Source: Leucoraja erinacea (Eukaryota). From it: a stretch of 64,000 nt of DNA. The position numbers and the translations under genes were made by a program. Numbering within the stretch: position 1 is the stretch's first letter; the number at the start of each line of letters is the position of its first letter. The notes below the pieces were generated by a model. The model had not been told where the DNA came from. It was given only the letters and a program-made list of their open reading frames with translations, and ran no database searches. The DNA lies in contig NC_073408.1 in the NCBI RefSeq assembly GCF_028641065.1, forward strand, positions 12,152,001 to 12,216,000, given 5' to 3'. This document shows positions 1 through 64,000 of the stretch, in pieces.

Positions 1-101
1 AGAACGTACACAGACCATACAGACAGCACTTGTGGTTGGAATCGAACCCGGGTTGCTGGCGCTGAAGGCAGCAACTCTACTGCTGCTCCACTGTGCCGCC
101 C
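1..101 (-). mobile_element. HE1-like V-SINE, tRNA-derived head (cut by window edge)
   Basis: Reverse complement reads gggcggcacagtggagcagcagtagagttgctgcc...cccgggttcgattcc, with Pol III A/B boxes as in the other copies. Confidence 0.8.
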
Positions 102-1574
102 TGATCTTTCCTTGTGGGAATAAGTTAAAGGAGCACAAGATGCAACTCTTTCCATCGCAACTCTGCAGCTTATAATGAATGTGTAAAACTGACCCACATA
201 TTTTGTTATTATGGACAAGTTGCTTTATTGCATTTGTGATGTAAAGGTTGTAACCGATGGTACTTTTGTCCTTTCGTATTACTCAGTCATCTTGCTGTTT
301 TCTGTTTACTCCCAAATGTGAAAAGCACCTGTTAGACATACTGTAAACTCCCTCTGAGATCCCTGGCATTCTCACATTGTTTGTGAAATTTTCACAACCA
401 TCCCCTGTTAACACTTACTCCATGTTACCCTGTGCCTGCCATTTTCTACACTCTCTGTGACAAATCGCACTTCAGAATGTCAATCTCTGCATGCATATTC
501 TGCACCAGTAACAGATTATCTAGGTCCAAGGTCTTGAGAAAGGTTGTGTGGTTCAGTTCAAAAAGCATGCTGCAGTAACTGCAACACCACCAACAAAGGA
601 CAGCTTAAGATGTCACTAAGTTCAAGTAGTTTTGTATTAGACCTTGTATGTCCACCTGAGATGAATCTACTCAGCCTCACAGCACCAGACATGGACAATC
701 CTCAGAAAATCTCAGAACTGGCCTTCTGGTAAACAATGTAACTAGAAAACAACTTAGAACGAAGACCAGTGCTTTGCACCTTTATAATATCCTCAGATTT
801 CTCTTCCCTGGGAAGGAAATGGCAGGAAATAAAATAGGTTTGTTAAAGACCTAGTATTAAAAATAAATACGTGAAACTGAAGGCCTCCTTGGGTCAGGAA
901 TTAAGTTCATTTAAAATGCAGGCCATGTCCATTGCAGTGGGTGGAGTGAGGCCAGTAGATAAGAGGATTGTGCCATTTGATCTACTACTTTGGCTGAAAT
1001 TATGAATTTCAGTTTTGGACAGTGTTTGCGGAGTAATTAAAAGCCATGGATCATGCGGTGGGACTGGCTTAATAACTAAATACACATCCAAGAACTCAAG
1101 GCTGCAGCCCCAATACTTGGTGACTGGGTCACTCTGACTCTTATGCTTTTCAATAACATTGAGAGTTTCTTAATGCAGATGATAAATTCATTACCAGCAA
1201 GTTCAGTGCCGGTCTCTTCCCCACTTTCACATCTACAGATTCTCTTTCAAAAGCGACCTGCTCTGCCTGCAGCACACAATCACGCCAAGTTTAAAGTGCT
1301 TTCAAAACATTTGATGGCAAAACAGTCCACAACATTCTAAATGTGATCCAATCTAATGTGAGCTAATGGAGGCTCTCTATCTATGACCAGCTCATTGTTG
1401 CACAGCTATTATGTTGCAGTTAGTGCCAATTCTTTCCTTCAAGATTTTAAAATAAAGAACAACACTTTTGAAAATTAACCAATTGCATTCATTATTGTGA
1501 TTTCCAAAATGCAATTGACACTATGCACACAGCAACATGAAAACGACCACCTCACCTATTATTGTGATCAGGAA

Positions 1575-1660
1575 AAGGACAAAGTGCTGGAGTAACTCAG
1601 CTGATCAGGCAGAACTCCTGGAGGACATGAACAGTTGGATTTTTGGGTCATCACTCTTGT
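1575..1660. mobile_element. Decayed Penelope-terminus-derived fragment
   Basis: acaaagtgctggagtaactcagc...ggcag... matches the family at 40651 and 60061. Confidence 0.55.
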
Positions 1661-1737
1661 GTTGTTGGTTGAAGAATACACTCGTCAGACAAGGGAAAAC
1701 ATCTTTTTGCGTTATTGGAATAATGTCATGGGATCAT

Positions 1738-2002
1738 TTAGTTTGGAGATACATCATGGAAACAGACTCTTCGGCCCACCTAGTCCATGCTGACCATTGA
1801 TTACCCGTATACTACTATGTTATCCCACTTTCGCATCCTACACACTTGGGGCAATTTAGAGAAGCCACAAAACGTACAAATGTGGGAGGAAACCTGAGCA
1901 CCCGAACACCATGGGGGTCACGGGGAGAATGGGCAAACTCCGCACAGACACAACACCCATAGCCAGGATTGAACCCGTCTCCAGCGCTGTGAGGCAGCTG
2001 CT
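1738..2002 (-). mobile_element. HE1-like V-SINE
   Basis: CR1-type tail (ttagtttggagatacatcatggaaacag...ttcggccc), V-domain and tRNA head in reverse orientation. Confidence 0.75.
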
Positions 2003-3056
2003 TTATTACATCAATTTGAAGGAGCTAACGGAGTCTCATTGCGACTACATGCCTGAAAAATAGCATCTCCATTGGTATAGCACCTCCTAAATATTGCACT
2101 GAACTACTAGAAGGGATTTTGTATTCAAGAGATTTTAGTGGGAATTTAACCTGGAACCATTTTGTTGGCTTAGAGTGTGGAGGGGTGGGGTGGTGCAAAT
2201 AATATAACAACCCATCATGGAAGATGGCAGTAAACTTTGATCAACTGCGTAACATCATATAGTATGACATATATCTGTTCTTGAAGTGAGTACTTTTCGT
2301 ATTCAGCAGCTCAGAGAGTGTGAAAATGGTGGCAGCTCGCACCTTACAAGATAGAGACAGCATCCTGCTGTATGTGTCAACTCAATGAATAATATGAAGT
2401 AATTAGTAATCAAAGATGGCATGAGCAGCAGTAATTAAACAGAAATTAACTTTTCAACAAAATAATACCAACTTTTCCTCTCTACAGATGATTCATCTGC
2501 GCCCTGTTTAGGGTAAACTGAACTGAGAGCTGTACTTTACCAACAAGCTGGTACTGTGAATAGCAGTTCTCATCGTGCCAATACATTTGCAATGTAAAGT
2601 TACAAAACAGTTTGGGCTCCCAGTTAGCAACTAACAGAGCTTAAAGCAGGACATACGTCTTTGACCTAACTTCTAGAGTTTGTATCTGGAAGTTGTGACC
2701 TGTCCAGATGACTGCTGTAGGTTGAGCAGGTTGCCTTCTGAAGATGTGAGAGTTGGGAAGAGATGGACACAAACCAACTTTGTTAGGAAATGTTAGATTT
2801 GACTCCAAATTTCCTTGTAATAAAATTAACTGGAAATATCCTGAACCCATTTCATGGCTAGAGGGAACTGTGACAATGCATTAATATTTTCCATTGCTGC
2901 TGCTTTCAGTGGCCTTTATGAGAATTTGATTTGTTGCAGAACTGTGACAGGGCTAGGAAGAATTGCATATTTCTAAATCATTATCATCCATTTTTATACC
3001 ATAAAAACCTATGTATTCCAAATCAGAAATAAAAAATAAAACACATAAAAATAAAA

Positions 3057-3720
3057 ATTGATGAAGGTAGGGTGGTGGATGTTGTATACAAGGATTCTAG
3101 AAGGACTTTGATAATTTCCCTCATGATCCAGAAGATTAAGAAGCATGAAATTCATGGTGACTAGGTCACAATTGGAGTAATGTATGCAATTCTAGTCTCC
3201 CCATGACAGGAAGGATGTGGAGGGTTTGGAGAGGGTGCAGAGGAGGTTTACCAGAATACTGTCTGGATTAGAGGGTTTCAACTACAAAGAGAGATTGAAT
3301 AAATTTGGATTGTTTACTCTGGAACTTCAGTCATTGGGGAGTGACGATGGAGGTGTATAAAAATATGAGAGGCACAGATAGGGTAGACAATCAGAATATT
3401 TTTCCCAGGGTGGAAATGGCCCAGACCAGAGGGCATAACTATTAGGTGAGGGGGGAGGGGGGGGGGAGTTTAATGGAGATGTGCGGGGAAGATTTTTTAA
3501 CACAGAGAGTGATGGGTACCTGGAACACATTGCGAGGGGTAGTGGGGAAGCAGAGACATAGTGGCATGTAAGAGGCTTTGAGATTGGCAGATGCAGTGCA
3601 AGGAATAGAGAGATATGAATCATGTACAGGCAGATAAGAAGTTTAACCTGGCATCCTGTTCAGCGTAAGCATTGTGGTGTGAATGGCTCATCCCTGTGCT
3701 GTACTCTTGTGTGTTCCATT
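3057..3720 (+). mobile_element. CR1/HER1 LINE fragment (decayed RT C-terminus and 3' UTR)
   Basis: Remnants such as DEGRVVDVVY.D and LERVQRRFTRILSGLEG, followed by the typical 3' UTR. Confidence 0.85.
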
Positions 3721-4711
3721 TTCGAAGTATTTTCAAAAGTCTTTATTTTCCTTTAAGAATCACAGAATGGTTACTTGTACAGAAAGAGGCAATTTTCCAG
3801 TTCATATAATTAAAATGGAAATACCCTTAACAGTCAGAAATCATCAGTTCATGTGATAGGAGCGGAATTAGGCCATTCGGCCCATCAAGTCTAGTCTACC
3901 ATTTAAATCATGGCTGATGTACCACCAGTCGGCCAACAATCCAGCTCATCCCCTGACCCAATGTCTCCCCATCAATTTATTGATATAATTCAGGATAGGA
4001 AACCTACTAGCCTTACCTGGTCTGCCCTTTATGAGGCTCCAAATATCTGTAGAGAATAAAGTTGGATTAGTGCAAGAATAGTGTTAATAGCTGCTTGATG
4101 ACCAGCATAGATTAATTGGGTCGAAGAGCCCATTTCCATTTTCTTTGACTCTTCACCCACACCTAGGCGGTTGACTATTAATTGCTTCCTTAATTTAAGA
4201 GCAATATGTGATAGACAATCAACGCTGCCATTGCCAGCAATGACCACAGTCTGTGAATGAATAAATAGAATGGCAGCTGTATTATTTCCGGTGGATTAAT
4301 GCCACACTGAGAATTGAACTTGGCCGACCCCATGGTATCCCTGGAGCTCACACTGATAATGTTGTAATAGCATTTGACGTAAGTCTGTTTAGTGGTGCTT
4401 TAAGTCACAGGCAAGAGATATTCATAGATCAGAAATCACGGAATGGGAACAGGCCATCTATTCTGTGCTAACACCACTTAAAAATAATTTAATTCATCCC
4501 ATTCGCCAACACTTATCTACATCCCTGTGAATTGATTCATTTCAGATACTTTTAGATGTCCCGTACATCACTGCAATGGAATATGCAGGCACGGCCACTC
4601 ACGGCAATGCAATCCAAACTCTGACCACTCACTTTTATTTCATGCCGTTTGGCTCTTTTGGCTCCCAATGAAATACCAACCTTTCCATTGGTAAAGGTTA
4701 AGGTTTCATAA

Positions 4712-5493
4712 AGGGCTTTCCTACTGTGGCGACCTAATCTGCGAGTTAAGAAGAGTGTCTTCGACCTTCAAGCTCGAGGGCACTCGCTTGGAAAACCTCG
4801 AACTGGATCAACCGTCAGCGTTGAAACTGCGAGCTGGATCGACCGACCGCACACACACACACACAAACACATCGCAAAGGCGGGGGCCAGGGAAAGCGGG
4901 GGAGCGCTGTCTGAAATTCAGACCCGCGATGAAGAAGAAGGTAAAAGACGGCTGCACAGTGTTCGGTAAGTCCTTTAGAGAGCGCGGAAGGGGGGGGTGG
5001 GGGGAGAGAGAGAGAGGGGAGCGAAGGGGGGAGAATGGGGGGGGGGGGGGAGAGGGGGGGGAGAAAGGGGGGGGGGGATGGAGAGAAGGATTGGAGACAC
5101 TTTTAAGAAGTTTAATAAAGTTTAGCGGGCATTTTTACCTACCGGTCGGTTTTCCTTGGTCCTGAAAACTCCAATGAGCCAATCAAAATGAACGAGATTG
5201 CCTACGGCTGCCCTCGACTGCCTGTAACTAAATAGCGACCCCACTCCACTGCACTACGAGTTAAAAAGAACCATGCCGACCAAATTTTACTCGCGGAAAA
5301 ATTTTCATCATGCTGAAAATATTTCTGCCACTCCGCGGCCGCGAGTATTTGGGAACCTCCCCCGAGCATGAAGGAGAGTTCCAGTGACCTCATAGGACTT
5401 CCTACGACCACGTGTCGACCATGCTGCGAGTTTGAGTCGAGGGCAAACTCTTCTAAAGTCGCACATTAGGTCGCCGCAGTGAGACAGCCCCTT
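4712..5493. mobile_element. Non-autonomous DNA transposon (PIF/Harbinger-like MITE)
   Basis: ~45-bp imperfect TIRs (agggctttcctactgtggcgacctaatctgcgagttaagaagagt and its reverse complement), TAA on both flanks, internal (CA)n and G-rich tract. A second copy lies at 33015-33626. Confidence 0.75.
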
Positions 5494-5513
5494 TAATCTT
5501 TACCAATGGAAAT

Positions 5514-5850
5514 TACTTTTCCACGTATCTACATCTCCTCTTTTACACTGAGAGCAAACAGTTTTTCCAGTCTATCCATTTAGCCAGAATTCCCTTTTGC
5601 TGGAATCATTTGACGATACTCTCCAGAAACCTCTCCAAAGTCGTTACATCCTTCCCAAAGTATGATGTTCAAAATGAGAGACTAGACTTAATTTTGGCCA
5701 GAGCAGTCTTTCAAGATTCATTGTGACTTTCTTTCTTTTTAAAGCAGAGTACCAGTGTGTTATCTCAACCTATTCTGCTACATTTAATAAACCATGTACG
5801 GGTACCCCAAGTTTCTCGGCCTTTTACCCTTTTTTGAATTGTTTCCTGGA
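5514..5850 (-). mobile_element. Old CR1 LINE fragment (host of the MITE; 3' part at ~4425-4680)
   Basis: Reverse complement resembles the decayed CR1 RT C-terminus (...ctttggagaggtttctggagagtatc...atgattccagc). Confidence 0.5.
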
Positions 5851-6829
5851 GTTTAAAACTTACAATTTTATTTAGTTTAGTTTCATTTAGAGAAACAGTG
5901 TGGAAACAGGCCCTTCGGCCCACTGAGCCCGTGCAGACCACCTGTACACTAGTTCTATTCTATGGCTGATGCATTGACCTCAATTTCCAATTTATTAGTC
6001 CTGTGACCTACATTATTAATCACACATTGCCTAACAATTCACTGCACCACAAAGAAACTATCAAAATATGCTAATGACCAAGTTGCCGCAGCTGAAAATA
6101 TAATCAGCAATCATTGTTTCACAAGAAATATCTGTCAGTAATCAACTCGTTTGCCTTGGGTCTCATATATTCATTGTGTTGCATTTTATATAAAACAAAA
6201 AAAAAACAGTGGCTTACAAGCTATTTATCACTAATTTATACTTGTATATTGCAGTAAGACTAATGAGAACTATTTTTCTCTGCAGCAATCTTTGACAGAA
6301 TAGCTGTAATATTAATTTCAGTCCGCTCTTGGGATACCATGTGACAAATTGCTTCTTTATGGTCACCAAAGCGTTTTTATGCATTAGAAAAGAAGATCCC
6401 AACCCATAACGTCATCAATCCATGTTCTCTGGAAATGCCATTGGTTGCATGTATATGTTGGAAAAGGGCTTGTGTGAATTTTGCTAACAATCTGTAGAAG
6501 TAATTAAAGGAGTTTGGCGGTCTGAAGAAGGACAACTGGGGTTTCCAACTATTCAGAAGTTCGGTTTCCAGTACACTGGTTCTCTAGACACGTCTGGTCA
6601 CAACGGTGGCCAGCGCTGAACTAACGCGCGCAAGCAAAAACCGTGCGAAACAAGCAGCCCCTCCCGAGTCACGTGACCGCGGCTTCCCAATGCCGGGTTC
6701 GATCTCTGCGTGCGCTAGCAGGCGCCGCTAGGTAGGCAATTTTTTATAGCAATCGGCGTGCCAGCACTGCTAAAGCAGAGCTCAAGATTTTAGCTAATTT
6801 AGATGAATGAATCTAGCCAAAGAACCTTA

Positions 6830-7030
6830 CACCTACCATCAGTGGTAAGGATATGATTAGAACCATTTCTGAGGGAAAGAGTTAATCAGTATTTGGAGAG
6901 GCCGGAATTAATTGAGGATTATCAGCATGGTTTTGTCAAGGTGCAATCCAGTCTCCCATCCAATTGATCTGGATTGAATATTTTAAGTCGGTATCCATGT
7001 GTGTCGATGAGGACAGACAACATTTGTTGA
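6830..7030 (+). mobile_element. CR1 LINE RT fragment
   Basis: Translates to LEPFLRERVNQYLERPELIEDYQHGFVK, with the CR1 QHGF motif. Confidence 0.75.
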
Positions 7031-7944
7031 TGTCGGTGATAATTATAAAATTGCTTTTGAACCATGAAGTGGTGGGAAATTCCATGAGAAATTTATGTGA
7101 GAAACAATTAAACAGCCATTTGTGTGAAAACCATTTGCACGGTGTTTTCTGGACTAGACCTTCCTCGATATCAAAATCATATTGCTTGTGGTGGCTAACT
7201 AATATAAACTGGCTGAATAGTTGAACCATTTATTACCAGAGGACACTGGGAGCATGCAATACAGATGTAAACAGAATGCAATGCCTTATGACAAATATGT
7301 CTAACTCAATTGGAGTATAGGCAGAAAGCGGTCATTGTCTAGGGGTTGTAGATAAAGTATTTTTGCACTGGTCTCCCATGTGGGATTTTACCAGTGCTGA
7401 TTGAAGTCCACTTAGACTGCACAATCTGCAATGCCCGTCAAGAGATGTGCTTGCCTCGAACCTCTGTGATAGGGTGGTGTTGGACTCCTGTAATCTCTTA
7501 AACACTGAAGTTGAGCCATGCGACAGTTTGCCAATGCACCAAGTAATTATTAGCCTAGTATATAGGCTGTCTCATTGACATGCTCATTTGTGTGTGACCT
7601 TGCCTCCACCTCCACTCTCAACATACTGTCCTGTCTTCGGTATGGTCTGCTTGTGTCCATCTGGTGACTCACCCCCGTGAAAATCCTTCCTCCAAGCCAT
7701 TTCTGCACATTATCAAATACGCTGCAGGAAAAGTGAGAAAGACTGAATTATTTAGCGGCTTGGAGTATCAAATCAAGTGACGGAGTTTCTTCCTCACTAT
7801 TTAAACTTTGCTGGCTCGGACATCGTAGCTGTCTGGGAGGAGAGAGGCACAAGGGCATTATTATGGTGGGTGGAGAGTATAAAGCACACACTTACACCAC
7901 CTGCAGCTTGCAGGTTATGATGGTGGGTGGTATCATAAATAGCG

Positions 7945-8150
7945 TTATCCAAAGTAACAGCAGGATCTTGAGCAGTTGGGCAAGTGTGGTGGGGAATGGT
8001 TAATGGAGTTTAATGCAGATAAGTGCAAGGTGTTGCATTTTGGGAAGTCCAGCCAGTGCAGGACCTTCACAATGAATGGCAGGGCACTAGGGTGTGTGGC
8101 AGAGAAGAGGGATCTAGGAGTGCAGATAGATATGGTGGTCAAAAAGGATT
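7945..8150 (+). mobile_element. CR1 LINE RT fragment
   Basis: WLMEFNADKCKVLHFGK...EKRDLGVQI is a canonical CR1 ORF2 segment. Confidence 0.85.
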
Positions 8151-9104
8151 GTCACCTTGGTTGACAAGGTACATTGGGCAGGGGCTGATTTTAAAGGTGC
8201 ATTTGGCAGTATGGGAATACAATAATAAATCACTGATCTCAATCACACATGCATTACATCTAGGTACAGAGGCTTGACCTCCACAAACCTTCTACTGCCT
8301 CCTGGATTTGGTGGGCTTCCTGTCTTCCTGTAGTTTTCAGGCATTTGACCATTCGCTCTGCTGGTCTTTCTAGCGCAGTACTGAAAAATAAAGGAGCCCA
8401 TTCAATCCTGCAAATTTTGGCTGGCCCAATCACTGGCAAGTCAAAATAAGCTTTTGGACAGGTACTGTACATGGATAGGACATGTTTAGAGGGATATGGG
8501 CCAAATGCAGGCAGATTGGACTAGTGTAGATGGGGCATATTGGCTAGTGTGATCTAGTTGGGCCAAAGAACCTGTTTCCACACTCTATGACTTATGCTAA
8601 GACTCCTGGTGCACCTTCCCTTGAAGAACAATGTGTTAGACTCAAGTATTGGAAGCCAACTTTAAATGGATTAGTCAGTCCCCCCCCCCACTCCCACCCC
8701 CGAAGTCACCACCGCAATCAACAGCACATTCATGTTGACTGGCCTTGCAACCCTTGATTTAAAAAGTCTACATAAAATTGGAGACTTGTTTGCATCAGAT
8801 TAGGCAGGCACCTTCCAAGCTAAGATTCCTTTCAGAGGTCTTTTCATTTTGCTCACAATAAGCTTTATTTTGAAATTAATAATATTTCAGAAGTACTTTG
8901 GTTGGTAGTTTCCAAACCTGCAACATGGATGAACCTGCTATTCCTGTTGAACTAGTAGTGACCATTCAATGTTCGTTGATACAAGGTGTTCGCTCACCTC
9001 AAATTATGGTGATAGTTAGGTTGAAAAGGAAGCTTGAGTAACAGCTGGTGAGAACTGGACCTAAAACAATTAATGTATCGTTCAGTATCACACTTCCTCT
9101 CCTA

Positions 9105-9410
9105 AAGTTATAGAGGTCCTTCGGCCCAACTTGCCCTCATTGGCCAACATGTCCCAGCTGTACGAATCCCGCCTGCCTACATTTGGCCCATACCCCTCTA
9201 AACCTGTTCTATCCATGTACCTGTCTAATTGTTTCTTAAATGGTGGAATAGTCTCTGCCTTAACTGCCTCCTCTGGCAATTCGTTCCAAACACCCACCAT
9301 CCTTTGAGTGCAAAAAGTTACCCCTCAGATTCCTATTAAATCTCTTCCCCTTCACCTTAAACCTATGTCCTCTGGTCCTTGATTCCCCTACTCTGCGCAA
9401 GAGACTCTGT
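9105..9410 (-). mobile_element. CR1/HER1 LINE 3' end
   Basis: VGVWNELPEEAV...FKKQLDRYMDRTGLEGYG plus the 3' UTR hairpin ggccgaagg. Confidence 0.85.
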
Positions 9411-10189
9411 ACGTTTTGCACTTAAGAAATGTAAGTCTGCTTACTAAACCTGACATAATTTAACTTGACTCAAGTGCTTATTTATTGATCCATCTCAAAG
9501 GCTCAGCAAATTTTGGCAGTAGCACAATTTACAGCTTGAATACAGTTCTCAGTCTTGTCAGCTTCACAGTTCAAAAGTGAGATTATAATCATTGCTGAGA
9601 TCATGGCATTTGTCTGCTGTGGCAGTGAATGGAACCGAATCGCACAAGCTGTTACCAGCAATTGTACAGGGAGATATATGCTCCCTAACACTGGATGGAA
9701 CTTAATACTGTAATAGGTAGAGTTAATATTTACTTACAAATGACATCATTGCCGTAGAAAGGACACTGAATTGACACTATCACTTTGAAGATGTTTGAGA
9801 AGAAGCTGTTAGACTCAAGTTAAAGTGGACAATCTTGTGAGAATCAAAAATATTGACCTTCAGTAATATCATCTGTCCTTTTAGCTACTTTAATTGTTTT
9901 ATAAGATTAAGACTGCTGGCTTGGTATTGTGAGGCAGTTTTGACATAATTCTTTGTTAAGATGTAGTTCATGCATGACTGAATTTAAATGACCTTTTTCA
10001 ATTAGCTCCATTGCTCCTCCTTTACAGTAATGACTGTAATAAAAATCTGTATTGATATATCTTCACTAGAAATTAAAATTATTTTGACGGTTTAAAAATA
10101 ACACAGTTGTCAAGAAGGAATTCTCACTCCTTGCACAAACATAACCATTTGAGTTGCAAAATCTCATGTCGTGCTGACACTTTTAGGTT

Positions 10190-10490
10190 TTTTTAGTTTA
10201 GAAATACTGCGCGGAAACAGGCACTTCGGCCCACCGGGGCCACTCCGACCAGTGATCCCCGCACATTAACACTATCTTACACCCACTAGAGGCAATATTT
10301 TACATTCACCAAGCCAATTAACATACAAACCTGTACATCTTTGGTGTGTGGGAGGAAACCGAAGATCGCGGAGAAAACGCATGCAAGTCACGGGGAGAAC
10401 ATAAAAACAGCGTCTGCAGTTGGGATCGAACCCAGATCTCCGGCGCTGCATTCGCTGTAAGGCAGCAACTCTACCGTTGTGCCACCGTGA
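10190..10490 (-). mobile_element. HE1-like V-SINE, near full length
   Basis: tRNA head (gggttcgatccc B box), V-domain and CR1-like tail with (ctaaa)n end. Confidence 0.85.
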
Positions 10491-10682
10491 CCAGGTTGAG
10501 TGGAGACTGGTTGAGTGGAACTTAGCAAGTTCCACTCAACCAGTCGTGTTGCACTTTTAACCTAGAAACAAGGAACATCAGATGCTAGTTTATTTAAAAA
10601 AGTCTTTATTGGCAAATAAAAAGTTAAAGTGTTTTTTGTGGCATGTGGGAGACTAGATGTAACTCAGCGGATCAGGCAGCAT

Positions 10683-10823
10683 GTGTAGGAAGGAACTGCA
10701 GATGCTGGTTTCGAAGATAGACATAAAATGCTGGAGTAACCTAGCAGGACAAGCAGCATCTCTGGAGAGAAGGAATGGATGACGTTTCGGGTCGAGACCC
10801 TTCCTCAGACTGGTCAGCAGTCT
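10683..10823 (-). mobile_element. Penelope-terminus-derived short element nested in an older related palindromic element (~10567-10965)
   Basis: 13-bp TSD gatcaggcagcat at 10670-10682 and 10824-10836. Contains an intact hammerhead-like core on the minus strand. Confidence 0.75.
10781..10808 (-). ncRNA. Putative minimal type I hammerhead ribozyme motif
   Basis: Reverse complement: CTGAGGA-A-GGGTC-TC-GACCC-GAAA-CGTC. Has CUGANGA and GAAA boxes, stem II, palindromic ACGU stem III and a GUC cleavage triplet. Stem I is weak. Confidence 0.55.
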
Positions 10824-12102
10824 GATCAGGCAGCATCTGCGGAGAACATGGATAGGTGATGTTTTGGTTCGGGACCATTCTTAAGACAAAGTACAAACAT
10901 CACCTAACCGTGTCCTCCACTGATGCTACCTGTCAGGCTGAGTTACTCCAGTACTTTGTGTTTTGTGCTTTTAATCCGCACTGCAATTCTCAAGCTTAAA
11001 GAAAATGCCAGAATCCACATTCTGACCAGAAATGGAACAAATAAACTTTAGCATGAGGGAAAAAACTGGCCAGCAGGGACCACATTCAAAACATCACATA
11101 ATCGGCCATCTTTAATTCACTTCTGGTTTCAGAATTGGTATCGGAAGGATTCTATTCATCTCCGATATAGCTTCTCCTTGCTCTTTTGGTGTGTTTCTGA
11201 ATCCTATTCCTTATTTGTAAGATTTTCATTAACCCATGCTTTATTAAATATTTAATGAGAGAGAAAAAGTTTAGAGGTACAAACACAAACAGGTGTGACT
11301 AGTGTAGATGGGGCATCTTGGTCAGCATGGGCAAATTGGGCCGAAGGGCCTATTTCTGTGTTGTATGACTCTCTGATCATTTTCTTAGCTTTTGGAACAT
11401 TAGGAGAAAGAAAGTTTAATCTTATATCATTCATGGTAATCTAAGTCAATGGCAATGAACGAGAGCTCGCCTTTTGGTGTGTTTTAAGGTAATCATTGCA
11501 CTCAATCAGTGTACAAGTTGGATCTCTAAACACCAACTGAACTGGGTCAATAGATAGTAGTTGATCAATAGCTTTTGGCTAGATAATTTTTCTCCAAAGA
11601 AGGGATAGGGAATCTTTTCTGTTCATCTGAAGACTGGGATCTAGCCTTGATAACAGGTGACAGCATAATATGATTGATCGGGATCTGGTAGCTCATTTTA
11701 TAATGCTCTCCATTCTTGTTTGCAAATTGCTTCTCTATCCTATTTTGAATGACAGGAGAGTTGCTTTAAATGTTCAAGTCTTTTGTGGAGGAAAGGTGTA
11801 ATTGAGCCATTTAACATTATGGCTAGAGGGCTCTAAACAGCCTCTGCAAAAGGGAATGGCTTCCTACTCAGTTTACAATTTAATAGCACAATCTGTCATG
11901 AACAACAAACAATAATTGAGGTTGAGAAAACAGATTAGGTAACAATAATGGGTTATACAAAACTCTCCTGCAATTTTTTCAACTGTCTTCCGTAGAAAGC
12001 CAATTATAACACAATGCAATATATTAATTTTGAGCGATATTTAATAATAGCAAATGCAGTGAAGGTCAATGATTAAAGTTAATGTTTGGACTTAACATGG
12101 TC

Positions 12103-12412
12103 TTTAGATTTTACGTTGGAGCTACAGTGCGGAAACAGTCCCTTCGTCCAACTGAGTCCACACCGACTAATGATCAGCCCGTTCACCAGTACTATCCTAC
12201 ACACTAGGGACGATTTACAATTTTACCGAAACTAATTAACCTACAAGCCTGTACATCTTTGGAGTGTGGGAGGATACTGGGGCACCCGAAGAAAACCCAT
12301 GCGGTCAGGGGGGGGTGAACATAAAACCCTGTACAGTCAAGACACGCAGTCAGGATCAAATCCAGGTCTGTGGCGCTGTAAGGTAGCCACTCTACCATTG
12401 CATCACTCTGGC
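12103..12412 (-). mobile_element. HE1-like V-SINE
   Basis: Same head, V-domain and tail as the other copies. Confidence 0.8.
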
Positions 12413-12624
12413 GTCTAATCTATAACAGAATGATTTTCAAAAAAAAAAATCTTTATTAGCAAATAAAAAGTTAAAATGTTTTTTTGTGGCACGTGGGAGC
12501 CAATTTGTAAGATATTCTGGTCGGATATACCAAGAGAGGTTTTCTGAGCATATTTAGCAATTATAGCAAATTAAGAAGAAATCTGATGAGTAAATTTGAG
12601 TGCATGATGAACAGTCAGAAAATA

Positions 12625-13112
12625 GCGTCCGCTGCTCTAGATGTCAGCAGATCTATATCGGTGAGACCAAGCGGAGGTTGGGCGATCGTTTCGCCGAACA
12701 CCTCCGCTTGGTCCGCAATAACCAAGCTGACCTCCCGGTGGCTCAGCACTTCAACTCCCCCTCCCACTCCGCCTCCGACCTCTCTGTCCTGGGTCTCCTC
12801 CATGGCCACAGCGAGCAGCACCGGAAATTGGAGGAACAGCACCTCATATTCCGTTTGGGGAGTCTGCACCCCAGGCATGAACATCGACTTCTCCCAATTC
12901 TGTTAGTCCTTGCTGTCTCCTCCCCTTCCTCAGCTCCCCTGCTGTCTCCTCCCACCCTCCAGCCTTCCGGCTACTCCTCCTTTTCCCTTTCTTGTCCCCA
13001 CCCACCCCCACCCCTGATCAGTCTGAAGAAGGGTTTCGGCCCGAAACGTTGCCTATTTCCTTCGCTCCATAGATGCTGCTGCACCCGCTGAGTTTCTCCA
13101 GCTTTTCTGTGT
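12625..13112 (+). mobile_element. Penelope-like retroelement, 5'-truncated (GIY-YIG endonuclease part plus 3' terminus)
   Basis: RCSRCQQIYIGETKRRLGDRFAEH...PVAQHFN...LEEQHLIFRLGSLHP is a PLE GIY-YIG domain. 15-bp TSD aacagtcagaaaata at 12610-12624 and 13113-13127. Confidence 0.92.
13023..13050 (+). ncRNA. Putative minimal hammerhead ribozyme motif in the Penelope 3' region
   Basis: CTGAAGA-A-GGG-tttcgg-CCC-GAAA-CGTT. PLEs are known to carry minimal type I hammerheads. Confidence 0.55.
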
Positions 13113-13914
13113 AACAGTCAGAAAATACATGTAGCGATGCTTGGTTCTGAAAAGGGATCGGGTACTTCCTATCAAGGTTTAGGTTTATTATTGTCATGTG
13201 CACCAAAGTACAGTGAAATGCTTTGTTTGCATGCTATCCAATCAAATCATGTGATACTATACATAAATGCATCCAGGCCAAACTCAAGTGCAACAAGCAG
13301 AGTGAAGGGAAAGATACAGAATGCAGAACAATGGATAATCGAGGGCAAGTGATGCCAGATCTGCCCAGATGATTACGCAGTCTAAGAGATGCATGTAAGA
13401 TAAGAGAACATCTGGCTGAATGGAGGAAAAAAAACATGAAAATGGAAATAAAAAGGGCAAAGGCACAGTGTAATAACTAAGATAAAGGGTCTCTAGGCCT
13501 TCAATAGTGGTTTGCCTGAGGACCGATGAGGATAATTAGGTTTCAACCTGGCGGTTCTTTAGTGGGGATATGAAGCACAGCTGAGGCTTTAGATAAGGAC
13601 CGTGTTTTAGGAAGAGGGTGAAGTGGGTATTAGGTGATTTGATAAGATAAACATTGGCTGGACATGGGTGTAACAGTGGAGAAACGAAAACCATTATCAC
13701 CAGATAATCAGTTTGGTGGGAAAGCGTTCGGGTACATCATTCAGGAAGAACATAAACAGTCAATTAAATATGCGCAGCCCAATAAAGAAGTTCTACTACA
13801 GATGTATTGAAGGGAAATTAGGCTTGGTTGAATTAATTGCTGTCAAGATAAATGAGAATTTAAGAGATAATGTAATGGATGTGGACTTCCCAACGACTTT
13901 TGATAAAATAACGA

Positions 13915-14400
13915 ACCAAGAAAGCACACCAACCCCTCTACTTCCTTAGAAGGCTTGGGAAATATGACAAGTCCCCGGCAATTCTCACCAGCTTCTGCAG
14001 ATGCACCATAGAAAGCATTTTTATCAGGATTCATCACAGCTTGGTTTGGGAACAGACCCATCCAAGACCGCAAGAAATTGCAGCAAATTGTAGTCGCAGC
14101 ACAGACCATCACTTAAACCAACCTTCCTTCCATTGACTCCATTTATACTTCACGCTGCCTCGGCAAGGCCAGCAGCATAATCAAGGATACCCTGGCCACT
14201 CCCTCTTCTTCCCCCCTCCCATCAGGCAAAATGTATAGAAGTGTGAAAACGCACGTTGTCCAGATTCAGGGACAGTTTCTTCCCAGCTGTTATCAGGCAA
14301 CTGAATCATCCTACCACAACCAGAGAGCAGTGCTGACCTACTATCTACCTCAGTTGTGACCCTCGGACTATCCTTGATTGGACTTTGCTAGCTTTACCTT
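13915..14400 (+). mobile_element. Rex1/Babar-like LINE 3' fragment (3' UTR resumes at 16079-16195)
   Basis: KKAHQPLYFLRRLGK...CRCTIESI...ITAWFGN...DRKKLQ. Collinear with the minus-strand copy at 61925-62426. Confidence 0.85.
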
Positions 14401-14636
14401 NNNNNNNNNNNNNNNNNNNNNNNNNNNNNNNNNNNNNNNNNNNNNNNNNNNNNNNNNNNNNNNNNNNNNNNNNNNNNNNNNNNNNNNNNNNNNNNNNNNN
14501 NNNNNNNNNNNNNNNNNNNNNNNNNNNNNNNNNNNNNNNNNNNNNNNNNNNNNNNNNNNNNNNNNNNNNNNNNNNNNNNNNNNNNNNNNNNNNNNNNNNN
14601 NNNNNNNNNNNNNNNNNNNNNNNNNNNNNNNNNNNN
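14401..14636. other. Assembly gap
   Basis: Run of N. Confidence 1.
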
Positions 14637-15018
14637 GTGCCAGCCTTTGATTCGTTGCTACGCCAACACCAGACGCAGAAACACCGAGATTTTTCAATTT
14701 CGGTAGAGATTTCACTTTTCATTCCAAGTATCCACTCCTGATTAAATTTTGGCGTGTTTATGTACACGTTTTTAATAAAATCCTTCTCCCCCTCCCCCAC
14801 TCACTCATTTTGTCGCCTCCTGCTGGCCAGCGACCATAACGGTTGCTGGCGCCTGCCTCTCGCCTCAAAGACACCATTCAAAAACAGCCGCATGGCTGAG
14901 TGCTGGAATCTTATGTTTGGAAACGGCTTGAGTTGGAGGACCATGTCTCCCGTGGGGGCTACGGGTAGGGAACGGGTGCATTGGGGGAGCAGACCCAACG
15001 GGTCTGCACTTGGTCAAG
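14637..15018 (+). mobile_element. Non-autonomous Helitron (5' end in gap)
   Basis: 3' hairpin GCAGACCC-aac-GGGTCTGC, then acttggtCAAG|t (variant of CTAG). Homologous to 34614-35015. Confidence 0.75.
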
Positions 15019-15544
15019 TATTATTATAAAACTCTGATCATGGATGTTTATGTATTTATTTGTTTGCTTGTGTGTGATTCACATCTCCTCGAAAACCCGA
15101 TGCACTAACAGTGAAATGTTTACATATTACATTAGAGATTGACCTCATGATCTTCAAAGTCGCCTCATCTTAAAAATTTGATTAATTATTTCTTGAGTTC
15201 TTTCTTCAAATTGTTCACCAATCTGAGATATTTTTTGAAGTTAACGAGCTGAAGCTAATGAGTTGATGACATCACAATGGCTCTGCTCCTCGCGGCCAGC
15301 TGCGCAGAGCTTTCAACGCGCAGCCTGCTGGCCACTGTTTTCCACGAGCAGCGAGTTATGTAACCCCCCCACGTAACTCGCACTCGGCTCGGCTGGCCGC
15401 AGCGCCCCATCCTCCCCCCCCCACCCCGGGCTCTGATTGAAGCCGCTGAACACGTATTAATTTGGTTGGGCTTCAGAGATCCCGCAAGGTCCAGGGAGGT
15501 TCAGAAAGGTCCCATCTGCGCCGCCCGCTCGCCAAGTTCAAGTC

Positions 15545-15867
15545 CGCCCTCTCCATCTCTATCCCCCCCCCCCTCCTCTCTCCCGTCTCCCCCTCCTCCC
15601 TCCTCCTCCCCGTCTCCCTCCTCCTCCCCCCCCTCTCCCCTTCCTCTCCCCTTGCGCCTCCTCCCCCCTCCTCCCCCCTCCTTCCCTCCCCTTCCCCCTC
15701 CTCTCCCCTTCCCCTCCTCTCCCCCCTCCTCCCCCCTCCTCTCCCCTTCCGCCTCCTCTCCCCCAACTCCCCCCTCCTCTCCCCCCTCCCCTCCTCTTGC
15801 TGCCCCCCCCCTCCCCCTCTCCTCCTCCTCCCCCCCCCGCTCCCTCTCTCCTCTCCTTCTCCTACCC
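15545..15867. repeat. C/T-rich low-complexity tract
   Basis: Polypyrimidine (CCT/CCCCT) run leading into a gap. Confidence 0.95.
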
Positions 15868-16058
15868 NNNNNNNNNNNNNNNNNNNNNNNNNNNNNNNNN
15901 NNNNNNNNNNNNNNNNNNNNNNNNNNNNNNNNNNNNNNNNNNNNNNNNNNNNNNNNNNNNNNNNNNNNNNNNNNNNNNNNNNNNNNNNNNNNNNNNNNNN
16001 NNNNNNNNNNNNNNNNNNNNNNNNNNNNNNNNNNNNNNNNNNNNNNNNNNNNNNNNNN
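15868..16058. other. Assembly gap
   Basis: Run of N. Confidence 1.
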
Positions 16059-17064
16059 ACGGGTCCCCCTTTGTCTAGTACACTATAAATGGCTCAATTT
16101 TAATCATGTATTGTCTTTGCGCTGTGTGGATTGTATGCAACAAAAACTTTTTGCTGTATCTTGGTAAACATGGCAATAAATTAAACTGAACTAACACATA
16201 ATAAGCCTATCTAGTCCCCTTGTGATGTATACACCTCTATAAATCACCCGTCAGCCTTTTGCATTGCAAGGAATAAAGTCTTAGCCTGACCAACCTCTTC
16301 CTGTAGCTCAGGCGCTTGTCCTGAAAGAAACAGACTATTCACCACCGTTTTACATTTGAGAAATAAAACTATCATTTGGTTGAGATTCTTCATTACAATG
16401 ATGTCCTTCACCAGTCCTCTACATATCAGCTGCATTTTGATGAGAATTATATACTGGCTGCAAATGAAATAGACTGAGATCATTTTATCCCAGCATGTAC
16501 TTGCAATAACAGCTCTGATCTACGTTGATTATAATACTGTGGCTGGCTGAGTTCACGGCTATTATAAAATAAATATCAACCAAATTTCAACGGGCAACCT
16601 GTGCTTCAGGAGCCATCTCTTGACAAAAGAAGACATTAATGATGAAACTCACCATGGGTTCCAGTACACCAGTACATCCTTTGCCCAATTGAATAGTATC
16701 TCCTGAATGTTCTGTCTCTGTTTTGAACAGTCATGATCTTACAGGCAGCAGTAATCCCATCCTTTCTGAACACTTCAGTGACATATATAACAATAGAATA
16801 TCCTCACTAGAAAGATACCGCTACGAAAATGTGACAAATTTGTGGGCAGCATAAGCAAATCAACATCAGCTTCCTATCCTGGCAATGTCCCCAGCATCAA
16901 GGTTGTAGGCATTCGGAAAGCTCCAGTGGGCAGCCAACGCCATTCGCATGCTCAGCAACAGACTGTCACGGCTTGCATTCTATTCTTAGAATCAAAAGAT
17001 TTCAAAGACACAGAATAAATGATGTGAAGGTGTTTTCAAAAATCTCCCTATACAGTGTAGCTTT

Positions 17065-17440
17065 GAATGAATACGTTTATTGGCCAAGTATTCGCCTTGG
17101 TGCTCCGCCCGCAAGTGACAACATGACATACAGTGACAGTTAAGAATGATACATAAAACATTAAACATTAATAATAAAACATTATTGATTAAACATGTGA
17201 ATTAAATAAAATACCAGAGCAAAAAGGGACTACAGATTTTTGGTCAATGAGTTGAGCTATTAGCTGTTTTTATGTCTGGCTGTGGCAGCTTTCACAGTCT
17301 GGAGTAGCCTTCCAGAGGGAAGTGATTCAAAGAGTTTGTGGCCAGGGTGAGAGGGGTCAGAGATGATCTTACCCGCTCGCTTCCTGGCCTTTGCAGTGTA
17401 CAGTTCGTCAATGGAGGGAAGGATGCAGCCAATCGGACGA
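17065..17440 (-). mobile_element. Rex1/Babar-like LINE 3' end
   Basis: IGCILPSIDELYTAKARKRAGKIISDPSHPGHKLFESLPSGR...RHKNS plus 3' UTR. Confidence 0.85.
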
Positions 17441-17520
17441 TCTGGCTTTCCTCTCCGGCTCCTGGAAACCTTTGCCCAGGACCATTCATGTAACGTTGCA
17501 AACCTTGAGTCCATTCATTG

Positions 17521-17830
17521 GTAGCCACAGAGGCTGCAGCAGTATTACAGCGCCAGACACTCGGGCTTGACCCTGACTACAGGTGCTGTCTGTATGGGGG
17601 TTGTACTTTCTCCCTGTGACCGCGTGGGTTATCTCCGGGTGCTCCGATTTCATCCCACACTCCAAAGATGTACAGATTTGTAGGTTAATTGGCCTCTGTA
17701 AAATTGTAAATTGTCCCTAGTGTATAGGATAGTGTTAGTGTATGGGGATCGCTGGTCGCTGCAGAAGAATTGGTGGACCTAAGGGCCTGTTTCCGTGCTG
17801 TATCTCCAAAGTCTAAAGTAAAGTCTAAAG
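17521..17830 (+). mobile_element. HE1-like V-SINE
   Basis: V-domain (tctccctgtgaccgcgtgggtt...ccacactccaaaga) and tail gggcctgtttccgtgctgtatctc. Confidence 0.85.
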
Positions 17831-18917
17831 GAGGACATTGTTTTCCAAACGGACCGACCACTCAGCCCATCAGAGTCTCCTATCTGACTATGGCAGAGTA
17901 TAGGTCCCAGATTGGCATCAGCAGCTGTCACAGATCTGGAACAGAAGGAAGTCATCCTTAACTCTGAGAGGAAAGCTACACTTTCCAAGGGGCTGCTTAA
18001 CAATGGCGGGAAAATAACTAGGAGAGGAAGCTCTGGTATTTCAAAGTACACATGTAAAAGTAACATCTGGGAAGGTAGAACTTGCTTGTTCCTTCAGAAC
18101 CTTTGCTTCACAGTGAGATTTGGCACACAGTCACATCAGGGGCAAGAAGCAATAGAGCTTCTTCGTCAAAACCCACTTCATACACCAGGAAGGGTTACAG
18201 GTTGTCGACAATGTCAGTGAATTTTTAATCACCTGAAAATCCTTCTTACCATCAATCAATCTCTGGCCCTAAAATTGAATTTTACAGCAAGAATTCTTAT
18301 CCCTTCAGATTTAATTATTATTGTTTAAAAATCATAATATCCAAAGTTTTCTTTCACTTTTGCTTTCGGTATTATGTTCCATACACGATTTTACATTGCA
18401 ACAACTATTCTACCATATTCCTGGTTTAGACGTAAATTGGACTCTTTAATCTATTAATTTGAAGAGAAGGGTGACTGCTCATCTTGTTTATGCATATGCG
18501 GATGAGCTGAATGTATCTTCCTGTTCTCTTCCCTTTCCTGAATGAGCAACCTATTTAATGGATTAAATATTCAATTTTCAAATGCTTTCATGCTCTGAAA
18601 TACTCACAGCCGTGCAAGCATGTGACAAGTTGGTTAATTATAATGTATAACCTTAACTCTAATGTAGTGATATATTTTTGTATGTGTGGATCTTTAAGAT
18701 CTGAGTATAATGGGGGGCAAGTCGGTGTTGTATCTGATGCTGCCATTAATTGAGGGTGTACTCTCTTCTGCAAGAGGGTCCTTGGCTTGTTTGTCCTGGA
18801 GCAGCAACTTAATAGAGAACAATGGGCTGCTCTCAGGGACACACACGGAGACTAATCTCACTTGCTGCTGAAGGATCATCACTGTGCCAAAGATGAACTA
18901 CAGTCAGCCTCAAACTT

Positions 18918-19240
18918 AACATAGAAACATAGAAAATAGGTGCAGGAGTAGGCCATTCGGCCCTTCGAGCCTGCACCGCCATTCAATATGATCATGGCTG
19001 ATCATCCAACTCAGCATCCTGTACCTGCCTTCTCTCCATACCCCCTGATCCCTTTAGCCACAAGGGCCACATCTAACTCCCTCTTAAATATAGCCAATGA
19101 ACTGACCTCAACTACATTCTGTGGCAGAGAATTCCAGAGATTCACCACTCTCTGTGTGAAAAATGTTTTTCTCATCTCAGTCCTAAAAGATTTCCCCTTT
19201 ATCCTTAAACCGTGACCCCTTGTTCTGGACTTCCCCAACT
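18918..19240 (-). mobile_element. CR1/HER1 LINE 3' end, young
   Basis: RTRGHGLRIKGKSFRTEMRKTFFTQRVVNLWNSLP, 3' hairpin and (tttctatg)n tail. Confidence 0.9.
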
Positions 19241-19799
19241 TGTTGGTCTTCCAGTGTAAGCACATGTCTGAAATCAAATACTGCCAATTAACATGTGTCA
19301 GGGTGTCAAGATCGCCAAGTGTTTCATTGTCATTTGTACCTGCAATAAAATCCTTACTCGCTGCAGCTTTACAGGCCCATTAACACAAAGCACAAATAAA
19401 TATCCAGTGATCAATAATACAGGGGCAGAAGGACATTCTGAGGGACGCACTGAAACTTGGTGCAGTCACCACAAAGGCTTTGTGAGGAAGGGGAAGAGCC
19501 TGGGGTCCTTCTGCCATTGGACATTAAGGGTGCAAGAGTCCCGTATAATACTCCATGAGTGGGTTGTTTAAAGAGGAAACATGAATTACATTTATTCATT
19601 ATAGGAGTATGCACTGATTTATTAGCACAAGGAATGAACAGAAAGACGTGTGCAGATTGTATTCCCTGCATATGTTTTTTTTCATGAATAAGATATATTT
19701 TCAATGAATAAAGTTTATTACCTTGCACATAAATCAGTTTGTAGGTTGTTTCATTGAACCACATTTATCATTGATTGAGGTACAGAAACCTGGCGTCAT

Positions 19800-20330
19800 T
19801 TAGCATGGAAATAGAACCTTCAGCCCACCAGGTCCATGCCAATCACGAAGCATCCATTTGTACTAATCCCACTTTATTCTCCCTGCATTCCCATCAATTC
19901 CCCTCAGATTCAACCATCTACCTACATTAGGGACAATTTAAAGTGCTCGATTAACCTACCAATCCATTGCTATTTAGGAATTGGGTGGCATCTAGAGCAC
20001 TCAGGGGAAACCCACACCATCATAGAGAGAACATCACCCTGGAAGTCAGGATTGAAGCTGGACCACTGGAACTGTGAGGCAGTAGCTCCATCAGCTTTTA
20101 CCACATATCTGCCATATATTGGTGGTTGTCCTGGTGAGATGCTGGACAACTCCCTGGAAATGCTATTGTTCGTTCCTATCAACTTAAATGAAATTAAGAT
20201 GTTATTGCTCTTCAGTATTCTTAAGAGAACGTACAAACTCAGCACAGACAGCACCCATAGTCAGGATCGAACGCGGGACTCTGGCGCTGTAAGGCAGCAA
20301 CTCTACCACTGCGCCACCATGCCACCCCTA
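19800..20330 (-). mobile_element. Two decayed HE1-like SINE pieces
   Basis: Tail and V-domain at ~19800-20110; a second tRNA head at ~20225-20330. Confidence 0.65.
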
Positions 20331-21399
20331 CTGGTAGGAGAGGATAGTTTGGTAGGTAGGACAATCAGTAATAATGTTAAATGTGGCACATAGCGAGAGT
20401 GAACAGCACTGGTAGGGTCGAGCAGCTTAACTAATATCAGAGCAGGACTTATAACCTTGCAATTATGACCAGCTTCACAGTTCTCTTGAGATTTCGATGG
20501 TGGGCAGAATGTTGCTCCAATTTTCCTTTGGCAATAAATAATAGTGGTGTCTACAGGATGAGTAATTAGCTGCTTAATTATTTTTATGCACTGTTAGTAA
20601 TTACAGGTCCAGAGTTTTGGGAGGAAACTGACTCGATCTAAAAGACAATTCTTACTTCTTGTTCTTCGTAGTCCGACTGTTCACTCTGGCCAATAAAGAG
20701 CAGCTGCCAATTATCAACCATTTTCAAAATTTGCACCAAAGACAAGAGCATTGCAAATAATGATAGTACACCACTGTGCCGCTGTGCAAGATGCGTTTTC
20801 AGTGCCAGCCATGCCAAAGGCAGATCTTCGATGGCTCTTTCACTTATGCTAATTATATCTGGCAGCTGGACTGTGCACTTCAGTTTGATAAACTACACCC
20901 CTATGCCAACAGTTTATACTTGTGCTGCCAACTTTGTCTACTTCTACCTTTGGAAGAAAATATAATAACGCCTTTGAACCAAGACCATTTATTACTGCTG
21001 ATGGGATTTCCCCAGTTCATCAGAAATGACTGCTTATAAATTCATTTCTAAATTAACCCTCAGCTGCATTTTGGAAAAGTTAATGATGAAGTGGCCTCCA
21101 CATGTACTGGAAAAGAAAAATCATGGGAACAAAATATTCTGATGGTCTTATGAGACCAGGAGTTGGCACTGCAGCAAATTGTCAAACATCATTTCACAAG
21201 TTAATTTCCCTGCAACCTCTCTAGCTGAGAAGAGATGGAAACGAAAAGCAATGTCATTAATTGTATTCCCTCGTCCTTCCTTCATCGTTGCTGGGCCAAA
21301 ATTTGGGAACTCCTAAGGAAACACCATGGAGTGAACTGAAGAATAATAACGTCTTAATTTCATTTAAGCTGACAGGAATGGCGGCGAAGTAGCCGTGTG

Positions 21400-21942
21400 C
21401 GGACGTGGCGTCGAAGGACGAGAAGCCGAAGCAAAGAAGTCGAAGCCAAATAGCCGAACGGAAATGAAGCCGAAACACCAACAAACCGAAAGGGCGGGAT
21501 GCCTAAAAGCCAACGAACTGAAAGGCTGTGTCGCCTAAAAGTAAACTCACCAAATCGCCGCTCTGCCGAAACGCCACCTAACCAAAAGGCTGCGTTGCCG
21601 ACAAGCCAACTAACCGAATGTCGCTCTGCCGAAAAGTCAAATAATGGCTTGTGTGGGAAAATGACCCCCACCCTTCCGTCTCCACCGGCTAGCGATGTGA
21701 TGGACGTGGGGGTCTGGTACAATCTCTGACATGACCTGCCCCCCCGGCGACGTCATGTCCGTTATTTGACTTTTCGGCAGAGCGGCATTCGCTGAGTTTG
21801 TTTTTAGGCGACGCAGCCTTTCGGTTCGTTGGCTTTTAGGCGTCCTGCCCTTTCGGTTCGTTGACGCTTTGGCTTCGTTTCCATTCGGCTATTTGGCTTT
21901 GACTTCTTTGCTTCGGCTTATCGTCCTTCGACACCACGTCCG
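21400..21942. mobile_element. Foldback-type element with long modular inverted repeats
   Basis: Left arm cggacgtggcgtcgaaggacgagaagccgaagcaaagaagtc... is the reverse complement of the right arm ...gacttctttgcttcggcttatcgtccttcgacaccacgtccg over >170 bp. Arms are built from NNCCGAA-like units. Confidence 0.8.
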
Positions 21943-22446
21943 GGTACCAAATAGGCATCACACAATAGTCTGGTTGTATATTTTCCACTGATCTTAAGTG
22001 TTCTCAAAAATTTCAAAGCATTTTGAAGGTAGTTTTAGTTTTTAATAAACTTTGTGAATCGTTCTTAATGGAGAAAATCTTCTGTTTGGCCTAAAATCAC
22101 TGCCTGTTTTCTGCCAAGCTGTTTATTCCAGGTTGGCCCCTCGTGTGGTCTTCTATTGAAGGTCTGTCACTAACACTACAGCACGGCTGTGTGTAACCTC
22201 GGAGCGAGCAGCCGCTGCTCATACAAAATAGATCCATGTCAATGTTACGATGCCGAGTTTGTTTTAGGTTTCTGCATCTCTGTCTTTGATTTCAGAATGT
22301 CCAACATTGCCATTGAGATTGGTTTTGTGTCTGGCAATTAGAGCTACTTCTGTGTGACTGTGCCAATTAGGACTGACTGGCATTAATTTCTGGAGTTTCT
22401 GAACTTCCACTGTTAATGTATACCTTTTCTCATTTTGTTTGTGTAG

Positions 22447-22593
22447 GTCGGGCCAGTCTATATGACAAGGCATCGTTGCGAATCGACCAGCTTCACTCAG
22501 AGGACCAGGGATGGTATGAGTGTAAGGTGCTTATGTTGGACCAGCAATACGACACATTCCACAATGGCAGCTGGGTATACGTCACAGTGAATG
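22447..22593 (+). CDS. igsf9b: Internal coding exon of IGSF9B (protein turtle homolog B), C-terminal half of Ig domain 1
   Basis: Translates as (G)RASLYDKASLRIDQLHSEDQGWYECKVLMLDQQYDTFHNGSWVYVTVN, with the Ig D-x-G-x-Y-x-C motif, and closely matches vertebrate IGSF9B as I recall it. Acceptor: pyrimidine tract plus gtgtAG (22445-22446). Donor: GTGAGT at 22594. Length 147 nt, phase 1-1. Confidence 0.93.
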
Positions 22594-24444
22594 GTGAGTA
22601 CCACCATGTTATACCTGCCAGAATATGCCACAGTTGACAAGCCCTGCAAGAGATCTCCATTACAATTTGCCAGTAAGGGAATAACATCCAGCAAGGCCAA
22701 AAAGGAACATATGTAACTCACATTTGACATGGATTTGGTTCAGTTTTACATGTATATTTGACATATCCAAACTTTGCAATGAAAACAGCAGTTGGGTTGA
22801 TAAGCAGGAATCAATAATTGTCATTAAAAAAATATATTTTTTAATTATCCTGGTTTATGCACCCGGTCAATCACAGTCAATTATATTACAATTTAAAAGA
22901 TAACACTGGCTATTGGTATGGATTTTCTGTTCAGGAATTTCAGTCATCGGTATCAGTTTATTTGTCATGAAACCTGTTGTAGAAACATGATGTCACTGAA
23001 TTAATGAATTGATAGATTATGAAGCGTAAGTAAATCTAAACATGTTTCATTTCTAATGTCTTTCTTCGATCACATTCAAATTGTCTGGTTGATTTAGTGA
23101 ACTTCCAGTAAATATGTAATGAGGAATTCAGTGGAGGAGGATTGGTTCATGTTGTTTGTGCTTGATTACATTGTATCAACTAGCTGATCAGTGCTTGTTT
23201 TATCCAACCTGATTTTTGATCCAGTTTGAATCAACAGCAGTCCATGAATGTCCAGAATGAATCAGTTCCCATGCAGTTGCTGTTATAACCCATGGAGCCA
23301 TGTGTTGAATGTGCGTGTAGGTGCTACTCATACTGAGGAATAATCTAAATATTAACAATGCTGGGTACCTTATGAGATATTTGGAAAATAGGAGGATGTA
23401 ATCCTGGTGTCCGGGCCAACATCTAATATTCAAATCACATGTGGCATCTCATAAATGGCTGCTGAGTCCACTGCATTACAACTGCGACTACATTTCACCA
23501 CTGCAAAAGGGCTTTGATAAGCTAAGATCGTAAGAAGCATTTCTGCATATAAATGCAAGTCTGTTATTTTGCAGTAAGTGTTATAATATAAATCGTTTGA
23601 CATTTTATATAAATGGCTGGTATTCTCCCTATTCATTTAGGCACCTGCTGTGGCAAGTATAAGCCCTGGCCTATGGCCAGTAATCTTGGTGTAAGCATTT
23701 GTCACGTTGTTTCACAGTTTACTGTGTTCACTGTACAGTTAAATTGACAAAATGACACCAGAATCTATCTGGACACAAAATGCTGGAGTAACTCAGTGGG
23801 ACAGGCAGCATCTCTGGGGAGAAGGAATGGGATTCCGGCCAGAATCTATCTTCCTCATTGAAATTCAGTCCAACCATTTAGAGAGAATATTGCCATTGTT
23901 TCAGATGAACCTGTCCAGGGGAAATATTGTTTGATATTGAAAATGCTAATCAGGTTATAAAATCTCATTTTAGAAGCAGCAAGCAGTGATGGTTCATGTA
24001 AAATTTAAATGGGTATTCTCGAGGTGCTGTGTCTTTCTTCATCACAACACTTAGTAGCTTGACCTGTGTAGGGCAGATTTTTAGTAACATGTCCCTTCAC
24101 TGCGCAGTCTTCCCTTCCAGTTCAATGAGCAGAAAGCCTTTTCTTGCAAGTGGCAATTTCACTCGCTGAGTTCAGGAGAAGAAAAGAAACCGGCATGTCA
24201 CGAGACGCAATTCTGAGCAGTTACAGCTAAACATTACACTGTGCATTGGGCTCGGACACACTGTGCTTTCATTAGGCACAGTATCACCACACTGCAATGA
24301 ATGCCTCTGATCATGAAATTGATCAGATCTGTTCATCCACCAGATGAGCTTTGTGGAAAGGAATGCAGCTCCTTTTCAAAGCAAATTGAAACAGCCACTG
24401 ATTCAGGCAAATAACCTATCTTAGCACCAACTAGAGAGACGAGA

Positions 24445-24865
24445 CATGTATTGTCACATGCACCAATTGGTACAGTGAAACGTGTGGTCACCATACAGCC
24501 ATACGAATAAAAAAAGAGCACAGAACACGATAGTCTTTAACATAGACATCCCCACACAGCGGAATCAGAGTTTCCCACTGTGAGGGAAGGCACTAAAGTT
24601 CAGTCATCCTTCTCTGTGGTCCTCTGTTGTTCACCCGTGGTCGGGGGACTCCCAAGCAGTCCTGACCTACTATCTACCTCATTGGAGACCCTCGGACTAT
24701 CTTTAAACAGACTTTACTGGACTATATCTTGCACTGAATGTTATCTGTACACAGTGGACGGCTTGATTGTATCATGATTAGTCTTTTTGCTGACTGAACA
24801 GCAAGCCACAAGAAAGCTTTTCACTACCTCGGTACAGGTGACGATAATAAACGGATAAACTAACA
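24445..24865. mobile_element. Two LINE 3' tails back-to-back (minus ~24445-24645, plus ~24655-24865), Rex1/Babar-like
   Basis: Both carry the tttcactgtacc...gtgacaata-type terminal motif shared with the other Rex1/Babar tails. Confidence 0.6.
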
Positions 24866-24884
24866 TGAATAATAAATAAAATAC

Positions 24885-25160
24885 GGATGCTGCCTCACAG
24901 CGCCAGAGACACATGTTCAGTCCTGACCCCAGATGCTATTAGTGCGGAATTTGCACGTTCTTCCTGTGATCATGTGGGTTTACTGCGGGTGCTCTTCCCA
25001 CGTTCCATGGGTGAGCTGTGTGGCCCTTGTGTGAAAGTGAATAGTGGAACCTAAAGTGGTGAGGGGGGGTTTGGAAGGCAGTGGGAGGAATGGATTAGAA
25101 TGTGGGGAGGATTAAAATTAAAGGATTAAAGCAGGATCAGTGTAAATGGGCGATGGATCT
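24885..25160 (+). mobile_element. Decayed HE1-like SINE
   Basis: tgctgcctcacagcgccagagac head and V-domain remnants. Confidence 0.6.
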
Positions 25161-25571
25161 ATTTCTTATTTTGATCTTATTTGATATATTATTTTTACAA
25201 TGATCCTTGGTTTGAGAATCTTTAGGCAGAGGAATTATTCTCTCTGTATTCGCCCTGTATTTAATTGGTTTGCTTCAGAAAGGTCACCTCTCATTTTTCC
25301 TAAACTCTGATGAACAGAGGACCAACCTCTTTGTTAATAACATTCACGTAAACCCCAAACCAGTTTGATCATTTTTTATTGCGCTCCCTTTCTATGTATG
25401 TCCTTGTTTAGTTAAAAGGATTAAAATTGTACAAAATTGCCATGTGACTGTTCATTCATTCTTCAAGTGAAGGACTAGTCCCTCGTAGCTGCTTGAACAG
25501 TCTGGCTCCTACTTTTGAATGCTGTTGTTGTACTATCATCTCTTTAATCATCTTAAACATCGCAATTAGAT

Positions 25572-25978
25572 GGCTTGGCGATCGTTTCGCCGAACACCTC
25601 CGCTCGGTCCGCACTAACCAACCTGACCTCAGCACTTCAACTCCCCCTCCCAATCCGTATCCGACCTCTCTGTCCTGGGCCTCCTCCACGGCCAGAGCGA
25701 GCAACACCGGATATTGAAGGAACAGCACCTCATATTCCGCTTGGGGAGTCTGCACCCTAGTGGCATGAACATTGATTTCTCACAATTCTGTTAACCCTTG
25801 CTGTCTCCTCCCCTTCCTCAGCCCTCGGGCTCCTCCTCCTCCTTTTTCCTTTCTTCTCCCCGCCTCCCCCCATCCCCTATCTGTCTGAAGAAGGGTTTCG
25901 GCCTGAAACGTTGCCTATCTCCTTCGCTACCTAGATGCTGCTGCACCCGCTGAGTTTCTCCAGCACTTTTGTGTACCT
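25572..25978 (+). mobile_element. Penelope-like retroelement, second 5'-truncated copy
   Basis: LGDRFAEHLRSVRTNQPDL, highly similar to 12625-13112. 12-bp TSD tcgcaattagat at 25560-25571 and 25979-25990. Hammerhead-like core at 25885-25912. Confidence 0.9.
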
Positions 25979-26952
25979 TCGCAATTAGATCACTCATTAA
26001 TCTTCTTTACTAAAGTGAATGCAAATCTATTGTCCACTAAACTTTCTCATAGTTCTCCAGTATTGCACTCTCTCACACACTGGTGCTAAAACATAAGCAA
26101 CACTTTAGGTGCAATTACATCGTGGAAGATAATACTTGTTTTAAAGATTGCTAAATAAAGATTTCAGCAGTTAGGTAATGATAACTCTATCAAGGATGAA
26201 GGGAAAAAAAACTTAAATTAAACACTATAAAAGAATATTTTTTTTTGCCTATAACTAAAATGAATCATAGTCAGCCCTATATCGGTAAACAGACAGCAAC
26301 AAGGTAAGAAACACTCAGCACCAACCAGTACTGTTTGGTTTACTGTATTGACAAAATTGCTTTCTGCAACATCTGAATTGTTCCAATCCTATTAATATAA
26401 GCCATACTTTATAATCCTCAGACTTATATGATTTCCCAATTTTCTGTTGATTACATTGCAGTGGAATCCAGTTAGTTTAAGCTTCGCTCCGCAATCTTAC
26501 CCATAGTCTCACGTGACCTCCTCAATGTTGTGACTAATAAAGCAGAGTCAGATGGCATAATTCAGTATGAAGGGCAGCAATACAAACCGCTTCATGCTTA
26601 AATGAAAAAGGTTGGCATGGTTTGCGGTTGTGAAGGATTAAGGCGTTGAAATACCTTGACTGTGTGTACATCAGCTAAATATGAACAATTACCACAGAAT
26701 AAGATGAAAATCACTGTACTGGAAGTTCTACCAAGTAGTTCACAAAGCATCTGCTTCATAATATAAGATGTGTCTATACCGAGGCTCATTAAAGTCTGCA
26801 CAGTAAATAAAAATTGTGCTTGTTAATCTGGTGACAGAAACAAAACTCCAAGCCATCTGCTCTTTGCTGATTATCTCAGTATGTCTGCACAACACCATGG
26901 CGGGTCACCGTGGCTTAAGATGTAGCAGTGTCTGCTCTCAGTTTGGAGTTTT

Positions 26953-27240
26953 AACATAGAACGTGGAGCAATACAGCATGGAAAAAGGCCCTTCGGCCCA
27001 CAATGTTTGTGCCGGCTGTGATCCCTAGTTGAACTGATCTTGTCTTCCCGTACATGGTCCATATCCCCTATTCCCTGCACTTCCAGGTACCTATCTAAAA
27101 GCCTCTTAAATGCCACTGTCATATCTGCCTCCATCACCACCACCCCTGGCAAGGCGTACCAGGCTCCCACTACTCTCTGTGTAAAAAAACCTGCCCCGCA
27201 CTTCTCCATTTATACTTTTCCCCTCTCACACTATCGCTAT
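26953..27240 (-). mobile_element. CR1/HER1 LINE 3' end
   Basis: FFTQRVVGAWYALPGVVV...AFKRLLDRYL. Confidence 0.85.
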
Positions 27241-28139
27241 GCTCTCTGTGTGCAAGTAATTGATGACATAGCAGGAAAAGTAAGGTTTTCGAGATCTGAA
27301 TGTGCATGGCAAAAACTATTTATATCCCAAAAATGGAGTTTGCGATATCAACGGGGGAATGCAAGTTGGAAAGTTCAATGTTAAATAAAGGCCAACATCA
27401 AAGCTGAAAGAAAAATGAATAGAGAGAAAGGATGATTGTTTTAAAGGAAAGAAAACAAAAGGCACGCAGGCAGACCTTTATTGTAAATATTTAATTTGAA
27501 CTTTTAAAAATTTCTGACAGCATTTAAAACTTGAAGGACTACGTTAATTGGAAGTAACTGATGTAGATCATTTTGTTAAAAGAATAATACACATGAAATG
27601 ATGAGCCTGCTACAGTGGGATTAGTTCAGATCAACACCTGCGGCTACTATTCAATGTTTAGTGGGTTTCATTGGTGAAGCCAAAGGTAAGGGACCACTTT
27701 CACAAAGTTAACTGGGGCAGCAATTGACTATTTAATGCAGCTGTCCCTCCCTCGAAGCTGGGTGTTATTGGCATTGAAGTAACAGTGAGGGAAACTGGCA
27801 AGAGGCTAGGCCCATTCATTGGCAAGAACCTTTGCTGCATCACAGTAAATTAAGTCATTTAGCTGGATTGTGTTCACATTAACAATTCAGTTCCCTGCTT
27901 AAATTGAATACAAGTCTTGTGGTTCATTTTGGTACAGATTCAAAAACGGAATACTTCTTCTATGCCTGGCTCTACTTGTTGGCTGTACTCAATAGTTACA
28001 GGACAATAGATTACAGAAACAAAGAACTGCAGTTGCTGTTTTACAAAAAAAAAACACCCAAAACTCAGGTCAGCAAACTTTGAGAACTTGGATAGGTGAC
28101 ATTTCAGTTGGGATCCTTCTTCAGTCTTATTGTTGGGGG

Positions 28140-28331
28140 CGGCTGTCACTCTACTCAACAACGTACCTCGGTGACTGCCAATCACCACCCCCCCCCCGGA
28201 CACTTATTATTATTTATTCAAATCGTTTGCTATGTCGCTCTTCAAGGGAGATGCTAAATGCATTTCGTTGTCTCTGTACTGTACACTGACAATGACAATT
28301 AAAATTGAATCTGAATCTGAATCTGAATCTG
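28140..28331 (+). mobile_element. LINE 3' tail (Rex1/Babar-like) ending in (AATCTG)n
   Basis: gcatttcgttgtctctgtactgtacactgacaatgacaattaaa plus tandem aatctg, flanked by a long direct repeat. Confidence 0.6.
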
Positions 28332-28611
28332 AGGTCCACATCTTTTGAGAACTTGGATAGGTGACATTTCAGTTGGGATCCTTCTTCAGTCTTATTGTTG
28401 GGGGGGGCTAGAAAGTTCGAAGAATAAGATAGGTTATTTTCATGGAACAATCAAAGGCCATACCAGAGTAAAGAGGTCACGGCCTTTTATCCTTGCTAGG
28501 TCAGTCAGTGCACATGCATGAGGGAGCAAGATGCGTCGTGCTTTTTCTGTGCTTTGGTATTCAAGCAATAAAAAAAAATTGGATGGACAAACATATTAAT
28601 AACCTTTTATG

Positions 28612-29014
28612 CTCATTCACATTTGGAACATTGTGAGCAATTTTGGGCACCATAGCTGAGGAAGGATGTGCTGGCTCTGGAGAGGGTCCAGAAGAGGTTT
28701 ACAAGAATGATCCCAGGAATGAGTAGGTTAACCTATGATGAGCATTTATCGGCACTGGCCCTGTACTCGCTGGAGTTTAGAAGAATGAGGGGACACCTCA
28801 TTGAAACATTCAGAATAGTAAAAGGCTTTGATAGAGTGGATGTGGATAGAATGTTTCCACTAGTGGGAGAGTCTAGGACTACAGGTCCTAAACTCAGAAT
28901 CAAAGGACATTCTTTTCTGAAGGAGATGAGGTGAAATGTCTTTTGTCAGAGTGTGGTGAATCCGTGGAATTATTTGCCACAGAAGGCTGTGGAGGCCAAG
29001 TCAGTGGATATTTT
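28612..29014 (+). mobile_element. CR1/HER1 LINE, host copy (continues 29775-29908)
   Basis: LALERVQKRFTRMIPGM...LYSLEFRRMRG. Collinear with 54420-54780 across the interruption. Confidence 0.9.
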
Positions 29015-29774
29015 CAATAGACAATAGACTATATGTGTAGGAGTAGGCCATCCGAGCCAGCACCACCATTCAATGTGATCATGGCTGATCATCCACAATC
29101 AGTACCCCGTTCCTGCCTTCTTTCCATATCCCTTAACTCCACTATCCCTAAGAGTTCTATCTAACTATCTCTTGAAAGCATCCAGAGAACCAGCCTCCAC
29201 CCCCCTCTGAGGCAGAGAATTCCACACACTCACAACTCTTTGTGTGAAAATATTTTTCTTCATCTTCGTTCTAAATGGCTTATCACTTATTCTTAAACTA
29301 TGGCCCCTGGTTCTGGACTCCCCCAACATTGGGAACATGTTTCCTGCCTCTGGCATGTTCTAACCTTTAATAATCTTATATGTTTCAATAAGATCCCCTC
29401 TCATCCTTCTAAATTCCAGAGTATACAAGCCCAGCCGCTCCAATCTATCAACATATGACAGTCCTGCCATCCCAGGAATTAACCTCGTGAACCTACGCTG
29501 CACTCCCTCAATAGCAAGAATGTCCTTCCTCAAGTTTGGAGACCAAAACTGCACACAATATTCCAGGTGTGCTCTCATTAGGGCCCTGTACAACTGCAGG
29601 AGGACCTCTTTGCTCCTGTAGTCAACTCCTCGTGTTATGAAGGCCAATATGCCATTCACTTTCTTGACTGCCTGCTGCACCTGCATGCTTACTTTCAGTG
29701 ACTGATGAACAAGGACCACCAGATCCCGTTGTACTTCCTCTTTTCCCAACTTGACACCATTTAGATAATAATCT
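29015..29774 (-). mobile_element. CR1/HER1 LINE nested in opposite orientation
   Basis: QRDLVVLVHQSLKVSMQVQQAVKK...LEYCVQFWSP...RRMRGDLIETYKI, with the tail microsatellite at 29015. Confidence 0.92.
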
Positions 29775-31566
29775 GGCAGAGTTAGATAGATTCTTGATAG
29801 TACTGGTGTCAGAAGTTATGGGGAGAGGGCAGGAGAATGGGGTTATGATTGAATGGTGGAGTAGACTTGATGGGCTGAATTCTACTCCTATTCCTCATGA
29901 CCTCATGACCAATATTATATTGGTGGGGAGTTGGTGCGCAGAGTGGGGTTTTGGACTTCTGGATATCTCAAATGTTTTTTAGGTTAATGCTGCAAAATTG
30001 AAGTTCAACTTCTTTTAGTGAATTAAATAAATGTCGCAATTAGCCCTGGTGCCTATTTAGAGGCGAGTTGGTGAAATATTTTTGGAAGATTTGTACCCTT
30101 TTTCCTTTGCTAAAACACAATAGCAGGCTGCCATGGAAGGAAGGAAAGATAAGGAGAGGCAGAGGTGCTATAATTCATGAGTGTTTATTCACAGACCCAC
30201 CTCCCAGCACCAGTTGAGTCTTGCAGCCCATACCGCAGTGAGACATGAGCATATAAGCTGGAGAAATCGCAGCAGGTATATGGCTTTAGATTGTATTCAT
30301 TAAACACCATGAGACCTTGGAATAATGATGGCAATGCTCAGAGCAGTAAAAACTCTGCAGAGTGCAAAACATCAGTGTCCCAGTCAGGCAATTTTAATTC
30401 CCATCTGCCTGATGACTTGCTGCTTGGTTTGCTCTCAATTTGACTGAGTTAAATTGAGGGGTGTAGGTTGTACATCATTTGTCCAATTTCTGTTGGTGAG
30501 GCAGAGATGAACGTCATACGCACTGATATCATCAAATACGCAAGTGATTCTGCAAAAATGACAGCTGTGGAGGGAGAAATCTTGCCCACAAGTGCCTTCT
30601 CCAATTCCCCAAATTAGGAATTCAACATGGGACAGTGCAAACCTGAGGTAAAAGTGCACAAAAGTTCCTTCATGCATGAGTCATGTAGCTGTACAGCACA
30701 GAAATGTGCCCTTCACCCATATGTCTTGCTGATCTTTTTGACCATCTATTCTGACCCCATTTGTTTACATTAAGGCCATATCCTTCTATGCCTTATCTAT
30801 TTACTTGTCTGTGTAATGGACTCTTAATAAATAATTCCACCGCCTCTGGCAATATATTGCAGATAACAGCCACACTGTGTAAGAAACTTGCCCTTCAGAT
30901 CCCCAAATTAAGTCTATACCTTTGTGCTTTTGATACCACAGCACTCCAAGTTCTAAGGTGTTGTGTGCATGGATTTTAAACTATGGATTTTACATATTGT
31001 CTCATTCATTGATGTTTGACTCTCTGACATTGGAGCACCCTCCCTCAGTCTTGATATCAATCCTTGCAATGAAGAGTATGCAACCTCCTTCTTTCATTCC
31101 TCTTTCAAAATGTATCAATGCAATCTGTTTCTCAACTGCCCTTAGAAAGAAAGACTTTGGGATTCTTGCTCTGGTTTTTATGCCTAAAGTACTCACGATA
31201 CAATTCAGAAGAACAAGTGAAAGGGAAATAAACTTCTGCAGCTGCTCCACCAATCAATAAAACATGGCTGACCTTTTTCCTTCATGCACTTAAGTAATTT
31301 GAATGTGTCATCGTTGCTGCAACCTGGGCCAATATTGAAGCCAATATGGCCCCCGAATAGAGCTATTAATTTGTTTCATGGATGATTGCTGAGGAATAAT
31401 TGCTGATCAATGAGCGAGATTACACAGGGCATAGAAAACCCAAGAATACGCACAACATAACGCAAAGCTTTCATAGTGTTCCTGATGCGAGTCCGATGAC
31501 TCCTGGCTTCTGTCCCATCCCTTCCTGTGCCTAATTTTGCAGTAATGGATCTGCTAACTCTCTTAT

Positions 31567-31671
31567 GTGCAGTAAGGAACTGCAGATGCTGGTATAAATC
31601 AAAGACAGTTGCAAAATGCTGGAGTAACTCAGCGGGACAGGCAACATCTCTGGAGATCCTTCTCTCTTATC
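31567..31671 (-). mobile_element. Penelope-terminus-derived short insertion
   Basis: aaggaactgcagatgctgg...aaatgctggagtaactcagcgggacaggc. 16-bp TSD ctgctaactctcttat at 31551-31566 and 31672-31687. Confidence 0.7.
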
Positions 31672-33014
31672 CTGCTAACTCTCTTATCCTGAATCAGTGT
31701 AGCCACAGCATTCATGGGGAGCATTACATGTCCTCCGAAAACTGGAAGGAAATGCAGACCTATGTAAATCGAAAAGTGATGAAACAAAACAGATCCAATA
31801 ATTCTGAAATACAAACAAAGCAGATCAGCAAAGATATCAGTCTTGAAATACAATTGGGCAGCTTATGTATACCATTGATTGAATCTAGAAGGTGAAATGA
31901 TTGATGCCTGTAATTGGGGATTTGATGCATGCATGGATCGTGAAGTTGGTGATTTTGATACGCTGAGATGCCTCGAATAGCTCATTGATGGTCATATCAA
32001 GGCATCATTCCATTATTATATTCCAGACCCAATTGCTTAACATGTGAAAACAAAATCATATACTTCTGATTCTTTTGCCCATCACCTTCATTCTATGTCT
32101 CCTTATTTTTGATCTCTGCCAATTGAAGCGGTGTCACTCAATCTTCTCTGCCGTGAACTTAAATGCTGTTATCAACTCTCTTGGCAATTTCCTCCATTCC
32201 AAGGGAAAAAACGAAGCCTCTTCAATCCCTGGAATCCTTGGTAAATCTCCACTGCATATTTTCTATAAGGCCAGTATATCTTTCTTCAAGTGAAGCACGC
32301 AAAGCTGGACTCAATACTCCGCTTGTGAACAAACGAGTGTTTTGTAAAATATCACAATGCCATTCTCACATTTGAGCTGTATGCCTCTAGGTTAGAAAAC
32401 CCAAATACTTTTTTAACCACATGGGCAACTTGTCCTGCCACGTTTAACAAACTATGCATACAACCTCTGAGATATCCCTGTTCTTGTACTTCTTTAGAAT
32501 TGTCCCCTCTAGTATAAATTACTATTTCTCAGGATTAAATTTCATACAGTGCCTATCGCCTCATTTCACCGACCATTCTACCTCCCTTAATTGACCTTCT
32601 CACAATTCACTGTTCAGTGTCATTTGGAAATTGTGTCCTACAGCCTTACATTCAATCATGTTAAGAAAAACAGTGGCTCCAGTATTAACATCTGGGGAAC
32701 TCTACCATGTACCTCTCCAGTTGGAAAAGAAACGTGTCACTAATATTTTTTTTTGATCTGACAAAACCAATTCAAAGCATCCGCATCCAATGTTTGCGTT
32801 TGCACTTGTAAAATAATCATACAAGCTGTGAAATGATTGTGAATGTTCCAGTATACAATTTATCTCAGAGGCATAGAAAGTAACCCAGGGCAACATAATA
32901 TACAACAGGCAAAGGGAAAACCATAAGGACTAACAATGAATTAAACTCAGTGCTTACGCTCAGTATCAGGAGTTTCCCTTTAGATTAAAACAGTTAATCG
33001 CATACTCGCACTCA

Positions 33015-33295
33015 GTTTGGTCGAGAATTTTTTTTTCCGCGAGTAAAAATTGGTCAGCATGGTTCATTTGAACTCGTAGTGGAGTGGAGTGGGGTGGCTA
33101 GGCAGTCGAGGTAGCCATAGGCAATCTCCTTTGCTGACCGGGCATTTTAATTGGCTCATTGGAGTTTTCAGAACCAAGGAAAACTGACTGGTAATGTTAA
33201 ATATCCGCTAAACTTTATTAAAAGTTGTCTGGCTTCTTAAAATTGGCTCACTCCTTCTACCCTCCTTCTACCCCCCTTCTCCCTCCCCCCTCTCT

Positions 33296-33340
<45 letters not shown>

Positions 33341-33626
33341 ACCACGCTCTCTAAAAGACTTACCATACACTGTGCCAGCCATCTTTTACCTTCCTGTTCA
33401 TCGCGGGTGTGAATTTCAGACAGCGCTCCCCCGCTTTCCCTGGCCCATGCCTTTGCGATGTGTTTGTGTGTGTGTGTGTGTGTGTGCGTGTGTGTGTGTT
33501 GACGGTCGATCCAGCTCGCTGTTTCGTCGCTGACGGTCGATCCAGCTCGAGGTTTTTCAGGCGAGTGCCCTCGAGCTTGAAGGTTGAAGACAGTCGCTGA
33601 AAAGTCGCGTTAGTGGGACAGGCCCT
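33015..33626. mobile_element. Harbinger-like MITE, truncated, inverted relative to 4712-5493
   Basis: Long reverse-complement homology to 4755-5310. Terminus ...agtgggacaggccct followed by TAA. Confidence 0.75.
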
Positions 33627-34062
33627 TAATGAGGATAAACCTCTTCACTCTTTGTGTGAATCTTTGCTCCAGAGGGCTGTTGATACTCAACTGTTGAGAT
33701 TTTTCAAGGTTGAGCCAAGTACACTTGAACTCTAAGAGGCCCAATGGATAAGAGACCAGAGAGTGGAATTAATGTAAAATTTCTGCTGTTGTCTTATAAA
33801 ATGGTGGAGCACATGACCGGCCCCTATTGCTCAAGTTCTAATGTGCTCATTACTTAATGTACCTGGAAAATCTTCTTCTATGAAGAAACAAGATTTTGAT
33901 TAATTACAAGTTGCAGAATGTCACTGCAACTTCTTCTGCTGTAATGTTAATCATTCTGCGCATCTGGAGTACACACGCCATCTGTGGTTTTCCAGGATTA
34001 TTTGAACCACAGTTATAATGATCATAGAAGATAAGCTCTCCCCATTAACATTATGGTGATAC

Positions 34063-34299
34063 TATGGCAGACGAAAAAACGAGCCACGCATGGTGAAAAT
34101 AAAGAGAACTTTATTGCTCAGGTAAAGAGATCAACACACACGCGGATGGGGGAGGGCTAACCCAGGTCTCCATACTGATACTAGGGCAAACTCCTAAACC
34201 TCATGACAACTGCTTCCCGCCATTACCCAGTCACGTGACCCTACCCCCCAACTGCCAAGGGTTCGAATACGGGTGGCCTAACCACCAGGTGGCGCCACA
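34063..34299 (-). mobile_element. Probable solo LTR (Gypsy-like)
   Basis: Minus strand starts TGT and ends cATA (likely decayed ACA), with AATAAA near its 3' end (plus-strand tttatt 34110-34115). Flanks atac/atgc resemble a 4-bp TSD with one mismatch. Confidence 0.55.
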
Positions 34300-34424
34300 A
34301 TGCGTTATAACAGTAATTCAGCAGCAAAGGGGAAGAGAGAATTGATTACAAGAGTCAGATTCAAATGACTGAAAATAAAACACTCATTGTGTCGAGTAAA
34401 TGGAATATACAATATAGAGTATAG

Positions 34425-35085
34425 GACATTATAGCACAGGGACTGGCACTTTGGTCCACAATGTTCCTGCCGAACATGATGCTAAACTAAATCTCTGCCA
34501 GCACATGATCCATATCCCTCCATTCCCTGCATATCCGTGTGCTTATCCAAAAGCCTCTTAAATGTCATCATTGTATCAGTGGCACAGTGTAAAAGAAAGA
34601 CATGCTCCACACATCTATTATACATTAAAACTGTGTGGCTGCCGCCTGCCGTGATCCGGCTGCCTTTCTGCCTTTTGATTCGCTGCTCCTTCCTATCAGC
34701 TTCCAACACACTTCAAAACAAAGTTGCAAGACAGGAACACTCTGAACTTTTCACCTCAATGGGCTATCACAGCAAGTGCTTCAACAGGAGGGGGAGGGCC
34801 AATTGGTATTGCAATTGGAACTGCTACAGCAGGCAGGGGAGGTGAAATTTGATTATTTTTTTTAAATCCACTGCTGAGGGAGGCAGGGGAGTGCTGGAAT
34901 CTTACATTTGGGAACGGCTTCAGTTCCGTTGGATGAGACGGGTGCATGGTGGAATATTGGGTTGGGGGATCACACCATTGGGGGAGCAGACCCAACGGGT
35001 CTGCACTTGGTCTAGTTTTCTTTAAAATTAGGCCCTTTCATCTTAAAACTGTGCCCTCTAGTCATTGGCATTTACACCCTGGGGA
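34425..35085 (-). mobile_element. CR1 LINE 3' fragment interrupted by a Helitron
   Basis: FKRLLDKHTDMQGMEGYG before the Helitron. CR1 sequence resumes at 35016 (ttttctttaaaatt...gtgccctctagt). Confidence 0.7.
34614..35015 (+). mobile_element. Complete non-autonomous Helitron (~400 bp)
   Basis: A|TCTATTATACATTAAAAC 5' end, subterminal hairpin GCAGACCC-aac-GGGTCTGC (34986-35004), CTAG|T 3' end, no TSD. Confidence 0.85.
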
Positions 35086-36399
35086 ATATGGCATGAATCT
35101 TAATATTATGTGAATGAATACTAAAGACATGAGTGTTCTTTCAATTTTGTGTTCTCTTAAATCAGGCAACATGAAAGACACAAGCGAGTCTGGTTGTTTG
35201 GTGATTGAGGAGGGCACTGGCTTTTTACCACTGGAATCCAGATCAAAATCAACTTCATTCTCATGGGTTGAATGTGCTGGACTCTATCAGAGAGGAATCC
35301 TTCTAGGATTAGACCCATTCCAATCATTACAAAGTGTTAGCCCATTTGTGGAAAGCTGTTGCTAACTGACAATGAATGTGCTATCTCATTCAAAGGCTCA
35401 AAAAGAGGTAGTGCTTGAGATGGAAAATGTATTAAGTGATGTGTGGTGAGACTTTCATCTATATTCAATTATACTGAGCTGAACGCAAGAGTGCCTCCAA
35501 CTAACACTGAGAGTGGGAAACTTTAATTGCGTCTTAATAACAATACACTGCCATTTGTTATCTTGAGGCTCCATTATATAATTATTCAAAGAACGTTTGA
35601 GCTTTCTGATGCTATCATGGAAGCTGGGAAACCTGGATTTGTCTATATATTTAACAAACCTAGAATTAGAATATATAATGTGCCTGGATGACCTTTTGTA
35701 ACATGAAGAACTTCTTGATAAATGAGCCAGATGAGAAACTAATTCAGATACACATAATCAACTTGGTATCTCCGTGCAGAATGTCACTGTAATTACAAAG
35801 AGGGAACAAACGCAAATCAGAATCAAAGATCCTAAAAAGCTGCAAGTCATGAGAATTTTTAATTTTCACGAGAAAATTGTTTTCCTACTTTATATTCAAT
35901 TCCTGTGGCTTGGAGGTGACGACTGATTCTGAATTTTTGATTGGTAATGGTGTCAGGGTTATGGGGTGAAGGCAGGAGAATGGTGTTGAGAGGGAAAGAT
36001 AGATCAGCCATGGCGGAGTAGACGATGGGCTGAAATTCTGCTCCCGTAACTGGTGCTTATGAATTAGTAGTCATTCTTTAGTGTGAAGGTCCCCTCAGCC
36101 ATGGACGTGAAATGGGATAATTCTGCTGTCCTGTGTTTATTTAATGGTGCATCTACATGAATTATGGGGTCCAATCTTTTTAGTGTGAAGCAGTGCTGCA
36201 AAGGGCAAGCATCATACCTGAAGTGAAATGGGATTTCTATGTCACTTTACCCTCTCCTGTGTTTAGATGATGATAATCCAACATCTCTGGAGTATGGCAT
36301 ATCCAACCAGATGTGGGCTCCAGAATCTTTACTGAAAATCCTTTTCTTGAATCTCCACGAAGTGCTGCAAAGAGACGACAGCAGCACAATGGGCAAGAC

Positions 36400-36592
36400 C
36401 TTCGGCTGGCGACCGGAAGTTTGATTTCAAATCCCACTGGAGTGCTTACTGTCGTTGTGTCCTGGGCAAGACACTTCCCCAAGATGATGATGTAATACAC
36501 GGCAGGCGCGGGAGTACCGCTGCCATATCCTCCCTTTCCAGAGATGCTAAAAAGGCATTTCGTTTGTCTGGATTTGTACACTGACAATGACC
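36400..36592 (+). mobile_element. CORE-like SINE fragment with a LINE-derived tail
   Basis: B-box-like ttcaaatccc, CORE-like gttgtgtcctgggcaagacactt, and tail gcatttcgtttgtctgg...gtacactgacaatgac shared with 28260-28297. Confidence 0.5.
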
Positions 36593-36744
36593 TCCCAACC
36601 AAGTTTCATTTCATTTCCACGAAGATACCAGCTGCTCCAGAGAGTTTGTTGTTTCTCAATGAATATGTCTTTTTTTAATCTTCTTGTTGGTCTAAGATGG
36701 CATTGCGATTGGTACAGATAGCGTGCTGTAGAAAGCAGTTAGCG

Positions 36745-37390
36745 TTATAGAGTCATACAGCATGGAAACATTTGTTATGGAAACTTCGGCTAACTTGCCC
36801 ATGACGACCAAGATGTCCCATCTATGCTAGTCCCACCTGCCTGCATTTAGCTTTTCCTTTCCTTTCCATGTGCCTGTCTAAATGTCTTTCAAATGCTGTA
36901 ATAGTACTTGCTGCAACTACCTCCTCTGGCAGCTCATTCCTTATTCCCACCACCCTCTGCATGGAAAAGGTTACCCCTCGGGTTCCTATTAAATCTTTCC
37001 CCTCTCAGCTTAAACCAATGACCCCCGGTTCTTGATATCCCTACTTTAGGTAAAAGACTGTACATTTACCCTATCTATTCCCCTCATGATCTTATACACC
37101 TCTATAATATCACCTTGCATCCTCCTATGCACCAAAGAATAAAGTCCTAGCCTGCCCAACCTGTCTCTATAGCTCAGGTCCTCAAGTCCTGGCAACATCC
37201 TTGTTGATCTTCTCTGACCTGTTTCCAGCCTAACAATATCCTTCCAAGAGCAGGGCGACCAAAACTGAACACAATACTCCAACTGTGGCCTCACCAATGT
37301 CTTGTACAACTGCACCATCACATCCCAACTTCTATACTCAATACCCTGACTGGTGAAGGCCAATATTCCAAAAGCCTCCTTATCACCCTA
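36745..37390 (-). mobile_element. CR1/HER1 LINE fragment
   Basis: QGIEYRSWDVMVQLYKTLVRPQLEYCVQFWSP...GDIIEVYKIMRGIDRV plus 3' UTR. Confidence 0.9.
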
Positions 37391-38689
37391 TCTAGCTGAA
37401 GTTGAAAGTACTTGCATCAAGGGCAGTATCTCACCTGGGAAATTAGTTGAGGCACTCCTTTCAGCAGACTGCCTCTCTGTCCTTGACAACCATTCCTCTA
37501 CCTTTGACTATCAGTGGGCAGCGATTGGAGTTTTGGCTTTAGAGGCTTGTAACAGTGCTGAAGAACAACAGATGTAATTATCAGCCGGTTGCTGGATCTC
37601 CTGCCTTCTTTTCACCGACCATCTGCCTTTTGGGCTTTTTTACAATTAATCTTCAGTGCCAGCACAACAGTTTCATCTCCCATGAGACACGGTGGAGTTT
37701 CCACTACAAGAACACCCTGCGTTTGGGTTTAATTAGCTCATGAGTCTTCCGATTGCTTTCACAAACTAATTCTGTTCATTTCTGGCAGAGAGGCAAAGAA
37801 TATCTTCACAGCGACTACAATGGCGGACTATAGTGCAGTTTGAGTGCTGTTGATACATCATGCTTGTTGTTGAATGGCAATTGTCAGCGATGCACCTTGA
37901 GACCAACAGCATTGATTTTCCTGTGGCAATGTTTTGTTGCTTTGGGTGTTTAGGGACCTGACTGACGAAGGGAACAGCGCAGATGACAGAGTGGTCAGTT
38001 CAACAGTTATTGGTGCTTGTTGTGATATGGTTGATGCAGGCATCCTTCTTGTTACTCACTCAGACAGTGATGCAACCTGACTGCTGACATTGTCTGATCA
38101 GTGATGTTGCTATGAGGTCTGATATTTATGGTGTTGGTGATAAATCAGCATTTCATCAAGAGGAGGGCTCCACTGGAGTAGGCTGTCCCTGTTTGTTGTA
38201 TATTAATATTGTTTTGCAGTTCTTGGATTTTGCACAACTATCTTGCACTATTTTGCTGTTTTGCACTTGTTGTATCTAGTGTTGTATTTATCATTACTGT
38301 GTATGTACTTTTTACTCTCCGAGCTTCACATGGACAAGGAATTTCATTGGTGTAAACCTAATCTAATCAGTCAAACTTAATTCCATTATGTTCTTTAAAA
38401 TTCCTTGGGGTTGCTTATTTCATTAAGGTCAAAAATGCAGTGTAACAGGTAAGCTTAGTTCAACCTTGTTGGCGGCAGTCATGTTTAGCTGCTACTTTCA
38501 TTTTCCTTCCAGTGAGCAGGCTGGTGCTCTATAGGATGGCATCTAAATGGATTATTAATAATAGTAGTGGTATAGAGTTGCTCTACTTTAGTGCCTTTCC
38601 CCTTACAATCAGCCCACTTTCGTGAGAAGATGTTGCCAACCATTTGTCGTCACCATTTATTTATAACTAAGCCACCTATTAAGATGTGT

Positions 38690-38861
38690 AGGAAGGAACT
38701 GCAGATGCTGGTTTACACCGAAGATATGCTGGAGTAACTCAGCGGGACAGGCAGCATCACTGGAGAGAAGGAATGGGTGATATTTCGGGTCAAGGGGGTC
38801 TCGACCCAAAACGTCACCCATTCCTTCTCTCCAGAAATTGTGCCTGTTCCGCTGAGTTACT
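38690..38861 (-). mobile_element. Palindromic Penelope-terminus derivative (second subfamily)
   Basis: Inverted arms ggagtaactcagcgggacaggc...aaggaatgggtga / tcacccattccttctctccag...gctgagttactcc. Degenerate TSD ccacc(t/a)at(t/g)aagatgtgt at 38672-38689 and 38862-38879. Confidence 0.75.
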
Positions 38862-38964
38862 CCACCAATGAAGATGTGTGGTTTCTGCAGGTCCGTAATA
38901 ACCTGGTTGAAAAACTCTACTGATTCCAGATGCAATCAGGTTCAAGCAGTTAACAAATAGATAG

Positions 38965-39126
38965 ACAAATATGAGACAAATTCTTGATTAGAACGGGGGT
39001 CAAGGGTTATGGGGAGAAGGCAGGAAAATGGGATTAGGAGGCAGAGATCAGCCATGATTGAATGGTTGAGTGGACTCAATGGGCCGAATGGCCTAATTCT
39101 ACTCCTGTAACTTGTGAACGTGAACA
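38965..39126 (+). mobile_element. CR1/HER1 LINE 3' UTR
   Basis: Near identical to 54625-54780. Confidence 0.8.
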
Positions 39127-40650
39127 AACTGCATCAATTTACTTTATTAACAATGTACTGGACTATTTAGTTGCTGTGACCTTTTAAGGTTTAAGGGCAC
39201 ACTGGATGCAGTAAGCAAATCCGTTTTGCGCATGTGATGGGATGGGATCATGGGAACTGATAGGACTGTGTTAATTTTAGAAAGCTGATTACTGAAGAGC
39301 GAACCTGGGGCAGTGATTGCAGTGACAACATCTGGTGCAGTATCCAGGAATGATTTTGTTTTGATAATTTGCCTCTGCTAATCTGGTTCTTAGCGGAGAG
39401 CTTATTGGAATACAATTCGAGATGGCCGTAATTCCACTCTGCTCTGTTTCAAGTGGGTTTACAGATTAGCAAAGAGACAGACTCACAATATTAAATTTTA
39501 AGGGAGAAAGTTCACAGGATTCAAATAAGCAGATGAAAGCCATGGAAAAAAATTAAGTTTATTATTAACAACATGAGTGGGATTTATTGATAGTTTTTAA
39601 TGCCATAACAAAAAGATATGATAGCACAGTGAATAGAACGCCCCTTGCTATCTCAAATAGTTTAACCATTTTTATACTGTTAGACTACCACCAATTCAAT
39701 TATTCATGTGTATCGAAGTACAGTGAAGAGCTTTTTTGTTGTGTGCTAGCCAGTCAGCGGATACACTATATGTGATTACAATCAACCATCCACAGTGTAC
39801 AGATATAGGATAAAGGGAATAACATAGCATCATTTTGCCCAGAAACTGGTCCACCTAGATTGGGTAATGCTGATGTTTAAATCGACCTTATGTGCTTGGA
39901 CTCAGGTCAGTGAAGGCTAACATGTGAGTGAAAATTGTATATTAGCCTCTGTGAAGAGGGTTTTGTTTGATAAATCACTGGATTCAGATAACAGTTTTGA
40001 TTCACACAGTAATTCATTACACTACTGAATAAGCGACACGCACTCATGTAACCCCGAATATCCCCGAAGGCACTCGCCAACCCCGCGTTTACAGCAGAGC
40101 ATGCCACAGGGTGTTTCTACATACACTCACATAAACACGTATACACTCGCAAACTCATCAGAGCACGCCACAGGATGTTTCTGTTCAAGGCCACCTGGCA
40201 CCGTTTGCAACACGGATCAAGGCTGAGGTTCTCTCACTGAAAGAGCACCCAACACCATCCTTTATGGCATTTCTTAGCAGAGCAGAACACGCCACTGCCC
40301 CATCGCTGTGCCAATTATAAGGCCACCTTGTCTGCAACATTTCTGGCAGGCGGCGTGGGTAGTCTACCCAACTATTGCTGTTGTGTTTTGTTCACCAACA
40401 TAACCTTTTCCCCATAGAATAGCCAGGGAAAGGCTGCATTCCCAGACAATGCAAGGTCGTCTAGGAGATAACGCATCTGAATCTTGTTTTCGAGAGGCTA
40501 TGGAATGTAGGGCTGCTAACTTAGCTGATAACTCCATTTCATATTTTACCTGAAATTGTCAGTTTAACCCTTACACTACATGTTTAATTACACCAGTAAG
40601 AAAGTCTTATTGAAATTCAATAGAATCCCATTCAGACCACATCTGCATTA

Positions 40651-40809
40651 TAGACACAAAATGCTGGAGTAACTCAGCGTGAAAGGCAACATCTCTGGAG
40701 AGAAGGAATGGGTTATTCATTCTCTCCAGTGATGCTGCCTGTCCCGCTGAGTTACTCCAGCATTTTGTGTGTATCTTTGGTTTAAACCAGCATCTGCAAT
40801 TCTTTCCTA
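40651..40809 (+). mobile_element. Palindromic Penelope-terminus derivative (second subfamily)
   Basis: Inverted arms acacaaaatgctggagtaactcagcg... / ...cgctgagttactccagcattttgtgt. Degenerate TSD caca(t/c)ctgca(t/g)ta. Confidence 0.75.
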
Positions 40810-43632
40810 CACACCTGCAGTATTGTGTACAGTTCTGATATTTTACTCCAGAGTGGGAAGCTGCAATAGAGGCGATGTTCACTCTTTTCACTCTTCCCAT
40901 CTGTGGGGTCACTTGTTTGCCTCACAGAGGGCAATTGGATATTACCTAGCTGCATTATGCTTTAACTTAATGAGATGGCAAAAAATAATTAAATTCCATT
41001 GCTACATAATCCTGGGAATCTTCAAATCCTGCCACACAATATGACTGAGTGAAAAAAACATCTTGTGTAGTGCAATATGATTGTAATAACTAATGTTTGC
41101 CTCACCCGGGTATATGCCTGTGGAATGCACAATTGAAAAAAAAAGTCATGTCAGTACCTCAAAACTCACCAGGGGAATATGTCATTAAGTCGACTTGACG
41201 TTGTAAAGTAATGCAATACAACATCAGTGTGGGCCCAGCGTACAGCCGATCCTCATTACGGTCACTTAAGAAAATCAATTAAAAAATCTATGCTTTACAA
41301 TTGATGGCAACTGATTATAACAAAGGGCAAAACCGCTAGCTTGATATAAACATGAAGATTATTGAATTAAGACTTAATAACTTGAGACTCAAAGATTTGT
41401 GAAAGAATACATCGGAAACCTTTTTAATCCAGAAAGATTATCTGCTTGGTTTGAGGAAAGTACAATCCATGGCAATGTAGAAGGCAATTTTGTTTCTACA
41501 TGGATTTCTAAATATATGCACGGATGTACACAATGATGGGGCTTGCACTGAAGATCAATAGCCCCATCACAATGTGCTTAATCCTTTGTTCAAAAGCTAC
41601 ATATTTTAACTCAACAGCATTCCTACACATAAAGTAAGGGACAAATTGGTCTGTACCTCAGAATAGTTGTGCATTAAATTTATGGAGCTTTGTTGAATAG
41701 CTAATTAAATTTAATTTGCTGAGAAATGCACAAAAAAAGGTTATGTTACCAATGCTGTAAAAAAATTCTCATTAACTCTTTCCCAACATCACGATGACTT
41801 TTGAGGGTTTGCCTGCTGCTGTTATGGTTATTACTCGCTTTATTGATGGCCAGTTTCATTAGTTTTACTGTCCCGCTGCACCTTGTGTTTTGTTGCTTGA
41901 GTCTCCAGTAAAATGAATCATCTGCTAAGTGATAAGTCACCAGCATTTCGTTACATATGAAGAGGTGGACATACTGTAAGGTAACTGTGATGTGACAACA
42001 ATTTTAAAGAGAAATTAGTGCGAAATTTCAGCACTAATTTGTATTGACTACTAGTTCAAACCATCTCCAAGTGAGGTGGAGTAATGAGGTACCTTTCCAC
42101 TTTGTGACAATGTCACTGACAGGAACACATTGTACGTAATAGGAGTTACAGGGTCAACACATATGCAGGTTAATGTGCTGTTTGTAAATAAGTCACCAAC
42201 TCTGATTGTATTTGGACGTACAGTATATGTACTATTCACCTATGTATTTTTGAAAACATTGCATTCAGTCATGGGGAGAAACAATACAGGAATTATTTTT
42301 AATCTCCATTATGTTTTTATTGTAGTAGCAATCACAGAGGAGTGATATTAAGCTGGCTTCAAATGGGATACATATATCTTAGGCAGAGTTTCCTTTAATC
42401 AGGACAGGGGTGTAAGGTTAAATGTACTCTAACACTGACTAATAAAATCAGCATTAGACTAATTAAGTTAACACAAATGGGACCAATCCCCAATATCTTT
42501 ACTGCAGAATATTCTTCAGAAAATGTCCGCTTTACAACTGTAAGCTGTTACCTTTAGCTTTACAATAGAGTCTCTGCAACTTTATACCTGGCCACTTAAA
42601 GTATTTTTATGTGAATGCTCCATTGGGACCTCAGTTACAGTATTATATTAAACCACATTTCAGTTTTGAGGCATAACTCTTTTCAAAGATCTTGTAAAAA
42701 AAAAAGATGAGATTTCTCAGGATAGAGCATTGGGGGGGGAAAAGGTAATTGATTTCCATGTTTTCCGTTCTTTTCAATTCTTTAGTTGATTTCCCTGGAG
42801 TATAAACATAAACGCAGCGGAGTTCATTTGATAAATCCTCCAGAATTAGATAATGAGCAAAGTTAAATTCCTGGTCTTTCCCACAGCAGAGAAAGGTCTT
42901 CCTTTACTTGACTAAATTAAAAGTAACTAAAAGGGCTGTCCAGACCACTAGAGTTAGTTTAAGGAATCTTTTCAGAGCAGAGATGGGAACAATCTCAAAT
43001 ATGGAAATAATTTGAAATTGCATAATTTTTCAACAGCTGCAATCCTTAATTAAACAAGCATTACATTTACAAAATCAAAGATCACCTTTGTATATCTCAG
43101 TATTTTTTACTCCTGTGCTGTCTGAAAGTAATATCCACTCTTTCAGTTGATTTTTGTAAGTGTTCTTTATAAACACTGTGAGGTACTTTTGATGTTGGTC
43201 AATAGCATGAAATCCTAATATCAAAGTAGCAGTCCGTTGTATGGGCTGTTGCGTTGGTAACAGTGGAAGCATTAATCTGAAGAGAATGTTCAACGACTTT
43301 CTAATGCAGTATCAGCCATTTTACATGAATGCTCAGTTTCAAACGGTCCACCATGTATCCACTTACTAACGAGATTTCATATTTTCTTCATTTCTAAGAC
43401 CGATTATCCTTTCGTTTTGGTCCACTTCCTCCAAGTATAGCGAGGAAACACCATCAGAAGTGAGCCATTTGGATAAAAAGAGATAATGTATTGCTTTACC
43501 CACCAGTAAAGACACATGAATATTGTGAACTGGGCAATATTAGTTAAGGATCACATTCTGATATTACTTCCATTAAGTGAGACTATGATACGTATGAATG
43601 AATTCCCTTTCACTCAGCGCTTCTCTCACAAG

Positions 43633-43915
43633 GACACACCGTGGCGCAGTGGTAGAGCTCTGCCTTACAGTTCCAGAGACCTAAGTTTGATCCTGACTAC
43701 GGGTGCTGTCTGTATGGAGTTTGTATATTCTCCCTGTGACTGCTCGGGCTTTCTCCGGGTGCTCCGGTTTCTTCCCACATCCCAAAGACGTGCAGGTTTG
43801 TAGGTTAATTGGCTTCTGTAAATTGTCCCTAGTGTGTAGGAGAAAACTATTACATGGGTGATTGTGGTCGGCATGGATCAGTGTTTCCACGTTGTATCTC
43901 CAAAATAAACTAAAC
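43633..43915 (+). mobile_element. HE1-like V-SINE
   Basis: tRNA head, V-domain and tail. Confidence 0.85.
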
Positions 43916-44799
43916 ACAAGAAAAGAACAGGAGTTGATCAAAAGACCCCTCAAACCTGCCCTGTCTTTCAATATGATTGTGTCTGATCTAAACTGGCCTT
44001 AATTCCTCCTCTGTGACAGCTCCCTCTAGTTCTCAATTTCTCAATCCTATGAATATTAATTTTAATCCAACTTAAATAGTTCTAATGATCCACCCTCCAC
44101 CATTTGCTGGAGCAGAGCCAACCAGAGATACACTACCCTCTGACAGAAGATATTTTTACCCATCTTAATTTTAAATGATCGGCCCCTTATCTTGTCACAA
44201 AACTTTACTCATGCATTCTCGATCACACAATTTCCAATTCAGTCATGCTTTGTGTTACCTTTCATTGTGCTTTGGTTTCCCCATTTCTTTATTCTTCCTA
44301 CCCATATATTTTCAGACAAAGCAGATCTTCATGGTTTTCTTAAGGATCCAAAATGAATGCTTGAATAGTCTTGAACTGCATGCTACAAACACATCATAAC
44401 AGAAGGTTAGCTTTCAATATATGTATTGGAGTCCCAATTCCAAATTGTCAACCCATGCCTTGTGAATTATAAATCCATTTTAACCATTATTCAAAATATA
44501 TTACTAATAGAGGGATATAGTTCAGATTTGTAATGAAGAGTTTGTAATAACTGTTAACTCTTCATCTTGTTTGCAGAATGAATAATGCTCATCCATTATG
44601 GAATCTCAGAAGTGTTTTCTGTTGCTTATGCAGCTGCATTTATTCATTCATCTCAAGATTATCACTGCTCTGCCTGCTCTTAATGCCAAGATCAGCTCGT
44701 CTTCCATACATTCCCCATTGTTGTTCTGTACAAAATCATTGTCACTACTCCTTAGAAAGCCTTTTCCTTGGAACTCTCGATTCTGCTTATTTCTAGTAA

Positions 44800-45117
44800 T
44801 AGCCCTGTCCCACTGTACGAGTTCATTCAAGAGTTCTCCCGAGTTTGCCCTGATTCGAACTCGGAGATTTGCGGTAATGGCCGCTCGTTGGTACTCGGGG
44901 CTCTCGTGGACATTTTTCAACATATTGAAAAATCTTCACAAGTCTTCCCGAGCTTACCGCGTTTCCCGAGTACCTGCCGTTAGTGTTACGAGCCACTAAG
45001 AGACGTCCCCAAGCTCCGACGTACCCGCTAAGTACATTCTACGTGCTTCCACGAGTTTTTTTTTTTTTTTAAACTCGGGAGAGCTCTTGAATGAACTCGT
45101 ACAGTGGGACAGGGCTT
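44800..45117. mobile_element. Harbinger-like MITE, young
   Basis: 46-bp TIRs with one mismatch (agccctgtcccactgtacgagttcattcaagag(t/c)tctcccgagttt; 44801-44846 and 45071-45116), TAA on both sides. Confidence 0.85.
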
Positions 45118-45503
45118 TAAGTCCATTCTTTTTCCATGGCAACAAGAAGGTGGATACCACTTTAGCATCAGGTGATCAGGAGCAGGAAGGAAGTCTCATG
45201 ACAAATGTTTATTTTCTATTTTGCACTTTACGTCTATCTTGATTTGCCACATTTTGCTGTGAGGTTATTTTTAATTTGGAATTTTCGATGTTGTTCAGTT
45301 ACATTTTTTTTCCAGGAACTGTTTTCCCATTACACCTGTTCCCTGTTTCAGTTTCTTGCTATGTCCATCACTGATGTTGCACAAGGTATCCATCTATGTC
45401 AGTGAGCACTGAGTGCATGTATGAATTTGAAGAAGAGAATAAAAAATTGTTCTTGTAAAACTGACAAAGTTATCATCAAACAGCGTCTGTCAAGAGGACC
45501 AAA

Positions 45504-45692
45504 GGACATAAAGTGCTGGAGTTATTCAGCAGGTCAGGCAGCATCTTTGGAAAAGATGGATAGATGTACACTTATCCATACCTCTCCCCTGATTCTCAGT
45601 CTGAAGAAGCATCTCAACCCGAAACGTCACATATTCTTTTTCTCCAGAGATGTTGCCTGACCCGCTGAGTTACTCCAACACTTTGTGTCTAT
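45504..45692. mobile_element. Palindromic Penelope-terminus derivative, decayed
   Basis: Inverted arms with the remnant ctgaagaa...cccgaaacgtc core at 45601-45628. Confidence 0.7.
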
Positions 45693-46781
45693 CCGTGGAC
45701 ACAAAAGAACCATTCTATTTCACAGTAGGGACACTACAGTAGTGCTTGGAATGGACAATGGTGAGAAACGTGCAGTAGGAGAGTGCACATTTACAAATTC
45801 ACGCCAAACCATACTCTGGGGGAAAGTAAGGGTTGTGTGTCTACGCTATTCTAAGCACTATTTGTGGACCAGATGTTGCAGTCAGTGTAGTCAGAATAAT
45901 TGGTGAATTGACCTATTCCCAGTATCGATGTTTCCTTTCCCTTCCTGAGAGGCACAATTATAACCCATAACAGCATGAGAAAGTCCCTTGGAAAGAAGTG
46001 TCATATTTCTGCATGGATCAGCCATTAGTTTATTGTGGTTATTAGTGCCCAGATGATAACAACATGTATCCAATCATAGCTGCTGAGGAAGCTAACTAAC
46101 ATTTTATTAACTAAGAGTCACTAGTCTGGTGTAAATTTCAGCCCCTGCTGTGGGACTGTTAAGCTTCAATACCTTGTCTAATGAATACGAAGGCACCTGC
46201 CAAGGCAGTCAAAGACTTTGGACGCATTCATTATCTCAACACTCATTACTGCGGGGAGAAATCATAGCAAGGTTAAACTGCACTCGTTTTACTGTGTGCT
46301 TGTGGTTCCATGTGCCGACACACAGATTTGCCTGTTCTATTTTCTGCTGCCTTTGCAGCTTGATACACTTGCTGAAGGTTAAACCAAGGAGAATTAGTCC
46401 CTCACACTGACTATACATATATAAAGCTTTTATTCCAGTGTTGAATGCTCAATAAAATTGATTTTCTGTAAACCTGGAAAATGCCTCCATCTGAAAGCAC
46501 GCAGACACATCTGGTTTAAAAGCTGAACTGGTGACTTTTGAATTGCAGAGGTAAATGGTGTCTTGAAACGGGCTGCTTTTATGTGCAATACCTTTGGTCT
46601 TCCAAATTAGCGGAGATGCTGAATGACTTTCATTTCAATGTCAAAATTACCTCCACTTCATTGAAAGAAAATCTTCTAAGGACTTAGTTTGTGAATTAAA
46701 TTTGTTGGAATATTGAACCACACATATTCAGGATGGTCCTGAGTGCAAACATTTTCTGAGCACATAAAGAAAAGCTATTAA

Positions 46782-47030
46782 CGGCAGCACAGCCTTACAG
46801 TGCCAGAGATCCGGGTTCCATCGTGACTATAGGAGCTGTCGGTATAGAGTTTGTACGTTCTCCAGTTTCTTCACATTCTCCAAGGACGTACGGGTTTGTC
46901 GGTCAATTGGCTTCGGTAAAATTGTAAACTGTCCCTAGTGTGTAGGATAGTGCTAGTGTATGGGATGATCACTGGTCGTTGCGCACTCGGTGGGCCCAAG
47001 GGCCTGTTTCTGCACTGTATCTCTCAAGTT
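46782..47030 (+). mobile_element. HE1-like V-SINE
   Basis: Head, partly deleted V-domain and tail. Confidence 0.8.
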
Positions 47031-47194
47031 TAAAGAAAACTAATTTCAGTCAAGATTACTGTATTCTCCAAATTTAAAAAGTGTGTTGGAAAAAAATGTG
47101 CTGATTTTCTTCCCAAAGTGGTCTATGTGCTTCACCCAGAAGACAATGGAACTGTCTGCCCAACATGGCTGCAAAGGCTAAGTTGCTGAATATA

Positions 47195-47360
47195 CAGTGC
47201 CCTCCATAATGTTTGGGGCAAAAAATGGCCTTTATTAAAATCTGACAATATGCACTTTAACCACATGTGATTTTTTTTCTATTACAAATCTCAAATTGTG
47301 GAGTACAGAGGCAAATAAATAAATGATGAGTCTTTGCACCAAGCATTATGGAGGACACTG
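47195..47360. mobile_element. Tc1/mariner MITE (166 bp)
   Basis: TA|CAGTGCCCTCCATAATGTTTGG...CCAAGCATTATGGAGGACACTG|TA. 28-bp TIRs with 3 mismatches and a TA TSD. Confidence 0.88.
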
Positions 47361-47539
47361 TATGACAAAGATCAATAGAAAAAGGAATGAGATATGGCTT
47401 TCCACCAATGGAAAGATAAAAGATTAACTTTGATGATATTGAAAGGTAAACCATCGCAAATGGTCAAATATAATTCTGCCTCTACTTTTCATGATCCTCT
47501 GTTCTTATAGATTAGTATTGTTATGATGCACAAGATGAT

Positions 47540-47812
47540 GGGCAGCACAGTGGCACAGCTGGAAAAGCTGCTGAATCACAGCGCTAGAGACCAGGATTCA
47601 GTCATGACCTGTATGGAGTTTACACATTCTCCTTGTGACCTCATGGGTTTCCTCTGAGTGCTCCAGTTTCTTCCCGCATCCCAAAGGTGTGCGGGTTTGT
47701 AGGTTAATTGTCAGTGGATGTGAAAGTGAAATGACATAGAACCAGCATTAACAGGCAATCAATGGTCAGCATAAACCGAAGGGCCTGTCTCCATGCTGTA
47801 TCTCTGAAACCA
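47540..47812 (+). mobile_element. HE1-like V-SINE
   Basis: gggcagcacagtggcacagc head, V-domain and tail. Confidence 0.8.
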
Positions 47813-49184
47813 GAAGTAAAAAAAAGACAACACTAAAATGGGCATGGTTAAACTGCGGGCATTTTTCTAACTGATTTGCATACACACCGATGGAAGACAA
47901 GGCAAATGATGTAGAAGAATTGCTGTAGATCAGCAAGTAAGAAATGTTGCACAGAATGGTACATTTTAATCTAAATTTAAAAAGGAGAGTGTCTATTGAT
48001 TGTAAGGATTTCGAAACTGTCTACTCTACGGAACAGCACAAATCAGAATTAAACTATGGTCTTACAAATTATGGCTATGAGGAAAATAAAATATCACAAA
48101 CTCAATAGCCGTTACTTTACCAAGGCAGAGATATGACCTTGGTCCCTCATTGATTTTCACACAATCTGAACTCGAGATAGGTGAGAAAAACAAGATACAA
48201 ATCAAATTAAAAACTGGCTCCATTATCAGCAATGTCGTAACCTCCCCAAATAAATATGAAAGTCAATCTAGAACTCCAAGAGAAACCTCAAGAAATGTTA
48301 TCCAACCTTGGTCATTGGATTTTGGTTTTAAGCAGTCTGGAATGCTCTGGTAAGAAGAGATTTTTTTTGCTCTTAATTTTTCTTGCTAAATAGAGCCGAA
48401 TGGCATTTGTTAAATTAAGCAGTTTATCATCTTTTAATAAGGTGACAAAATATTAAACTTCTAATTAAGTAGCTGACATGAGTGGCAGTTCAGCAGGTGT
48501 GTGATAGTGCTGCTGATTGTTGGGAAATAGGGGATGAATATTCATTGAGCAACTTAAAACCCTCTCAGCTGAAACGCTGGAATATAAATAACATTTTAAC
48601 CTTATCACCGGATTCACATCCATGCCAACAGAGATGCTCTTTTGATCATTAAATCAAATTTGATGGCATTGCTTATGCAAGGCGTAACATCATCTAGTCC
48701 TAGCTTATAACGGCATTCTATGCTCCTGCAGAGAGGGGCTGTCTCTCACTCACTGACAGCACAGCTTCTAGGATTGTCAGCACGACCCAGCCACGACACC
48801 CCTTTGTGTTCAGATGCCAGTTGCTTTGTAACTCAGCACTCCTGAAAGGCCAGAGGTTTCAGTACTCTTATACAAGCTCACCCTGTGTGAGCACCCTCTT
48901 CCTCCTTGGATGCCATCACAATTTAATCTAATTCTGCCCCTGTCTAACATCCATATTTGGGAAACTCCCAGAAGGAAAGCAATCGACAGCTGGAATCTTT
49001 AGTTAACTTCACACACACATTGCCCCATTACCAATGAAATAAATTGTTGGAGTGAGCCTTCCTCATTGCCAGTCATGCCTTGTACGAAGATTGCTTCATT
49101 CCAATCACAGGCAACAAAGTTTCCCAGAAGAGTCTGATTGTCTCCTTCTGGATGCAGTCAGGAAGTTATAATTTTGTTGTTATC

Positions 49185-49403
49185 TTATCCCAACTAACCA
49201 TGATCTTTTCTACATGTTCCTTGATCTCCATTCCCTTGATCATGTGTTCACACCTTACACTTCCTTATCTATACACTTCCTTATCTACCCACTCGCCTGA
49301 CACCAGTCTGAAGAAGGGCCTTGATGCAAAATGTCACCCATTCCTTCTCTCCAGAGATGCTGCCTATCCCGCTGAGTTACTCCAGCATTTTGTGTCTATC
49401 TAC
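49185..49403 (+). mobile_element. Penelope-like 3' terminus (second subfamily), decayed
   Basis: cagtctgaagaaggg...gtcacccattccttctctccagagatgctgcc...gctgagttactccagcattttgtgtcta. Confidence 0.65.
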
Positions 49404-49795
49404 GAAGTTATCATGATCAATGGAGAAGTCTTCCCAGAACTCACGTGTAGCTTCCAGGTTTGGGCCTGTGTCCTAATGATCTTAGTGTGATGGTCTCATG
49501 ATTGAGTAAGCCATAGAGATGTGGGGCATCCACCAAATTAACAGGGGGTCACTGAGATATCAGACTAGATCATTCATGATGGCAAAAACAGTGTTCTCTT
49601 TCCAATTCATCCCTCCAAAGGAAAGTATCTCCATTGCCTTGCTCGTTAAACCAGCCATCAGGCTTTTGAATGTAGCATCTCAATGCATCAATGCACCAAA
49701 ACAATGCAAAGGCTTAATTGAATGATATTAATAAATGAATAAAATATTATAATTCGCTGAGGCCAATGCGCCGGGGGCTTTGGGGGACTTTGACT

Positions 49796-49796
<1 letters not shown>

Positions 49797-49828
<32 letters not shown>
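49797..49828. repeat. Poly-G run within a LINE-tail-like fragment (~49755-49990)
   Basis: G homopolymer. Downstream gcatttcgtttgg...aatgacaattaaa resembles the tail at 28260-28303. Confidence 0.8.
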
Positions 49829-49829
<1 letters not shown>

Positions 49830-50737
49830 GTGCAGTGGAGAGATAAGTTTTTTTTGGCCTTCCATCACAGCAATGTGATGGATGTTTATGTAAATTATGT
49901 TGTGTCTGGGGTCTATTTGTTTGTAATGTATGGCTGCAGAAACGGCATTTCGTTTGGACCTCAAGGGGTCCAAATGACAATTAAATTGATTAACTGATTA
50001 GATTAACCATACATTTGGCATTTATTGTTAGATGCTGGTTGTAATTATCAAGAAAAAATATGTATCAGGGTTATACATACATCTCTGGCAAAATTGACTT
50101 TTACACCACTCTTAGTTTATTGGTAATACTTGGAATTTACCATCTTGTGCTTTGTGGAGGACCAATAAGTTAACTTCTCACCCCCCAGCAAGATTGCCTC
50201 TGGCACCTTGGGCACAGAAGCTAATGAGATTGGGCTAAAATTAGGTTGTGCACCGTGAAGACTAATTTAAAAAGTTGTGAAAGTTTAGAGATTACTAAGC
50301 ACAAGTGCAAGATCATCACACTAAAGTGGTCAATCAAAGTTCCACTCAATCTCAAAATATAATTGGTTCCAGTAATGGCACACTGTTCATTTTGGAATTT
50401 GTAATGAAAAAAAATGTTTGACATTTCGATGTAAAAACCAACCCAGCCAGTGAATTTAACTTATATTCTGCATGCCTAGCAATTTAAGTTTAAACCAAAC
50501 GGATAACTTTGCAAAGGGTTTCAGAGTTTAAGTCAAGCAAAGGTTATCACATTGCCAATACCTTTCCTGTTGGCTGTTGTGCAGTGGGCATGTATGAAGT
50601 TTGAAGCAGCAGACTATCAGCCCAGATGAAACCAAGGGAAAAGTTAAAGAATGACTGTTGCAAAACAACAAATAGCATCATGGTTCTTCAACTGGTGATT
50701 TAGTTTGTGACAATTACATCTTATCGAGGCTGTAAGG

Positions 50738-50995
50738 ATTTAGTTTAGTTTAGAGTTTAGTTTAGAGATACGGCATGGTATCTCTAAACTAAATCGGGGC
50801 AATTTACAGAAACCAATTAACCTACGAACCCACACGTCTTTGGAATGTGGGAGGAAACCGAAGCACCCGGAGAAAACCCATGCAGCCACAGGGAGAGCGT
50901 GCAAACTCCGCACAGACAGCACCCGCAGTCAAGATCAAACCCGGATCTCTGGCATTGTGAGGCAGCAGCTCTACCGCTGCACCACTGTGCTGCCA
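50738..50995 (-). mobile_element. HE1-like V-SINE with rearranged tail
   Basis: Head and V-domain in reverse. The tail carries a local inverted duplication. Confidence 0.8.
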
Positions 50996-51689
50996 GTTGT
51001 TCCATCAGAATTAACCAGTATATTCTGTCTGAGGTTAATATGTGCATTACGGTGTAAAATCATGGTGGGGGTTATGATTTTGCTATAATTTACATGCGTT
51101 TGATGTGCACTCTCAGACCAGTTGTGGCGTACACTGTAAGCATTAAAAGGTCATTGCAAATACATGCAGAGAAAGCCACTCACAAGCAAACCGGATGTAA
51201 CATAACTCCTCTGAATAAAGCTGTCAGTGGAAAACTATTTAATGTAACATTATATTACAGTGTAATGTCAGGATATGTGGGGGAGCAATGACTTAATGTC
51301 CTATCTCCCAGTGGCATTGACTCTGGTAATTAGGGCAGTCAATTAATGTAGGAGCTAATGAGATTGGGCTAGAATTAACTTGTGCATCATATGTGTATGT
51401 ATAGATGTGTACATCTAATGATCACTTTCATACTGTAAACTCATCCCAGGCAGTGTTTATGTTGTGATATAATGGATTATTTTTAATCTCTATTATTTGT
51501 TGTTACAATACACAAGGATCAACACTCCACAATTATGGTGATTGACTCTGAATTGATTATATCCATTCTGCCATTGACTCATTTTTTTCAAGTCCATTTT
51601 CCTGTCCCAGTAACCCAGAACACATAGTTATTTATTAGTGCTGATGGATATTTATATAGTAACGTTGAGCTGAAGCATGGTCATTGATA

Positions 51690-52278
51690 TGAGGAAGACT
51701 CATTTTGGGACCTAGTGTTACAGTGTACAAGACCTTGGTGAGGCCATACTTGGAGGACTGTGTTCAGTTTTGATCACCCTGTTATAGGAAGGATCTCATT
51801 AAGCTGGAAAAAGTGCAGAGAAGATTTGCAAGGATGTTGCCAGGATTTAAGGGGCTAAATGACAGGGAGAAGTTTTAAAGGCAAGAGCTTTATTCCTTGG
51901 AGAGCAGGAGGCTGAGGGGTGATCTTGTAGAAATGTATAAAATCATGAGCAGAACAGATAGGGTGTATGCACAGAGACTTTTACCCAAGGTAGGGGAATC
52001 ATAAACAAGAGGGCAAGTGTTTGATGTGTGAGGGACAAGATTTAGTATGAACCTGTGGGGCAACTATTTCACTCAGGTGGGTATATGGAATGCCAGAGGA
52101 GATAGTTGAGACGGGTTATATGACATTTAAAATACATTTGGACAGATACATGGATAGGAAATGTTTAGACGGATGTGGCCCACATGCGGGCAAATGGGAG
52201 CAGCTGAGATGGATCAACTTGGTCGGCATGGATGAGTTGAGCTGAAGAGCTTGTTTCTGTGCCGTAAGACTGTGACTG
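51690..52278 (+). mobile_element. CR1/HER1 LINE fragment
   Basis: YKTLVRPYLEDCVQF*SPCYRKD...LEKVQRRFARMLPG plus 3' UTR. Confidence 0.85.
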
Positions 52279-53021
52279 CAGCATGAATCAATTGAGATAT
52301 ATTTTCGTGATTAGTAAGATTATATTTATGGAACATGATGGGCATTAATACATATTCCTCATCCTCTGCCCATTGGTAAGAGCCAGTTGAACCTGCATCT
52401 GCAGTTTTAATTCTGATAGGATTGGAACAAGCACGAAACTGGGAATCCACCAATCTCTTGGGCCTCATTACATGTTCTGATACTTCTCTCTGTCTGTTCC
52501 TGTAGAAATTAAGTCACTGATCGCTGGAGGGAATGGAAATATAGAACTCAGGAAGCCATGCTTAGACCATTAGGTTTGTTCCACAGCTTGGAAGAAGGGA
52601 CAGGTTGTGTTTGAACCAAAGAACAAAGTTGGCTAGTGGAAGGGGAACTTTCTTGTGAAGATTACTTCTATTCCTTTAGCTTCACAATGAACCTATAAGA
52701 CTATAAATAAAACGTGATTTATGTACATATCCTGTGGCCAATAAACTTGAGTTGTGGGTTTGAGATTGTGTCCCATGATTAAAGTGTTGTGAGAATTCCT
52801 ACAGGCAACAGTTCTTAGTGAGACAACCACAAAGTGATCCCAATTTCAGATTTGCCCAGACAAAGGATGTACCCCTTGCTTTATTCTGCAGTAATAATTT
52901 CATCCCCACCTCCCGTGAAATTACTATTTGTCCATTGGACAACTACATGGTTCTACATGACAACTACAACCAATTCATTTATTATCTTTCCTGATTTGTA
53001 ACCAACATACCTAAATGACAT

Positions 53022-53203
53022 GGTACTCAAAAATGCTGGAGAAACTCAGCGGGTGCAGCAGCATCTATGGAACGAAGGAAATAGGCAACGTTTCGGCCCA
53101 AAATTTCCTATTTCCTTTGCTCCATAGATGCTGCTGCACCCGCTGAGTTTCTCCAGCATTTTTGTGTACCTTTGATTTTCCAGCATCTGCAGTTCCTTCT
53201 TAA
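53022..53203 (+). mobile_element. Palindromic Penelope-terminus derivative
   Basis: Hairpin arms centred on tttcggccc. TSD ataccta(a/g)atgacat at 53007-53021 and 53204-53218. Confidence 0.85.
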
Positions 53204-54419
53204 ATACCTAGATGACATCATTGTCTCTGATACACGGCAAGTTGGAAACAAAAGTGCTCCATTCTGTTCAAAATTGTATCTCCTTCTACTGAAGATTCTT
53301 GTGCCACTCTCAAAGAATTCTTGTCATCATTCACAGTATATTTATTTCTGGCAACCGGCTGTACTGAGCAATTCTGTCAAACTGCCATAGGTTCAGCTGC
53401 AACTGTCTCACACATCAATGCTTCCAAATGCTGGGCTTAATCGTGGCAATATCTCCAGGCAGGGAAATGTGCTGATCTCCACCAGCACTGAGAGATCTGT
53501 CAGACTTCACCTTTAGCAGGGTATGGAGATGGTGAGATTCATGTGTGCTCATTCTTTCCCCAGTGCAATTCATTTGTGGTAGAATATGTCTACCTGCTCA
53601 TTGTAAGCGAACTGCCCATCCTTGCCGAAGGATTATATTTCTCCCTCCAATGTCGATTGATTCTGAAGCACGATTCTCAGGAGCTGGATCCAGTATTGGT
53701 TCCTACCACAGTGACCGATGGCAGATTATAGACCATGAGAACATATACTTAAAGTTAATTATATTTTCTCCTAACATTGGCACACACTAATACTTTCAAT
53801 CAAAACTTCCTCCATACGGATTAGTCAAGCACACTTAACAAAGAGTCTTACCATGAGTAGTCACCCTGTGTTAAGGGCTCTCCATATCCTAAGAGACTTT
53901 AAGACCTTGAAACGGTAATAATGAATATTGTAGAATTTGGCAGCAGAGTAATCTCTTGAAACATTACTTCATTTCACCCTATAAATATCTTTCTTTCTCG
54001 TCTTCGTATTCAGCTTCATAAAAGCATCAATGCAAATCATATTTATGTTATAATTGGTAGTCAGCCCCATATTCTCACCATGGTCATATCTTGGGGCATC
54101 CATTAGTATCTCTTTAAAAAATAACTTTATACCATGTTAACTATATGTATTTTGTCCTTCTCCGTGTATAAGAAGTACGGCCATTTCCAATACAAAAAGT
54201 CATTTCTTAATATTATAATTATATTTGGGAATATAAAATAATATGGTCATTCGGAAGATGGAATAATGTCCCAAGAGAATGACTTCAATTCATGCCTTGA
54301 TCTGAAATGGTGAGTAATCATCTCTGTTCAGAGACAGGGCAGACCCATGTTTAAATTGGGTGGAGAATATTCTCCTGTTTAACTTCCTTTTCTCCGATCT
54401 GAGAAGATGGACCCTTTAA

Positions 54420-54785
54420 CATAGGCATGGATCGAGTGGATGCGGAAAGGATGTTCCTACTGGCGGGAGTGTCTAGGACCAGAGGTCAAAGCCTCAGAAT
54501 TAAAGGGCGCTCTTTTAGAAAGGAGGTGAGGAGGAACTTCTTTAGTCAGAGGGTAGTTAATCTGTGGAACTCATTGCCGCAGAGGGTTGCATAGGCCAAA
54601 TCAGTGGATATTTTTAAGGCAGAGATAGACAAATTCTTGATTAGAAGGGATGTCAAGGGTTATGGGGAGAAGGCAGGAAAATGGGATTATTGGGCAGAGA
54701 TCAGCCATGATTGAATGGCGGAGTAGAATCGATGGGCCGAATGACCTAATTCTACTTCTATAACTTGTGAACTTATGAATGTGAA
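54420..54785 (+). mobile_element. CR1/HER1 LINE 3' end
   Basis: DRVDAERMFLLAGVSRTRGQSLRIKGRSFRKEVRRNFFSQRVVNLWNSLP plus 3' UTR. Confidence 0.9.
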
Positions 54786-56109
54786 CATTACCATCAGAAT
54801 TTCTCTGTCGAAAATAGGGACATTTGCATAATTGTCTATTATTTGCTTGATTGGAGCTCTACTGGATTGCATTATCCATATGCATGCAGAGGAAGGAGTT
54901 TACTGCAGGGTTTGTCCTGATTTCAGGTCTTCTTGAAGTCTTGTTCAATGCAATCTGTGCAGCCTCCACCATTCACAAACTCCAGGCTCCATTCTATCCC
55001 CATCTGGCTCAGTTCATATTATTCAATCATTTGGCCAGCATGTACAGTGAAGCCTCGTGAAATGAATGATTTATTGGCCTTTCATTGGGCAGTGATGATA
55101 GAATGACATCAGTGAACACAGAGTCACATTTAGGCAAACTAATTAAGGTTGGCAGACTTCCTTCTTTAGTGATCTGCGTGGATTTTTACCTCAGTCCTGT
55201 AATTTTTTTGGCTACCTATACTTCGGCCAGCATTTCACTCCAGGTTTAAATTCTGCAGCGACCATGGTGGGATGCAAACATACTACTTATTTGTCAGTTT
55301 CTTCACCTCTCGTCTTTGGAACCATGGCATAACACCACTTTGTCTTTCTATCTCTCCATAAATGGGAGGCATTTCATCCTTGTTTGCCAGCTTCATCGCA
55401 TGCCAAAGTCAATAAAACCAAAGTGTGGAAACAAAGCACACTTCACACGTACAAGCACCCCTGTATTGCTCATTCTTTGCCACCCTCTGAGAACCGCATT
55501 GCTTGTTCAATTTGATCCACTGTTTCCTGCTGGACATGACTATTTTTTTACCCAGTCCCCGATACATTCGCTGCTCAATTTCCTTGTTTCTCCCATAAAG
55601 AGAGTGCTGCAATATTCTTCACACTGAGTTCCATGTGGATTATCTTGCTCAGTGCCAGAGTAAGTTGTAGGTAACTGCAATTTGTTAGGCTACGCTTTGG
55701 TAGAATTCCACAGCCACTTCAGCTCATTTCATGTCTGATTTGCTGAAAAACAAGAATTTCAGAAAAAGATGCTACTGAAACATGAAAAGTGAGAGTTTTT
55801 CTTTGTAGCATGGCTGGAAGTGACTTAGCATTAAGCTTTATGTCTGCTCTTGCAAGCACCAGTGCTGGAAACTTAGAGTGATCTTTTCCACATCAGGGAA
55901 ACTCAATGAAGCTGTTCCACCCCATTCAGCAACCACTGTGCTGAGCCACACTGGGAATTACCAGCAGTTTGGCTGCAAATGCTTGATATTTTTCAAGTTC
56001 ATGACTTGGCACATGCATTTTCCAACGCAAAAGTACTGAACTGCTGACAGATTCCAACCAACAAATTGCAATTCAATCTAGATCAGCCAAACAGAGCAAG
56101 AATATTATT

Positions 56110-56202
56110 TAGACACAAATGCTGAGGTAACTCAACGGGTCAAGCAGCATCTGGCGAAAAATGGATGGGTGACGTTTCGGGGTCAGAACCCTTCATCAGA
56201 CC
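56110..56202 (-). mobile_element. Penelope-terminus fragment with hammerhead-like core
   Basis: Reverse complement of 56171-56199: CTGATGA-A-GGGTtctgACCCC-GAAA-CGTC. Confidence 0.6.
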
Positions 56203-56489
56203 TTCTTTTCCTTCATACAAAAGAGTAGTATTTGTTTGGCAAAATTGTGCCTCAAAATGCAACTGTGCTACATTTCTCTGTTGCCGTAAAACTGATTACC
56301 CTGGCCTCCTTTATCATCCAAAAAACTCCGAGAATGCGTGCTGAAAACCCGCAGCTAGTGAAGAAACAACGTTCCAAATGATGTTTGACACTTGCCCTTC
56401 CCGTGAATGCACTCAGAAAATCCATGCTTTCAAATCTGGGTGCTTAGTAAAATAAAGATATATTTAAAATTGAATAATTTAACATCCTT

Positions 56490-56962
56490 ATTTAGTTTAG
56501 TTTAGTTTATTATTGTCACGTGTACCAAGTGCAAAGCTTTTGTTTGCATGCTATCTAGTTAAATAAAAGACTATACGTAAATACAATCAAGCCGTCCATT
56601 GTGTGCAGATAAAAGATAAAGGGTTTAATGTTTAGTGCAAATTTATAACATTGAAGTTCGATGAATTCTGTTTAAAGCTTGTTCAAATGTTTCTAATGAG
56701 GTAGATGGGAGGTTAGGACTGAACTCTTGATGATGAGAGAACTATTCAATTCGTCAGTAACAGCTGGGAAGAGACTGTTCCTGAATCTGGAGCTATGTGT
56801 TTTCAAACTTCTGTACATCCTACCTGATGGGAGAGGGGAGAAGAGGGAGTTACCAGGGTGAGACTGGTCCTTGAAAATGCTGGTGGTCATTTCTGAGGTG
56901 GCATGAAGTGTAGATGGAAGCAGTGGAAGGGAAGCTGGTCTGGGTTACGTCCACAACTCTCG
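56490..56962 (-). mobile_element. Rex1/Babar-like LINE 3' end
   Basis: IFKDQSHPGNSLFSPLPSGRMYRSLKTHSSRFRNSLFPAV plus (ctaaa)n tail. Confidence 0.85.
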
Positions 56963-57352
56963 GGGTTGAATTGGGATCAGGGAGCTGTGTGGCAGCAGTT
57001 CACTCTGCTGCACCTCTACAGTGCCCACTTGAGAATGAACTTAGTAAGTAGCATGGTTGCAGCCTTGGAGGCTTTCTTGTAGATGTAGAGTCTTCATTTC
57101 TCAGATTCATCACTCAACCTATTATGCCATTGAAGTGGAGCACAGGAGTCATGTTTTCCATGCTATTGGTTTCAGGAGGGCCTCTTGAACAGTGATCCAG
57201 TGGAAGTGGCCAATGAGGTCAGCTCAAGGAGGAATTGGCTCTATAGCTGGAGCCACCGTTGAACATAAGACATATGTGTAAAGCAGAGGAAGGTGGGCAC
57301 TCAAATCATGCTTGTGCAATGAAATATGTCTGTGCATATCCTACACATAATA

Positions 57353-57539
57353 TGTTTAAGAAGGAACTGCAGATGCTGGAAAATCGAAGGTACACAAAAA
57401 AGCTGGAGAAACTCAGCGGGTGCAGCAGCATCTATGGAGCGAAGGAAAAAGGCAACGTTTCGGGCCGAAACGTTGCCTTTTTCCTTCGCTCCATAGACGC
57501 TGCTGCACCCGCTGAGTTTCCCCAGCTTTTTTGTGTACC
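57353..57539 (-). mobile_element. Palindromic Penelope-terminus derivative, young
   Basis: 76-bp inverted arms (57388-57463 and 57465-57540) with 2 mismatches. 14-bp TSD tcctacacataata at 57339-57352 and 57540-57553. Confidence 0.9.
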
Positions 57540-58176
57540 TCCTACACATAATAGTCTGGTGTGCACTTATGCATACTTCAGCAGGAAACATTGGATCAAA
57601 TTTAACAAGCATTGCCGTTCTCACAGGGTGGCAGCATTTTCATGAGTTGCGCATAAAATGTTCACAATTCAATGCTTGAGAGTATGGCCAGCTGATCCAG
57701 TTTGTGGGCATGAGTTTATCTGTTGATTTTTATGTTTGACCCTGGTTGTAACCGTTTCAGATACTGTCATTATCAGAAGCAACTCACAATTGTTCAAAAT
57801 AAAGTTTTCAGTTACTTATATGACTATTTTGCACTGCATCATAGAAAAAGCATTCCTTCCCTACTGTGCACTGAAGAGTTCGCCTGGAGCCATTTGAGTC
57901 TGAACTTAATTATGATGTGTGCTTGCGGATATAAACATCAACACCCACTTCTGTTAATGTGGCATCTACAGCTTTGCAAAAATAAACCTTGGTGCTTCAC
58001 AGGAACATTATCAAACAAATAAATTGGCACCAGACCATATATTAGAGCGCATGATTAAAGTATCAGGAAGAGAAATAGTTCTGGGAAGATTTTCCAGAAT
58101 AAAGAGCCTTGCACTTTTGCCAATTGTGGCACAATTAAGCTTAGAGATATTCTGGAGTCCAGAAATGGAAGGTTTG

Positions 58177-58433
58177 AGTGGCATAGCGATAGAGTTGCTG
58201 CCTTACAGCGTCAGAGACCTGGGTTCAATGCTAACTATGGGTGTTGTCTGTGCGGAGTTTGTACGTTCTCCCTGTGACCTGCATGGGTTTTCTTCGGGAG
58301 CTCCGGTTTTCTCCCACCACTCCAAAAGCCGTACGGCTTGTTGGTTAATTGGCTTGGTAAAAAAATTGTACAGTGACACGGTGGGCGGAAGGGCCTGCTT
58401 CCGCGCTGTATCACTAAACTGAACTAAACTAAA
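58177..58433 (+). mobile_element. HE1-like V-SINE
   Basis: Head, V-domain and (ctaaa)n tail. Confidence 0.8.
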
Positions 58434-59229
58434 CCTGGAGTTTATAGAGATACATCACTGCCCGACCTACTTCAAGAAGAGTGTTTCCATCTTAATACGA
58501 TCAAATTCTCTACAATCGATGTGAAAGACAGAAGCATAAGGAAAGATTATTCTAATCCTCTGTGAAGCTTCTCAGAGTTCATTGCCAACAATGACATCCC
58601 CCTCCCCCCTCCCCTCCCCGCCTGACACTTTAATTACTGAGTAAGAATCTGTGATTTTCTATTATTTGTATAGTGACAGGCCTCAAACAATTAGTTTTTA
58701 AGGAGGGCACTGAACTTACACTTACACCTTATTGATAAACTGAAGACAATTTGAGATGAAAATATTCCAATTATTGTGTACGGAAATTGGATTGAAAAAA
58801 AATAGAATCTTACTTTAATAGAAAAAATCTTTCTTTTTATTCAAACATGGGACCAATGTTTTTTTTATTAACATGCATTTTCAATCGTTGGGGATTACAA
58901 AAATTTAACTCGAAGAACTCCCTTAACAGTCCTGACATAAAAGGTTTTGGAATTCATTTAAAGATAAGTAGAAAAGAGATAAGAATGCAAAGAGAAAGAA
59001 GAATTGCAAACATCATTAAACACCAAAAATCCCCAAGGTAAATCTCCAGCTCTGGCTTATGACTATAAGCTTTAGACAGTGAAAATTAAAATATACACCA
59101 AAGCTTCGGAGGGTGTAGCAGCCATCAGCCATTGCACTCTCAGTATCAGTGGCAGAAACGTATTTAAACTGGAAAAGAAGGGCACGAAGGGTCTTTTCTC
59201 CAACCGAGAGCAGCATGGTGTCAACTTAG

Positions 59230-59523
59230 AGTAACGGTAGACTTGCTGCCTTACAGTCTTGCAGCGCCAGAGACCCGGGTTTGATCCCGACTACGGGTGT
59301 TGTACGTACGGAGTTTGGGCGTTCTCCCCGTGACCACGAGGGTTTTCTCCGAGACCTTCGGTTTCCTCCCACACTCCAAAGACGTACAGGTTTGTAGGTT
59401 AATTGGCTTGGTATAAGTGTAAATTGTCCCTAGTGTGTGTAGGATCGCATTAATGTGCAGGGATCGCTGGTTGGCACGGGCTCGGTGGGCCGAAGGGCCT
59501 GTTTCCGTGCTATATCTCTAAAA
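59230..59523 (+). mobile_element. HE1-like V-SINE, near full length
   Basis: Closely matches the reverse complement of 10190-10490. Confidence 0.88.
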
Positions 59524-60060
59524 TTAGAGAGCAGATTCATAATGTATTTGGGGGACCTACTTCAGCAAACAGCAATCAAACTGGGGACCCACTGCAACAT
59601 CTTTGGACACTGCAACATCCTTCGGTGCAGCCCTGAATAGTGGGAGAGCAGATTCAAGTCAGGAGGTAAATATGACTGTATGAAACTTTCACGATGGCTT
59701 GATCAGCAATGACTAACTTTGAAAGTCCAAATCTAAACTGCAGATATTGTAAATCTGAAATAAAAACAGATGTGTTACCAGCATTTCCTACGTATTGCAT
59801 AGTTGTTCTGAGATTAGTTCTTTTCTTTCCAACTGATTGCAACATCTGCTGTAAACCATCACAATCATTTTAAATATTAGCTTTTTTAAGCGCACATTTC
59901 TGTAAATTATCTTGATATATTTAAGAGTGGCAACATTAATTACTAACTTTTGTTCATGCAACTAAAAATGGATTTACCAAAAAAAGAAATACTCAAAAAA
60001 CCTGGTGAAGGTGCTGGAGGTAGATGGTTTGCTGCAAGCCAGCAATTGAATTGTTCATGG

Positions 60061-60260
60061 ATACTAAAAGCTGGAGTAACTCAACGGGACAGGCAGCATC
60101 TCTGGAGAGAAGGAATGGGTGATGTTTCGGGTCGAGACCATTCTTCAGGGCTGAAACGTCACCCATTCCTTCTCTCCAGAGATGCTGCCTGCCCTGCTGA
60201 GTTAATCCAGATTTTTTGTGTCTACCTCCAGTTTAAACCAGCATCTACAGTTCCTTCCTA
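60061..60260 (+). mobile_element. Palindromic Penelope-terminus derivative (second subfamily)
   Basis: Inverted arms caggcagcatctctggagagaaggaatgggtga / tcacccattccttctctccagagatgctgcctg, with terminus cagcatctacagttccttcc. Confidence 0.75.
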
Positions 60261-60729
60261 GTTGATCATGTTGGGACTTTGAACAGTGTGCAACGCCCTA
60301 TGTATCGTGTGTTTATCAGCATGGTAAAATGAGAGTATTTTCTGTCACACGCTGGTTAATGCAGAGCACGTCAAGTATTAGGTATCCCCAGGGTTGGTGC
60401 TGAAACAGTCTGCTCGAGGTAGATGAAGAGTGGAAAAGGTCAATCGAGGGTGTGGTGGTTGGGGAGAGGGTCATTTGTCAGAGATCATTGGGCGGGGAGA
60501 AATGTTAAGATTGATCGTTACGTTCACTTGCTTGGGTGGGCTTGTTTTAGTAAACAAGGGTTGCAACCAGTGGTGTAGGTTGAAGGAGTAGTTGGTAATC
60601 CCACGACAGAAGGATTATTGGGTAAACCGGTTGCTGGACAGGTGTTGGTCAGCGCATAGGACATGATCCTAAATGGGAATGTAGTAGCAGGCACCCCAGA
60701 TCAGTAAGCCAACCAACTATCTTTCACAG

Positions 60730-60916
60730 TGTTTAAGAAGGAACTGCAGATGCTGGAGAATTGAAGGTACACAAAAAAGCTGGAGAAACTCAGCGGGTGC
60801 AGCAGCATCTATGGAGCGAAGGAAATAGGCAATGTTTCGGGCCGAAACGTTGCCTATTTCCTTCCCTCCATAGATGCTGCTGCACCCGCTGAGTTTCTCA
60901 AGCTTTTTTGTGTACC
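60730..60916 (-). mobile_element. Palindromic Penelope-terminus derivative, young
   Basis: Near identical to 57353-57539. Direct repeat accaactatctttcacag at 60712-60729 and 60914-60931. Confidence 0.9.
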
Positions 60917-60999
60917 AACTATCTTTCACAGCCTGACCACACTGAATCGAATTCCTAGCACTGGTCTGAAACCTTCATTCTGGGTTACACAGACAAAGA

Positions 61000-61308
61000 A
61001 TAGGTTTTTGAAGCAAAGGAGGAGATATGTTTAAGAAGAAGGGAGAAATATTTAATAGGAATCTGAAAAATAACTTTTTTACAATATGAGTAGTAGGAGT
61101 GACCTGATAGTGGAGGTAGTTGAGGCAGGGTCTATTGCAATGTTTAAGAAACAATTAGACAGGTACATGGATAGGACAGGTTCAGAGGGATATGGGCAAA
61201 ATGCAGGCAGGTGGGACTAGTGTAGATGGAAAACATGTTGGTGGTCGGTGTGGGCAAGTTGGGCTGAAGGGCCTATTTCCACCTTGTACGACTCTATGAC
61301 TATGACTT
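61000..61308 (+). mobile_element. CR1/HER1 LINE 3' end
   Basis: FKKQLDRYMDRTGSEGYG plus a 3' UTR ending ctctatgactatgact. Confidence 0.8.
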
Positions 61309-61924
61309 TATAGGCACAGTGAAAGCCAGCTGCTGCAAGGAAGCTCAAGAACAGCTGGCCCATAGAGAAATCATAGTCTTCATGCAACTTGCAATACTTT
61401 TCTATTTTATTGAAATGGAATTGTGCAAAATCCAAAAATGTACAATCTGATTGTAGGTTAGGGTATCTTAATCACAGCACCTGTCAGTCAGCTGTAAGTA
61501 ATCAACACCTGTCAATTTTTAAATACCTTCCCCCCCATCAAAATTTATATTGGTGAGAAATTCATCCTTGGAACATGGATAACTTTGTGGACAAGGGTGC
61601 CTCCCAGTGCAATCGTTTTTAAACAAGTGGAAAACATTGTGAACATTCGAATTGGTTTCATTGAAATATTAGCTTAAAAATTCCACAATCGTTTGGACAG
61701 GGTGCGCTGATTTCTGATTTAGTATCAGGGAAAAACTATCAACACAATGACTTCCTACATCTTTGAAGAATAAATAATGCTACCAGGGATCAGGTAGAAA
61801 AAAATGCCACAGCTGGTAGAGCTGCTACCTCACAGCTCCAGCAACTCGGGTTTAATCTTCAATTCCAGGGCAGTCTGGTGTAATGTCCATTCTCTCCCTG
61901 GTGTTCCTCCAGATGCTCAGTTTC

Positions 61925-62426
61925 AGTTCAGTTTATTGTTTATTGTCACGTGTACCGAGGTACAGTGACAAGCTTTTGTTGCGCGCTATCCAGTCAGCAG
62001 AAAGTCAATACATGATTACAATTAAGCCATTTATAGCATATAGATACATGATAATGGGATAACGTTTTGTGCAAGGTAAAGCCAGCAAAGTCCGATCAAG
62101 GATAGTCCAAGGGTCACCAAAGAGTTAGATAGTAATCCAGCACTGCTCTTTGGTTGTGGTAGTATGATTCAGTTGCCTCATAACAGCTGTGAAGAAACTG
62201 TGCCTGAATCTGGAGGTGTGAGTTTTCATACTTCGATAACTTTTGCCCGATGGGAAAGGGGAGAAGAGGGAGTGGCCAGGGTGCGACTCATCTTTGATTA
62301 TGCTGCTGGCCTTGCCAAGGCAGCGTGAGGTATAAATGTCCATAGAAGGGAGGTTGGTTTGTGTGATGGTCTGGGCTGCGTCCACAATACGCTGTAATTT
62401 CTTGCGGTCTTGGATGGAGCTGTTCC
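61925..62426 (-). mobile_element. Rex1/Babar-like LINE 3' end nested in an HE1-like SINE (~61805-62540)
   Basis: GNSSIQDRKKLQRIVDAAQTITQTNLPS...DESHPGHSLFSPFPSGK. Candidate 7-bp TSD cagtttc at 61918-61924 and 62427-62433. Confidence 0.85.
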
Positions 62427-62867
62427 CAGTTTCCTCTTCAAAACATGAGTGTAGATAGGTTAATTGGCCACTAGATAGCCCAGAGTGCACGAGTAAACAG
62501 TGGAATATAGGGAATTGAGAATGTGGGGAGAATAGAGTGCGTGGACAGTTGGATCATTCTGTGATCTCTTTCTGTGTTGTAAGAGGTTAGAAAAGTGTGG
62601 AAATCACGGTACATTGGATTGGGTGTAAATATCAGAATTATTACAATAACAATTCTTAGTCAAGAATATTAATACAATCCTTTAGCTATTATTTAAGTCT
62701 GAATTAGAGATCTATAAAGATGTTCAATTATTTTTCCGTCTCATATGCCACCTTGCAATCCTTTACTCATTGTGATAGCAGGAACCAAATTGAGTTTTGT
62801 TATATGAGTTTTTTGTATATTCATCAGAGTCTGTGTAAACAGCCAGACTGCTTCATAAATTATTACT

Positions 62868-63192
62868 TATGTTCCCGATGTTGGGAGAGTCCCGAACCAG
62901 GGATCACAGTTTAAGAATAAGGGGTAGGCCATTTAGGACTGAGATGAGGAAAAACGTTTTCACCCAGAGAGTTGTGAATCGTGGAATTTTCTGCCACAGA
63001 AGGCAGTGGAGGTCAATTCACTGGATGATTTCAAGAGGGTTAGATTTAGATCTTAGGGCTGAAGGAATCAATGGATACGGGGATAAAGCAGGAACGGGGT
63101 ACTGATTTTAGATGATCATCCATGATCATAGTGAAAGGTGGTGCTGGCTCTAAGGGCTGAATGGCCTACTCCTGCACCTATTTTTCCTTGTC
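62868..63192 (+). mobile_element. CR1/HER1 LINE 3' end
   Basis: MFPMLGESRTRDHSLRIRGRPFRTEMRKNVFTQRVVN. Confidence 0.9.
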
Positions 63193-64000
63193 TCTAAGGG
63201 TCTCGACTCGAAACCCATTCCTTCTCTCCAGGGATGCTGCCTGTCCTGCTCTTTGTACACATTAAGTTATTCCTGATATCCTGGTGTAAGGCCAGGCACA
63301 AATATCGTATCTTGATGTGAGATAACCCAAGGCCGCTCATTTATTATTTAGAACACCTACTTTCCTACAACTATCAGGTTCTTAAACCGACCTGCACAAC
63401 CCTAGCCCCACCTCAACAATGGGATATTACAGTCCACCTCTTGTCTTGTTGGACTTGTTTTTTGTAATAGTATTTGCACTGATGTCTCAGGGTTTGCACA
63501 ATAATCTTTCTTTTAGAAATCATGTATGTAGTTTATGTACATTATTTTGTGTGCTGTCTGAATCTGTGTCTGCAATGCTGCTGCAAGCACATTTTATTTG
63601 CACCTGTATATTACCATACTAGTGTATACAACAATAAACTCTACTTGACTTGAAATGCTTTATCCTAAAATGTTTTCAAGACTGAACCCTATTTTAAAAT
63701 TGTAATATTTTTGTTTGCAATAGTTTATCAAAAAATACCATTTCTGAACTTTAATTGATCATTATTTGATCAAACAACAAAGTTATAATGTAAAATGCTG
63801 TGAAGTTTGCTAGAAAGTGTACAGTGAGAGCATTTTATCTGAATACATTCTTTGACAGGGCAGCTTACACCTCAGAGCACTGTTGTTGATCATTGTCTTG
63901 TTCCCCTCTAAACAATTGAAGAGGGAGGAAAGTAATTAAAATTTGGCAGGTGTAGATTCACTACAGGAATACCATATTCAAGTCAGAATGACACCAACTC

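What the first reader, a model, noticed from the sequence alone, without database searches (positions are those of the whole stretch)
13023..13050. Hammerhead ribozyme motif in the terminus of an elasmobranch-type Penelope-like element, recurring across subfamilies
Seen: downstream of the GIY-YIG frame lies CTGAAGA-A-[GGG tttcgg CCC]-GAAA-CGTT. The same architecture, with a different stem II but conserved core boxes, recurs at 25885 (+), 10781-10808 (-; CTGAGGA-A-GGGTC-TC-GACCC-GAAA-CGTC) and 56171-56199 (-; CTGATGA...). Decayed versions lie at 28098, 28362, 45601, 49308 and 60121. Known: PLEs carry minimal type I hammerheads with a palindromic stem III thought to cleave as dimers, and an extra nucleotide after A9 is tolerated in a natural viroid hammerhead. 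Inference: conserved core boxes with a variable but still pairing stem II suggest selection on ribozyme structure. The plus-strand copies are in the sense orientation of the igsf9b pre-mRNA. Stem I is only ~2 bp, so monomer activity is doubtful.
Basis: partly seen in the sequence, partly recalled or inferred. Interest (0 to 1): 0.7.

Follow-up and report, generated by a model that had tools for sequence, protein, structure and literature searches.

The report
Penelope retrotransposon end with minimal hammerhead
This is a known kind of miniature self-cutting RNA motif (hammerhead) in the end repeat of a known kind of jumping gene that has left about a million stubs in this fish genome; most young stubs begin just before the motif and run through its predicted cut site, so they were likely copied from uncut RNA.

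Summary
The motif at 13023-13050 is real. It is a minimal type I hammerhead in the pseudo-LTR of a young, Neptune-type Penelope-like element (PLE), a class described by Cervera & De la Pena 2014.

A full-length relative carries two direct hammerheads 4,143 nt apart around an RT/GIY-YIG region.

Selection on structure is modest. Across seven subfamily majority sequences the core is invariant (0/11 positions vary, tail 17/61, p≈0.04-0.06) and all changes are structure-compatible, but none is double-compensatory.

The useful by-product concerns copy ends. Of 98 young copies, 45 begin within -7..+4 of the core's first base and none at the predicted cut site, so templates were likely uncut, with an RNA 5' end just upstream of the ribozyme. 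RNA reads from a related species show no cleavage ends or splice joints.

This scan has already reported the same family and reading on other DNA of this genome. Known kind; low-to-moderate interest.

The parts
12625..13115 (+). 5'-truncated, frameshifted copy of a young Neptune-type PLE (end of GIY-YIG endonuclease + pseudo-LTR without the optional tail)
   Evidence: 98-99% identical to the 40 best genome-wide matches scored; weak GIY-YIG Pfam match E=0.052; flanked by a target duplication
12610..12624 (.). Left copy of a 15-bp target-site duplication (right copy 13113-13127, overlapping the element end by 3 nt)
   Evidence: read from the sequence
12904..12906 (+). Stop codon of the RT-endonuclease ORF as in intact relatives
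13018..13023 (+). Initiator-like TCAGTC and hot spot of copy 5' ends; inferred RNA 5' end near 13020-13022
   Evidence: 45 of 98 young copies begin within -7..+4 of C3, mode -2; Inr consensus recalled
13021..13052 (+). Minimal type I hammerhead: core box 13023-13029, extra A 13030, stem II 13031-13034/13039-13042 with tetraloop, GAAA 13043-13046, ACGU palindrome 13046-13049, predicted cut 13050/13051, 2-bp stem I 13021-13022/13051-13052
13051..13115 (+). Post-cut segment ending at the first inferred RT start site (+90..+95); a second class of ends near +130 defines the tail
   Evidence: 3'-end clusters; tail = segment between two RT start sites in PMC11167929
25577..25975 (+). Second EN+pLTR copy, related subfamily; hammerhead at 25885 with CpG-decayed G.U in stem II
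   Evidence: 83% identity to the 13023 copy
10685..10812 (-). Short copy of an older subfamily, hammerhead at 10808, with tail
56107..56201 (-). Short copy, hammerhead at 56199, begins at about -2
57356..57546 (.). Fold-back (head-to-head) pair of element ends centred in the hammerhead stem II region; near-perfect hairpin of about 72 bp
   Evidence: z=-23
60733..60931 (.). Fold-back pair centred in stem II
53020..53203 (.). Fold-back pair centred in stem II
45502..45698 (.). Decayed copy (motif 45601) with an inverted partner
49304..49409 (+). Decayed copy (motif 49308, G12 lost at a CpG)
60056..60260 (.). Head-to-head pair including the decayed motif at 60148 (-)
28018..28392 (-). Two decayed copies of an old subfamily (motifs 28124 and 28389)

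Best explanation
The motif is the minimal type I hammerhead in the pseudo-LTR of a recently active Penelope-like retrotransposon, likely kept by selection in the source elements, predicted to cut only weakly (as a dimer or with the element's protein), and likely uncut in the RNA that was copied into the genome, so that this copy and most of the roughly one million stubs would be inert passengers. Shown: the element context, the two direct hammerheads in a full-length copy, core invariance across subfamilies, and the position of copy ends. Inferred: RT starts internally about 65 or 100 nt past the cut site, reads through the intact scissile bond and most often runs off an RNA 5' end 1-3 nt upstream of the core (likely a transcription start at an initiator-like TCAGTC). 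That yields 95-135-nt stubs with target duplications, or fold-backs at the motif's own palindromes. Cutting, where it happens, would trim read-through or tandem transcripts at another stage and is not needed for insertion.
For: Full-length locus L057: inverted pLTR piece + pLTR + 3.6-kb unique region + pLTR + tail, hammerheads 4,143 nt apart, pLTRs differ at 4 of 537 sites. RT (PF00078, E=3.5e-7) and weak GIY-YIG in the open ORF of L056. 217 near-complete copies clustered on the tail alone give 7 subfamilies (5-20% diverged). Core 0 of 11 variable vs tail 17 of 61 once CpG decay is discounted. All 6 variable hammerhead positions are loop, wobble or H17 changes (rough p=0.007). 5' ends of 98 young copies chosen only by a downstream motif: 45 at -7..+4, 18 at +5..+24, 0 at +25..+31, 34 further upstream, 1 at +34. 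Older subfamily: 19 of 30 at -9..+1, 1 at +29. Genome sample: 16 of 464 at +25..+31 vs 13 and 17 in the adjacent 7-nt bins. 18 of 52 non-inverted copies examined have 9-18-bp target duplications. Monomer stem II pairing probability 0-0.14 in the contexts folded. PMC11167929 (text read): an anole PLE hammerhead cuts only with protein, is dispensable for insertion, and RT starts internally at two sites.
Against: No cleavage was measured. No double compensatory change exists among subfamily majority sequences, and core vs tail is borderline (two-sided p=0.056); parts of the tail are just as invariant. Re-ligated or circular RNA would also leave the bond intact. The TSS is inferred from DNA junctions only. 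In D. virilis Penelope the TSS lies 46 bp upstream of an intron whose end meets helix I, a different layout. The 98 copies come from the first 16 Mb of one contig, include both arms of inverted pairs, and several of the 13 ends at -120..-8 are alignment artefacts of subfamily variants.
Confidence: 0.75

Rival explanations
1. The hammerheads cut and re-ligate to a circular unit RNA of about 4.1 kb (Cervera & De la Pena model); RT copies the circle, so the bond looks intact and more-than-unit copies arise. The 5'-end hot spot is then an RT stall just before the C-rich tract.
For: L057 is more than unit length (upstream pLTR begins about 400 nt inside the EN). Two direct hammerheads lie in one read-through RNA. 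A C-rich tract lies directly upstream of the hot spot. Model proposed in PMC4209133.
Against: No leak of linear cut templates is seen (0 of 98 at the cut site). Extra junction nucleotides end in G in 5 of 7 cases, as a capped 5' end would give (small number). In vitro, unprocessed RNA was the main substrate for the anole element.
Confidence: 0.15
2. The CAG just upstream of the core is the 3' splice site of a pLTR intron (as in D. virilis Penelope), and the copy 5' ends mark a splicing-derived boundary.
For: Older subfamilies have GT at the ORF stop, a variable pyrimidine-rich 100-260-nt stretch and CAG before the core. Poly(A) read depth over that stretch is 12-28 vs about 100-190 over the EN. 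Precedent in PMC4209133 and PMC2377424.
Against: No GT..AG joint was listed in either read lay (lower-support joints were not shown: 176 and 19). None of the short young copies listed has the EN end joined to the core. The young subfamily has a poor donor. The depth drop can come from subfamily divergence.
Confidence: 0.07
3. The motif is a catalytically dead relic conserved for another reason (promoter, RT or endonuclease binding), not as a ribozyme.
For: 2-bp stem I; competing folds win in predictions (alternative hairpin probability 0.85 on the 33-nt motif); no compensatory pairs; tail blocks are also invariant.
Against: Invariance matches the catalytic boxes, and the variable sites are exactly loop, wobble and H17 positions. 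Homologous PLE motifs cleave in vitro.
Confidence: 0.1
4. Intronic copies such as 13023 cut host pre-mRNA and regulate the Ig-domain gene.
For: Some copies are on the host strand; about 44,000 core-intact motifs exist genome-wide.
Against: No strand bias in the window (12 plus, 15 minus). Copies decay at CpG core sites like neutral DNA. No read-end pile-up (fragmented libraries of a related species, a weak test). 13023 is not shown to be inside the gene.
Confidence: 0.03

Closest known systems
Minimal type I hammerheads of metazoan PLE pLTRs (Cervera & De la Pena 2014, PMC4209133; parts 1-2 of 4 of the text read, supplements not opened)
   Same: In both pLTRs; no helix III loop; palindromic 15.2-16.2; extra nucleotide between 9 and 10.1; G10.1-C11.1; mostly solo or opposite-strand pairs; reported in fish Xena, Poseidon and Neptune.
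   Different: Stem II is 4 bp and stem I only 2 bp (7-8 and 4-5 bp in S. mansoni); copy number about 44,000 intact vs 4,000-9,000 in coelacanth and Xenopus; cartilaginous fish are not named in the parts read.
Poseidon PAc of Anolis carolinensis (Frangieh et al. 2024, PMC11167929; parts 1-2 of 4 read, Fig. S2 is an image and gave no text)
   Same: Two internal RT start sites giving the optional tail; hammerhead not needed for insertion; no reads ending at the cut site.
   Different: Poseidon clade, whose ORF starts in stem II; here a linker Zn finger is present and the first ATG of the ORF lies about 135 nt past the cut site. A 5'-end hot spot at the ribozyme edge is not described in the text read.
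Neptune-clade EN+ PLEs (Craig et al. 2021, PMC8557442 and preprint; passages read)
   Same: C-terminal GIY-YIG, CX2-5CxxC linker finger, DKG motif, partial tandems, inverted 5' copy, 30-40-bp tail.
   Different: Unusually long proline-rich N-terminal region with short tandem repeats; clade not confirmed by a tree.
Dimer-cleaving small hammerhead variants of PLEs (Lunse et al. 2017; not held, known only through the review PMC6765202 passages and recall)
   Same: Reduced stem III, PLE association, predicted dimer.
   Different: Could not compare sequences or rates.
Non-LTR retrozymes (bioRxiv 10.64898/2026.07.22.740005; part 1 and passages read)
   Same: PLE-derived, type I hammerhead, found in one chondrichthyan.
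   Different: Retrozymes are tandem arrays; these are dispersed stubs with their own target duplications, or head-to-head pairs.

Membership tests
Minimal type I hammerhead of PLEs | Core boxes CUGANGA and GAAA with UH | tested here: met
   invariant in 7 subfamily majority sequences after CpG correction
Minimal type I hammerhead of PLEs | Stem II with G10.1-C11.1 and an extra nucleotide after A9 | tested here: met
   4 bp plus tetraloop, extra A at 13030
Minimal type I hammerhead of PLEs | Palindromic 15.2-16.2, no helix III loop | tested here: met
   ACGU at 13046-13049
Minimal type I hammerhead of PLEs | Helix I (4-5 bp in the described families) | tested here: inconclusive
   only 2 bp in all subfamilies; present but shorter, like the 2-bp D. 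virilis variant
Minimal type I hammerhead of PLEs | Compensatory covariation | tested here: inconclusive
   one-sided wobble changes only among majority sequences; not above shuffles on window copies
Minimal type I hammerhead of PLEs | Located in both pLTRs of a PLE | tested here: met
   L057
Minimal type I hammerhead of PLEs | Self-cleavage as dimer or with protein | not testable with these tools
   needs an in vitro assay
Rfam hammerhead families | Covariance-model match | tested here: not met
   no hammerhead family among 36 matches at E<=10
EN+ Penelope-like element | RT followed by C-terminal GIY-YIG in one ORF | tested here: met
   (GIY-YIG below the Pfam cut-off, motif visible)
EN+ Penelope-like element | pLTRs, inverted 5' copy, optional 30-40-bp tail | tested here: met
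Neptune clade | CX2-5CxxC Zn finger between RT and EN; CCHH; DKG | tested here: met
   linker CX4CX2C, CxxC between the GIY/YIG halves and DKG seen in translations; the linker finger is shared with Nematis
Neptune clade | RT phylogeny | not tested
   no reference PLE proteins fetched
Non-LTR retrozyme | Tandem non-coding units each with a hammerhead | tested here: not met
   dispersed or head-to-head copies linked to a coding element; only occasional local tandem duplications

The most novel reading that the evidence does not exclude
The element's RNA starts 1-3 nt before the hammerhead core, so the ribozyme caps the very 5' end of the transcript. Most genomic stubs are run-off ('strong-stop'-like) cDNAs from the internal RT start, and full-length copies with an upstream pLTR reaching into the endonuclease are made when that cDNA jumps to the downstream pLTR. 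A million insertion junctions would then record a retrovirus-like strand transfer in PLE replication and show in vivo that the ribozyme is silent on the template.
Probability: 0.35. Interest if true: 0.6.

Novelty: new member of a known kind. Interest (0 to 1): 0.3.

Why it matters
The ribozyme class and its link to PLEs are published, so the motif itself is ordinary. What PLE hammerheads do, and how pLTRs are rebuilt, is still open (PMC8557442 preprint passage; PMC11167929). This young, very abundant family offers a large natural record: copy ends avoid the cut site and pile up at the ribozyme's 5' edge. That supports in vivo the single in vitro report that uncut RNA is the template, and gives a sharp, cheap prediction for 5'-end mapping. 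It also makes up about 4% of the sampled genome and leaves many perfect hairpins in introns.

Tried and rejected
- Rfam scan: no hammerhead hit; the miRNA-family hits are fold-back PLE ends.
- Stem II covariation on the window copies: not above shuffles. Apparent double changes occur in a single old locus (L078) and at CpG sites, where two-step decay mimics compensation.
- Splicing of a pLTR intron, with possible re-shaping of stem I: no GT..AG joint listed in two read lays on runs of a related species; joining the exon end would not lengthen stem I (by inspection).
- Cleavage signal in RNA: no begin/end pile-up, but libraries were fragmented poly(A) or single-cell, with 1-5% of each RNA run read, so this is a weak test. 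No listed holder of the stretch was on record as RNA.
- Longer stem I or a stable hammerhead fold: predictions favour other pairings in monomer and co-fold (one-core dimer -10.2 vs best co-fold -25.0 kcal/mol); the motif folds no better than shuffles (z=0.28).
- A second, distant PLE lineage with its own hammerhead: none found in 1.63 Mb of fetched DNA.
- DPE at the spacing expected from a start at -3: off by about 3 nt (by inspection), not used.
- Literature: Lunse 2017 not held. Searches hammerhead ribozyme+Penelope+shark (1 paper, only the 'shark head' simile), hammerhead ribozyme+chondrichthyan (0), Penelope-like+strong-stop+reverse transcription (1 unrelated listing) and Penelope+hammerhead+uncleaved+pLTR showed no report of this family's copy ends. 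The library lacks most subscription papers, and the Cervera supplements, which I did not open, may list a cartilaginous fish.

Full report
Positions written as +n or -n are relative to C3 of the hammerhead core (window 13023 = 0); the predicted cut lies between +27 and +28.

1. Observation. The motif is at the stated place, and so are the other copies. It finds 31 in a 1-Mb sample of 100 hand-spaced 10-kb stretches from 20 contigs, against 0 in each of three Markov-2 controls. A tight core-intact pattern has 44,344 exact matches genome-wide and its reversed control none. A profile of the repeat end finds 27 pieces in the window and 464 in the 1-Mb sample (4.3% of its bases), which extrapolates to about one million (a first, narrower profile gave 412). 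Rfam has no hammerhead match at E<=10. Stem II is best drawn as 4 bp closed by a UUCG, CUCG or CCCG loop.

2. What it is. The 13023 copy (12625-13115, 15-bp target duplication, frameshifted near the ORF end) is 98-99% identical to the best-scored genome matches. [quoted passage not shown] Locus L057 is full length: an inverted pLTR piece, a 537-bp pLTR, 3.6 kb of unique, frameshifted coding region, a second pLTR and tail, with two direct hammerheads 4,143 nt apart. Head-to-head pairs are common (85 in the 1-Mb sample). Several window hairpins are such fold-backs centred on the motif's own palindromes. This is the arrangement described for PLE minimal hammerheads in PMC4209133 (parts 1-2 read).

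3. Is the structure under selection? Copies of one repeat are not independent, so I clustered 217 near-complete copies (of 491 pieces) on the tail only and compared 7 subfamily majority sequences, 5-20% diverged; one 3-copy cluster was dropped. Two apparent core changes in the oldest clusters are CpG decay, since both CA and TG products are present. With that correction 0 of 11 core positions vary against 17 of 61 tail positions (Fisher p=0.04 one-sided, 0.056 two-sided). The six variable hammerhead positions are two loop bases, three wobble swaps and H17; my rough chance estimate is 0.007. There is no double compensatory change. On the 10-row window alignment the covariation score is reached by 170 of 500 shuffles, although the pairing (87%) collapses when partners are slid. 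Selection on the fold is thus likely but not proven by covariation. Folding predictions give stem II a probability of 0-0.14 in the young subfamily, where an alternative hairpin buries the GAAA box. This fits weak, assisted activity.

4. What copy ends show. I took young copies by an exact motif that lies wholly downstream of the cut site (16,710 matches) and fetched 90 loci around the first 100 listed, giving 98 distinct copies. Their 5' ends: 21 at -121 or beyond, 13 at -120..-8 (several are alignment artefacts), 45 at -7..+4 (mode -2), 18 at +5..+24, 0 at +25..+31, 1 at +34. An older subfamily gives the same picture: 19 of 30 at -9..+1 and 1 at +29. In the genome sample there is no excess at the cut site (16 of 464 vs 13 and 17 in adjacent bins). 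Of 52 non-inverted copies examined, 18 have 9-18-bp target duplications abutting the start, often with microhomology; 5 of the 7 with extra nucleotides end in G. 3' ends cluster near +90..+100 and +125..+130, matching the two internal RT start sites and the tail of PMC11167929. Inference: RT starts inside the RNA, crosses an intact scissile bond and usually stops 1-3 nt before the core. The simplest cause is a physical RNA 5' end at an initiator-like TCAGTC (consensus recalled). This would also explain why stem I is never longer than 2 bp. A stall before the C-rich tract, or a re-ligated circle, is not excluded. L057's upstream pLTR reaches about 400 nt into the endonuclease, so full-length copies need a template jump, a tandem transcript or a circle.

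5. RNA data. Reads from a related species cover the motif deeply, in both directions alike in the poly(A) runs, mostly with loose flanks, as expected for stubs inside host transcripts. No place where many molecules begin or end was found, and no GT..AG joint was listed for the young or an older subfamily. The intron idea suggested by GT/AG boundaries and by D. virilis Penelope is therefore unsupported here; these libraries cannot show cut ends well.

6. Host gene. One Ig V-set exon lies on + near 22.4-22.6 kb (1 V-set hit among 113 plus-strand and none among 117 minus-strand frames scanned, of 257 listed). Its likeness to IGSF9B is recalled, not from a call. Pieces of the repeat are 12 plus and 15 minus in the window, so there is no sign of an effect on the gene.

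7. Known or new. The ribozyme type, its PLE location, its dimer logic and its low activity are published, and an anole PLE study found cutting protein-assisted and dispensable for insertion. My searches showed no description of this family or of the 5'-end hot spot, but Lunse 2017 and the Cervera supplements were not seen. This scan has 39 earlier notes fitting the same family in this genome, of which 8 were shown; several reach the same uncut-template reading. I had reached it before that call (note) and took the 'strong-stop' wording and the strand-transfer idea from e1-9854223. Those notes are not independent evidence.

Verdict: real, a new member of a known kind, interest 0.3. The most novel reading (RNA start at the ribozyme edge with run-off cDNA and strand transfer) has probability about 0.35.

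Noticed in passing
window 57356-57546, 60733-60931, 53020-53203, 40649-40811, 38688-38896: Fold-back pairs of the element end form near-perfect 60-75-bp hairpins that Rfam scores as plant or animal miRNA precursors below threshold; possible dsRNA or editing substrates in introns.
   Followed up: partly
window 13071-13078 (+48..+55) with tail +109..+116 in L057: An 8-bp helix joins the post-cut region to the tail (pairing probability 0.8-0.9) and both arms are invariant across subfamilies; candidate RT-binding or initiation structure.
   Followed up: partly
window 12902-13021; L132:1417-1524: Older subfamilies have GT at the ORF stop and CAG before the core, with a freely varying pyrimidine-rich stretch between; intron-like, but no splice joints were seen in reads.
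   Followed up: yes
L057:4965-5297: The N-terminal part of the PLE ORF holds in-frame short tandem repeats (about 30 nt, proline/glycine/aspartate-rich) of variable number between copies.
   Followed up: no
L078:3853 and L078:5162: Old duplicated copy with A-U at the first stem II pair and U-A at 15.2-16.2; may be an older lineage with true compensatory changes, or CpG decay.
   Followed up: partly
L252: Tandem pair in which the first copy runs on about 110 nt into the unique ORF start before the next copy begins at -1.
   Followed up: no
window 22377-22634 (+): Single Ig V-set exon (PF07686); no other Ig exon found in the window by motif scan.
   Followed up: partly
window 13912-14133, 29363-29815, 37049-37387, 62128-62553: Fragments of other retroelements (LINE-like ORF ends, one with an ALKBH8_N match) and tRNA-type SINE-like repeats near 10190-10490 and 12110-12410.
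   Followed up: no
window 14401-14636 and 15868-16058: Two runs of N.
   Followed up: no

Follow-up and report, generated by a model that had tools for sequence, protein, structure and literature searches.

Minimal inverted Penelope insertions in Leucoraja erinacea: hairpins likely formed site by site from two cDNAs joined at a palindrome

Three short hairpins built from the 3' end of a Penelope element raise the question how two head-to-head copies of the same sequence come to be joined around a single base, and whether this happens anew at each site or the hairpin has become a mobile element of its own. They lie in a 64,000-nt stretch of the Leucoraja erinacea genome (NC_073408.1, positions 12,152,001 to 12,216,000; hereafter the window), at 53022-53203, 57353-57539 and 60730-60916. 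As originally predicted, each of them is flanked by its own target site duplication (TSD) of 14-18 bp.

Structure of the hairpins and of their parent element

The hairpin at 57353-57539 is given below in detail, together with the other two and with the related copies of the parent element in the window.

57339-57352: left copy of the 14-bp TSD, exact match to 57540-57553
57353-57387, minus strand: Penelope tail of about 35 nt, present on a single arm only; the sequence continues into the ORF leader in the full-length copy L278
57388-57463, minus strand: tailed arm, the pLTR part downstream of the palindrome centre, 97.5% identical to 13033-13113
57457-57471: 15-nt palindrome common to both arms; its centre base, 57464, agrees with the tailed arm
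57465-57539, plus strand: untailed arm, which by arm alignment stops at the proximal 3' end of the element
57540-57553: right copy of the TSD, 14 bp exact to 57339-57352
53022-53203, plus strand: second hairpin centred on the palindrome, with a right-hand tail, a damaged 15-nt centre and a 15-bp TSD with one mismatch (53007/53204)
60730-60916, minus strand: third hairpin centred on the palindrome, with a left-hand tail and a TSD of up to 18 bp (60712/60914)
12622-13113, plus strand: 5'-truncated untailed parent-family copy with a GIY-YIG C-terminal coding piece, 3' UTR and minimal hammerhead motif
13023-13050, plus strand: minimal hammerhead motif recognized by its sequence, type I as in PMC4209133; the palindrome 13033-13047 overlaps the stem II loop and the GAAA core
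25577-25979, plus strand: another 5'-truncated copy, assigned by similarity to the parent family

The fold-back structure with arms of up to 76 nt and a 1-nt loop was found at 57388-57463 and 57465-57540 (76 nt, 97% identity, 1 nt between the arms); however, the elements are not symmetric, because each carries the tail of about 35 nt on one arm. The arms of the other two hairpins measure 75 nt at 96% identity (60766-60916) and 67 nt at 94% identity (53022-53170). Numbered from the palindrome centre, one arm ends near +75 and the other near +110 in all three, hence the 35-nt tail on one side only. The central palindrome is likewise real, but its middle base, originally given as C, is C on the plus strand at 53097 and G at 57464 and 60841. 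The CUGAAGA half of the ribozyme core is absent from the hairpins, as had been stated. Regarding the target sites, 3 of the 18 bp of the TSD at 60730-60916 overlap the element end, and the TSD finder reported duplications of at least 11 bp in 5 of 400 random intervals. Microhomology between target and element, estimated with a rough script, amounted to 0-2 nt at most ends.

The palindrome was thought to exist already in the parent element, and it was indeed found at 13033-13047 inside the 5'-truncated copy. At 13031-13047 stem II has a UUCG loop that is reverse-complementary to the adjoining conserved CGAA; judged from this sequence, the putative ribozyme gives rise to the palindrome as a by-product. 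An older family (family B) has CUCG in place of UUCG and lacks the perfect palindrome. The core hammerhead motif was recognized by sequence in the parent pLTR. An Rfam search did not match the hammerhead and its sub-threshold, hairpin-shaped matches were dismissed as chance, while the single-strand fold prediction for the hammerhead was unremarkable.

A search of the 2.19-Gb genome with 12622-13113 found many near-identical copies carrying long open frames, hence the family has been active recently. Eight long-frame copies were retrieved for detailed reading. Open frames of 743 and 755 aa contain the RT motifs DKG and YIDD, a Cys-rich linker and a GIY-YIG-like C-terminus; the Pfam matches, RVT_1 with E=2.5e-6 and GIY-YIG with E=0.005, did not reach the Pfam cut-off. 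With an RT followed by a C-terminal GIY-YIG endonuclease, the parent has the organization of an endonuclease-positive Penelope-like element. A C-x4-C-x2-C motif, recognized by eye, precedes the GIY-YIG domain. Since a Cys-rich linker between RT and endonuclease is a feature of Neptune elements, also present in Nematis (PMC8557442), the linker suggests that the parent is of the Neptune type.

The full-length parent L278:1494-6540 consists of an inverted untailed pLTR, a pLTR, the RT/GIY-YIG coding region in two frames and a tailed pLTR, enclosed by a 16-bp TSD. Its pLTRs stand in partial tandem with an inverted 5'-truncated copy, which is the Penelope-like layout, and the pLTR tail is continuous with the ORF leader. 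The 3' ends of the family fall into two groups about 35 nt apart, in agreement with an optional tail of 30-40 bp. Inverted pairs of 1.2, 1.4, 2.5 and 6 kb have the identical one-tail layout with TSDs of 14-16 bp, and this layout spans sizes from 100 bp to 6 kb. Two loci showed peculiarities of their own: a Penelope frame is fused in frame to another RT fragment at L276, and short repeated pieces lie at the inverted junction of L277.

Junctions and arm identity across the genome

Inverted pairs were counted in an unselected sample of 120 stretches of 10 kb each on a fixed grid (1.2 Mb). It contained 21 inverted pairs and 28 solo copies of the palindrome-bearing family (family A). Exactly one tail was present in 20 of the 21 pairs, and 18 of the 21 had a TSD of 12-18 bp. 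According to a strict centre test, 8 of the 21 family-A pairs are joined at the palindrome compared with none of 73 family-B pairs (p=1.8e-6); a looser centre test (10/15 and 1/72) also picked up intact ribozymes and was replaced by the strict one. Two further family-A pairs join at overlaps of 4 and 2 nt. Collectively, these joins form a continuum governed by self-complementary sequence, in which the hairpin is the peak, and they support the palindrome as a genuine junction hot spot.

Genome-wide, exact matches number 1598 for the 29-nt hairpin junction and 15,187 for the intact-ribozyme 32-mer, and scaling from the sample gives an estimate of 6,000-29,000 hairpins per genome. The centre is A/T in 48 of the 1598 otherwise exact junctions, which suggests a mutable loop base. 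Ribozyme cleavage was considered as the cause of the join and rejected: the predicted cut at +10/+11 lies 10 nt downstream of the centre, and 1-2 of 101 5' ends are found there.

The inverted pairs of family B in the window have other junctions:

38687-38867, minus strand: joined at -5/-9 from the palindrome centre, at stem II
40650-40813, plus strand: joined at +11/+14
45505-45693, plus strand: joined at +25/-21 with a 45-nt spacer, without tail, TSD not significant
60057-60262, plus strand: joined at -17/+3

Folding back at or near stem II had been proposed for all four pairs (38690, 40651, 45504 and 60061); this was found for the one at 38690 alone, and the other three have no common junction. 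Their TSDs are degenerate or not significant. The family-B motif has two mismatches at the palindrome position, and the commonest join of the family is its own 7-nt palindrome at -21 (5 of 82). Arm ends of family B were placed on a 133-nt profile and are noisier than those of family A. Two side observations concern this family. Its tails lie on the right in 38 pairs and on the left in 18, although the orientation should be arbitrary, which might reflect chance or alignment bias; and at 10659-10961 nested family-B Penelope ends were found, with a tailed copy inside or beside an inverted pair.

Being short and non-coding, with inverted arms and high copy number, the hairpins resemble DNA MITEs moved by a DDE transposase, and they can be mis-filed as such or as microRNA precursors, as the sub-threshold Rfam matches illustrate. 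The original warning on this point was justified. The TSDs of 130 independent hairpins measure 11-19 bp in 111 cases (mode 14-15), 10 bp in 1 case and are missing in 18, and the ends are unequal, whereas a MITE has a short fixed TSD and matching ends. Moreover, the hairpins are 94-98% identical to the end of an RT/GIY-YIG element, making a MITE origin scarcely conceivable. Elements of another appearance are present in the window. The 316-bp element at 44801-45116 has terminal inverted repeats of 46 nt (98%) and an apparent TAA duplication; it is likely a MITE, which we take to be of the PIF/Harbinger type. The element of about 170 bp at 47192-47363, with terminal inverted repeats of about 30 nt flanked by TA, is likely a true MITE, presumably of the Tc1/mariner type, and forms a contrast to the hairpins. 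A further 543-bp element at 21400-21942 has 156-nt inverted arms of internal CCGAA-rich repeats.

The alternative raised at the beginning, one hairpin that turned into a non-autonomous element and is copied whole by the Penelope enzyme in trans, could account for 1598 exact junction 29-mers. It might also be read from a T-to-C substitution in the untailed arm of the 57353 element: when this element served as BLAST query, 22 of the 28 hairpins selected had the substitution. However, among 60 hairpins chosen without BLAST it was found once, and its 22 carriers cover both centre types and both main subfamilies; hence, we read its recurrence as ascertainment in the sampled loci. Furthermore, the diagnostic marks of each parent subfamily are present in both arms, and both centre types exist in each subfamily examined, the palindrome junction is one peak in a continuum, and the only loci with common private one-arm variants also have common flanks, i.e. 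are segmental duplicates. Descent from one hairpin with a fixed relation between centre and tail is thus not what these loci display. A separate family mobilized in trans, which the original prediction had entertained, is therefore very improbable, while re-copying of a small minority of hairpins is possible.

Formation de novo at each locus, the other outcome then envisaged, was to be recognized by symmetric variants such as the mirrored change at 57447/57476 (T15). Among the 1598 hairpins T15 is symmetric in 38 and one-sided in 6, where 1 and 80 would be expected if the arms were independent, which speaks for de novo formation. The variant is found in 267 of the 15,187 intact-ribozyme copies (1.8%), nine times the one-arm rate, hence it segregates among the source elements. 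CpG decay 9 nt from the centre, on the other hand, is one-sided at 156 loci and two-sided at 11 (4.5 expected). Similar results were obtained with 52 hairpins not picked by BLAST: they contain 28 symmetric variants compared with a shuffle mean of 4.4 and maximum of 14 (2000 permutations), and the main subfamily site is discordant between the arms in 3 compared with 25 in shuffles. Across 98 pairs, the arms agree at 702 diagnostic A/B sites and differ at 40. No family A/B chimeras were found among these 98 pairs; apparent ones turned out to be intermediate subfamilies, whose two arms agree in their pattern. The symmetric source variants and the later one-sided decay indicate that the arms were alike from birth and little converted afterwards.

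It might also be considered that the arms come from two unrelated RNAs and were homogenized later by gene conversion within the hairpin. Perfect hairpins are plausible conversion substrates, and symmetric CpG decays are more frequent than expected (11 observed, 4.5 expected). However, the contrast between T15 (38:6 symmetric) and CpG decay (11:156; p=1e-25) contradicts such conversion unless it acts only at the moment of insertion. In addition, the old family-B arms differ from each other by 18%, and the arms do not become more alike near the centre (differences of 3.8, 5.1 and 4.2%). We regard later homogenization as most unlikely.

One folded strand or two cDNAs

If a strand folds back, it can copy nothing beyond its own sequence, hence the tailed arm must give the centre base and contain the other arm. 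In the 130 independent insertions the centre base came from the tailed arm in 68 and from the untailed arm in 55, with 7 unscorable. The split was 51 to 46 without the BLAST-picked loci, 11 to 9 in the youngest subfamily, and 6:5 among 12 T15 hairpins. Moreover, the untailed arm extends further 5' in 12 of 18 (family A) and 26 of 56 (family B) uneven one-tail pairs, i.e. 38 of 74 are non-nested. The simple snap-back of one cDNA at the palindrome, one of the two origins first proposed, does not agree with these counts. They are the outcome expected of two separately primed cDNAs, for which they provide strong support without closing the question.

The published reading of such structures is a folding one, in which a single strand, either a cDNA or (as proposed in PMC3846280) an antisense RNA, pairs with itself at the palindrome and serves as its own template. 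With a later inversion of the arms that scrambles centres and un-nests uneven pairs, it could be extended to the present data. It accounts just as well for source variants mirrored in both arms and for the hot spot at the palindrome, and the cDNA strand is predicted to form a small hairpin, with a z of only -1.07. A changed centre base also occurs at one duplicated locus: the centre is kept in 7 of 8 duplicate pairs, a count that omits L192/L267 as a single genomic place, and differs in the most diverged pair, L270/L271. The latter two (C1 near 160.97 and 161.05 Mb) are the same insertion with centre C and G, respectively, which implies a later point change or local inversion. The point estimate for later centre flips is about 14% of hairpins, and the upper 95% bound of 40% is still compatible with the observed 46 of 97 (p=0.07). 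However, folding of one strand needs nearly saturated flips, under which 7 unchanged pairs out of 8 have p=0.035, and the even split of the youngest subfamily is already established. It is also at variance with the 156 one-sided as opposed to 11 symmetric CpG decays beside the centre, and with the non-nested pairs, some of which have arms hundreds of bases long. Finally, copy-back would have to halt just before the tail in 20 of 21 cases. We consider this explanation rather unlikely.

Hence, our preferred reading is that the hairpins are minimal inverted Penelope insertions, likely formed de novo at each site by palindrome annealing of two cDNAs from the same source, which we infer to be primed at both nicks. 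Two target nicks about 14-15 nt apart would each prime one cDNA, the distal start giving the tail and the proximal start the untailed arm. Many cDNAs would end some 20 nt upstream of the centre, where they probably reach the RNA 5' end. Both cDNAs would then finish in the same self-complementary 15-mer, with 7+7 bases pairing around one mismatch. Flaps of about 13 nt containing CUGAAGA would be trimmed, repair might fix either centre base, and fill-in would leave the TSD of 14-15 bp. The template could be a single RNA molecule or a pair of transcripts from the same locus; both fit.

In this regard, the 5' ends of the copies were inspected. They fall at -15 to -24, the positions of 13016-13025 in the window, in 19 of 30 intact-core family-A copies and in 14 of 28 solo copies (L046-L075 plus the unselected loci). 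The pile-up sits at TCAGT, which we take to resemble an initiator. Judged from copy ends, it is probably an RNA start, in which case run-off at the 5' pLTR would account for the majority of short copies. RNA reads over the pLTR-ORF junction from two related organisms were dominated by short copies with genome-like ends and gave no pointer to a transcription start. Two other putative 5' ends were discarded: at -385 the reference sequence ended rather than the element, and the family-B pile at -22 was confounded by mapping on a family-A reference.

A more specific version, to which we give an even chance, is a Penelope-like double-ended target priming, in which a dimer would use two starts separated by 35 nt to copy one RNA onto each of the two nicked strands, after which the cDNAs would anneal. 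If true, the stumps would be a fossil record of cDNA joining, would overturn self-priming for inverted pLTRs and would mark the RNA start.

Relation to known inverted insertions

In L1 twin priming both target nicks prime cDNA and the products are joined at microhomology. The two L1 cDNAs cover different parts of the RNA, whereas here the same part is covered twice, which gives a hairpin. Among Penelope-like elements, one-tail inverted copies are standard, and the origin of the inverted ends is called undefined in PMC8557442. The hairpins are the shortest form of this known inverted insertion and an abundant by-product. The literature searched, largely the main texts of open-access papers, contained neither these hairpins in this animal group nor two-cDNA annealing in Penelope elements.

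Minimal hammerheads are known from the pLTRs of metazoan Penelope-like elements, including close pairs on opposite strands (PMC4209133). The hairpins resemble these and the non-LTR retrozymes (PMC4209133, bioRxiv 10.64898/2026.07.22.740005) in the kind of motif carried in the pLTR and as non-coding derivatives of Penelope-like elements. However, retrozymes are tandem units with complete ribozymes, whereas the hairpins are single inverted units without the CUGAAGA half of the core.

The purified protein of the Anolis element Poseidon, which belongs to a clade different from that of the hairpin parent, nicks and extends both strands in vitro; it is predicted to be a dimer, two RNA start sites flank the tail, and the template is uncleaved RNA (PMC11167929). 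The present family shares with Poseidon the putative starts flanking the tail and the hammerhead at the pLTR-ORF junction, and its 5' ends do not accumulate at the predicted cut (1-2 of 101), as for an uncleaved template. The annealing of two cDNAs gives a direct prediction for an existing in vitro system.

Among the closest counterparts are the inverted-pLTR insertions of the endonuclease-positive elements Pen2a and Pen3a of Adineta (PMC3846280). As in these (PMC3846280, PMC8557442), a head-to-head inverted copy carries a tail of 30-40 bp at one end and the whole unit is surrounded by a TSD, which is however 14-15 bp long here and 8-10 bp in Adineta. Unlike Pen2a and Pen3a, the insertions described here consist of two stumps of about 75-110 nt and exist in thousands of copies. 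Palindrome joins occur in both systems, since the inverted junctions of Adineta include a 15-bp overlap in Pen2a and palindromes of 18 and 38 bp; in PMC3846280 they are read as self-priming on an antisense template, a proposal left to experiment. In contrast to Adineta, about 4 in 10 junctions here fall at one and the same palindrome. One unpaired base in thousands of hairpins, together with a palindrome-less sister family as control, makes it possible to separate the models, and the resulting counts favour the annealing of two cDNAs over self-priming, the sole printed proposal found (PMC3846280).
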